Source of the DNA: Candidatus Nanosynbacter sp. BB002
Lineage (GTDB): Bacteria > Patescibacteriota > Saccharimonadia > Saccharimonadales > Saccharimonadaceae
Length of the DNA stretch: 32,000 nucleotides
Assembly (NCBI RefSeq): GCF_037013405.1
Contig: NZ_CP146064.1
Coordinates: 600,001 to 632,000 of the forward strand
Reading direction: 5' to 3'
The notes beneath the pieces are model-generated. The model worked only from the letters and a program-made list of their open reading frames with translations. It was not told the DNA's origin and did not search any database. Position 1 is the stretch's first letter. Every line of letters starts with the position of its first letter. Shown piece after piece: positions 1 to 32,000 of this stretch. The translations under genes were made by a program, and so were the position numbers.

Positions 1-239
1 CGATTGTCGCCAATGTCATCGATATCTTGGGCGCGCAAACAAGTCTGGCTGTCAACGATACGGTTTCCCTCAGGATGCTTGGCCTCGCCCAACAGATAAC
101 TAATCATCGGCTGCATACCAGAGCCGGTAAATAGCGTAGTTGGGTCGTTGTGCAACACCAGCGGTGCTCGATTGACAACAGCATGACCATTGCTTTTATA
201 AAAATCGAGGTATTTTTTACGGATATCTTGAGCTTTCAT
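1..239 (-). CDS. alaS: Alanine--tRNA ligase, N-terminal fragment (gene continues past the left edge)
   Basis: Absent from the ORF track because it is truncated. The reverse complement from ATG 239-237 reads MKAQDIRKKYLDFYKSNGHAVVNRAPLVLHNDPTTLFTGSGMQPM...NRIVDSQTCLRAQDIDDIGDN. This matches the AlaRS N-terminal signature (FLDFF.xKGH, HxDPxLLxxxxGM, NPRIVxxQKxIRxxDIxNVG in Bacillus-type enzymes). Confidence 0.85.
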   Translation of the reverse strand, partial: MKAQDIRKKYLDFYKSNGHAVVNRAPLVLHNDPTTLFTGSGMQPMISYLLGEAKHPEGNRIVDSQTCLRAQDIDDIGDN

Positions 240-247
240 ATCTGTTA

Positions 248-256
248 ATTATAGCA
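248..256 (-). promoter_or_regulatory. Extended -10 box TGcTATAAT, 8 nt upstream of the alaS ATG (candidate leaderless promoter)
   Basis: The reverse complement of 248-256 is TGCTATAAT. It is followed by TAACAGAT and then ATG (239). No Shine-Dalgarno lies between them. Confidence 0.5.
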
Positions 257-260
257 CAAC

Positions 261-288
261 ATAAAATCGCCCCAAAACGAGGCGATTT
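261..288 (-). terminator. Rho-independent terminator downstream of rpsP
   Basis: On the minus strand AAATCGCCTC / GTTTT loop / GGGGCGATTT forms a 10-bp stem with one G-U pair. It runs into a TTTTATGTT tract and sits 17 nt after the rpsP stop. Confidence 0.7.
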
Positions 289-304
289 CAAATAGCTTAT
301 ATGA

Positions 305-667
305 TTATTCAGCGGATTCTTCTACTGGCTCTTCAACTGGAGCTTCTTCTTTCGGCTGGTTTTTGCGTAATTTTTCCGGGTTACGGATGGCTTTGTGCTT
401 GTCAGCAGTTGGTTCTTTAACCCACTTTGGCAATGTGACGCCAGCTTCTTTCAACAACTTAACAACACGTGGTGTTGGCTGAGCACCATTGTCCAAATAT
501 TTTTGTGCCAATTCAACCTGAATATTTGCTACTTTTGTGTGTGGATTGTAGCTACCAACATAGGCGACAACGCGACCGCTTGATGGGTGGCGCTGCGCTT
601 CCTGTACAGCTAGGCGGTAGACTGGGTAGCCCTTGCGACCCAAACGTTGCAAACGAATTGCTAACAT
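305..667 (-). CDS. rpsP: 30S ribosomal protein bS16
   Basis: 120-aa ORF. The N-terminus MLAIRLQRLGRKGYPVYRLAV...GSYNPHTK is the canonical S16 signature. The C-terminal tail is Lys/Glu/Pro-rich. Confidence 0.95.
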   Translation of the reverse strand: MLAIRLQRLGRKGYPVYRLAVQEAQRHPSSGRVVAYVGSYNPHTKVANIQVELAQKYLDNGAQPTPRVVKLLKEAGVTLPKWVKEPTADKHKAIRNPEKLRKNQPKEEAPVEEPVEESAE

Positions 668-745
668 ATACTTATCTTATTCCTTCTCTTACACTCTTAG
701 GTTAATTCTTATTCTGTACCAGTGTACACTATTTTACTGCATGCG

Positions 746-1798
746 TCAATCTGTTTGGATAATCCCGCCGCCCAAACATTCCTTGCCGTCATATAGCACG
801 GCTGATTGGCCTGGTGCGACGGCACGCTGCGGCTCAACCAGCTTCACTGCCACTTTCTCGCCAGCGTCGTTCATGTGCGCAACTTCCGCATCAATCAACG
901 GCGCCCGGTGTCGCACCCGAACCTGATAGGCGCCGTCTTTTGGCGGCTGGCCAATCCAGTGAACGTCAGCCAGTGTCAACTCTTTACGCCAGAGATTTTC
1001 ATTATCAATTGAGCGCGACACGTAAACTTCGTTCTTCGCCATATCCTTGCCAACAACATAATACGGCAAGCCGCCACCAATATTTAGACCATGCCGCTGC
1101 CCCAAAGTGTAAAATATCGCCCCATCGTGCCGACCAACAACCACACCTGTTTGCTGATCGATGATATCGCCCGGACTCGTCTCGACATATTCTGACAAAA
1201 ACTCGCGAATCCCCACTTGCCCGACGAAGCAAATCCCCATCGATTCCTTTTTACTAGCCGTCCACAAGCCCCGCTCTTTGGCCATCTCGCGCACCTCAGC
1301 CTTGGTAAAATCACCCAGCGGGAACATGGTCTTTGCGAGTGCCTCCGACGTCACCCGGTAGAGGAAATAGGTTTGGTCTTTATTGTCATCACGAGCTTGC
1401 AGCAAGCGCCCCTCGTTCGTCCTAGCATAATGCCCCGTCGCAATATACTCCGCACCCGCTGCCAACGCCGCCTCCAAAAACAACTTAAACTTCACCTCTT
1501 GATTGCACATCACATCAGGATTTGGCGTGCGACCCGCTTGATATTCGCGAATCATATAGTCAACGACATTTTGCTTGTACTCTTTTTGAAAATCGAACAC
1601 CTGAAAATCGATCCCCAGCCCCACCGCCACGCGCTTGGCATCAGCCACATCTTCTGCCCACGGACAATGCATGCCTGGCAGATCTTCCGACCAGTTTTTC
1701 ATATACACGCCAGTCACCTCGTGGCCTTGCTCAACCAATAGCGCTGCCGCTACCGACGAATCAACGCCGCCCGACATACCGACGAACACCCGAGCCAT
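746..1798 (-). CDS. mnmA: tRNA 2-thiouridine(34) synthase MnmA
   Basis: 350 aa. It has the PP-loop motif GMSGGVDSS near the N-terminus, an NPDVMCN catalytic Cys region and a GICFVG motif. The start overlaps the upstream stop (TGATG at 1796-1800). Confidence 0.95.
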   Translation of the reverse strand: MARVFVGMSGGVDSSVAAALLVEQGHEVTGVYMKNWSEDLPGMHCPWAEDVADAKRVAVGLGIDFQVFDFQKEYKQNVVDYMIREYQAGRTPNPDVMCNQEVKFKLFLEAALAAGAEYIATGHYARTNEGRLLQARDDNKDQTYFLYRVTSEALAKTMFPLGDFTKAEVREMAKERGLWTASKKESMGICFVGQVGIREFLSEYVETSPGDIIDQQTGVVVGRHDGAIFYTLGQRHGLNIGGGLPYYVVGKDMAKNEVYVSRSIDNENLWRKELTLADVHWIGQPPKDGAYQVRVRHRAPLIDAEVAHMNDAGEKVAVKLVEPQRAVAPGQSAVLYDGKECLGGGIIQTD

Positions 1799-2394
1799 CA
1801 GCGTGTTCCTCCAATGGTAAACAAGCCAATTTTGATCAATTCACCAACTGCCAACCACCAACCCCACGGCGTCAGCCACCACAAATCACCCCAATGTTTA
1901 TCACGACTGACTGGGTGTGACAGTACTTCCACCCCAGGCACCTGCGCCGCAAACTCAGACCGAGCTCGTTGCATATGATAACCACTAGTCACCAAAATGA
2001 TACGCTTCATTTTGCGAGCAGTGATGACTGATTTTACTTCAACTGCATTTTGTTTTGTCGTCTCAGAATGATCTTCGATGATGATATTTTTATCTGGCAC
2101 ACCCTGCGACAATGCACGACGTTTCATAGCCTCAGCATTGGACAAGCCCGTCTTATCAGCTGCCGCACCCGACATGATGAGTAGCGACGACCATTTCTGC
2201 TTATACAAACGAATTGCTTCGTCAGTCCGCGCATCAGTGTCTCCACCGGAAACCGCTACGATGGCATCAGCCGTGGCGCACTCACCAGAGCCAGGGCTAG
2301 GACACTTTGCCAAATCGTCTGGCGCTAGATACATTGTCAAGCCAATGATAATCACCACCACAACAACAGCCAGTCCAATCAATCGATGAATCAT
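1798..2394 (-). CDS. DUF218 (YdcF/SanA/ElyC-like) membrane protein
   Basis: 198 aa. It has an N-terminal TM helix (LIGLAVVVVVIIIGLTMYL), a DUF218-like core (IVAVSGGD..., LLIMSG, ILVTSGYHMQRA) and a Trp-rich hydrophobic C-terminus. An ATGA overlap joins it to the upstream gene (2391-2394). Confidence 0.8.
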   Translation of the reverse strand: MIHRLIGLAVVVVVIIIGLTMYLAPDDLAKCPSPGSGECATADAIVAVSGGDTDARTDEAIRLYKQKWSSLLIMSGAAADKTGLSNAEAMKRRALSQGVPDKNIIIEDHSETTKQNAVEVKSVITARKMKRIILVTSGYHMQRARSEFAAQVPGVEVLSHPVSRDKHWGDLWWLTPWGWWLAVGELIKIGLFTIGGTR

Positions 2395-3548
2395 TTCATC
2401 CTCTCCTGCTCTTTTCGCACTGATTGGATGATCAGTTCAGCCGCTCGGATAACCGCTGCTTCATCATTCGACCTTCCGAGGGTGATGCGTAAACTGCCAT
2501 CAATATCTGAGTCACTCAGACCGATAGCCGATAGCACATGCGAACGCATGCCAGAGTTAGCAGCACATGCACTACCTGTCGCTACCATCACGCCATGCAT
2601 TTCCAACAAAAACACCAATCGTTCAGCATCCAAGCCCGGAAAAGAAATATTCAAAAAATTCGCCAACGACTTTTTGCGATCAGACGAAATGATCATTTCC
2701 GGTAGTTCAGCCTTGAGTCTCTGAATCATACCATCACGTAATCCCTGTAGCCGCTTGACTTCAGCTTTGCGCCGTTTGGCAGCCAGCTCCAAAGCCTCAG
2801 CAAAACCAACCACCCCAGCAACATTTTCCGTGCCACTGCGAAGACCCAGCTCCTGTCCACCCCCGACAATGGTTGGTGCAATATGTACACCCGGACGCAC
2901 CCACAGCAGGCCGACTTGTTTTGGTCCGTAAACTTTTGCCGCACTGAGCGTCAGCAAATCAACGCCCAATCGTTTCACTTTTACGTCCAACAACGCTGCC
3001 GCCTGAGATGCATCAGTATGGAAGTATAGCGGTGTCTCCTCGCCAGCAGACCGACGCCGCTCCCGCTCTGTTTGAATGACGCGAGCAATCTCTTCAATTG
3101 GTTGCACATAGCCCAGCTCATGGTTTGCCAGAGCGATTGATACAAAACCAACGTCTGGAGTGAGAACCTGTTTCACTGCTTCTGGAGTAATTCTTCCTTT
3201 ACGATCCGGCCGAATCAGCACTGGTTCTCGGTGGCGGCCAGCAGCCGACAAAACTGATGCATGTTCGATGATCGCAACTGCGCACGTTGTCTGCTGCGCT
3301 GCCTGAAACGCCAAATTAACCGACTCCGTGGCGCCAGCTGTCATCACCAATTCATCCGCAACAACACCCAGAGCTTGGGCAATGCGCACTTTGGCGGCTT
3401 GATAGTCACGCTTCACTGCAACACCAGCAGCATACGGGCTGGATGGATTGAAAAATTTCTCAGAAAAATAGGGCTGCATCACCTCAACCACCAACGGGTC
3501 CATCGGCGTTGCCGCCGCATGATCAAGATATATCAAATTATCATTCAC
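2391..3548 (-). CDS. Cysteine desulfurase (NifS/IscS/YrvO-type class V aminotransferase)
   Basis: 385 aa. N-terminus is IYLDHAAATPMDP. The PLP-Lys motif is SAAKVYGPKQVG and the active-site Cys loop is ATGSACAANSGMRSHVL. Confidence 0.9.
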   Translation of the reverse strand: MNDNLIYLDHAAATPMDPLVVEVMQPYFSEKFFNPSSPYAAGVAVKRDYQAAKVRIAQALGVVADELVMTAGATESVNLAFQAAQQTTCAVAIIEHASVLSAAGRHREPVLIRPDRKGRITPEAVKQVLTPDVGFVSIALANHELGYVQPIEEIARVIQTERERRRSAGEETPLYFHTDASQAAALLDVKVKRLGVDLLTLSAAKVYGPKQVGLLWVRPGVHIAPTIVGGGQELGLRSGTENVAGVVGFAEALELAAKRRKAEVKRLQGLRDGMIQRLKAELPEMIISSDRKKSLANFLNISFPGLDAERLVFLLEMHGVMVATGSACAANSGMRSHVLSAIGLSDSDIDGSLRITLGRSNDEAAVIRAAELIIQSVRKEQERMK

Positions 3549-3557
3549 TGTTATCTA

Positions 3558-4001
3558 TTATACCATCTGTAAAGGTTTGCCGGTGTCTGGATCTTGTTTA
3601 TACAATTTGCGCGAAACACGCTCATAATACTCTTTCACCGCCAAGACAAAGTTGTGTAATTCCTCGCCTTCCAGGTAGCTGTACTGATAGTTTGGCTGAA
3701 CCTTCAACACGCCCTTTTCCTGGATCTCATATTTGGTTGTCAATTCTTTCACTTTGCCGTCAGCATCAACCACTTCTTCGTACCAAATCCACGTTTTCTC
3801 ATCCAAGTTGAAAAATTCTCGGCGCTGCACATGCTCGGGCTTGTCACCAAAAATCGTTGCACCGATTTGACTCTCCATCTGGATCAATTGCCGCTCGGTC
3901 AGCGGTTTAGCCGGTCGGTCTTTGCGGCGAACTCGCATCAATGGCTTGACTGATTCGTCTGCAAAAACGAGGCTTGCAGCTTTTTTAAGAATCTTACTCA
4001 T
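3558..4001 (-). CDS. Hypothetical protein (147 aa, soluble, Lys/Glu-rich)
   Basis: The ORF has a perfect SD (AAGGAGG, reverse complement of 4010-4016) 8 nt upstream of the ATG. It is tightly packed within the operon. I recognise no family. Confidence 0.7.
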   Translation of the reverse strand: MSKILKKAASLVFADESVKPLMRVRRKDRPAKPLTERQLIQMESQIGATIFGDKPEHVQRREFFNLDEKTWIWYEEVVDADGKVKELTTKYEIQEKGVLKVQPNYQYSYLEGEELHNFVLAVKEYYERVSRKLYKQDPDTGKPLQMV

Positions 4002-4014
4002 ATACCAGACCTCC

Positions 4015-4407
4015 TTATGCCGCTAATTCAAAATCGGGCTTAGTTATAGCATCACTCTGTCGCATTTCAGCCAGGCGCTTACCGATATCGCTTGAATATC
4101 GCACTGCTTCGACGGGGTCTTTGGGATGTTTAGGAAATTCAATCAATAATACACGTGGAGCTTCCGTCGATTTGGCTAAGCTTGATGCTTCACTTTCACC
4201 GGTACTGCCACGTATGGCAGCACTTGATAGTGAACGAGTGTCGGCATTTTGATGCGTAGCAAGCTCGTCAGCAGTTTGATGCGTAGCAAGCTTGTCAGCA
4301 CGACCGACAGGAGTAGTCTCAAAATTCAGCGTCTTTGCCTCTTTTGAGATAGCTTCCAACGCCGCATTAACTTCTTTGTCGTACGTACCCGTATTGTTTT
4401 CTCGCAT
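4015..4407 (-). CDS. Hypothetical protein (130 aa, low complexity, internal 9-aa duplication)
   Basis: The ORF has GGAG 4 nt upstream of the ATG. It contains ADKLATHQT/ADELATHQN, encoded by a 27-nt tandem duplication. No domain recognised. Confidence 0.6.
   Translation of the reverse strand: MRENNTGTYDKEVNAALEAISKEAKTLNFETTPVGRADKLATHQTADELATHQNADTRSLSSAAIRGSTGESEASSLAKSTEAPRVLLIEFPKHPKDPVEAVRYSSDIGKRLAEMRQSDAITKPDFELAA
4248..4301. repeat. 2 x 27-nt in-frame tandem duplication (25/27 identical)
   Basis: tttgatgcgtagcaagctcgtcagcag (4248-4274) is followed directly by tttgatgcgtagcaagcttgtcagcac (4275-4301). Confidence 0.85.
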
Positions 4408-4419
4408 ATTTCTCCACTA

Positions 4420-5238
4420 TTACAAGCCAAAAAGTGTTACCGTGTTATCGGTCGCTACTTTTTCAAAGTCGTGAAGCGCTAGCTTGCGCTCCGCCGCCCA
4501 ATACTTCGCCACCAACTCCACATATTCTGGCTTATTCATCTTACCACGAAATGGCTTTGGTGTCAAGAACGGTGCATCAGTTTCTAATAACAATCGCTCC
4601 AGTGGGATGGAGGCGAATAATTCTCGCTGTGTTTGGTCTTTAGTAAACGTGCTAATGCCGTTCAAACCAACGTATAATCCGCGAGCAAATCCCTTCTCTA
4701 AATTGGCGCGGGTATCGGTAAAACTATGTAGTACACCGCGCAGACCACGAAAATTATCAAAAATCGGCCAAAAATCATCCCACACCGACGGCTGGTCGGG
4801 CGCGCCATCGCGAATATGAAAACTAACCGGCAGATCATAATCCACCGCCAGCTGCAGCTGCGCCTCCAGTGCCTGAATTTGCACCTCGCGCGGGCTGTGA
4901 TTGTAATAATAATCAAGGCCAATCTCACCAATCGCCACAATCGGCGAATTCTCCGTCCTATTTTTTAGCAGCCGCTCTATCTCGCCCCAACCGTCCTTGC
5001 TGTCGTGCGGATGAACGCCAACCGCCGCCCACACACAGTCGTGGTTTGCGGCAAACTCTACTGCCTGTCGACTACTGCGTTCATCGGTGCCAATACAGAT
5101 CATGCCGATGCCCGCTGCGATTGACTGCTGGTATAATCCCTCACGACTATCCGTGAAGAACTCAGTGTCGTGCACATGGCAATGCGAATCGATCAAACGC
5201 AAATCTGTCGCCGTGTGATGCTCCGCTGCTAAATTCAT
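4420..5238 (-). CDS. tatD: TatD-family metal-dependent hydrolase/DNase
   Basis: 272 aa. Motifs are IDSHCHV, GEIGLDYYY, VSFHIRD, VLHSF and LLLETDAPFL. Confidence 0.9.
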   Translation of the reverse strand: MNLAAEHHTATDLRLIDSHCHVHDTEFFTDSREGLYQQSIAAGIGMICIGTDERSSRQAVEFAANHDCVWAAVGVHPHDSKDGWGEIERLLKNRTENSPIVAIGEIGLDYYYNHSPREVQIQALEAQLQLAVDYDLPVSFHIRDGAPDQPSVWDDFWPIFDNFRGLRGVLHSFTDTRANLEKGFARGLYVGLNGISTFTKDQTQRELFASIPLERLLLETDAPFLTPKPFRGKMNKPEYVELVAKYWAAERKLALHDFEKVATDNTVTLFGL

Positions 5239-5240
5239 GG

Positions 5241-6752
5241 TTATTTTCCCTGGGTTTCTGCTCTTGGCGCCCGTGGATCAGCTGTGTGCAAATATTTACG
5301 CGGGAACAGTGGCGTTAATTGTGACGGGACAACACCGCTAGCGAACATCTCGTGAATTTTCTCGGCAGTCTGCGGCATAAATGGTCGTAGCATATCAGAC
5401 ACTTGCAGCAACGTACCACAAGCATACGCCAAAATCTCGCCCAAATGTGCTTCCGCTTCTGGGTCCTTAGTGCGCTTTTTGGCAACCTGCCACGGCTGGA
5501 CACGCTCAATGTACTGATTTAGCGCACGGATAATTTGCCAAATTTCATCCATGGCTTGGTTGAAAGCAAAGCTCTCCATGAAATGGCGGTATGGACCCAT
5601 GTCGTGTTCGGCCTGCGGCGCGTCACCGATGACGCCGGCTTGGTACGACTGCACCATCTTTGCTACTCGCTGCACCAAATTACCGAGATCATTACCCAGC
5701 TCGCCGTTATAGGCCGCTTCAAATTTCTCCCAAGTAAAATCACCGTCGTCCTGAGTTGGTACGTGACGCAGGAAATAATAGCGAAAGGCCTCGACACCGT
5801 AGTGCGGGATGATATCAGCTGGACCGACACCATTACCGAGGCTCTTACTCATCTTGGCGCCGCCAACGTTGATGAACCCGTGTACCAACAGTACTTTCGG
5901 CAGCGGCAAATCCAGCGCCATCAACATCGCCGGCCAAATCCCAGCGTGGAAGCGAAGGATATCCTTGCCAATCACCTGCACATTTGCTGGCCAAAACGCC
6001 TGCCATTCCTCTGAACGGTCAGGATAGCCGATGACCGTTATGTAATTACTCAGCGCATCCAGCCAGACATACATCACCTGCGTGTCATCGCCTGGCACTG
6101 GCACACCCCAGCTCAAATTCTTTCGTGGGCGCGAAATTGACACGTCTTTCAGGCCATCTTTCATCAATTCCAAAAACTCTTTTTTACGAAATTCAGGCAC
6201 AATTTTCATCTTGTTTGATTCAATGGCCTGGCGAATATTCTCCGAAAAGGCACTGGTTTTGAAATAATAGTTTTCCTCGCTCAACCGCTGGTACGGTGAC
6301 TGGTGGTCGGGACAAATGCCGTTATTTTCAGCCGCTTCTTTGTCAGTGACGAACGCCTCGCAACCTTGGCAGTACCAGCCCTCATACGTGCTTTTGTAGA
6401 TATAGCCAGCCGCAGCCAGCTTCTGCCAAATATACTGTACCGCGCCAACGTGATGCGGGTCAGTCGTACGGATAAAATCCGTCGCCGAAATATTCAACTC
6501 AGCGATCATGTTCTGGAAATTGCCATGCATTTGATCAACATAGGCTTGCGGCGTCTGGTTTTGACTGGCAGCCTTGGCAGCAATCTTATTGCCGTGTTCA
6601 TCCACGCCTGTCTGAAAACGCACCTCGCGGCCATTCTGCCGCTGATACCGCGTCCATACATCCGCTAGCATATAGTCCATGGCGTGCCCAATGTGCGGCA
6701 AACCGTTGACATAAGGAATAGCGGTAGTGATGTAGGCATGTTGTTTAGTCAT
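5241..6752 (-). CDS. metG: Methionine--tRNA ligase (start moved to the third in-frame ATG of the ORF-track call)
   Basis: HIGH motif (PHIGHAMDY), KMSKS motif (KMSKSLGN) and a Zn knuckle (CQGCEAF...CPDH). The ORF track starts at 6788, but TGaTACAAT (6760-6768) lies inside that extension. It sits 7 nt upstream of ATG 6752 (MTKQHAYITTAIPYVNG, the usual MetRS N-terminus). Confidence 0.92.
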   Translation of the reverse strand: MTKQHAYITTAIPYVNGLPHIGHAMDYMLADVWTRYQRQNGREVRFQTGVDEHGNKIAAKAASQNQTPQAYVDQMHGNFQNMIAELNISATDFIRTTDPHHVGAVQYIWQKLAAAGYIYKSTYEGWYCQGCEAFVTDKEAAENNGICPDHQSPYQRLSEENYYFKTSAFSENIRQAIESNKMKIVPEFRKKEFLELMKDGLKDVSISRPRKNLSWGVPVPGDDTQVMYVWLDALSNYITVIGYPDRSEEWQAFWPANVQVIGKDILRFHAGIWPAMLMALDLPLPKVLLVHGFINVGGAKMSKSLGNGVGPADIIPHYGVEAFRYYFLRHVPTQDDGDFTWEKFEAAYNGELGNDLGNLVQRVAKMVQSYQAGVIGDAPQAEHDMGPYRHFMESFAFNQAMDEIWQIIRALNQYIERVQPWQVAKKRTKDPEAEAHLGEILAYACGTLLQVSDMLRPFMPQTAEKIHEMFASGVVPSQLTPLFPRKYLHTADPRAPRAETQGK

Positions 6753-6759
6753 GCTACTC

Positions 6760-6768
6760 ATTGTATCA
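6760..6768 (-). promoter_or_regulatory. Extended -10 box TGaTACAAT, 7 nt upstream of the metG ATG 6752
   Basis: The reverse complement of 6760-6768 is TGATACAAT. It is followed by GAGTAGC and then ATG. Confidence 0.55.
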
Positions 6769-6809
6769 TTATCTGGAATAATTTTCACCGATATGCGTTT
6801 GCCGAAGGC

Positions 6810-7550
6810 TCACCCACGCATCATTGCTACCACCACAATTCGTCCCGCCGTATCGCCCGATGAGTGTGAAAAATAATTTGGATCATCTGCCGTGTCGATT
6901 GACGACATGACAATATTGTCAGCCGGAACGCCCACCTGGATGGCCAGCGAACGATTGAACCCTTGCATGTCTAGATATATTCCGTCAGCTGTTTGATGGT
7001 AGAAATTGCGCCAATTGATGTCATCTGCATGATTAAAATAATCCATACGATAATTTTTCTGCGTGATGCTTGGCGACATCCAAATTTGTAACTCTTTTGC
7101 CTGGCTGCCGCGCTCGACAAAATACCGAACTGCCCGAGACATTAACTGCGCAACCGTTGAATGTCGACCCAGGTGCGCCAACATCAGCGCCCGACGCTTT
7201 GGATCGTATATAACAGTGGCGATACAGTCCGCCACTGGTAAAAATAAACCGATGCCAACCGCTTCGGTATAGAGCGCGTCAGCAAAAATCCCCTCGTTGT
7301 TATGTCGGGTCGTGTCAGCTTCAGTAACTTCGGCGATGGTATCAAACGTCTGTGCTTGGTCATATGAAATCACGTGATAGACAACGTCGCCATAGGTAAT
7401 ATCAATCTGATCGCAAAACCGCCGCCGATTCTCCAGTACCTCAGTTACGTGGCGACCGCGAATACGATTGAGCATGGTACCGTCATCTTTCGACGAGACC
7501 GCAACCAATAGATCAGACGGAAAACACGTCGGCTGATCTGCCACAATCAT
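6810..7550 (-). CDS. pgeF: YfiH/PgeF (DUF152) purine-nucleoside phosphorylase / peptidoglycan editing factor family
   Basis: Family-typical VADCIATVIYD...MLAHLGRHST and C-terminal SHSSGD motifs. The start is set at ATG 7550, which forms an ATGA overlap with the rsmA stop (7547-7550). The ORF track begins 33 nt further upstream at 7583. Confidence 0.78.
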   Translation of the reverse strand: MIVADQPTCFPSDLLVAVSSKDDGTMLNRIRGRHVTEVLENRRRFCDQIDITYGDVVYHVISYDQAQTFDTIAEVTEADTTRHNNEGIFADALYTEAVGIGLFLPVADCIATVIYDPKRRALMLAHLGRHSTVAQLMSRAVRYFVERGSQAKELQIWMSPSITQKNYRMDYFNHADDINWRNFYHQTADGIYLDMQGFNRSLAIQVGVPADNIVMSSIDTADDPNYFSHSSGDTAGRIVVVAMMRG

Positions 7551-8335
7551 CGCGCCCGCCATTCTTTGAGCAGCCGCCGCCAATCATCAATCGACAAATC
7601 TTCGGCACGAGCATCAGGTGAAATGTCAGACTTTTTTAGCAGCTGTTCGGCGCTAGCTTTACTGATGCCCAGTCCACCACTCAAGCTAGAGCGCAGTTTT
7701 TTACGTTTTGCGGAAAAACCAGCTTTGACAACACGGAAAAAATCTTTGTGGTCTTCAGGGGCGACTAGCGGTTCGGTGCGAGTTCTCAATACCACCACCT
7801 GCGAATCAACTTTTGGCGGTGGCGTAAAAAATTGCCGCGGTACTTCAATATCGAGTTCTGCCTCAGCAAATAGCTGCGCGCTAACCGCCAAAATACTCAT
7901 CCTGCCAGGCTTCGCTGCGATACGCTCGGCGACTTCTTTTTGTACCAGCAGCACCGCCAAACTCGGTTTATTCTCCGCCGTCATCAACTTTTCAACAATT
8001 TTACTGGTGATATAATATGGCACATTGGCGACTACTTTATAGTCCTTCGGCAGCTGATTTAGATCAAATTGCAAAATATCTTCGTTAATCACGTCCAGGT
8101 TTTTACCAGGAAACTGCCCCGGCAATTTACGCGCCAAATCCGCGTCAAATTCTACCGCTACCACACGCTGAGCTCGTGCCAACAACCGGCTGGTCAAGGT
8201 GCCGAGCCCCGGCCCAATCTCCAAAACCACATCATCTTCACCAAGTTCGGCCGCCTCGGCAATCTCTGCCAATATTTCCGGATCTCGCAGCCAATGCTGG
8301 CCTAATTCTTTTTTCGGTCCGCGAGCTGACGCCAT
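7547..8335 (-). CDS. rsmA: 16S rRNA (adenine1518/1519-N6)-dimethyltransferase
   Basis: 262 aa. It has LGQHWL, the SAM-binding motif VLEIGPGLGTLT and the NVPYYITS motif. Confidence 0.93.
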   Translation of the reverse strand: MASARGPKKELGQHWLRDPEILAEIAEAAELGEDDVVLEIGPGLGTLTSRLLARAQRVVAVEFDADLARKLPGQFPGKNLDVINEDILQFDLNQLPKDYKVVANVPYYITSKIVEKLMTAENKPSLAVLLVQKEVAERIAAKPGRMSILAVSAQLFAEAELDIEVPRQFFTPPPKVDSQVVVLRTRTEPLVAPEDHKDFFRVVKAGFSAKRKKLRSSLSGGLGISKASAEQLLKKSDISPDARAEDLSIDDWRRLLKEWRAR

Positions 8336-9037
8336 CTAACGCCCATCTCCGTTCGTCCAATCAGTCGCTAGGTCAAACCCATGCGGATGCCGAGCCGCAA
8401 AACCGCCAGTGTCATACACCTTGCCAGGACCCATGCTGGTTTCCACCACCGAACAGCGTGGATAATTACCATAATTTGCCGCTACTAAAATATAGCCATC
8501 TTTATCGACTTTGGCACCGTCGGCTCGCACCGTGTAGCCACCGCCACCGCACGCATTGATGACAACATTCATCGGCAGGTCATAGTAGGTTTCGCGGTGT
8601 GATATGCCGCGTGAGTCGGTAAACTGCTGGGCGCTTTTGGCTTTGGTCAAGGCATTCGGCAGCCTGGCACCAACAATCTCTATCTGTGCCACAGGCTGGT
8701 TGGTAATTTGTTCAGCAACTTTATTTTTCGCAACTTCCGTGCCGTCACCTTTTACCTTCACGCTATGCGTTACTTGCTTAGAACCGACAGCACCCGCCTG
8801 CTGTACCTGCTTAAAACCAACGGCGTGTGCGTAACTTTTTGCTGACTGTACCTCAAACTGAACTGGCTCTTCCGTGATGACGGTATATTCATGAATTGCT
8901 TCTCTTTCAGTAGCTTGGGCGAGTTTTCTCTGGACTGACGATGCCACCAGAACAATAGTCAACGCTGTTGCGGCCATTAGCCCTGTTATCGTCACTGCTA
9001 CTTTTGGAGTTCTCAGTAAAAACCAATACCGCTTCAT
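8336..9037 (-). CDS. Membrane-anchored G5 + 3D-domain cell-wall protein (YabE C-terminal type)
   Basis: N-terminal signal anchor. The G5-like block is GFKQVQQAGAVGSKQVTHSVKVKGDGT...IEIVGA. The C-terminal 3D/RlpA-like block is YYDLPMNV...DGYILVAANYGNYPRCSVVETSMGPGKVYDTGGF. Confidence 0.78.
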   Translation of the reverse strand: MKRYWFLLRTPKVAVTITGLMAATALTIVLVASSVQRKLAQATEREAIHEYTVITEEPVQFEVQSAKSYAHAVGFKQVQQAGAVGSKQVTHSVKVKGDGTEVAKNKVAEQITNQPVAQIEIVGARLPNALTKAKSAQQFTDSRGISHRETYYDLPMNVVINACGGGGYTVRADGAKVDKDGYILVAANYGNYPRCSVVETSMGPGKVYDTGGFAARHPHGFDLATDWTNGDGR

Positions 9038-9061
9038 GTAATTCCTAAAGGCTACCTGATA

Positions 9062-10267
9062 TTACCGGTAGATGTCTTGTAGACCCATTCTTACCTTACA
9101 GCTTGGCCATGGCTGCCAACCACGAGCTTTGTATGTCTGCCATGCTTTTTCGTCTTGCACTGATGGCGGCGCCTCAGAGGCTACCGAATAGCCACCAAAG
9201 CCTCCCCATGTGCGCTTGTCAAATTGATAGGCGCCATAATAGCCGTTTCCGGTGTTTGATGTATAACTTCCTTCACAGCTTCTCAACCGTGCCAAAGCCT
9301 CAGAAAAACTACCAGAAAAGGTGTTGGCACTCTTGGCGCCCACTATCTCAACTCGCTTCTTTGGCTCAACGGTCGTAACACTGGCGATGATACGGCGTGA
9401 AATTTCCTGCCCATTTCTCATCTCAATCTCATAGGTAACGTTCTTTTTACCTGGTGCACCAGCTTCCTTGACCTGCTTGAAGCCAGTTTCTCGGTTGGCA
9501 TCTTTGACCTGTTCAACAGGGGCGGCAATCTCTTCTTCAACAGTAACCGTCTGCTTACCATTACGCCAAACACTCAAATGCATGCCAGCAGTGATGGGTG
9601 TTGACTCAGGAACGGACAAGCCATCATCTTTACCCAAAGTCACATTTTTCTCGCGTAATAGGTCCCCAACCGTGCGAGCCATCGTTCTCACCTCTGTAGT
9701 TTTACCATAAAGCGTCAATTGTAGTGGCGTAGCTCGGTAAATTTTCAAAATAACATCAGCGCCGTCTAGCAAAAAGTCACTTGGTGGTTCAATGGTTGTC
9801 TTATCTTCAGGGTAAATGGTCACACCTGCGGCTTGCGCTATCAATGGCGTGGTCTGCTGAGCGGTCACCACACGAACTCGATGTGTGCCGTCCGCTACTG
9901 TTACTGGCCGCGCACGATAGATATTAACGTTATATTTCGTGGACACCAACTGAGTGTCAAGGCTCGGTTCAACGACATCATGCTTTTCATCAACCGAAAT
10001 ATCGGCCGCTTTCAAGGCTTCTTTAACGGTCCCGACAGTAGTGACAATGGATCGTTCTTGACCCCGGTCATGAATCGTTACTACCTTTTCGCCATTTGGA
10101 GCAGCCGTATGTGACTCTTGGACCTGATCCCGAGCCAAAGCATTGTCAACAAGCTTCACGCTCGCAATTCCAAAGACAGCAATCGCTACGACTATCATCA
10201 TTCGAGCTGTATTGTGGTGAATTTTCAGTCCAAATTTCATACTCATAGCGAAAAACGCTCTATTCAT
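9062..10267 (-). CDS. RpfB-like resuscitation-promoting-factor-type transglycosylase (DUF348 repeats + G5 + Rpf domain)
   Basis: The DUF348-like blocks are repeated (TVGTVKEALKAADISV; TPLIAQAAGVTIYPED; TVGDLLREKNVTLGKDD). The G5 block is GFKQVKEAGAPGKKNVTYEI...VEIVGA. The C-terminal Rpf-like catalytic block is CEGSYTSNTGNGYYGAYQFDKRTWGGFGG...AWQTYKARGWQPWPSC. The start is uncertain (M1, M8 or M10) because a TGCTATAAT box spans 10266-10274 and overlaps the first ATG. Confidence 0.8.
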   Translation of the reverse strand: MNRAFFAMSMKFGLKIHHNTARMMIVVAIAVFGIASVKLVDNALARDQVQESHTAAPNGEKVVTIHDRGQERSIVTTVGTVKEALKAADISVDEKHDVVEPSLDTQLVSTKYNVNIYRARPVTVADGTHRVRVVTAQQTTPLIAQAAGVTIYPEDKTTIEPPSDFLLDGADVILKIYRATPLQLTLYGKTTEVRTMARTVGDLLREKNVTLGKDDGLSVPESTPITAGMHLSVWRNGKQTVTVEEEIAAPVEQVKDANRETGFKQVKEAGAPGKKNVTYEIEMRNGQEISRRIIASVTTVEPKKRVEIVGAKSANTFSGSFSEALARLRSCEGSYTSNTGNGYYGAYQFDKRTWGGFGGYSVASEAPPSVQDEKAWQTYKARGWQPWPSCKVRMGLQDIYR

Positions 10268-10298
10268 TATAGCAGAACTCGCTCATATTAGCAACCGA

Positions 10299-12404
10299 CT
10301 AGCACTTTTCTAATCGAGCAAACTCAACATTCAACTTCTTGGTTTTGCCATTTTCAAAGGCCACTACTACCGCCAAACCATCAACTTCCATGATCTCACC
10401 AACACCAAATTGTGGACTGCGCACCCTGTCGCCAACATCCAGACCGATTTCATCACTGTAAAATTCAGGTTCGGGAACAAAGCTCGACGAAGCAGGCTTG
10501 TCCAATCCACCGCTCAAAATTCCCATCTCATCCAAAAAGCGTGACGGCAGGTTGTAGGCTATTTGTCCAAATTGCGTCCTGGAACTGGCGCAAGTGATAA
10601 ATAATTCCTGGCGAGCACGAGTGATGCCGACATAACAAAGTCGCCGCTCTTCTTCGACGTCCTCAGCTTTACCGCCGTCGAACACGCGGGAGTGCGGTAA
10701 TATCCCCTCTTCCAGGCCAGTCAGAAATACCACCGGAAACTCCAAACCTTTCGCGGCGTGCAACGTCATCAGGGTGATTTGCTCTTGTGCTTGATCATCG
10801 CTAGCAGACATCAGCGCCATCTCTTCCAAAAACGTCGGTACGTCAACATAGGCTTTAGCCTCAGCCACCAGGACGCCCAGGTTTTCCATTTTTTCTTCTG
10901 ATTGCACGCTGCCATCATTGATGAAGGTGCCGTAGCCCGTCTGGTCAATAATTTTTTCAATCACGTCAGCTGGCGCCTCGTCAATCGACTTTTGCAAATC
11001 ACTGAGCAGCATCCCCAACTCGTGCAGCGAATGCCTAGCACGTGGCGTTAGCCCATGTGCCTCATTGACCGCCAATAGCCCGTCAATGACAGTCGCCCCT
11101 TGCTCATCATTCCACGCCAAAAATTTAGCCACACTCACCGCGCCAATACCTCGTTTTGGCACATTAACGATGCGTGAAAAACTCATCCTATCACTTGGCT
11201 GATAGAGTAGCCGCAAATACGCCAAAACATCTTTGACGACCGCTCGATCCAAAAATCGCAATCCGCCCACAATTTTGTACGGCAAATAGTTTTGGCGCAG
11301 CGCCCGCTCAATTGCGTAACTTTGGGCATTGGTCCGATACAACACAGCGATGTCATCTGGTGAGCGTCCGATACTCAATTGACGACGAATCTCATTGGCA
11401 ATCACCTGAGCTTCTTCGGCTTCAGAGTACAGCTGCCACAGCTGCGGCTCCGCACCATCGCCACTGTTGGTCCATAGATTTTTGTCAGTCCGATTGACGT
11501 TATGCTGGATGAGGTTATTTGCCAGATGTAAAATTGAGCCAGTCGAACGATAATTTTGTTCCAGTTTGATGACTACCGCCCCAGGAAAATCCCGTTCAAA
11601 ATTGAGGATATTGGTATAGTCAGCGCCACGAAAACTATAGATCGATTGCGCGTCATCACCAACCACTGACAGATTGCGCTCTGGTCCGACCAATAATTTA
11701 ATCAACGTGTACTGCACCGTGTTGGTGTCTTGATACTCGTCGATCAGGATGTGCTGAAATTGCTGCTGCCATTTTTGGCGAATGTCAGGATGCGTCTTGA
11801 ACAATCCAACAACCTTCAGTAGCAAATCATCAAAATCAAGCGCTGCTGCCTGGCGAAGCGCCTTCTCATACGCCTGAAATAGCGCGGCAATGCGCTGCTG
11901 CACAGGGCTTGACGCTGATGCCGCATACGCCTCCGGATCTATCATGTCATTTTTAGCGTGAGAGATGGCGGACAATACCGAACGCGGCTTGATGTCACGG
12001 TCGGTCATATTGTGCGTTTTCATAATTTGCTTGATCAAGCTCAATTGGTCATCTGTGTCATAAATCACAAATCGCTTATCCAGCCCCAAAGCCATCCCAT
12101 CCATGCGCAATATACGCACACAGATACTATGAAATGTTCCCATCCACGGCATAAATCGCCGGTCGTCTGGATTTTCGTGCAACAACACGGCTAGTCGCTG
12201 CCTCATCTCTTTGGCAGCCTTGTTCGTAAACGTCACTGCCAAAATACGGCTTGGCCAAACATTCTTCTGCGACACCAGGTACGCTATGCGGTGCGTCAAT
12301 GTCTTCGTTTTGCCACTACCAGCACCAGCCAAAATCAACAATGGCCCAGATTCATGCTCAACTGCCCGGAGTTGCTCTGGATTCAGTTCCGTCAATATAT
12401 CCAT
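10299..12404 (-). CDS. pcrA: ATP-dependent DNA helicase PcrA/UvrD (start moved to the internal ATG)
   Basis: Walker A is LAGAGSGKT. Helicase motifs are DEYQDT, VGDDAQSIYSFRGA, QNYRS, TLHAAKGLEFPVVF and YVGITRA. ATG 12404 gives MDILTELNPEQLRAV, the normal family N-terminus, and removes the overlap with the upstream gene. TGgTACAAT lies 6 nt upstream. Confidence 0.93.
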   Translation of the reverse strand: MDILTELNPEQLRAVEHESGPLLILAGAGSGKTKTLTHRIAYLVSQKNVWPSRILAVTFTNKAAKEMRQRLAVLLHENPDDRRFMPWMGTFHSICVRILRMDGMALGLDKRFVIYDTDDQLSLIKQIMKTHNMTDRDIKPRSVLSAISHAKNDMIDPEAYAASASSPVQQRIAALFQAYEKALRQAAALDFDDLLLKVVGLFKTHPDIRQKWQQQFQHILIDEYQDTNTVQYTLIKLLVGPERNLSVVGDDAQSIYSFRGADYTNILNFERDFPGAVVIKLEQNYRSTGSILHLANNLIQHNVNRTDKNLWTNSGDGAEPQLWQLYSEAEEAQVIANEIRRQLSIGRSPDDIAVLYRTNAQSYAIERALRQNYLPYKIVGGLRFLDRAVVKDVLAYLRLLYQPSDRMSFSRIVNVPKRGIGAVSVAKFLAWNDEQGATVIDGLLAVNEAHGLTPRARHSLHELGMLLSDLQKSIDEAPADVIEKIIDQTGYGTFINDGSVQSEEKMENLGVLVAEAKAYVDVPTFLEEMALMSASDDQAQEQITLMTLHAAKGLEFPVVFLTGLEEGILPHSRVFDGGKAEDVEEERRLCYVGITRARQELFITCASSRTQFGQIAYNLPSRFLDEMGILSGGLDKPASSSFVPEPEFYSDEIGLDVGDRVRSPQFGVGEIMEVDGLAVVVAFENGKTKKLNVEFARLEKC

Positions 12405-12408
12405 TGTA

Positions 12409-13974
12409 CTATTGTACCAGCAAGAAGTAATATGCGGCAGCTCCGCCACCCGCACCCAGCAGCAACAAGATCAAAATGATGATAAAGCTCATCACTCCAG
12501 ATGGTTTCTTCTCTTCAATAGGCTGTGGTTGAGCTGCAGCCGCTTCAAACATTGGAGCAGGCTCTGGTGTTGATGACTCCGCTGGCTCATTTGCGTTCAT
12601 TGCCACTGCTGCCTGTTGATTAAATACTGGTGTTGGCTGAGAAGCACTCTCACTGTCTCCATCCGCCGCAGGCTGACCATTCTCTACATTATCCTCTTCA
12701 GGCATGTCCGTCTCAGCAGTGCTAGGTTCATTGGTCAATGAGTCTAGCTCAGCAACCGTAGCGGCCACTTCTGGTGTTTGCTCTTCTTTAGAGGCGTCAG
12801 CATCGCCGTCAGCCAATTCGCTCTTAATCCCCATCTCCAGAGCCATGAGCTCTCGATCGAGGTCAGAATTCATGCCAACTGACTCTTCAGCTGCTACCTC
12901 TGAGCTTGGCTCAAGGCTCAGCCGTGGCTTACCACCAAGGTCATTTTTCTCTGGCGCTGGACGCGCATCATCCGTCGCTTCAGTACCCATCAAGTCTGGG
13001 CTGACCATGGAGACTTCGCTATTCTCATCAGAAGTATTACCGGCACCATATGAGCCCAATGGACGCTTTTCGATGGTCGCACTAGCGTTATTCACAAACG
13101 GCGAAGCTAATGATGACGTTGCTGATTGCTCTGACGGTGCTTCAGTAAAGCTCGACGTATCCGCTGGCTGCTCAGTTGATGACAATGATTGAGAAATAGT
13201 ATTCGCTAACTCTGTGGTGTCTAAGGTCGGCGCTGCTGCCTCAGTTGGCGTGTTGCTTGATACTGACTCGTGACCGCCAGACATATCCATGCGTGGTGCC
13301 CGCACTGGGTTAACCATTGGATCAGCCACCACTGTGTTGGTACGAGCTGCTGCCGATGCTGGACGCGTGCTCATAGCAGCTGCACTCATTGACGATGGCG
13401 CTACCACGTCCATGACACGACCAGTGTGCCGTGGAGTGACTGGTGGAACAAACACTGGTTTCTCCGTCTTGTCTTCAGCTTCGGGCGCTGGGGTTTCATC
13501 AACAGCCTGATCTGTCACAGCTGCCTCTGATGGCTCCGACTGAGCTAGCTCTTCTACGACAGACTCTGGCTGGGTGTTGGTAGCTTCAGGACTGTGAGTA
13601 GCTTCTGATTCAGGTGTGATCTCAGGCTTCACTTCAGGCACAACCTCAGGCCTTGCCTCAGGCGCAATGAAAACGTGGCCAGATATTGACGCTGGCGCCG
13701 TCGGTTCTTCAGCTGGCGCTAGCTCTTTAGGCTCATTACTCTCAGATATAGGCTTAATCTCAGTTTTCTCGACCTCAGCCATAGGAGCAGTCTCAGCCGT
13801 CTGGCTGTCAGCTACCGAAGCTGTTTCAGGTTTTTTATCATCAGCCACGGAAGCTATTTCGGTCTTTTTGTCATCAGCCGCTGGACTATCTGAAGCACGG
13901 TCGCTGTCCTGCTGGCGCTGATTCATCAGTGAATTCACCGCCCTGTCCAGTTCCTCAAAGTCAATATCTGTCAT
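12409..13974 (-). CDS. Acidic, Pro/Ser/Thr/Ala/Glu-rich low-complexity protein with one C-terminal TM helix (tail-anchored), function unknown
   Basis: 521-aa ORF whose ATG forms an ATGA overlap with the tpiA stop (13971-13974). It has no signal peptide. The only hydrophobic segment is the C-terminal VMSFIIILILLLLGAGGGAAAYYFLLVQ. The N-terminal 25 aa (MTDIDFEELDRAVNSLMNQRQ) are the only ordinary-looking part. Confidence 0.7.
   Translation of the reverse strand: MTDIDFEELDRAVNSLMNQRQQDSDRASDSPAADDKKTEIASVADDKKPETASVADSQTAETAPMAEVEKTEIKPISESNEPKELAPAEEPTAPASISGHVFIAPEARPEVVPEVKPEITPESEATHSPEATNTQPESVVEELAQSEPSEAAVTDQAVDETPAPEAEDKTEKPVFVPPVTPRHTGRVMDVVAPSSMSAAAMSTRPASAAARTNTVVADPMVNPVRAPRMDMSGGHESVSSNTPTEAAAPTLDTTELANTISQSLSSTEQPADTSSFTEAPSEQSATSSLASPFVNNASATIEKRPLGSYGAGNTSDENSEVSMVSPDLMGTEATDDARPAPEKNDLGGKPRLSLEPSSEVAAEESVGMNSDLDRELMALEMGIKSELADGDADASKEEQTPEVAATVAELDSLTNEPSTAETDMPEEDNVENGQPAADGDSESASQPTPVFNQQAAVAMNANEPAESSTPEPAPMFEAAAAQPQPIEEKKPSGVMSFIIILILLLLGAGGGAAAYYFLLVQ
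12411..12419 (-). promoter_or_regulatory. Extended -10 box TGgTACAAT, 6 nt upstream of the pcrA ATG 12404, embedded in the last codons of the upstream gene
   Basis: The reverse complement of 12411-12419 is TGGTACAAT. It is followed by AGTACA and then ATG. Confidence 0.55.
13808..13873. repeat. 2 x 33-nt in-frame tandem repeat (26/33 identical) encoding DDKK(T/P)E(I/T)ASVA
   Basis: tcagctaccgaagctgtttcaggttttttatca (13808-13840) is followed directly by tcagccacggaagctatttcggtctttttgtca (13841-13873). Confidence 0.8.
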
Positions 13975-14744
13975 TTCCCCTCCCGATTGCTGTTATGTGC
14001 TTTTTCTATAATATCGATAAATTGATAGGCGTCCAAACTAGCACCACCGATCAACAAACCATCGATTCCATCAATACGCAAATAATCACTTGCCTTTTCA
14101 ACCGTTATGCTACCGCCGTACAAGATTCTCACCTCAGTTGCAGCTTTTTTGCCAAATAGCTGCTGAATTTGACGACGAATCGTTCTAATGGCTCGTCGCA
14201 CGTCAGCTGGATTAGCACTTTCTCCGGTACCAATTGCCCAAACTGGCTCATAGGCGATCACGATGCGGTCAAACTCATCAGCTGTCACATTCGCCAAACC
14301 GCTCAGCAGCTGATCGTGCAGCGCATCAGCTGTCTCACCAAGGGTTTTTTCTTGTAGCGTTTCGCCAATACACAGGATTGGTTGCAAATGATTACGCAGC
14401 GCGGCTTGAACTTTCAATCTGATGTCGCGGTCACGCTCCTGGAAAACATAGCGCCGCTCCGAATGTCCAACAATGACATAATCAACCAGCCCGCGCAGAT
14501 GAGCCGCTGGCACTTCGCCAGTATAATTACCATAGTCACGCCAGTAACAATTCTGAGCCGCCAGTTTGATGAGTCGGCGATTTACTTGTAGACTCAGGCT
14601 CTGAAGCGTCAAAATCGTTGGCGCGACTACCGTTTCTACATCACGATGCGACGAAATCATCTTCATCAACTTATGCAGATAAAGACTTGCTTCTTGCATA
14701 GCTAGGTGCATTTTCCAGTTGCCAACGATTAACTTCTTGCCCAT
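13971..14744 (-). CDS. tpiA: Triose-phosphate isomerase
   Basis: 257 aa. Motifs are VGNWKMH, VIVGHSERR, IAYEPVWAIGTG and LIGGASL. Confidence 0.95.
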   Translation of the reverse strand: MGKKLIVGNWKMHLAMQEASLYLHKLMKMISSHRDVETVVAPTILTLQSLSLQVNRRLIKLAAQNCYWRDYGNYTGEVPAAHLRGLVDYVIVGHSERRYVFQERDRDIRLKVQAALRNHLQPILCIGETLQEKTLGETADALHDQLLSGLANVTADEFDRIVIAYEPVWAIGTGESANPADVRRAIRTIRRQIQQLFGKKAATEVRILYGGSITVEKASDYLRIDGIDGLLIGGASLDAYQFIDIIEKAHNSNREGK

Positions 14745-14762
14745 ATATTCCCCTTATGCTTT

Positions 14763-16004
14763 TTAGTGTACCATTCCAAGCCCATATGCGTCTAGTAAAC
14801 TCTCGATTCCTGGCAGTTTTTTTCCAGCCATCAACGCCAAACTAGCCCCACCACCTGTGGAAACATGACTAAACGCTGCGCCGTCATGACCATCCCATTT
14901 CAGTACAAAATCAGCCGTATCACCACCGCCGACTACTGAAAGCGCTTGCTTGTTTTGGGCAATCGCTAAGCTGAGACGAGCAGAGCCAATGGCAAAAGTC
15001 GATTTCTCAGCCAAACCAACTGGACCATTCCAGATGATCGTTCCCGCGTGTGCTAGCACTGCAGTATAGCGTTCAATGGTTTGCATACCTATGTCGAGCG
15101 CCATGTCAGTGGCGCCAACATGCGTCACGCTAACTTCACGCCGCTCTTGACTATCAGGATGTTCAGCCACCGCAACATCAGTTGGCAGCAACAGAAATTC
15201 ATCCACATGTTCACGACCAACTTTTTGCTCCACCGCTTGATAAATCTGATGGATGACATCGTGCTGACCTGGCTCAACGCGGCTCTTACCCAGACTCAAT
15301 CCTTTATATTCCAAAAAGGTATTTGCCATGGCACCGCCGATCAAGATCTGATCAGCCTTGTTGATAAACTCATAAATCATACCAATTTTGTCAGAAACTT
15401 TGGCACCGCCGACGATGGCGACTAGCGGCCGCTTGGGACTAAGCATGGCGCGAGTAATGGCGTCATATTCAGCACGAACCAAATCACCCGCCACCCCAGG
15501 AATGTACATGGTAATTTCATGTGTACTGGCGTGTTTTCGGTGCACCACTGCAAAGCCGTCTTGCACAAAATAATCAGCTTGGCTGGCCCGAGCAATTGAG
15601 CGCGCAAACTGCGTGTCGTCAGCTTCTTCTTCAGGATAAAATCGCAAATTTTCCAACAAGATGATTGCGCCAGAAGATCGCCGCACTGTTTGACGAACTT
15701 TATCACCCACACAATCATCAACAAATTTCACTGGATACTGCAGCAACTCTGACAAGCGCACAGCGACTGGTGCTAAACTATATTTTTCGTCTCGACCTTG
15801 TGGACGACCCAAGTGACTGATCAGCACAATTTTACAATGCTGCGACAACAGATATTTCAAGGTGGGCAAACTGGCACGAATTCGTAAATCATCAGAAATC
15901 TCGCCATTTTCAAGCAATGGCACATTGTAGTCAACGCGCACCAACACTGTTTTATGGCGCAAGTCAACGTCATGAATAGTCTGTTTGAAAAATCGTTTAC
16001 CCAC
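14763..16004 (-). CDS. pgk: Phosphoglycerate kinase
   Basis: 413 aa. Motifs are VRVDYNVP, ISHLGRP, VGGAKVSDKI, WNGPVG, GGGDTA and STGGGASL. Confidence 0.95.
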   Translation of the reverse strand: MGKRFFKQTIHDVDLRHKTVLVRVDYNVPLLENGEISDDLRIRASLPTLKYLLSQHCKIVLISHLGRPQGRDEKYSLAPVAVRLSELLQYPVKFVDDCVGDKVRQTVRRSSGAIILLENLRFYPEEEADDTQFARSIARASQADYFVQDGFAVVHRKHASTHEITMYIPGVAGDLVRAEYDAITRAMLSPKRPLVAIVGGAKVSDKIGMIYEFINKADQILIGGAMANTFLEYKGLSLGKSRVEPGQHDVIHQIYQAVEQKVGREHVDEFLLLPTDVAVAEHPDSQERREVSVTHVGATDMALDIGMQTIERYTAVLAHAGTIIWNGPVGLAEKSTFAIGSARLSLAIAQNKQALSVVGGGDTADFVLKWDGHDGAAFSHVSTGGGASLALMAGKKLPGIESLLDAYGLGMVH

Positions 16005-16030
16005 CCTTTGATATCCTATGTACTAATTGG

Positions 16031-17452
16031 TTACTCCAATGTCAAAACGCGTATTGTATCAGTTTTGCCAGCACCAGGACGGTGGCCATTGACCAATACC
16101 AATGTTGCTACGCCGTCACCAAAGTAGCCTTCATTTTTCAAATCACGTGCCAACTCAATGCCATGACAGCTCTCTGGTGGACGCATGTATACACGAGTGG
16201 CGTAGTTCAGCGCCAACTTCTGAGCTGTTTTGCAGTTGTCCGTCAAGCTGATGATCGGCATATTTGGACGAAATGCGCCAATATTGACCGCTGTGGCGCC
16301 CGTGTCGGTCTCTGCCACGATAGCATCTGCGTTGAGGTCGCGCGCCAAACGAGCAGCCGTGTAGCTGATGACGGCGTCATTTTTCTGGCGAGACTCGCTC
16401 TTCGCCACTGGCATGACGTCACTGTGTTCCTGAGTGTAGAGAATGGTTTTTCGCATTGACTCAACCGCTTCAATTGGGTATTTACCATTGGCGGTCTCAT
16501 CAGACAACATCACCACGTCAGCGCCCTGAATGACAGCGTTCGCCACGTCGCTTACTTCAGCACGGCTTGGCTCAGGATTGTCAACCATACTACCCATCAT
16601 CTGAGTTGCCACGATCACCATCTTACCGTGCTTACGACACAACGTGATAACCCGGCGCTGCACAACTGGCACAATCTCAGCACCGGCTTCCACCGCCAAG
16701 TCTCCTCGCGCCACCATGACACCATCGCTCAACTGCACGATTTTTTCCAGGTTTTCTGGAGAGATGGCAGATTTTGTCTCAATCTTGGCGATGATCTGCG
16801 CCTCAGAACCAAACGTCAGCAAACGCTGCCGCAAATCAACAATGTCAGATGCTGACTGCACAAAGCTCAAAGAAACATAATCAAAGTCTCGGCTAGCCCC
16901 CCACTCAATATCCTCTAGGTCTTTCTGGGTCAAAATATCACCGCCAAAATCAGTGTCAGGCAAATTCAAACCTTTTCGGCTCATCAAAAAGCCGTCATTC
17001 TGAATCTCAACCTTGATGGCAGTTTCGCTGACGATCTCACGAACGATTGAACGAATTTTACCGTCAAACATGTACAGCGGCTCGCCAACTTTCATCTTAC
17101 TGGCCAAGTTGTACTGCACTGGAAGATTGAAACTTCCGTCATGCTCAGCAATTTCCGAATCCAGCACCAACATATCACCAGTCTTCACTTCCAACATGTT
17201 GTCTTTCAGAATACCCAAACGAATCTTTGGACCCTGTAAGTCTTGCAAAATTGCAACTGGCTTGTCTTGCTCACGGCTGGCGGTACGAATCCACTCAATC
17301 TGCTGCGTGCGCTCTTCGTAGCTACCGTGGCTAAAGTTTAGGCGAAAGCCATTGGCGCCAGCGGCCATCAGCTCCGATACTTTTTCCTGGCTCATGGTTG
17401 CAGGACCAATTGTTGCCAAAATCTTGGTACGTTTAAAAATAGGTTTACTCAT
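16031..17452 (-). CDS. pyk: Pyruvate kinase
   Basis: 473 aa. Motifs are KILATIGPA, RLNFSHG, IAKIE, MVARGDLAVE and the ATQMM..M region. Confidence 0.95.
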   Translation of the reverse strand: MSKPIFKRTKILATIGPATMSQEKVSELMAAGANGFRLNFSHGSYEERTQQIEWIRTASREQDKPVAILQDLQGPKIRLGILKDNMLEVKTGDMLVLDSEIAEHDGSFNLPVQYNLASKMKVGEPLYMFDGKIRSIVREIVSETAIKVEIQNDGFLMSRKGLNLPDTDFGGDILTQKDLEDIEWGASRDFDYVSLSFVQSASDIVDLRQRLLTFGSEAQIIAKIETKSAISPENLEKIVQLSDGVMVARGDLAVEAGAEIVPVVQRRVITLCRKHGKMVIVATQMMGSMVDNPEPSRAEVSDVANAVIQGADVVMLSDETANGKYPIEAVESMRKTILYTQEHSDVMPVAKSESRQKNDAVISYTAARLARDLNADAIVAETDTGATAVNIGAFRPNMPIISLTDNCKTAQKLALNYATRVYMRPPESCHGIELARDLKNEGYFGDGVATLVLVNGHRPGAGKTDTIRVLTLE

Positions 17453-17459
17453 TTTTAAA

Positions 17460-17468
17460 ATTATATCA
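17460..17468 (-). promoter_or_regulatory. Extended -10 box TGaTATAAT, 7 nt upstream of the pyk ATG 17452 (candidate leaderless promoter of pyk-pgk-tpiA)
   Basis: The reverse complement of 17453-17470 is CGTGATATAATTTTAAAA, followed by ATG. No SD is present. Confidence 0.6.
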
Positions 17469-17617
17469 CGAAATAACAGTGATGGAAAATGGTTGTGTTA
17501 TCTGAGGTCTGATATCATTTAGTCAAGCTTTTATGTTGTCGTCCAGAGTTAATCCAGCATCAGATTCTTTAAAGTCAACATAAGCTAATGCTGACAAACT
17601 TAAGTACTCAATGGTTT

Positions 17618-18442
17618 TTACCATCTATCGCCCTCCTCTACTGGCATATTTTTTGACGTATCAATACAACCTTTTATCTCATTAATTGATGACAACTTAT
17701 CTCTATTACAATATTCTCTTGAAATAAGCTTGCCATTCTTCGATAAGTATATATTTACAGATATATCTTTAGGGCTCACTCCCACGTTTTTCGCATGCTC
17801 CATCATCTCGTGTATGCCACTAGCAAAACGACTCTCGTCTTTAATGTCACCATCATACTTAAAATTTAATCCATAAGCTAAATTGCCACGCTGCCCGACT
17901 TTATTTTCAGCCAAAAACACCTCCTCAAAAGTTGGTTTTTTCAGAGTGAAAGTACGCTCTACGTCTGGATCTATTACGCCTAGTCTAACTTTGACATCAA
18001 CGGGCATGTCTTTAAATATTTCTCTAACTTTGGGTTGAATTTTGGCAGTTTGTTCTTTTTGCCAAGTTCTTACTACATAGTCGTCGCTGTACTTCGTCTG
18101 GTTATCCACCCGAGAAATATGTATCTTTATACTTTTATCTGATTTAGGGTAGGCGTTCGCAGACCATACGCAAGAGATACCAAAAGCACCGCCATCGCAA
18201 CTAGGTTTTTCTACATCAAAATCTTGATTGTATTTGTTTTTTAGATAGCTAGTTATATTAGCCTGCTCGGTCGTATCACTAACCGAACGTTTATTAATTT
18301 CTCTATCTACTATAATTCCACCTACGATATACACTACCGTCATTATCACAACTATCGACGACAGAATAATTAAAATAACTCGCCGGGCTTTTTTATTATT
18401 TATGCGTGATTTGTTAGTCCTTTTGCTTTTACTCTTCGCCAT
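17618..18442 (-). CDS. Island paralog 1: Lys-rich N-tail + single TM + extracytoplasmic domain, unknown family
   Basis: 274 aa. The order is MAKSKSKRTNKSR..., then TM VILIILSSIVVIMTVVYIVGGIIV, then the conserved block ITSYLKNKYNQDFDVEKPSCDGGAFG...ANAYPKSDKSIKI shared with 18583-19311 and 20123-20884. AAGAGG lies upstream of the ATG. Local sequence is AT-rich. Confidence 0.75.
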   Translation of the reverse strand: MAKSKSKRTNKSRINNKKARRVILIILSSIVVIMTVVYIVGGIIVDREINKRSVSDTTEQANITSYLKNKYNQDFDVEKPSCDGGAFGISCVWSANAYPKSDKSIKIHISRVDNQTKYSDDYVVRTWQKEQTAKIQPKVREIFKDMPVDVKVRLGVIDPDVERTFTLKKPTFEEVFLAENKVGQRGNLAYGLNFKYDGDIKDESRFASGIHEMMEHAKNVGVSPKDISVNIYLSKNGKLISREYCNRDKLSSINEIKGCIDTSKNMPVEEGDRW

Positions 18443-18582
18443 ACAATACAGCCTCTTATTGCTTAGTTATTTATGATTTTATTTAAACATAGGCATGATA
18501 CAACATGCTAGTGGTCTTATCTGTAAAAGCAACTCTGAGGTTGGTAATTGCTTTGAAATTAGTATCAGATATTCTAGAGTGT

Positions 18583-19311
18583 TTAATCTCCCATCTTAAC
18601 AATGCACGACTCTATATCGTCTTTACTGCCCAATTTATTTTTATTAAAAAATATTTCGCATCTTATTTTAGAGTTATTGTTCCTGTTTACGTCTACATCT
18701 ACACTATACACACCCTCTTCTCTTAGTTTCTCTACAATCTTAAATATGTAAGAAGCCTTTTTGCTGTCGTTCGGAGCGTCTATTATTAATCTATACAGGA
18801 AGCCTTTGTCCTTGGTTTTATTGTCTTCATATTTAGATTGTTTATTCACAGAATCTACCAAATCTTCAGATAAGACAATTTCTGCCCGTGCACTATCTGC
18901 TTTATAGCCATTGCTATTAGCGTTAACTTCTTTGACAATAGATTCTAACTCCCTGCTGGCTTGGACTGACCAGATGGCGGCGATGTATTGGTCGCTACAG
19001 TCAGAGGGGTTCAAATAGCTGCAATCGATGTCAAATTTTAGTTTTGGGTTTGACACTAGGTATGCTTGCGACATCCATATACCGTTGACCCCAAAACCTC
19101 CGTGTTTATACTCGGGTCTTTCGACCTTAAAGTCTTCTTTATATTTATTGTTCAGATACTCAGACATCCCATTCTGGGCATTAGATATTTTATTTTCATT
19201 TTTGATATGTAAGACAATCGCTATGGCAACAATCAATATAACCAGGCTACAGAGGGCTATCAATAATTTGTATACTTTATGCTTCTTTGTCTTACTGACT
19301 TTCTTTGCCAT
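18583..19311 (-). CDS. Island paralog 2: Lys-rich N-tail + single TM + extracytoplasmic domain
   Basis: 242 aa from ATG 19311 (the ORF track uses GTG 19314). GGAGG lies 5 nt upstream. The shared block is NAQNGMSEYLNNKYKEDFKVERPEYKHGGFG...SQAYLVSNPKLKF. Confidence 0.75.
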   Translation of the reverse strand: MAKKVSKTKKHKVYKLLIALCSLVILIVAIAIVLHIKNENKISNAQNGMSEYLNNKYKEDFKVERPEYKHGGFGVNGIWMSQAYLVSNPKLKFDIDCSYLNPSDCSDQYIAAIWSVQASRELESIVKEVNANSNGYKADSARAEIVLSEDLVDSVNKQSKYEDNKTKDKGFLYRLIIDAPNDSKKASYIFKIVEKLREEGVYSVDVDVNRNNNSKIRCEIFFNKNKLGSKDDIESCIVKMGD

Positions 19312-19488
19312 CACCCCCTCCGGTTACTTTATAGATTATTTATTATTTTAGTTTAAGCACGACCCATACACAAGAGAGCGCTGCTATACAATCCTAGGTT
19401 ATAGGCTGTGAAGTTTCACCTTCCAGGAGCAGATAGGGTTAGCCCCTTTCTTAAAGGCAGAGAGCTAAATATCTGATGAATCAAAACC

Positions 19489-19923
19489 TCAGAGGCTATT
19501 CAGCTGATTAATAGATCCGACTACTGAGGCAATACCCCATACTGTCCCATTCATATAAATTATTTCTTGATAGGCCTCAGGATCTCCTAAGTCGTAGCCA
19601 CAATGCTGTAGTTCATATTTACCGTCGTATATCTTTCTGCCACATAAGTCTGGTTTGCCGATAAGCTCCTCGACCGTATCCCTATCCATGCCGATCTGGA
19701 CGTCGCTCATCTTCTTATAGAACTCGTCCTTAGTTGACCAAGGCCTACTGTTAGTATCGGAGCTAGCATTAGTATCAGAGACAGTATTAGGGCGAGGAGT
19801 GTGCTGCTGTAGATATAGGATTGTTACGACTCCAGCGGTAAAGCATATAGCTACGTAAACTAGCACAATAGCCACAAGCTTAATTAACTTTTTATCTTTA
19901 TAAGGATAACCGTTGTTTACCAT
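19489..19923 (-). CDS. Small membrane-anchored protein with a BamE/SmpA_OmlA-like (DUF3862-like) C-terminal domain
   Basis: 144 aa. The TM is LVAIVLVYVAICFTAGVVTILYL, followed by a Ser/Thr/Asn linker. Next comes MSDVQIGMDRDTVEELIGKP, the I.xGMxxxxVxxxxGxP motif typical of that fold. TAGAAT lies 6 nt upstream of the ATG. Confidence 0.65.
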   Translation of the reverse strand: MVNNGYPYKDKKLIKLVAIVLVYVAICFTAGVVTILYLQQHTPRPNTVSDTNASSDTNSRPWSTKDEFYKKMSDVQIGMDRDTVEELIGKPDLCGRKIYDGKYELQHCGYDLGDPEAYQEIIYMNGTVWGIASVVGSINQLNSL

Positions 19924-20005
19924 AAGCTTATTCTATTACGTTATGCTGGACAGTTCAATCTACTTGAATATCTAGAAATAGTTGGAAGCTCACCAGGTTT
20001 TTTAT

Positions 20006-20047
20006 TTACGCGCGTTTTTTCGTTCTTTTGCTTTTACTCTTCGCCGT
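20006..20047 (-). pseudogene. 5' relic of a fourth island paralog (start codon ATG->ACG, stop after 13 codons)
   Basis: A 21-nt exact match, cttttgcttttactcttcgcc, occurs at 20025-20045 and at 18420-18440 (the first codons of paralog 1). The relic reads ACG GCG AAG AGT AAA AGC AAA AGA ACG AAA AAA CGC GCG TAA (TAKSKSKRTKKRA*), against MAKSKSKRTNKSR in paralog 1. The upstream leader is also similar (GTATTACAC vs GTATTGTAT). Confidence 0.55.
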
Positions 20048-20122
20048 GTAATACATATCTCAGGCTTTTGATGTCTTTACACGGTAAGGTACTCAGCGCT
20101 AAATATTGTTCTGGTGTTAAAC

Positions 20123-20884
20123 TCATGTTGCTACAACCTCCCATCTCTTAAACATATTAACTATAGTGCTCTTATCCAAAGTCTTTAGTTTTTCAAGCGA
20201 GATAATTAAACCATGCTTTTCACGGCCATATTCTGCTGACTTATACGTAATGGTGGTATCTGTTTTTGCAGGCAGTTCACTAGTGAGTAGAAGTAGCTTA
20301 TTAACCGCTGCCATTTTTTCTTGAGTAGATAGATCTCTATTACGCAACTCAGATATGATAATATCGTACGGTATTTGCTTACCGTATCGATCGGCCGCAT
20401 CATTAAATAAAGGTACTTTGCCACTAATGCTAATGTCTCTCGTCTGTACACTCATTGAAGACTGAATGTCAATCTCATACTGCACTCTCTCGCCAAACAC
20501 CTTATTAATTACGGGCTGAAGTCGTTTACGCTCCTCACTAGTCCACACGGCACCGGCATAACCATCGCTAACACCTGACGATGATGACATGACGGTAAAG
20601 CGAATGGTTTTATCATCTTTTGGATATGCAATAGCATCAAAATGCCCCTCAACCGCAAGACCACCGCCCTTATGTTCTGGCTTTTCGACCACAAATTCTT
20701 GCCTATACTTATTTTGCAGATATTCCTTCATTTCAGCCTGAGCATTAGCGACATCAAGCTGGAATTTAATATAAAAACCGCCGACAATCATTGCTACCAA
20801 GATTAGCGGCGTGGCGAATAGTAGTAATACTTTGCGTGGTTTGACTGCATTAGTCTTGCTCAATTTGGATTGTTTCTTAGACAT
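20123..20884 (-). CDS. Island paralog 3: Lys-rich N-tail + single TM + extracytoplasmic domain
   Basis: 253 aa. The order is MSKKQSKLSKTN..., then TM VLLLFATPLILVAMIVGGFYI, then ANAQAEMKEYLQNKYRQEFVVEKPEHKGGGLAV...AIAYPKDDKTIRF. Confidence 0.75.
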   Translation of the reverse strand: MSKKQSKLSKTNAVKPRKVLLLFATPLILVAMIVGGFYIKFQLDVANAQAEMKEYLQNKYRQEFVVEKPEHKGGGLAVEGHFDAIAYPKDDKTIRFTVMSSSSGVSDGYAGAVWTSEERKRLQPVINKVFGERVQYEIDIQSSMSVQTRDISISGKVPLFNDAADRYGKQIPYDIIISELRNRDLSTQEKMAAVNKLLLLTSELPAKTDTTITYKSAEYGREKHGLIISLEKLKTLDKSTIVNMFKRWEVVAT

Positions 20885-20996
20885 AGGTAAGCTTCCCTAT
20901 ATACTGTTTATACTCACTTTCATTGTAACCTAACTACAAGCAATATACAACGAAAATATAGGCAGCCAAAGCTACCTATTTTTGATAATTCCTCTG

Positions 20997-21071
20997 TGGT
21001 GACCTTACCGGGAATCGAACCCGGATTGCCAGGATGAAAACCTGGTGTCCTAACCGTTAGACGATAAGGCC
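20997..21071 (-). tRNA. tRNA-Glu (anticodon UUC), CCA encoded
   Basis: The reverse complement folds as GGCCTTA TC GTCT AACGGTTA GGAC A CCAGG TTTTCAT CCTGG CAAT CCGGG TTCGATT CCCGG TAAGGTC A CCA. It is a 75-nt cloverleaf with all stems paired. Confidence 0.93.
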
Positions 21072-21175
21072 AACGTCACGAATTATAGCAAATTACCAGT
21101 CAGTTGTCTACAGGCGGCTGGCGCAATTTTCCGCTTCATTTCTCATTTGGCGTCGTTTCTTATATAATAATATCC

Positions 21176-21388
21176 ATGGCAAAGCAAAAGAAGAAACGCA
21201 ACAAAAAGTACACTGGCGTGGATGCCGCCACCAAACGGCCATCAATCACTCGCGTTAGTGCAGTCAACCGCTCACGGTTTGGGCAGTGGCGTCATGATCA
21301 CCAACGACAACTCAGCATTGCGCGTACTGTCGCCATCATCATCGTTGCGCTCATCATCATTGTTTCGGGCGTCATGAGCTTATTCTGA
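21176..21388 (+). CDS. Small basic tail-anchored membrane protein (70 aa), hypothetical
   Basis: Sequence is MAKQKKKRNKKYTG...IARTVAIIIVALIIIVSGVMSLF. The start is set at the internal ATG 21176 because TATAAT (21163-21168) lies 7 nt upstream. The ORF-track start at 21104 would lie upstream of that promoter. Confidence 0.5.
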   Translation: MAKQKKKRNKKYTGVDAATKRPSITRVSAVNRSRFGQWRHDHQRQLSIARTVAIIIVALIIIVSGVMSLF

Positions 21389-21394
21389 CGCCAT

Positions 21395-22687
21395 CTACTT
21401 CACCGGCAGACGAAACCCAAAGGTACTGCCTTTACTCTCTTTTGATTCAAATACCATCTGACCGCCGTGCGCCAGGACAACCTTGCGCGCCAAAAACAGC
21501 CCGATTCCCGTACCGTCTGGGCGTTTTTTGCGAGCGTTTGAGCCACGGAAAAACTTACTGAACAAATTTGCTTTCTCCGCGTCAGGAACGCCGATACCAG
21601 TGTCTTTGACGGTAAACACCACATCGTCATCATCTCTGGTCAGTTTTACTTTGATGGTCGTGTCGGGTTTTGAGTAGTACAGTGCATTTTCAATCATATT
21701 CATCATCACCTGTCGCAATTTTTCACCATCCACCATGGGCTGCGGGATGTCTTTGTCGATGTCCACTGCTATTTTGACATGTCGCTGTTTGGACATGGTT
21801 TTTAGGAATGCAGCCTCGTCCTTGACTAGTTGCACCAAGTCAGTCGCTTGACGGTTGATGACGAATTTGCCCGTTTGCAGCCTGGATACACTCAAAAAGT
21901 CACCAATGAGCTGCACCATTCTTTCACTTGAGCCAAAAGCTTCGGTCAATACAGTGCGCTGCGTCGCGTTGATCGGCCCCAAGTCACCCTCTAACATCAT
22001 ATCCAAATAACCCTTGATGCTGGTCAGCGGGGTTCGCAGCTGGTGTGATGCCATAGAGATGAATTCGTCTTTGGCAGCGTCCAGTCGCTGCAGTTGGCGG
22101 TTGCTAATCCTGAGTTCCCTCGTTGCATCGATGATTTTCTGTTGCAACGTTTCGTTAAGCTGCCGTACTTCAGCCATGGCAAGTGAGTTTTTGACTGCCA
22201 CCACCAATTCACCACTCATGGTTTCCAGGAGGGAAATATCTCGCCGCGTGTAGCGCTTGGCTCGCCTACCAAACAACACACAGCCAACACATTCGTGGTC
22301 CATGGCTAGCGGCAGGATGACTTCAATGTGGTACATCACCAAACTTTGCTGCAATGATTCATCCGCCAAATCTTTGACGAGCACCACTTCGTTGTAGCGA
22401 TAATGCCGATGAATATGCTTTGTCAATCGTGCCACGTCAATCGCCGGAAGGACTCGTTTGCTGGTACTTTCTAGCCTGAACGTATCACCAATTTTCACTG
22501 CCAGTGTCACGGATTCTGCCTGAAATGACCGCCGCAAAAAGCATTTCATGCGCTTCAAAAATACGTCCAAATCAGTACTGCGTAGTAACAGCATGCCCAT
22601 CTCAGCAAAAAATTCTTGCTTGCGCATGCGACTGGTTTTCAAAACATGAGTCGCTTTTTTCAGAGATTGCCCATAGTCCCTATCCAT
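21395..22687 (-). CDS. Cytoplasmic sensor histidine kinase (GAF-like N-domain + HisKA + HATPase_c)
   Basis: 430 aa with no TM segment. The H-box is SHQLRTPLTSIKGYLDMM, the N-box MMNMIENALYYS, G1 DTGIGV and G2 GTGIGLFLA. Confidence 0.9.
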   Translation of the reverse strand: MDRDYGQSLKKATHVLKTSRMRKQEFFAEMGMLLLRSTDLDVFLKRMKCFLRRSFQAESVTLAVKIGDTFRLESTSKRVLPAIDVARLTKHIHRHYRYNEVVLVKDLADESLQQSLVMYHIEVILPLAMDHECVGCVLFGRRAKRYTRRDISLLETMSGELVVAVKNSLAMAEVRQLNETLQQKIIDATRELRISNRQLQRLDAAKDEFISMASHQLRTPLTSIKGYLDMMLEGDLGPINATQRTVLTEAFGSSERMVQLIGDFLSVSRLQTGKFVINRQATDLVQLVKDEAAFLKTMSKQRHVKIAVDIDKDIPQPMVDGEKLRQVMMNMIENALYYSKPDTTIKVKLTRDDDDVVFTVKDTGIGVPDAEKANLFSKFFRGSNARKKRPDGTGIGLFLARKVVLAHGGQMVFESKESKGSTFGFRLPVK

Positions 22688-22731
22688 GCATATAAATATA
22701 AGCGATTTAGGCCTTCTCGTCCAGATATCTA

Positions 22732-22740
22732 TGCTATAAT
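22732..22740 (+). promoter_or_regulatory. Extended -10 box TGcTATAAT, 6 nt upstream of the response-regulator ATG 22747
   Basis: Sequence is tgctataat gagcct ATG. No SD is present. Confidence 0.55.
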
Positions 22741-22746
22741 GAGCCT

Positions 22747-23112
22747 ATGAAGAAAATTGCCATTATCGAAGACGATCCAGCTATTAGCCAGATGTACCGC
22801 ATGAAATTTGAGGCTGATGATTTTGATGTACGACTCGCAGCCGATGGCAAAGTGGGCGTCGAATTAGTTGAGAAATTTACCCCAGATATCATTTTGCTTG
22901 ATTTACAAATGCCAGAAATGGACGGATTGACTGCCTTGAGAAAAATTCGTTCGCACACGTGGGGTGAAACTGTGCCAGTCATCGTCCTAACTAACCTGAG
23001 CGAAGAAGAAGCGCCCGATGAACTGCGAGATCTCAACATTCACAGTTACATCGTCAAAGCGAACTTGACACCACGCCAAGTGGTCAGCAAAGTCAAAGAC
23101 GTTATCGGCTAG
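22747..23112 (+). CDS. Single-domain (CheY-like) response regulator, no output domain
   Basis: 121 aa. The acidic pocket is E8-D9-D10. The phospho-acceptor is D52 in ILLDLQMPEMDG. Conserved VLTN and VKA positions are present. Confidence 0.92.
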   Translation: MKKIAIIEDDPAISQMYRMKFEADDFDVRLAADGKVGVELVEKFTPDIILLDLQMPEMDGLTALRKIRSHTWGETVPVIVLTNLSEEEAPDELRDLNIHSYIVKANLTPRQVVSKVKDVIG

Positions 23113-23117
23113 GCTGG

Positions 23118-23927
23118 CTAATTCTGTTTTTGCTGATTGGCAATCGCCAGGCAAGCATTGATCAAATTATCAAACAGCGCCGCCACCGTTAGCGGTCCAA
23201 CGCCGCCTTTTTCGGGCGTAATCGACACGTCCTGCCGGTCACGCACTTCTTTGGCAACATCGCCAACTATTTTACCCTTGTCAGACGCAGTGCCGGCATC
23301 TACCACGATAGCACCAGGTTGCACCATGTCAGACGAAATAATACCGGGGCTACCCGTGGCGGTGACGATTACCTCAAAATCCACTAACTCTGCCAGATCA
23401 TCCCCCATGTCGAAGACGACTGGTTCTAAACCAGACCGACGCCACATATCTACCAGTGGTGCGCCCACCAGTCGACCATGTCCAACCACAGCGATGCGCT
23501 TGTTTGACAGATCAATACCGTGGCCCGACAATAGCCAATTGATGGCCGTTGGCGTCGCCGCCTCAAACGACGAACGAGGATTCAGTCCATCAACGTCTTT
23601 TTCTGGCGCGACCGCAGCCAATATTTCGTCCGTCTGAGTTGGATCTTTCAACGGCAATTGGACGATGATCCCTTGCACATCTTCTCGCGCATTCAGCTGC
23701 TGAACCGTCTCCAACACATCTTCCACGTGGTGAATTTCTGTATCAATCAAAATATCCGCACCATAGTTACGCTTCAAGCGCATATACGTTTCAATCACTG
23801 GATTGTCAGTATTGGTGACAATTGCCAGACGCGGCTGAATATGCCAGGCTTGACGTAGTGCCCGGACTTGCTTGGCTTGACGCTCTTTGATAAAGCTTGC
23901 CAAATCTGTACCAGTGAGTATTTTCAT
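23118..23927 (-). CDS. folD: Bifunctional 5,10-methylene-THF dehydrogenase/cyclohydrolase (start moved to M4 of the ORF-track call)
   Basis: FolD-like throughout (YMRLKRNYG, IIVQLPL, DVDG, VVGHGRLVGAPL, PGGVGP-equivalent KGGVGPLT). ATG 23927 is preceded by TGgTAGAAT + 7 nt. The ORF-track ATG (23936) is part of that -10 box. Confidence 0.92.
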   Translation of the reverse strand: MKILTGTDLASFIKERQAKQVRALRQAWHIQPRLAIVTNTDNPVIETYMRLKRNYGADILIDTEIHHVEDVLETVQQLNAREDVQGIIVQLPLKDPTQTDEILAAVAPEKDVDGLNPRSSFEAATPTAINWLLSGHGIDLSNKRIAVVGHGRLVGAPLVDMWRRSGLEPVVFDMGDDLAELVDFEVIVTATGSPGIISSDMVQPGAIVVDAGTASDKGKIVGDVAKEVRDRQDVSITPEKGGVGPLTVAALFDNLINACLAIANQQKQN

Positions 23928-23934
23928 CTTTATC

Positions 23935-23943
23935 ATTCTACCA
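23935..23943 (-). promoter_or_regulatory. Extended -10 box TGgTAGAAT, 7 nt upstream of the folD ATG 23927
   Basis: The reverse complement of 23935-23943 is TGGTAGAAT. It is followed by GATAAAG and then ATG AAA ATA CTC. Confidence 0.55.
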
Positions 23944-23954
23944 AATGAGTCTGC

Positions 23955-23983
23955 TTGAGTACAGGTATCAGCTATGGTATAAT
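23955..23983 (+). promoter_or_regulatory. Sigma-70-type promoter of the tRNA-His/tRNA-Lys unit
   Basis: -35 TTGAGT (23955-23960), 17-nt spacer, then TGg + TATAAT (23978-23983). The tRNA starts at 24001. Confidence 0.65.
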
Positions 23984-24000
23984 GCTAGAAGCTTGCGTAT

Positions 24001-24078
24001 GGCGGATGTAGCTCAGTTGGTTAGAGCGCTGGATTGTGGCTCCGGAGGCCGTGGGTTCGACCCCCATCATTCGCCCCA
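24001..24078 (+). tRNA. tRNA-His (anticodon GUG) with genome-encoded G-1 and CCA
   Basis: Fold is G(-1) GCGGATG TA GCTC AGTTGGTTA GAGC G CTGGA TTGTGGC TCCGG AGGCC GTGGG TTCGACC CCCAT CATTCGC C CCA. G-1 lies opposite C73, as expected for bacterial tRNA-His. Confidence 0.93.
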
Positions 24079-24120
24079 AGCATTGATTTGTGACATAATA
24101 TGTGCTAAAATCACACGTAT

Positions 24121-24197
24121 GGGCCAGTAGCTCAGCTGGTTAGAGCACCTGCCTCTTAAGCAGGGTGTCGAGGGTTCGAGCCCCTCCTGGCCCTCCA
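24121..24197 (+). tRNA. tRNA-Lys (anticodon CUU), CCA encoded
   Basis: Fold is GGGCCAG TA GCTC AGCTGGTTA GAGC A CCTGC CTCTTAA GCAGG GTGTC GAGGG TTCGAGC CCCTC CTGGCCC T CCA. Confidence 0.95.
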
Positions 24198-24203
24198 AAA
24201 TAA

Positions 24204-24231
24204 CCTCACACGCGTGTGAGGATTTTATTTT
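24204..24231. terminator. Bidirectional rho-independent terminator
   Basis: Perfect hairpin cctcaca-cgcg-tgtgagg (24204-24221). It is followed by attttatttt on the plus strand. On the minus strand it is followed by TTATTTT (reverse complement of aaaataa). Confidence 0.7.
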
Positions 24232-24675
24232 GCTATGCATATGGGTTATACCGACGGGAAGGCGGTTCGTGAAATGATGACCTTGGTCTGTTGAGTCCCA
24301 TCGGGCGAGCATTGGTGTTTGAAGATTGCCGATTCGGCCTATCTGTTTCAGCCTTGGCAGTATGCGGTTTTCTGTTTGAAAGACTCTGCTCTGCCGACTG
24401 CTTGGATTTATGATCATACCCCGAAGCTACAACCCCCAATTCCATGCCAAAGCGACGCACATGCCCATGGCAGCTAGCCATGGCAGAGCTTTGATAATTA
24501 TTGATGTATTGGCGATCTGAATTTGCCCGATGTTTTCTGTTGATGCTTCGTCCCGTATGTCCGTACGCCGTAAAACCGTCAATCGACCCTCGTCGAGGAT
24601 CAGATAGTCTCATCATCAGTTCTCGAGACATGCGTGGTTTTCGACTCGCATCCATATTTGATACTCGTAATCCTA

Positions 24676-24752
24676 TGGCGCCCCGAGTAGGATTCGAACC
24701 TACGACCTTAGGCTTAGAAGTCCTCTGCTCTATCCAGCTGAGCTATCAGGGC
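24676..24752 (-). tRNA. tRNA-Arg (anticodon UCU), CCA encoded, anticodon stem with two non-Watson-Crick pairs
   Basis: The reverse complement folds as GCCCTGA TA GCTC AGCTGGATA GAGC A GAGGA CTTCTAA GCCTA AGGTC GTAGG TTCGAAT CCTAC TCGGGGC G CCA. The acceptor, D and T arms are good. The anticodon stem has G27.A43 and A31.G39 mismatches. Confidence 0.85.
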
Positions 24753-24755
24753 GTA

Positions 24756-24784
24756 TTCACATTATAGCATCTTTCTGCTACAAT
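24756..24784 (+). promoter_or_regulatory. Sigma-70-type promoter of tRNA-Gly (and probably the downstream phosphorylase gene)
   Basis: -35 TTCACA (24756-24761), 17-nt spacer, then TGc + TACAAT (24779-24784). The tRNA starts at 24796. It overlaps the divergent tRNA-Arg promoter. Confidence 0.55.
24761..24769 (-). promoter_or_regulatory. Extended -10 box TGcTATAAT, 8 nt upstream of the tRNA-Arg 5' end
   Basis: The reverse complement of 24761-24769 is TGCTATAAT. It is followed by GTGAATAC and then G1 of the tRNA (24752). Confidence 0.5.
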
Positions 24785-24795
24785 GATACAAGCTT

Positions 24796-24870
24796 GCGGG
24801 TGTAGTACAGCGGTTAGTATGCAAGTTTTCCAAACTTGAGATCGGAGTTCGATTCTCCGCACCCGCACCA
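24796..24870 (+). tRNA. tRNA-Gly (anticodon UCC), CCA encoded
   Basis: Fold is GCGGGTG TA GTAC AGCGGTTA GTAT G CAAGT TTTCCAA ACTTG AGAT CGGAG TTCGATT CTCCG CACCCGC A CCA. Confidence 0.95.
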
Positions 24871-24903
24871 AAGTTACGATAATTCCCATCCATAAAGGGC
24901 ATC

Positions 24904-26661
24904 ATGGATCCATATTTTTACACAGAGAAACCAAAATACCGACCACACGACATCGAAGATGCCTCTGAATTTTATGACATCATTGAGCGCAGTAGTCTGA
25001 CTCATCAACTGTCTGACTCCAGGCCGTACATCTACTGGACGATGGAAATTTACGACAAAGCCAATGGCATCAAAGGTGGCGGCGGTTTGGGCGTGCTGGC
25101 AGCAGACACACGGCGGGTGGCCGAAAAATTAGACGTGCCGTTTGTGGTAGTCACGCCATTTTACCGCAGCGAATCACACCAAAAAATTACCAACCTCGAG
25201 CAGGAAGAATTTTCAGAAACTGTCTCACCACAAGACTATGGTTTTGAGTACATTGACGACGTGTCCGTCAGCTCACGCGGTTTTCCTGACGCCAGTTTGA
25301 GCATCTTCAAAAAGGCACTTGGTTCGACGCAGTTTGTCACCATCTCAGAGCCAAACTTTGGACAATTGTACGAAGGTGAAGGCTCGGGCGATCACCGACT
25401 CTACCAAGAAGTGGCCCTCGGGTTTGGCGGCTATAAAGCCCTGAAACTGCTCGGCATCAAGCCGGCCGTCATCCAGCTCAACGAAACCGCAACCATTTTT
25501 GCAGCATTGGCTCGACTGGACGAACTATGTGCCAACGGCATGAACCTGTACGAAGCAATCGTTTACGTACGCAAACACACACTCTATACCAACCACACGC
25601 TGCTCCAAGCGGCTGAACCAGAATTTCACCGCTCACAATTTGAAAAATTAGTGCTGCCAAATCTCAAAAGCAACGCCGTGCGCTGCTGGCTGATGGAACA
25701 ATTTCGTAATGATCGCTTGCGGCCAAACTTGTTGGCAATTGAGCTAACCGAAGCCAAAAATGGTGTCAGCAAACTGCACGCCCGAGTGGCAAATTTCCGC
25801 GACCGCAACAACGACAAAGTCAAATTCCACGCCATCACCAACGGCATCGACCTGGAAACATGGGTGCTACCGGAAATCATGCAACTCTATAGCGAGAGCG
25901 GGATTATCGATAAGTTTGGGCTGCCAACAGATAATTTCCATGCCAAAATTGATACGTTAACTGCGTCAGACCTCCGCGCCATGCACCGCGCTGGTCGCGC
26001 CGCTTTAAACCGTGTGCTAGAGCACCGCAAAGATCAATACAACCATCCTGTGCAAATACCAGAAAATGCACTGTTGTTTGATTTCAAACGACGCTTTGCG
26101 AACTATAAGCGGCCGTACATGCCGTTCACCAACCCTAAAGCGCTAAGGCAAATTTTGGTTGATTATAACGCGCACTACATTTTGGCGGGAAAAGTCCACC
26201 AAGGCGACACTGTGATGTATCAACGGCTGCTTGAAATTTTACAATTGGTAGACGCTGACCCGATCTTAAAAGAGCGCGTTCACTACATCCAAGATTATGA
26301 CGAGGAGCTGGGCCGGGCGCTGGCAGTTGGTTCAAACATCGCTATCAACGTACCAGAAGTTGGCTGGGAGGCTTGCGGTACCTCATGGGAAAAAGATATT
26401 GCCAATCTCAAATTGCTCATTTCCACCAGCGATGGCGGCGTGGCAGATATCAAGCCAATAGCCTGCCTGGAAGTTAGTGGCAAAAACTACGACGAAGAAG
26501 TTCGTTCACTGTATCTCAATATACACAAAGCCGCACGCATCATGCAAAATGATTCACTGCTGGAAAAACTAACTCATCGCCAGCTCAAAGCGTACCTGCC
26601 GATCATCTCTGGCGCACGCATGATGAAAGATTATCTCCACTTTTTGTTCCCAAAGCGGTGA
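24904..26661 (+). CDS. Alpha-glucan (glycogen/maltodextrin) phosphorylase family protein, short GT35 form
   Basis: 585 aa. Motifs are GGGGLGVLAADTRR (canonical GGLGxLAGD), GVSKLHA, ITNGID, AGKVHQGD and a PLP-Lys region EACGTSWEKD (canonical EASGTSGMK). Confidence 0.82.
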   Translation: MDPYFYTEKPKYRPHDIEDASEFYDIIERSSLTHQLSDSRPYIYWTMEIYDKANGIKGGGGLGVLAADTRRVAEKLDVPFVVVTPFYRSESHQKITNLEQEEFSETVSPQDYGFEYIDDVSVSSRGFPDASLSIFKKALGSTQFVTISEPNFGQLYEGEGSGDHRLYQEVALGFGGYKALKLLGIKPAVIQLNETATIFAALARLDELCANGMNLYEAIVYVRKHTLYTNHTLLQAAEPEFHRSQFEKLVLPNLKSNAVRCWLMEQFRNDRLRPNLLAIELTEAKNGVSKLHARVANFRDRNNDKVKFHAITNGIDLETWVLPEIMQLYSESGIIDKFGLPTDNFHAKIDTLTASDLRAMHRAGRAALNRVLEHRKDQYNHPVQIPENALLFDFKRRFANYKRPYMPFTNPKALRQILVDYNAHYILAGKVHQGDTVMYQRLLEILQLVDADPILKERVHYIQDYDEELGRALAVGSNIAINVPEVGWEACGTSWEKDIANLKLLISTSDGGVADIKPIACLEVSGKNYDEEVRSLYLNIHKAARIMQNDSLLEKLTHRQLKAYLPIISGARMMKDYLHFLFPKR

Positions 26662-26665
26662 GATG

Positions 26666-28189
26666 TTATTCGTTGATGACTTCAACTTGCGCACCCAAGC
26701 GATTCAGGCGCTGAGCCAGATCTTCGTAACCACGGTTGATGGAGTACACGTCGCGCAAGGTTGATTGGCCTGGTGCTGCCAACATCGCCAAAAAGACGAC
26801 AACACTTGGTCGAAGTGCCGGTGGCGCGATGACGTCGGCTGGTTTCCAATTGGTCGGACCGCTGATATACACTCGGTGTGGATCGACCAGCTCAATTTGT
26901 GCATTCAGTTTGCTTAGTTCGGTAAAATAAATTGCTCGATTTTCATAACTCCAGTCATGCACCAAGGTCCTACCTTCAGCCATGGTAGCGATGAGCCCTA
27001 AGAACGGTAAATTATCCATATTAATCCCCGGAAACGGCAGCGCGTGAATCTTGTCCTTTGGCGCAACCAGCTTGGAGTGTTTCAGCGCGATGTCCACCAA
27101 ACGAGTACGGCCATTGTCGGCTGGGTATTCCTCGCTCAACTCGTACCGCAAGCCCATTTCAGCCAAGGTTGCTAGCTCAATTTCCAAAAATTCAATTGGC
27201 GCTCGGCGCACTATGATCTCCGAATCAGTCACCACGGCTGCCGCGATGAAGCTCATAGCCTCAATCGGGTCTTCAGACGGTGCGTATTCAACAGGTTGGT
27301 TGATCGATTTTTTACCGGTGATGGTCAACGTAGTAGTGCCGATGCCTTCTATCTTCACGCCTAATTTTTCCAAGTAGAAACAAACGTCCTGCACCATGTA
27401 GTTTGGGCTGGCGTTGCGGATGATGGTCTTGGTTGGTGACAGTGCCGCTGCCATGATGAGGTTTTCAGTCACCGTGTCACCACGTTCAGTCAGAACAATA
27501 GTGTGATCACCTGTCGTGGCATCAACTGTCGCGTGATAGCTGTCTGGTTCCGCCTCTACGTGCATCCCAAAGTGCTTCAGGCCTGACAAGTGCGGTTCTA
27601 CGGTGCGCTTACCGAGATTACAGCCACCAGCAAATGGCAAACGAAAGTCATGATATTGATGCAGCAGTGGACCGAGAAACATTAGTACAGTGCGGGTGCG
27701 CTTGGCAGCTGCGATATCCATGTCTTCTAGCCTCAGCCGAGCTGGCGGCGTGATTTCCAAGTCATTACCTGCTAGCCACCGTGTTTTGACACCGATGGAA
27801 TTAAGCACTTCGATGATGCGGTTGACCTCTTCGATGCGCGACACCCGCCTCAGTGTCGTTTTACCTTTGTTGAGTAAACTGGCGCACAGCAAAGCCACTG
27901 CGGCATTTTTACTTGTTTTGACGTCGATACTACCAGATAGTTTGTGTCCACCCGAGACACGGAAATTAATCTTGCCGGTTTTGTTAAGCAACATAATATT
28001 ATGGCTCAATACCTCCGAGATGCGCGACAACATTTCAAGACTCAAGTTTTGTTTACCGCTTTCAATACGATTGATTGCACTCTGAGACGTTCCCAAAGCA
28101 TCGGCTAATTGGGCCTGTGTCAGATTTTTTCGTTGACGATTTTCCGCAATGAGCGTACCGATCTTTTGGATGTATCGATCTGTATTCAT
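26666..28189 (-). CDS. murA: Fusion protein: N-terminal XRE-type HTH domain + full-length UDP-N-acetylglucosamine 1-carboxyvinyltransferase (MurA)
   Basis: Residues ~15-65 (RKNLTQAQLADALGTSQSAINRIESGKQNLSLEMLSRISEVL) are a classic XRE HTH. The remainder aligns end to end with MurA. It has VKTSKNAA (the K22 position), PFAGGCNLGKRTVEPHLSGL (E. coli PGGCTIGARPVDLHISGL, catalytic Cys kept) and the C-terminus YSINRGYEDLAQRLNRLGAQVE. Confidence 0.88.
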   Translation of the reverse strand: MNTDRYIQKIGTLIAENRQRKNLTQAQLADALGTSQSAINRIESGKQNLSLEMLSRISEVLSHNIMLLNKTGKINFRVSGGHKLSGSIDVKTSKNAAVALLCASLLNKGKTTLRRVSRIEEVNRIIEVLNSIGVKTRWLAGNDLEITPPARLRLEDMDIAAAKRTRTVLMFLGPLLHQYHDFRLPFAGGCNLGKRTVEPHLSGLKHFGMHVEAEPDSYHATVDATTGDHTIVLTERGDTVTENLIMAAALSPTKTIIRNASPNYMVQDVCFYLEKLGVKIEGIGTTTLTITGKKSINQPVEYAPSEDPIEAMSFIAAAVVTDSEIIVRRAPIEFLEIELATLAEMGLRYELSEEYPADNGRTRLVDIALKHSKLVAPKDKIHALPFPGINMDNLPFLGLIATMAEGRTLVHDWSYENRAIYFTELSKLNAQIELVDPHRVYISGPTNWKPADVIAPPALRPSVVVFLAMLAAPGQSTLRDVYSINRGYEDLAQRLNRLGAQVEVINE

Positions 28190-28195
28190 GCCGGC

Positions 28196-28204
28196 AGTAT
28201 ATCA
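28196..28204 (-). promoter_or_regulatory. Extended -10 box TGaTATACT, 6 nt upstream of the HTH-murA ATG 28189
   Basis: The reverse complement of 28196-28204 is TGATATACT. It is followed by GCCGGC and then ATG, with no SD. It overlaps the palindrome TATATCA-N4-TGATATA (28198-28215). Confidence 0.45.
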
Positions 28205-28225
28205 CAAATGATATAATAGTACAAA

Positions 28226-28234
28226 TGGTATAAT
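28226..28234 (+). promoter_or_regulatory. Extended -10 box TGgTATAAT for glyA (leadered; SD AGGAGA at 28245-28250)
   Basis: tggtataat is followed 10 nt later by aggaga, then 7 nt, then ATG 28258. A second TGaTATAAT lies at 28209-28217. Confidence 0.55.
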
Positions 28235-28257
28235 GAGGTCATATAGGAGAAATTGAC

Positions 28258-29526
28258 ATGAAAGATCAAGCAATTGAACGACTCATCACTGCGGAAATTG
28301 AGCGACAGCAAGCAGGGCTAGAGCTCATCCCCAGCGAAAACTACGTTTCACCAGACGTGCTCAAGGCGCTCGGCAGCGTATTTACCAACAAATATTCTGA
28401 GGGTTATCCTGGCCGACGATACTATGGCGGGCAGCATAACACCGATCAAATTGAGCAGTTGGCGATTGACCGTGCCAAGCAATTATTCGGCGCTGATCAT
28501 GCCAATGTCCAGCCGCACTCTGGCGCCCAAGCCAACGAGGCCGTATATTATGCGTGGTGTGAGCCAGGCGACACCATCCTGGCGATGGATTTGGCGCACG
28601 GCGGACACCTGACGCATGGCGCACCAGTCACCCGCTCGGCCCGTGAGTATAATTTCGTCCGCTATGGTATCAAGGATGTCGAAACTGGCGAAATTGACTA
28701 TGAAGAAATTCGCCGTTTGGCGCTAGAATATCGGCCAAAGATCATCTTGGCAGGCTTTTCGGCTTATCCGCGGGAGCTAGATTACGCCAAGTTTACCGAG
28801 ATTGGCAACGAAGTTGGCGCTATGTTGATGGCGGATATGAGCCACATCGCTGGATTAATTGTCGGCGGCGTAGCTAAAAATCCGTTTGACTATGGCTTTC
28901 ACGTTATCACCACTACCACACACAAAACCCTGCGCGGTCCGCGCGGTGGTTTGATCTTGTCAAAAGGCGTCGTTGGCAATCCGTTGAAGCGACCAGAAAA
29001 AACTTTGGAAAACCTGCCAACGCTCATCGACCGGGCAGTCTTCCCTGGCACTCAAGGTGGTCCGCATATGCATACCATCGCTGCCAAAGCGGTGGCTTTT
29101 GGTGAGGCACTGCGTCCAGAGTTTGCAGCGTACGCCCAGCAAATCGTAAAGAATGCGGCCGTGCTGGCAGATGAGCTGAAACGCGGCGGCTTGAAATTGG
29201 TAACAGGTGGCACCAGTAACCACTTGGTGCTGGCAGATGTTTATGGCAGCTTCGGCATTGACGGTAAAACCGCTCAGGAGCGACTGGAGGCCAGCGGCAT
29301 CACCGCCAACGCCAATGCCATCCCGAATGACACCCTGCCGCCTTTCCGTCCAAGTGGTTTACGGCTTGGCACACCAGCAGTGACAACACGCGGCATGACA
29401 GAGGCGGAGATTAAGCAGATTGCTGAGCTGATTATTGCAGCAATTCAGACCGATGACCCGAATGTCCATGCTGAACTCAAACAAAAAACTGGGTCTTTAG
29501 CGAAGAGTTTTCCGCTTCCTTACTAG
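28258..29526 (+). CDS. glyA: Serine hydroxymethyltransferase
   Basis: 422 aa. Motifs are LELIPSENYVS, the GYPGRRYYGG region and the PLP-Lys motif VITTTTHKTLRGPRGG. Confidence 0.96.
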   Translation: MKDQAIERLITAEIERQQAGLELIPSENYVSPDVLKALGSVFTNKYSEGYPGRRYYGGQHNTDQIEQLAIDRAKQLFGADHANVQPHSGAQANEAVYYAWCEPGDTILAMDLAHGGHLTHGAPVTRSAREYNFVRYGIKDVETGEIDYEEIRRLALEYRPKIILAGFSAYPRELDYAKFTEIGNEVGAMLMADMSHIAGLIVGGVAKNPFDYGFHVITTTTHKTLRGPRGGLILSKGVVGNPLKRPEKTLENLPTLIDRAVFPGTQGGPHMHTIAAKAVAFGEALRPEFAAYAQQIVKNAAVLADELKRGGLKLVTGGTSNHLVLADVYGSFGIDGKTAQERLEASGITANANAIPNDTLPPFRPSGLRLGTPAVTTRGMTEAEIKQIAELIIAAIQTDDPNVHAELKQKTGSLAKSFPLPY

Positions 29527-29542
29527 AATCTCAATATACATT

Positions 29543-29569
29543 AAAAATCCCGGTGATCCCGGGATTTTT
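29543..29569. terminator. Bidirectional rho-independent terminator between convergent glyA and the pilin gene
   Basis: aaaaatcccgg-tgatc-ccgggattttt is an 11-bp perfect inverted repeat whose A/T runs supply a U-tract in both directions. Confidence 0.8.
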
Positions 29570-29588
29570 AATGACTGCATACGTCAGA

Positions 29589-30017
29589 CTAACATTTACC
29601 AGTAGTAATGCTCTTTACACCAGCAGGATCGTTGTTACCAGCAACTTGCTTGTAGTACTCAACTTTGACACCAGAAGGTTTACCACCGTCCTGACATACC
29701 GTGTACTTGTATTTGTCGTGGTCAGTGTTTGGGTCAGCTGTTGCACTAACCTTGGTTGTATCAGCAGCTGCACCGCTTAGTTTGACAGTCTCAAATGTGA
29801 GAAGGTCTGAGTGTGCAGGCCACGCGTCTTTCTCTGAGTTGTAAGATGCTGCTGCGTTGACGAGGTTGCGTGCGTTTGATTGACGTTCGTCGTCACGTGC
29901 TTTTTGTGTCACACCGTTGTAGGCAACGATTGAGATTGCTGCCAAAATCGCGATAACAACGATCACGATCAAGAGCTCAACAAGTGTGAAACCTTTAGTT
30001 TTGTTTGAAGAAATCAT
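29589..30017 (-). CDS. Type IV pilin (probable major pilin), prepilin N-terminal cleavage/methylation motif
   Basis: 142 aa. The leader MISSNKTKG is followed by FTLVELLIVIVVIAILAAISIVAYNG (G|FTLxE class III signal). A C-terminal Cys pair (C...GKC) is consistent with a D-region disulfide. It has its own promoter and SD-like GGGGG. Confidence 0.88.
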   Translation of the reverse strand: MISSNKTKGFTLVELLIVIVVIAILAAISIVAYNGVTQKARDDERQSNARNLVNAAASYNSEKDAWPAHSDLLTFETVKLSGAAADTTKVSATADPNTDHDKYKYTVCQDGGKPSGVKVEYYKQVAGNNDPAGVKSITTGKC

Positions 30018-30061
30018 TTCTGATTTGCCCCCTATTTTTGGTTAAGTTATTAACAATTTTG

Positions 30062-30090
30062 ATTGTATCAGAGCGGTTTTAAAAACACAA
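30062..30090 (-). promoter_or_regulatory. Candidate promoter of the major pilin gene
   Basis: On the minus strand: TTGTGT (30085-30090), 17-nt spacer, TGa + TACAAT (30062-30067). That gives a ~45-nt leader to ATG 30017. Confidence 0.5.
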
Positions 30091-30098
30091 GCATTTTA

Positions 30099-30749
30099 TC
30101 ATTGTGCGTTGAGTGACCTGGCATACATGATGCCAGTGTAGCTGATTTCACTACCTGCAACTTGGCGTTTAGCGGTCAATTTAATCCTGACAGCGCTCGG
30201 TTCAGAACTGGAAATATTGATATAATCAATCTGTAAATCAGTTGCAGAATTTGACGACATCACGGTTTCTGTCTTTGGACGCTGCCAGGTATTTGGCGAC
30301 GTTTGGCACGCATTCATGGAAACTTTTCTCATGAGCTTTGAGCCGGAGACTGAATACTCCAGGTTGTATGACAAGGCTTCTTCGAGAAGTAGCCCAGCGC
30401 TCGCCACTGAACAATCCTTTTTAACCAGCCGCCGGTCGGTTGCTAGCGGGTTTTTATTGGTGACAAAATTATTGGTACTTAGCGCAAATGATGAATCAGG
30501 ATTGATAACCAGACTAGTGCGCACATCTTCTTCCATACGGTCCAGTACAGCCTGCACTTCGTTTTGTAGCTGAGAACGAGCAGTCGTGCGCATGGACTCC
30601 GTCGTCAAACTGATGACGATGCCGACGATACCCGCCAAAATGATGATCACCAGTGGCGATATCACCAACATCTCCACCAGCGTAAACCCGCGCTGATACT
30701 TACTGTGAGACATAGACCGCATGAGAAACTTCCTTTGCTGGATTGTCAT
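30099..30749 (-). CDS. Prepilin-type minor pilin / pseudopilin
   Basis: The motif is ...SKYQRG|FTLVEMLVISPLVIIILAGIVGIV. The true start is probably an internal ATG (30722 or 30713), giving a short basic leader. It overlaps the end of the upstream pilin gene. Confidence 0.8.
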   Translation of the reverse strand: MTIQQRKFLMRSMSHSKYQRGFTLVEMLVISPLVIIILAGIVGIVISLTTESMRTTARSQLQNEVQAVLDRMEEDVRTSLVINPDSSFALSTNNFVTNKNPLATDRRLVKKDCSVASAGLLLEEALSYNLEYSVSGSKLMRKVSMNACQTSPNTWQRPKTETVMSSNSATDLQIDYINISSSEPSAVRIKLTAKRQVAGSEISYTGIMYARSLNAQ

Positions 30750-31074
30750 ACTTGGCAGTGGCCGTCACGCGCATCACGCCAACGTTTGGCTGAACACGGC
30801 AACGCTTGAGCGTGATATTTACCGTTCCGAGCAGCGCATTGTTACGAGTGATGGTCTGTTCAGGGTGAGATGAACCAAAACAGAGTTGCGATATCTCTTG
30901 ATAGGTGCCTTCAGACCGCAGCACTTCGTACGCCAAAGTGCTAGCCTCCGATAATTTGCGGGCATCGCTACCGCGAAACACTACCACCTGGTACAGCTGG
31001 TAGCCACTGATGATAAAAAGTGATGCAACAAACAATGTAATCATCAGCTCAACAACCGTAAAACCTTTTTTCAT
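30700..31074 (-). CDS. Prepilin-type minor pilin / pseudopilin
   Basis: The start is set at MKKG|FTVVELMITLFVASLFIISG (ATG 31074). It shares one nucleotide with the upstream stop (TGATG). The ORF track extends 9 codons further upstream. Confidence 0.8.
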   Translation of the reverse strand: MKKGFTVVELMITLFVASLFIISGYQLYQVVVFRGSDARKLSEASTLAYEVLRSEGTYQEISQLCFGSSHPEQTITRNNALLGTVNITLKRCRVQPNVGVMRVTATAKYDNPAKEVSHAVYVSQ

Positions 31075-31664
31075 CACCGGCTTTTCTCCACTATTTTCCA
31101 CTCAAGGGGCTGCCCCTCGAGATGATACATGATGATATAGCCCTGACATTCGTCAGTCAAGGTGATACAGCGGTTGCCTGAACGGTTGATAGCAAAATAC
31201 GCGTACGCACCGTTGGCGTAACCTGATGGTTTATGAGTATTGTAGTCGCTCGTATACGACATCAGCATTGAACGATTTAGTGGGGTCGAGTGTGATCCAT
31301 ACTGCAAAACACCAGCGGAGACAAACTTCTCTCCTGGCAGCGGACCCTTCTTTGCAGCATCTGGTAGTTCGGAAAATATTTGATCGAAAAGTGCGTCAGT
31401 CATGGCGCTACCGCCCGCACCATTGACCGCATGCGCTGGATAGCTACCAGCAGATTTGATGATATTGTTTGACGAGTCGCGCAGTTCGCGAGGATATAAT
31501 GATTCTAGATAATTTTGAATGGTCGTGATATCACCCTCACGCGTTTTGTCACGAGTTGAAACTTGATATGACCGAAAACTAACGGTACCGATGGCTAGTA
31601 AAATAGCCATGATAGCCATCACGATAATCACTTCCACAACCGTGAAACCAGTTCGTCGACTCAT
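31074..31664 (-). CDS. Prepilin-type minor pilin / pseudopilin
   Basis: 196 aa, beginning MSRRTG|FTVVEVIIVMAIMAILLAIGTVSF. Confidence 0.82.
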   Translation of the reverse strand: MSRRTGFTVVEVIIVMAIMAILLAIGTVSFRSYQVSTRDKTREGDITTIQNYLESLYPRELRDSSNNIIKSAGSYPAHAVNGAGGSAMTDALFDQIFSELPDAAKKGPLPGEKFVSAGVLQYGSHSTPLNRSMLMSYTSDYNTHKPSGYANGAYAYFAINRSGNRCITLTDECQGYIIMYHLEGQPLEWKIVEKSR

Positions 31665-31701
31665 AGTATAAGCATAACCAGAAATGGTCGTCAGTGCAAG
31701 C

Positions 31702-32000
31702 CTATAATTCTAATGGCTCTTGCTCAATGCGGACGTGAAATTGATCATACACTGCCTGGATGATGGCTTGGCGAGCAGATTCGAGGTCATGATAGGTTGC
31801 GGCATGAGGATTGGTCAGTACTAACGCGTTTTTGTCATGAATTTTCATGTTGTGAAGCTCTTTGCCGCGGAAGCCCGCTTGATCGATCAGCCAACCAGTC
31901 GGAATTTTATAAGTCCCATCTGGCATAGCGTAGTTTGGCACATCAGGGTGAGTTTGACGAATCGCATCCAGCATCTCTTGACTGACCATGGCATTCTTAA
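31702..32000 (-). CDS. murB: UDP-N-acetylenolpyruvoylglucosamine reductase, C-terminal fragment (continues past the right edge)
   Basis: HPDVPNYAMPDGTYKIPTGWLIDQAGFRGKE...ALVLTN matches the MurB C-terminus (E. coli [29 protein letters not shown]...ALVLIN). The frame stays open upstream of the ORF-track Met, through to position 32000. Confidence 0.8.
   Translation of the reverse strand, partial: KNAMVSQEMLDAIRQTHPDVPNYAMPDGTYKIPTGWLIDQAGFRGKELHNMKIHDKNALVLTNPHAATYHDLESARQAIIQAVYDQFHVRIEQEPLEL

Follow-up and report, generated by a model that had tools for sequence, protein, structure and literature searches.

Between pyk and a tRNA-Glu gene, the window (the whole stretch of 32,000 nucleotides analyzed here, from an oral member of Candidatus Saccharibacteria) contains an AT-rich island at 17453-20996, which raises the questions of what the divergent membrane-anchored paralogs inside it do, and whether the locus is foreign. 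The island has a GC content of 0.380 (38.0%) versus 0.492 (49.2%) for the remaining window, and lies below all 215 same-size windows without island overlap (0.4948 +/- 0.0059, minimum 0.4825), so that the dip described in a first-pass annotation is real. Windows of 500 nt give a mean of 0.382 and a maximum of 0.426 inside the island, and a mean of 0.493 (sd 0.028) outside; on recounting, the 60-nt lines gave exactly the earlier values (island: 0.35, 0.283, and 0.367; flanks: 0.567 and 0.55). The borders, which had been placed at the pyk promoter and the tRNA-Glu 3' end, agree with the coordinates of pyk and tRNA-Glu:

16031-17452, minus strand: pyk (ORF)
20997..21071, minus strand: tRNA-Glu(ttc; UUC), found by ARAGORN and Rfam (63.9 bits); conserved left array border in several genomic contexts

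Our comparison of sequences leads us to regard the island as a probable orphan array of immunity genes directed against secreted lipase toxins. It comprises three paralogs, one small membrane protein, and what is left of the 5' end of a fourth copy. We use FAM as a working name for the paralog family, whose members of ~250 aa combine a basic tail with one TM helix and an ectodomain:

20123..20884, minus strand: g3, FAM paralog of 253 aa, putative lipase immunity protein (ORF; family HMM E 1.4e-71)
18583..19311, minus strand: g2, FAM paralog of 242 aa (ORF; family HMM E 3.6e-55)
17618..18442, minus strand: g1, FAM paralog of 274 aa (ORF; family HMM E 2.6e-56)
19489..19923, minus strand: small144, a conserved 144-aa protein that is membrane-anchored and has two conserved Cys and a BLIP/BamE-like ectodomain (ORF, homologs, model)
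20015..20055, minus strand: 5' remnant of a fourth FAM copy resembling g1, start ATG changed to ACG (direct repeat D1)

The three paralogs are 25-30% identical in pairwise comparison and have in common a block with the invariant pattern Y/L/N/K/Y...F.VE.P...AY...SD.Y...W; the single architecture, coordinates, strand, and conserved block that had been described for them were all confirmed. The AlphaFold2 model of g3 (pLDDT 84.7) predicts a single long helix at the N-terminus and, after it, an alpha/beta ectodomain, a small compact module of ~200 aa without repeats or a known adhesin fold, and the most conserved part of the protein is the membrane-proximal block. The predicted topology would put the ectodomain where an extracellular lipase acts. 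The family is large (541 clusters at 50% identity), and searches of Pfam, NCBIfam, PHROG, and PADLOC returned no match to it, bearing out the earlier statement that the ectodomain belongs to no named family; nor did a structure search of the PDB with the FAM model match any known lipase immunity protein. The gene for small144 is a leader gene of FAM arrays, lying upstream of them in L028, L037-L040, and L120, and its 43 homologs are 62-97% identical. Its description as BamE-like is supported by Pfam matches to BamE and DUF3192, both below threshold only, and by the predicted fold (AlphaFold2 pLDDT 79.5), for which Foldseek matches the BLIP/BamE/OsmE fold (3d4e, BLIP, and BamE; 3d4e E 4e-3, probability 1.0). 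The relic of a fourth copy is likewise real, as evidenced by its mutated start codon and by D1, which pairs 20015-20055 with the g1 start region at 18410-18450 at 85% identity.

In related loci, arrays of one to five FAM genes have a lipase gene downstream that starts within 0-10 nt of the array. Throughout a second clade (L006-L031), each array (1-5 copies) has a lipase gene after it; ten of these loci carry an intact gene (~862 aa), the others a truncated one. In L028 the array is followed by a 2061-aa lipase-RTX, and a lipase gene likewise comes after FAM in L036, which encodes a distant family member, and after the arrays of L037-L040 and L120. In the more distant relative L040, the same site next to pyk is occupied by a complete system, in the order tRNA-Glu, C39-ABC, HlyD-type adaptor, small138, FAM, lipase-RTX, pyk-pgk-tpi. 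The partner is a class-3-lipase-like, "phospholipase-like" protein, usually with C-terminal RTX repeats (PF00353, PF06594) and sometimes with an adjacent C39-ABC/HlyD exporter; monoderm-like CPR cells are not known to have an export route for RTX proteins, which counts against the toxin reading. The Lipase_3 threshold is passed only by some members (44.2 bits in L028 and 18.7 bits in L009, for a cut-off of 22), and the homologs have a precomputed PF26363 "Phospholipase-like" match. The motifs FRGT and GHSLGG align to the fungal lipase 3ngm, and across the aligned lipase domains Ser (GxSxG) and Asp197 are invariant and only two domains lack a His. In the second clade, five divergent FAM types occur with a single, nearly invariant lipase core, and covariation with the adjacent FAM type is limited to the ~50 codons at the lipase 5' end, so that one-to-one specificity is no more than a possibility.

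No intact lipase gene was found within the 32-kb window, only fragments. Four short 5' lipase fragments, absent from the first-pass annotation, lie among the island genes, three of the four directly after a FAM gene:

20037..20126, minus strand: lipase 5' relic no. 1 (MSLTPEQYLALSTL...), its start overlapping the g3 stop codon (ATGA)
19417..19464, minus strand: lipase fragment no. 2 (LSAFKKGANPICSWKV) in the small144-g2 spacer, approximately lipase residues 48-63; weak
18486..18586, minus strand: lipase 5' relic no. 3, internally deleted (LNTLEYLIL ... ISDTNFKAITNLRVAFTDKTTSMLYHAYV), identified by similarity to the L038 relic
17526..17624, minus strand: lipase 5' relic no. 4 (MVKTIEYLSLSALAYVDFKESDAGLTLDDNIKA, then a stop), overlapping the g1 stop by 7 nt

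An HMM of the lipase N-terminus, built with the window sequences left out and run on 1375 six-frame segments, gave as its top two matches exactly the ORFs that overlap the g1 and g3 stop codons, with relic no. 4 the best in the window (E 5e-4) and relic no. 1 the second best (E 6e-3). By tblastn, relic no. 1 matches the L001 lipase (E 0.028), and fragment no. 2 weakly matches the N-terminus of the L028 lipase (E 0.004). Relic no. 3 resembles the tail of an 88-aa relic ORF in L038 that comes after a g2-like gene (69% identity over 29 aa, E 1.4e-10; 84% identity over 89 nt of DNA). The L038 relic matches relic no. 4 with 91% identity over 32 aa (E 1e-14), and the intact L037 lipase matches it with 59% identity (E 5e-5). 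The first 27 residues of relic no. 4 are the same as those of the intact 343-aa lipase P0204 of L120. The window array is colinear with L120, where P0204 follows the g1 ortholog with the same 7-nt overlap; since homology of relic no. 4 to the intact gene stops near 17539, the rest of the lipase gene has been deleted down to the pyk promoter.

Comparison of the region from pyk to tRNA-Glu across related genomes showed the array in 8/8 syntenic relatives with both flanks, all of which keep it without the toxin, and confirmed that copy number is variable, with two or three FAM genes in close relatives and one to five in others. The array adjoins tRNA-Glu in L003, L004, L015, L016, L026, L029, L030, L032, L001, and L005, and the window homology of L120 and L037-L039 also extends through this tRNA gene. 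Both copy number and C-terminal cassettes vary between close strains, and chimeras are present; one crossover could be mapped:

20652..20748, minus strand: conserved block of g3 (NAQ..M.EYL.NKY...F.VE.PE.K.GG), crossover site with g2 (alignment jump in two-copy alleles)

The g2 equivalent of this block lies at ~19088-19184. In the two-copy alleles L003, L029, L030, and L032, the alignment jumps from 20652 to 19184/19187 with ~97 nt of subject overlap, and P0025 and P0026 are chimeric proteins from this g3/g2 crossover. Elsewhere, the C-terminal part of g3 (20607-20114) is represented by other cassettes in L015, L016, and L026, the N-terminal part of g2 (19285-18999) is replaced in L026 and L028, and L003 and L016 carry a different C-terminal third of g1 (17899-17602). 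The dN/dS of orthologous segments (0.06-0.24 for g1, 0.04-0.32 for g2) indicates that both genes evolve under purifying selection where they are orthologous, and dS is lower in the array than in the flanks. The C-terminal halves, which had been described as strongly and rapidly diverged, do differ, but the difference reflects cassette replacement and unequal crossover and not simply rapid mutation; orthologous g1/g2 segments have a dN/dS of 0.04-0.3. Such behavior (copy-number variation, chimeras, cassette swaps, retention without the toxin, low dN/dS) would be typical of immunity genes.

Three other readings were weighed against these data. A recent foreign island, integrated at tRNA-Glu with cargo of unassigned function, would account for the low GC and the adjacent tRNA, for the finding of the cassette with the same tRNA-Glu but other outer flanks in L120, L037-L039, and L028, and for an IS1595-type transposase ~2.5 kb downstream of the L120 lipase. 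We nevertheless consider it very improbable: integrase, transposase, and recombinase families had no match among the four island proteins, and no second copy or derived direct repeat of the tRNA-Glu 3' end was found in the window, consistent with the first-pass view that this is not a classical integrative element. The same annotation's "compositionally foreign locus" does not hold, as the array lies at this site in all eight close relatives with both flanks, the L040 system sits beside pyk in a more distant one, and low GC (0.37-0.41) is a trait of the FAM genes in every one of ~40 loci whatever the context, while the lipase adjoining FAM in L009 has a normal GC of 0.48. Nor is the locus a foreign insertion confined to the window.

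It had also been proposed that the paralogs form either an immunity-type array or a set of variable surface proteins. The former is supported by the lipase coupling in relatives and the 5' stubs in the window; the latter, in which the proteins would serve adhesion or recognition (contact with the actinobacterial host, evasion of phage or antibodies) and share a surface-virulence locus with the lipase, is possible but improbable. Saccharibacteria are obligate epibionts, the proteins are predicted to be surface-exposed, and they are mosaic and copy-variable, with C-terminal cassettes swapped between near-identical strains and a low array dS that suggests recent exchange. However, this reading leaves unexplained why every array ends in a lipase gene or stub and why each internal copy carries its own lipase 5' fragment, and neither the compact, repeat-free ectodomain nor its strongest conservation next to the membrane favors it. 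An accessory role for the lipase, as a membrane-anchored foldase, a tether keeping the RTX-lipase on the epibiont surface, or a partner in secretion, seems unlikely as well. Lif, the lipase-specific foldase of family I lipases, has an N-terminal membrane anchor and an extracytoplasmic domain, as FAM does; the FAM and lipase genes are tightly translationally coupled, and the covariation of the lipase N-terminal ~50 residues with the neighboring FAM type could reflect physical contact. A foldase or tether would, however, be expected in single copy and to be lost with its enzyme, whereas up to five divergent FAM copies accompany one lipase and toxin-less arrays are kept under purifying selection in the eight syntenic relatives, a mosaic, copy-variable pattern that fits known immunity arrays.

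Under the immunity reading, the complete system would comprise a secreted enzyme whose N-terminal class-3-lipase-like domain attacks membrane lipids from the cell outside, usually with C-terminal RTX calcium-binding repeats and sometimes with a C39-ABC transporter and HlyD-type adaptor encoded nearby; both its toxicity and the identity of its target cells are inferred. Each FAM protein would be held by its N-terminal anchor at the outer face of the cytoplasmic membrane, where it may bind and block the lipase domain, protecting the producer and its kin. The toxin domain would be N-terminal, with the immunity gene immediately upstream, because the export signal is C-terminal. Recombination in the conserved FAM block and the first ~60 lipase codons could then stack displaced modules of FAM plus a lipase 5' stub upstream, swap C-terminal cassettes, and change copy number. 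The lineage of the window would have lost the lipase gene after ~codon 29 and kept three FAM genes and the small BLIP/BamE-like protein, presumably protecting against lipases of neighboring Saccharibacteria.

The proposed system has several known counterparts. T6SS Tle phospholipase effectors are neutralized by periplasmic Tli immunity proteins, likewise pairing an antibacterial lipase acting outside the cytoplasm with an extracytoplasmic immunity protein; the FAM system involves no T6SS, and the general sequence and fold searches gave no Tli match. In CDI/Rhs polymorphic toxin loci, orphan modules of an immunity gene and a toxin gene fragment gather next to the active gene. FAM arrays show the same displaced modules in mirrored geometry, gathering toxin 5' ends upstream because the variable, recombining toxin end is N-terminal. 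The best structural match of FAM is DUF5037 (PF16440; PDB 4gl6, Ruminococcus gnavus RUMGNA_01148; Foldseek E 5e-5, probability 1.0, with TM-scores of ~0.35), and the FAM profile aligns the conserved block to 4gl6 (MesYLeeKYgkeFvVe versus IETYLQEEYGEEFEVL, E 0.02). FAM is a remote relative of DUF5037: both are extracytoplasmic and ~250 aa long, although DUF5037 is a lipoprotein (lipobox LLNGC) and FAM is TM-anchored, and 0/93 FAM members reach the PF16440 model at E <= 0.01. DUF5037 has, to our knowledge, no known function; its R. gnavus gene has SUKH-3 and SUKH-1 immunity genes as neighbors, an arrangement that we count as an independent association for the immunity reading.

Lipase immunity arrays of Staphylococcus aureus are also among the closest parallels. 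There, arrays of TilA (Til1; DUF576, Lpl/Csa tandem lipoproteins) lie upstream of the reverse-arranged TslA phospholipase and recombine across a conserved stretch (PMC10730906). Like FAM, TilA is encoded 5' of an N-terminal toxin domain in a "reverse" locus, with highly variable copy number and recombination at a conserved intragenic stretch (PMC10730906), as in the ~97-nt FAM block; unlike the TM-anchored FAM, however, TilA is a lipoprotein and belongs to an unrelated family, and the secretion systems differ. Til2/TilM (DUF1433), which counters the T7SS reverse lipase toxin TslM, combines an N-terminal TM signal anchor with an extracellular domain, and resembles FAM in its non-identical tandem copies, strain-variable in number and toxin-less at some loci; in TslM, as in the FAM partner, the lipase domain is N-terminal and the export domain C-terminal (PMC13560087). 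Neither DUF576 nor DUF1433 matched any of 93 FAM members scanned at E <= 0.01. FAM, whose role is putative, is larger than Til2/TilM (~250 versus 149 aa, with two sub-domains) and occurs in a CPR epibiont, not in a member of the Bacillota, and its partner would be exported through RTX repeats and an ABC/HlyD-type exporter, whereas TslM uses an LXG-like domain and the T7SS. A new protein family and an RTX-type toxin thus set the proposed system apart from TslA/TilA and TslM/TilM of S. aureus.

The island between tRNA-Glu and pyk (window 17453-20996) has a GC content of 38.0%, against 49.2% across the rest of the window, and none of 215 windows of the same size that do not overlap it falls below 48.2% (mean 49.5%, sd 0.6). 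The line counts from which the first-pass annotation had derived this dip were reproduced exactly. The deficit spans all three codon positions as well as the spacers, with GC3 values of 0.34-0.41 compared with 0.43-0.56 in the flanking genes. The island carries three paralogs of one family, designated FAM here (basic tail, TM helix, and ectodomain):

20997-21071, minus strand: tRNA-Glu(UUC), island border
20123-20884, minus strand: g3, FAM paralog, 253 aa
20015-20055: relic (5' part) of a fourth, g1-like FAM copy
19489-19923: small144, a 144-aa membrane protein
18583-19311, minus strand: g2, FAM paralog, 242 aa
17618-18442, minus strand: g1, FAM paralog, 274 aa
17452, minus strand: start of pyk, island border

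The architecture first described for g1, g2, and g3, a Lys/Ser-rich tail followed by a single hydrophobic helix and a conserved block, is present in all three proteins, whose pairwise identity is 25-30%; the relic noted at the same time is 85% identical to the start of g1, with the ATG now ACG. The other open reading frames (ORFs) of the island are short overlaps of its four genes, and scans for promoters and terminators gave no excess over the shuffled expectation. Non-coding RNA in the island was rejected, as the tRNA is the sole match of an Rfam scan. Homologs of g3 (e.g., the database proteins P0001 and P0013) begin 13 codons farther upstream (MKVSINSRQGSLPMSKKQ...); this extension (20885-20940, minus strand; ATGAAAGTGAGTATAAACAGTATATAG) is closed by a TAG in the window, so that g3 must start at 20884. 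The 94-aa ORF between tRNA-Glu and hisK (21104-21388, plus strand) is Lys-rich at the N-terminus (MAKQKKKRNKKY...) and has a hydrophobic helix at the C-terminus; conservation is 95-97% across all close relatives, and identity is still 60% in the related loci L001 and L005. Four tRNA genes (His-GTG, Lys-CTT, Arg-TCT, and Gly-TCC; 24002-24870) are clustered 3 kb from the island, with synteny kept in relatives.

Scans against Pfam, NCBIfam, PHROGs, and PADLOC gave no above-threshold match for g1, g2, or g3, in agreement with the initial failure to place the ectodomain. Sub-threshold matches of the three proteins and small144 (such as Orf78, DUF6080, FliL, EmrA, and a PHROG superinfection-exclusion entry) were discarded as TM-driven, and membership in YfjL_N was rejected as too sparse (3 of 93 FAM members in a Pfam scan; best E 6.7e-6). 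Searching 1.84 billion cluster representatives with the FAM profile returned 541 proteins at E <= 1e-3; among the best 150 of these, nearly all are 180-285 aa long and most cover most of the profile. All 30 loci from one-genome-per-species GTDB contigs belong to Candidatus Saccharibacteria or Nanosynbacter MAGs, and the sole metagenome record with a source in its name is a human oral sample.

In the AlphaFold2 model of g3 (pLDDT 84.7, pTM 0.76), a long helix at residues 16-60 includes the TM segment and leads into an alpha/beta ectodomain of two lobes. Against the PDB, Foldseek gave this model a single significant match, 4gl6 (E 5e-5), which is a DUF5037 protein from Ruminococcus gnavus. The conserved block of the FAM profile also aligns with 4gl6 (MesYLeeKYgkeFvVe against IETYLQEEYGEEFEVL, E 0.02). 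Yet none of the 93 FAM members matches PF16440 (DUF5037) at E <= 0.01 or reaches its gathering score, for a model that gives the 4gl6 fragment itself 224 bits; FAM is therefore a remote relative of DUF5037 and not a member. The R. gnavus gene of the 4gl6 protein sits among SUKH-3 and SUKH-1/SUKH_6 immunity genes, in a run that also encodes a small TM protein with a BamE-like sequence motif, and this neighborhood gives an independent hint of immunity. On an R. gnavus-like human gut contig (L042), the DUF5037 lipoprotein gene (7914-8735) belongs to a run of small genes on one strand (3129-13582) that has the look of a poly-immunity island: it includes SUKH-3, SUKH-1/SUKH_6, and DUF6892 genes and one (4420-4809) for a 129-aa protein similar to small144, with a hydrophobic segment at its N-terminus and a BamE-like motif in its sequence.

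Every full locus holds one to five tandem FAM genes according to the family HMM, and in relatives the array is followed by a partner gene. In L012, the last FAM gene shares a 4-nt overlap with an ORF beginning MNLKVEQYLALSSLAY, whose continuation encodes a GHSLGG motif and, at the C-terminus, RTX repeats (PF00353, PF06594); in L009, the lipase is a single 862-aa ORF. The L012 gene (12346-14951, compared with L009 11416-14004) is split into ORFs of 98 and 770 aa in different frames, which is a frameshift or an assembly error. Throughout the second clade (L006-L031), tblastn placed this lipase gene directly behind each array, with intact copies in ten loci and truncated ones in all others, as well as lipase 5' fragments of 20-64 codons behind internal FAM copies. 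The order in L028 is g3-like, small144, g2-like, and then a 2061-aa lipase-RTX protein; in L036, a 2682-aa lipase-RTX gene begins 3 nt behind a distant FAM member (P0121), and in L037-L039 and L120 a FAM array likewise precedes the lipase gene. The Lipase_3 score is 44.2 bits in L028 (cut-off 22) and only 18.7 bits in L009 and L017, the lipase homologs have a precomputed match to PF26363 ("Phospholipase-like"), and the FRGT and GHSLGG motifs align with the fungal lipase 3ngm (PDB). The serine of G(H/Y)SLGG (GxSxG) and Asp197 are invariant, and two of the twelve aligned sequences lack a His that the others have; judged by these motifs, the N-terminal domain of the partner is lipase-like, a putative class 3 lipase.

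In L040 and L041, the place that the island has in the window is taken by a complete system: tRNA-Glu(CUC), a Peptidase_C39-ABC, an HlyD/AprE-type adaptor, a small144 homolog, one FAM gene, a 1076-aa lipase-RTX gene, and pyk-pgk-tpi. The products in L036 and L040 carry PF00353 by precomputed annotation, and in L001 the adaptor lies immediately behind a truncated lipase. Lipases range from 330-343 aa without RTX (L037 8356-9348; P0204, L120 8001-9032) to 2061-2682 aa with many RTX/HCBP units, so that the export module itself is highly variable. Two further ORFs have no Pfam match: one of 459 aa between the adaptor and small138 in L040 (5431-6810, minus strand), and one of 274 aa between tRNA-Glu and FAM in L001 (8821-9645, plus strand), which the FAM HMM does not recognize either. 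In L120, where the same cassette has different outer flanks, a gene for an IS1595-family DDE transposase (11594-12244, minus strand) is located ~2.5 kb downstream of the intact lipase.

The whole 32-kb window encodes no homolog of the lipase, the C39-ABC protein, or the adaptor. We ran an HMM of the lipase N-terminus, built from other loci only, on all 1375 six-frame segments of the window, and the two best matches were short ORFs overlapping the stop codons of g1 and g3. Four lipase remnants are found in the island:

20037-20147: lipase stub at the g3 stop (MSLTPEQYLALSTL...), lipase N-terminal HMM E 6e-3
19464-19417: weak lipase fragment between small144 and g2, E 0.004
18586-18486: internally deleted lipase relic after g2, E 1.4e-10 against the L038 relic
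17526-17624: lipase stub at the g1 stop (MVKTIEYLSLSALAYVDFKES...), lipase N-terminal HMM E 5e-4

Over 32 aa, the g1 stub shares 91% identity with the relic behind the g1 ortholog of L038 (E 1e-14), and its first 27 residues are identical to those of P0204, an intact 343-aa lipase that follows the g1 ortholog of L120 with the same 7-nt overlap as the stub in the window. The array of the window is colinear with that of L120 (g3, small144, g2, stub, g1, lipase). Their DNA matches at 96% through g1 and the match ends at window 17539, so that the window has lost the part of the lipase gene between about codon 29 and the pyk promoter.

small144 has 43 homologs of 62-97% identity with two invariant Cys residues, and it heads FAM arrays in several contexts. 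Pfam gives BamE (E 0.021) and DUF3192 (E 0.0035) below cut-off. The ectodomain model (pLDDT > 90, residues 61-140) has its best Foldseek match in 3d4e, a putative beta-lactamase-inhibitor protein of S. mutans (E 4e-3, probability 1.0), followed by BLIP, BamE, and OsmE, so that the initial label "BamE-like" seems fair by predicted fold. Since domains of the BLIP type are protein inhibitors of serine hydrolases, a role of small144 as a second inhibitor is conceivable, as a speculation.

It should be noted that the cassette and its tRNA-Glu are also found with other outer flanks, which agrees with a tRNA-targeted foreign genomic island. This reading is nevertheless contradicted by four findings and we reject it. 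As the first-pass annotation had stated, no integrase or transposase domain is present in the four island proteins and no tRNA-derived repeat in the window, where the 20-nt 3' end of tRNA-Glu occurs once even with up to three mismatches allowed. Its suggestion of a foreign locus was not borne out: all eight syntenic relatives that hold both flanks carry the array, in flanking DNA of 90-97% identity and with the order hisK, orf94, tRNA-Glu, array, pyk, pgk kept, and L040 holds the complete system at the same site. Comparison across these close relatives thus reveals variation in copy number and content, but not in presence. Array GC is 0.37-0.41 in all full loci, compared with mostly 0.47-0.53 in the surroundings (0.425 in L028); low GC is therefore a trait of FAM and not of this insertion site.

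Close relatives carry two or three FAM copies. Window 20652-19187 is missing in L003, L029, L030, and L032, with the junction within a conserved block of ~97 nt; the deletion yields a chimera of the g3 N-terminal and g2 C-terminal parts, of which P0025 and P0026 are database examples. A different cassette runs from g3 codon ~93 through the stop in L015, L016, and L026, the C-terminal third of g1 differs in L003 and L016, and the N-terminal part of g2 differs in L026 and L028. Segment typing of 122 FAM copies found one tail type paired with four different ectodomain types, and five stable FAM types, variable in number and order, in the second clade. The comparison of dN/dS proposed for the paralogs was run on orthologous segments and gave 0.04-0.32 for g1 and g2 and, from few changes, 0.25-0.95 for g3. 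Orthologous FAM segments are thus under purifying selection, and decay as pseudogenes is rejected on the values of g1 and g2. For g3 and small144, dS is 0.02-0.12, lower than for pyk, pgk, or hisK when the same genomes are compared (0.09-0.45), an indication that array segments were recently exchanged between lineages. Against L004, L015, and L016, dS is 0.02-0.06 for g3/small144 and several-fold higher (0.12-0.45) for the three flanking genes, suggesting that window 19489-20884 of the array was recently replaced by horizontal transfer.

The anatomy of the island is that of a toxin/immunity locus whose immunity genes have outlasted a putative toxin. Tethered FAM ectodomains would bind and block the extracellular lipase at the membrane surface, and recombination in the FAM block and the lipase 5' region would pile modules of FAM gene and stub upstream of the active gene. 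This mechanism is weakened by the second clade, which pairs five FAM types with one nearly invariant lipase core, the first ~50 lipase codons alone co-varying with the adjacent FAM type. FAM could alternatively be an accessory factor of the lipase (a foldase, tether, or secretion partner), a role that agrees with the coupling of the two genes but clashes with the multiplicity of FAM and its retention where the enzyme is gone; variable adhesins would account for the mosaicism of FAM, but not for the linkage to a lipase. That Saccharibacteria (CPR/Patescibacteria) possess a polymorphic RTX-type secreted phospholipase toxin, together with FAM as a new superfamily of membrane-tethered immunity proteins, is a proposal to which we give a little less than an even chance.

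In the human mouth, Saccharibacteria are abundant obligate epibionts with an association to disease, and very few of their genes have an assigned role. If the toxin/immunity reading is true, the system would be the first of its type in these epibionts by the literature searched, in which we found no link of Saccharibacteria with a lipase toxin, an RTX protein, or an immunity array, nothing relevant on hypervariable loci or paralogs in this group, and nothing on DUF5037, and neither lipase nor RTX appears in Wang et al. 2023 (PMC10633639) or in a 2026 preprint on host defence. It would imply warfare between epibionts competing for one host cell, or an enzyme attacking the host membrane, in which case the epibiont must shield its own scavenged lipids, and would provide direct genomic evidence of contact-independent antagonism by ultrasmall bacteria, against each other or host membranes. 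The reading would also account for a low-GC locus that recurs in Saccharibacteria genomes and varies between strains, and suggest a function for DUF5037, structurally solved but unannotated, in gut Firmicutes. Natural competence and genetic tractability have been described for Saccharibacteria (PMC10633639), so that this hypothesis on antagonism by or among CPR epibionts is testable.

Among documented systems, the "reverse" lipase toxins of staphylococci come closest. In TslA, a phospholipase domain at the N-terminus is combined with a targeting domain at the C-terminus; the TilA immunity genes (DUF576 lipoproteins) at the 5' side of its gene differ in copy number, and recombination over a conserved internal stretch shuffles them (PMC10730906). 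TslM is neutralized by Til2/DUF1433 proteins, which combine an N-terminal TM signal anchor with an extracellular domain, are encoded in variable tandem arrays, and first drew attention at toxin-less loci; the authors remark that toxin genes can be missing or frameshifted, with the immunity genes almost always kept (PMC13560087). Like Til2/TilM, FAM proteins have a basic tail, a long predicted helix that includes the TM segment (residues 16-60 in the g3 model), and a folded ectodomain, occur in non-identical tandem arrays of 1-5 copies, and are encoded beside a predicted secreted lipase in relatives, of which the window keeps 5' relics only; unlike them, DUF1433 is unmatched in the 93 FAM members and the three window proteins. 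FAM shares with TilA/Til1 the shuffling at a conserved internal stretch (crossover in the ~97-nt block, P0025/P0026, and segment typing), but neither the 93 FAM members nor the island proteins match DUF576, and the FAM proteins read have a TM anchor and no lipobox. In contrast to TslA and TslM, the export module of the FAM-linked toxin is RTX and not LXG-like. The kind of system is thus already known, and what is new is the phylum, the immunity family, and the RTX-type putative toxin; if our reading is true, the "reverse" lipase toxin/immunity logic of the staphylococcal T7SS would extend to another phylum, another export module, and another immunity fold.

Follow-up and report, generated by a model that had tools for sequence, protein, structure and literature searches.

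Architecture of the fusion gene

The window, by which we mean the whole 32,000-nucleotide stretch of Candidatus Nanosynbacter sp. BB002 DNA that was analysed, carries on its minus strand an ORF with an ATG start in which an XRE-family helix-turn-helix (HTH) domain is followed by a short linker and a MurA domain (Table 1). A sequence-only reading of the locus had proposed this arrangement, and both domains score above the Pfam thresholds: residues 14-61 match HTH_3 (PF01381; 55 bits, cutoff 23, E 8.6e-15), and residues 79-495 match EPSP_synthase (PF00275; E 3.1e-45) over positions 2-417 of the 417-position profile. The HTH is also matched by PF13560 (38.5 against a cutoff of 27). The AF2 model of the whole protein is confident (pLDDT 91.2), with the HTH folded as a four-helix bundle (helices 3-20, 25-32, 36-43 and 51-61, pLDDT of about 87-94) that is joined in frame to a complete MurA. 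Confidence is low in the linker, where pLDDT averages 63 over the block 61-70 and is under 50 at residues 68-71, and nowhere does the model place the HTH and MurA domains in confident contact of a kind that could pass on a ligand signal. The proximity of murB, said to lie about 3.5 kb away, was likewise confirmed, the MurB C-terminal domain being encoded at 31702-31989 on the minus strand.

Table 1. Features of the HTH-MurA locus, in window coordinates
Feature	Position	Strand	Basis and remarks
HTH-MurA, complete CDS	26666..28189	-	507 aa + stop; ORF list, Pfam and NCBIfam domain matches
XRE-family HTH domain, residues 1-61	28007..28189	-	HTH_3 profile, AF2 helices
Flexible linker, residues 62-73	27971..28006	-	AF2: without secondary structure, low confidence
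MurA (UDP-GlcNAc enolpyruvyl transferase) domain, residues 74-507	26666..27970	-	EPSP_synthase, NF006873, PDB 5u4h, Foldseek 1uae
Cys190 codon (E. coli Cys115)	27620..27622	-	alignment; ACA on + strand, TGT on - strand, preceded by Gly-Gly
Extended -10-like element of murA, TGATATACT	28196..28204	-	read from sequence; overlaps an operator arm, ends 6 nt before the ATG
O1, perfect palindrome ATATCA-CAAA-TGATAT, candidate site for a dimer of the fused HTH	28199..28214	.	ends 9 nt upstream of the murA ATG
Second, degenerate 17-nt unit copy beside O1, ATAGTACAAATGGTATA	28216..28232	.	direct repeat D1, 82% identical, spacing 17
Internal candidate site O2, at HTH codons 48-53	28032..28047	-	degenerate here (ACTTGAGTCTTGAAAT, 8/12)

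The presumed recognition helix (36-43) lies within a family-wide motif, TSQSAINRIE.G.QN, that is nearly invariant in the consensus sequences of both Saccharibacteria and Actinomycetota. A homologue search with the HTH and linker returned 31 matches, mostly contig-end fragments of the same fusion, and nothing informative about the origin of the HTH; even the nearest of the complete stand-alone HTH proteins share only about 40% identity with this segment.

The MurA part and its active site

The C-terminal part matches the MurA structure 5u4h (E 4.6e-56) and is superimposed by Foldseek on E. coli MurA (1uae) with a target-normalised TM-score of 0.93 and an rmsd of 2.0. It shares the two-domain fold and nine active-site residues of canonical MurA (E. 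coli / Enterobacter cloacae, PDB 1uae), and differs in its low sequence identity (31% to E. coli MurA in the alignment), in small insertions, in the replacement of D369, in its membership of a distinct subclade, and in the N-terminal HTH, a domain that, to our knowledge, never accompanies canonical MurA, in agreement with the sequence-only reading. In pairwise and multiple alignments, the residues kept with respect to E. coli MurA are K22 (K94), N23 (N95), R91 (R166), C115 (C190), R120 (R195), D305 (D392), R331 (R418), R371 (R460) and R397 (R486). The cysteine corresponds to Cys115, the catalytic-loop residue at which fosfomycin acts on the E. coli enzyme. Only D369 is replaced, by Ala or Pro (APPALR instead of ATDLR), and its loss is common to the whole subclade, unfused members included.

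The profile scores are mixed: the MurA subfamily model NF006873 is passed (328 bits against a cutoff of 297) and the strict MurA equivalog TIGR01072 is missed (308 bits against 392.7), and the protein is thus best described as a divergent MurA. For NF009470 the score is 220 against a cutoff of 552. The earlier suggestion that the MurA part looks catalytically competent holds as a prediction from the nine retained residues, while full competence is not guaranteed, because D369 is replaced and the equivalog cutoff is missed. The catalytic residues are also intact in the Saccharibacteria orthologues, in 19 of 20 sampled fusions from other Patescibacteria, and in the one actinomycete representative tested (P0152).

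Distribution of the fusion

Far from being confined to this genome, the fusion belongs to a very large, database-visible and uncharacterised family. Relatives were found on at least 597 stretches from one-genome-per-species assemblies, in Saccharibacteria, other Patescibacteria, Streptomyces, Kitasatospora, Nonomuraea and other Actinomycetota. Among the best 80 of these relatives nearly all span query residues 1-507 or thereabouts, the exceptions being loci at a contig end, and the best 120 homologue clusters all carry both the HTH and EPSP_synthase, nearly all at a length of 507-525 amino acids and one at 482. Proteins that are 98-99% identical occur on many independent assemblies, and one locus (L005) in a Candidatus Saccharibacteria MAG is 99% identical. 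The in-frame fusion is therefore genuine: that a sequencing or assembly frameshift had joined two genes, as the sequence-only reading had considered, has a probability close to nil, since nothing was found in its favour and the same continuous ORF recurs in two phyla, in assemblies that are independent of one another and number in the hundreds, complete genomes included.

The distinct MurA subclade to which the window protein belongs has unfused members too. Presence of the fusion in Actinomycetota is likely the result of horizontal transfer. No conserved gene context was found for the actinomycete fusions, whose neighbours vary (integrase, beta-lactamase-family, DUF1648 and FadB-like genes).

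A candidate palindromic operator at the murA promoter

The candidate operator O1 has a 6-4-6 design (ATATCA-N4-TGATAT) and is the only site without a mismatch in the 32-kb window; the two-mismatch sites found there are promoter-like or coding, for instance at the tRNA-His promoter (23965) and at a pilin start (30011). A site of this type, scoring at least 10/12 and positioned 4-14 nucleotides upstream of the start codon, is present in 77 of 78 fused loci once the start of L058 is corrected (47 of 48 in Saccharibacteria, 30 of 30 in Actinomycetota), compared with a background rate of about 1e-4 per position, although shared ancestry inflates this count, the unique sites numbering 39 and 29. Fusion genes in other Patescibacteria are preceded by a 12/12 site. 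The arms are rich in information and the four-nucleotide spacer is variable, and the half-site centres lie 10 bp apart, matching expectation for an HTH dimer. In actinomycetes the palindrome reads ATCTCA-N4-TGAGAT, such that the half-site change between the two clades (ATATCA/TGATAT versus ATCTCA/TGAGAT) is symmetric, and in this DNA of about 70% GC it is not promoter-like on both strands. Four genes for unfused members of the MurA subfamily served as a negative control; these score only 6-8/12 upstream and have no operator. XRE/Cro-C1-type regulators have a cognate palindrome at a regulated promoter, its half-sites separated by one turn of the helix, and this is the arrangement found here, at the promoter of the fusion gene itself.

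The position of O1 suggests how binding could affect transcription. The extended -10-like element TGATATACT is not followed by a Shine-Dalgarno sequence before the murA ATG, and the murA mRNA may thus be leaderless. A comparable spacing is seen in the orthologues (TTGACA-17 nt-TATxxT-6 nt-ATG, and in Actinomycetota TACGGT-6 nt-ATG). A consensus promoter scan returned not the promoter based on TGATATACT but ATGACC-18-TATTAT (28242-28213, minus strand), and both murA promoters are accordingly candidates; O1 overlaps the -10 element of each. On the opposite side, the degenerate 17-nucleotide copy has TGGTATAAT on the plus strand, which is likely the -10 of the glyA promoter.

The proximity of O1 to these elements raises the question of whether the palindrome is simply a promoter feature, formed by the extended -10 boxes of two divergent promoters standing back to back, or is bound by a different regulator, with the HTH serving in nucleoid tethering or non-specific binding. 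Each arm in the window reads TGATATA(A/C)T on its own strand and glyA is divergent, and a similar TGGTATAAT precedes tRNA-His. In the AT-rich Saccharibacteria generally the arms double as extended -10 motifs (TGATATAAT) on either strand, and part of the arm conservation there could be promoter conservation. However, loci without a divergent upstream gene conserve the palindrome just as well. It persists in GC-rich actinomycetes, although its left arm there does not resemble a -10 element, and it accompanies the HTH into unrelated gene contexts but is missing from unfused genes of the subfamily. The sole factor shared among all palindrome loci is the fused HTH, and we regard both a promoter-only origin of the palindrome and its use by another regulator as improbable.

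The same observations bear on a further role that the sequence-only reading had offered, in which the HTH is re-used for protein-protein contacts that localise MurA or regulate it post-translationally. There is a precedent in RodZ, a cell-wall-related protein that, like HTH-MurA, carries an XRE-type HTH, which binds MreB, and one Paceibacterota fusion is divergent from an mreB-containing operon. RodZ is without an operator, whereas the HTH of HTH-MurA is accompanied by a conserved palindrome that points to DNA binding. Its recognition-helix motif, moreover, is nearly invariant and typical of DNA-binding XRE proteins, and a matching operator that co-evolves with the HTH is left unexplained by a contact function, which we consider very unlikely and for which the comparison provides no support.

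A second, internal site, O2, is possible. In most other loci it forms a good palindrome (ATATCAGyCTTGAGAT or ACATCAGCCTTGAGAT) at about +143. Shuffling of synonymous codons gave a modest excess in score (10.3 observed versus 9.0, and 9.6 versus 8.8), indicating that the score mostly follows from the conserved peptide NISLEM, and O2 is not counted as an established operator. The codon choices, Leu-CTT and Ser-AGY, alone argue for selection, the Leu codon at O2 being CTT in 18 of 29 Actinomycetota genes compared with 0.7% elsewhere in the same genes, and O2 is retained as a candidate.

Catalytically dead relatives

A number of HTH-MurA-like paralogues (P0168, P0172, P0181, P0182, P0186, P0201, P0225 and P0320) have kept the enzyme fold, the HTH and the operator, and have lost the catalytic residues. 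In these proteins the HTH is 46-59% identical, versus 30-36% for the enzyme part, and the promoters of the loci examined have the same operator at 12/12. Two of four such loci (L085 and L087) are divergent beside a stand-alone murA-murB pair and are themselves followed by Mur-ligase genes, with ddl as well in L085; a third (L086) follows murB and relA/spoT, and the fourth (L004) follows NUDIX and NTP_transferase genes. Because the dead paralogues preserve the HTH better than the enzyme, retain the same operator and neighbour mur genes, the function of the HTH is probably the conserved and selected one, tied to cell-wall precursor genes.

These relatives also suggest that HTH-MurA in the present organism might be mainly or only a transcription factor, with the MurA-like part as a ligand sensor and a separate stand-alone MurA as the catalyst. 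Just such a division of labour is seen where dead proteins adjoin a separate murA-murB, and the window protein itself falls below the TIGR01072 cutoff and lacks D369. Against this, the nine other catalytic and substrate-binding residues are intact here and across Saccharibacteria, and the MurA part is 82-87% identical between Saccharibacteria genera, conserved at least as well as the HTH. Wherever a separate MurA exists the fused copy is visibly decayed, Saccharibacteria genomes are smaller than 1 Mb (for instance CP039997.1, 839.6 kb), and database entries that give the protein a name label it MurA, UDP-GlcNAc 1-carboxyvinyltransferase. A purely regulatory role in this organism is consequently a minor contender. 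The dead paralogues themselves resemble the MocR/GabR and NrtR-type regulators, in which an HTH is attached to an enzyme-derived and often inactive sensor, whereas the HTH-MurA of the window has an intact active site. We know of no regulator in which the EPSP synthase/MurA fold has been described as the effector domain.

A proposed model of MurA autorepression

The reading we favour, with a probability of roughly 0.7, is that HTH-MurA is a bifunctional enzyme and autorepressor that would bind the palindrome at its own promoter while remaining an active MurA. Direct transcriptional autoregulation, first among the roles proposed from the sequence, has strong comparative support, because the 16-bp operator occurs with the fused genes of two phyla and with their dead fused relatives, and is absent upstream of unfused relatives. 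Under this model, the C-terminal 434 residues would catalyse the first committed reaction of peptidoglycan synthesis, in which UDP-GlcNAc receives enolpyruvate from PEP, and the N-terminal HTH, tethered by the flexible linker of about 12 residues, would bind the operator as a dimer. With the operator lying over its own core promoter, the enzyme would repress its own transcription and hold the concentration of MurA constant. MurA is generally monomeric, which counts against a dimer on the operator.

Less certain is whether a ligand at the MurA domain (UDP-GlcNAc, PEP or UDP-MurNAc) alters dimerisation or affinity for DNA, in which case murA expression would follow the demand for precursors. UDP-GlcNAc, PEP and the feedback ligand UDP-MurNAc drive the change of MurA from the open to the closed form, and substrate-responsive regulation, also raised in the sequence-only reading, is plausible. 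A more extended scenario can be drawn, which we put forward tentatively and consider doubtful as a whole. Here, HTH-MurA would be a precursor-flux homeostat ancestral to much of Patescibacteria, in which the ligand-driven opening and closing of MurA gates HTH dimerisation on O1 alone or on O1 and O2 (about 167 bp apart and possibly looped), such that the enzyme's own occupancy sets transcription; repeated duplication would have divided its two roles between a purely enzymatic protein and one serving purely as a MurA-fold sensor-regulator of mur genes, and one transfer would have carried it from a Saccharibacteria-like episymbiont to actinobacterial hosts.

The combination of an enzyme and a DNA-binding domain in one polypeptide has parallels. 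The closest functional analogy is BirA, a biotin protein ligase with an N-terminal winged HTH that represses the operon of its pathway at a palindromic operator, its dimerisation and DNA binding being controlled by ligand. Like HTH-MurA, BirA places the DNA-binding domain N-terminal to an active enzyme, but the domain is a winged helix rather than of XRE type, the enzyme fold is unrelated, and the bio genes are regulated rather than its own gene; moreover, ligand control is established for BirA and only hypothesised for HTH-MurA. PutA and NadR are trigger enzymes, metabolic enzymes whose N-terminal DNA-binding domain allows a pathway to be autoregulated by substrate availability. HTH-MurA shares with them the joining of a metabolic enzyme to an N-terminal DNA-binding domain, while the folds (ribbon-helix-helix, RHH, in PutA) and the enzymes differ. 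PutA, in addition, switches through membrane association, and no such switch is known or predicted for HTH-MurA. With its active site intact and a DNA-binding domain which, judged from sequence, would act on its own promoter, HTH-MurA has the architecture of a trigger enzyme.

Implications for cell-wall control in small genomes

MurA is the target of fosfomycin and a point at which cell-wall synthesis is controlled. As far as is known, the enzyme is regulated after translation (ClpCP/ReoM/IreB in Firmicutes) or through feedback inhibition. We found no description of the HTH-MurA fusion in the literature, and a MurA with what appears to be its own operator, across the ultra-small (CPR) bacteria and some actinomycetes, would be new. 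HTH-MurA and O1 constitute a directly testable operator-protein pair, both in Saccharibacteria, which are now genetically tractable, and in the easily handled Streptomyces, and the fusion offers a concrete example of a gene that may have passed between episymbiotic Saccharibacteria and the actinobacteria that host them. The dead paralogues, many of which are now annotated as MurA, suggest in addition that the MurA fold is able to evolve into a sensor domain. If the proposed autorepression is true, a MurA carrying its own repressor domain would represent a new and very economical design, with one gene, one operator and no separate regulator, and such self-repression would suit sub-megabase genomes with few transcription factors.

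Architecture and predicted fold of the fusion

The murA gene of the window encodes a single in-frame HTH-MurA fusion, as the sequence-only reading had proposed, and this is borne out by the ORF, by Pfam and NCBIfam, and by a structure model. The domain scan suggested in that reading detects both parts: residues 14-61 match HTH_3 (E 8.6e-15), and residues 79-495 match EPSP_synthase over its full length (E 3.1e-45). With 328 bits against a cutoff of 297, the enzyme part matches NF006873, the model of a MurA subfamily; with 308 against 392.7, it falls below the cutoff of the strict equivalog TIGR01072. Its nearest solved structures are all MurA proteins, with E 4.6e-56 for 5u4h and E 1.5e-44 for E. 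coli 1uae. In an alignment to E. coli MurA, the sequence of which was checked for length and landmark residues, K22, N23, R91, C115, R120, D305, R331, R371 and R397 are conserved, and D369 alone is replaced; the catalytic positions are thus kept, as had been claimed. As an enzyme, the window protein is placed by sequence comparison in a divergent MurA subclade.

Modelled confidently by AlphaFold2 (pLDDT 91.2, pTM 0.83), the protein consists of a four-helix HTH (residues 3-61), an unstructured linker of low confidence (residues 62-73), and a MurA body that superposes on 1uae with a TM of 0.93 and an rmsd of 2.0 A. No contact between the HTH and MurA is present in the model, the two being joined by a flexible tether only.

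Coordinates of the features discussed in the text (window, or loci of relatives from other genomes designated L)
Feature	Locus	Position	Strand	Remark
HTH-MurA ORF	window	26666-28189	-	507 aa
murA-glyA intergenic region	window	28190-28257		contains O1
O1	window	28199-28214
Tandem 17-nt units	window	28199-28234		82% identical
O2	L006-L084	about 2643		window equivalent 28032-28047
Recurring extra palindromes	L057, L058, L059, L065, L071, L073, L084	2168, 2279, 2310, 2242, 2209, 284, 938		positions in order of loci
Recurring extra palindromes	L069, L073, L077, L082	upstream regions
Dead fusion P0168	L085	5001-6503
Dead fusion P0186	L087	5001-6530
Dead fusion P0225	L086	5001-6467
Dead fusion P0182	L004	8001-9554
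Stand-alone murA	L085	3624-4940	-
Stand-alone murA	L087	3558-4916	-
glyA (SHMT)	window	28258-29526	+	divergent from murA
Four pilin-like genes	window	29589-31664	-	between glyA and murB
MurB_C domain	window	31702-31989
Phosphorylase-like gene	window	24904-26661	+	585 aa
Convergent gene ends	window	26659-26668		4 nt between stop codons
tRNA genes (His, Lys, Arg, Gly)	window	24002-24870
tRNA-His promoter	window	23965-23983
ORFs overlapping tRNAs	window	23945-24767
tRNA-Glu	window	20997-21071
Low-GC segment	window	17618-20884
ORFs with no Pfam match	window	17618-18442, 18583-19314, 20123-20884

Distribution of the fusion

An assembly artefact can be excluded as the origin of the fusion, since the same architecture is found in independent homologues. 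A survey of the kind proposed beforehand finds both domains in 120 of the 120 best homologue clusters listed (nearly all of 507-525 aa, one of 482 aa), and among assemblies sampled at one per species, at least 597 stretches encode a relative. Nearly all of the best 80 of these carry the full-length fusion, with a few cut by a contig end; approximately 50 are from Saccharibacteria, at 64-99% identity to the window protein, and approximately 30 from Actinomycetota, at 62-66% identity (L054-L084 and L003, full-length HTH-MurA). The window itself is saccharibacterial, the L005 locus being 99% identical to that of the window. Actinomycete carriers include Streptomyces (S. rimosus among them), Kitasatospora, Actinacidiphila, Knoellia, Actinopolymorpha, Longispora and Lapillicoccus, and a Nonomuraea cluster has 246 members. 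When a distant family member is the query, 1881 clusters match at E<=1e-20; among these, the 120 best listed are all HTH plus EPSP proteins of about 500-530 aa, with Paceibacterota/Parcubacteria and Doudnabacteria among the named sources. Of 20 fusions sampled from this search, 19 have the catalytic set intact and share 52-57% identity with the window protein. Database entries are named 'UDP-N-acetylglucosamine 1-carboxyvinyltransferase' or 'helix-turn-helix domain-containing protein', and no publication on the fusion was found in the literature searched. The HTH-MurA family is widespread yet uncharacterised.

A conserved palindrome at the murA promoter

The palindrome O1, proposed as operator for the fused HTH, is perfect (ATATCA-CAAA-TGATAT) and occurs in exact form nowhere else in the window. 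For 78 fused loci, 48 from Saccharibacteria and 30 from Actinomycetota, the sequence upstream of the gene was surveyed for sites scoring at least 10/12 against ATMTCA-N4-TGAKAT. Such a site ends 4-14 nt (mostly 9-12) 5' of the start codon in 47 of the 48 Saccharibacteria loci, and 11-13 nt 5' of it in 29 of the 30 actinomycete loci, or 30/30 when the wrongly placed start of L058 is corrected; the other ~469,000 positions hold 114 matches, the majority being a conserved site at +143. In fusions from other Patescibacteria the site scores 12/12 and lies 7-9 nt 5' of the ATG, and the negative control, four MurA genes that belong to the same subclade but lack the HTH, scores only 6-8/12 upstream. 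Information content approaches 2 bits at each arm position and is low in the 4-nt spacer. The consensus is TATATCA-N4-TGATATA in Saccharibacteria and ATCTCA-N4-TGAGAT(A) in actinomycetes, a symmetric change in both arms, and the recognition-helix region is nearly equal in the two groups (GTSQSAINRIE and GTSQSAVNRIE, respectively). Further palindromes recur upstream of actinomycete genes, namely ATCTCGATGTCGAGAT, which is operator-like with G at arm position 6, and TTGTTCGCATAGTAGTAGAACAA.

The right arm of O1 overlaps TGATATACT, an extended -10-like element ending 6 nt before the murA ATG, and no Shine-Dalgarno sequence lies between the two in the window. Orthologue promoters are arranged as TTGACA-17-TATxxT-6-ATG, with TACGGT-6-ATG in actinomycetes. 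This arrangement suggests that the murA transcript is leaderless and its promoter covered by the operator. A consensus promoter scan offers ATGACC-18-TATTAT as an alternative; because both candidate -10 elements overlap O1, a protein bound there would occlude RNA polymerase either way.

That the palindrome serves the fused HTH, rather than acting as part of a promoter or as the target of a different factor, is argued for by the actinomycete version, which is not promoter-like on both strands, by the many loci that have no divergent upstream gene, and by the unfused control genes, which lack the site. Part of its conservation could nevertheless be promoter conservation, as both arms in AT-rich Saccharibacteria read as extended -10 boxes, each on its own strand, and glyA is divergent in the window lineage and some others, an arrangement conserved in only some Saccharibacteria. 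The 17-nt unit holding O1 is tandemly duplicated, and on the plus strand the two units carry TGATATAAT and TGGTATAAT, likely glyA promoters; binding of HTH-MurA within these units could thus also affect glyA.

A second palindrome, O2, is found at about +143 in most orthologues, within the HTH codons N-I-S-L-E-M and 166-170 bp from O1, and reads ATATCAGyCTTGAGAT or ACATCAGCCTTGAGAT. By synonymous shuffling, its score is mostly accounted for by the encoded peptide. The Leu codon CTT is used there in 18 of 29 actinomycete genes versus 0.7% elsewhere, and Ser AGY in 24/29 actinomycete and 40/41 Saccharibacteria genes versus ~45-52% elsewhere. O2 may be an auxiliary operator or looping site; in the window it is degenerate (8/12 by hand count).

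Other features of the window

The genes around the fusion are housekeeping genes and type IV pilins. The placing of murB in the earlier reading agrees with its MurB_C domain, and the four genes in a row between glyA and murB have N-terminal prepilin methylation motifs; CP039997.1 (L001), a related complete genome, shares the glyA-pilin-murB arrangement. On its other side, murA converges with a phosphorylase-like gene, with no room seen for a terminator hairpin between the stop codons; of the 713 positions of the Pfam Phosphorylase profile, the product of that gene matches only a central part, 312-625. Four tRNA genes lie between folD and the phosphorylase-like gene, the tRNA-His promoter GTATCAGCTATGGTATAAT resembling an operator half-site, and several listed ORFs that overlap the tRNAs are surely spurious. 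A segment of low GC (0.38 versus about 0.49 elsewhere), with three ORFs that have no Pfam match, may be acquired or lineage-specific DNA.

Catalytically inactive relatives

The CATALYTICALLY dead relatives comprise seven distant fused representatives (P0168, P0172, P0181, P0182, P0186, P0201 and P0225) and P0320, which are without C115, R91 and R120, and often more; they are 46-59% identical to the window protein in the HTH and 30-36% in the enzyme part. A stand-alone murA-murB pair is divergent from the dead fusion in L085 and L087, and a Mur ligase gene follows the fusion, together with ddl in L085. In L086, the fusion is downstream of murB and relA/spoT, and in L004 it is the last gene of a NUDIX - sugar nucleotidyltransferase (NTP_transferase) operon. 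The palindrome is present at the dead-fusion promoters of L085 (12/12), L086 (12/12) and L087 (10/12), and 5' of the NUDIX and nucleotidyltransferase genes of L004 (11/12 each). Retention of HTH and palindrome in dead relatives near mur genes points to DNA binding as the constant function of the family, a rival being a RodZ-like role of the HTH in protein contacts. That DNA-binding function is, from these gene contexts, tied to peptidoglycan-precursor genes.

A fused copy beside a separate MurA is presumably a pure regulator, with the MurA-fold domain acting as a sensor. A regulator-only role, with catalysis by another MurA elsewhere in the genome, is a rival reading of the window protein, which resembles the undivided form with both functions. 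Close relatives of the dead fusions are named MurA by public sources, and some annotations are thus probably wrong.

The stand-alone MurA proteins of L085 and L087 keep K22, N23, R91, C115, R120, D305 and R397, with R331 replaced by Gly and R371 by Gln; their identity to the window protein is only 26-28%, and they represent another divergent MurA type. In P0211 (1204 aa), a large multidomain protein, an uncharacterised N-terminal region of ~740 residues precedes a C-terminal MurA-like domain (745-1199) without the K22-N23 motif, an apparent further re-use of the MurA fold.

Evolution of the fusion

NJ trees based on the enzyme part place every fused protein in a single MurA subclade, which also has a few unfused members and is apart from canonical MurA. 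With bootstrapping, the actinomycete fusions form a monophyletic group in 300/300 replicates and join Saccharibacteria in 296/300; Saccharibacteria on their own are monophyletic in only 33/300, and the fusions of other Patescibacteria lie outside. The simplest reading of these trees is a single transfer, likely from a Saccharibacteria-like lineage to Actinomycetota. Gene contexts in actinomycetes are variable, and the Nonomuraea gene adjoins a phage-type integrase. Such a transfer is notable because cultivated Saccharibacteria are described as living on actinobacterial hosts (PMC12369343).

A predicted enzyme-repressor

The best-supported mechanism, to which we give a probability of roughly 0.7, is that the active MurA represses its own promoter: a dimer of the XRE HTH at O1 would block the core promoter, resulting in self-repression of murA. 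Autoregulation was the leading interpretation of the sequence-only reading, and the comparison of operators across fused, unfused and dead relatives lends it support. MurA adopts a closed form when UDP-GlcNAc binds, and its affinity for UDP-MurNAc is high. Because of these properties, and because the dead paralogues resemble sensors, an attractive extension is that ligands of the MurA domain would govern DNA binding. The closest functional analogues of HTH-MurA are the enzyme-repressors BirA, PutA and NadR, and its dead paralogues resemble the MocR/GabR- and NrtR-type regulators on enzyme folds. HTH-MurA is predicted to be of the bifunctional enzyme-repressor kind.
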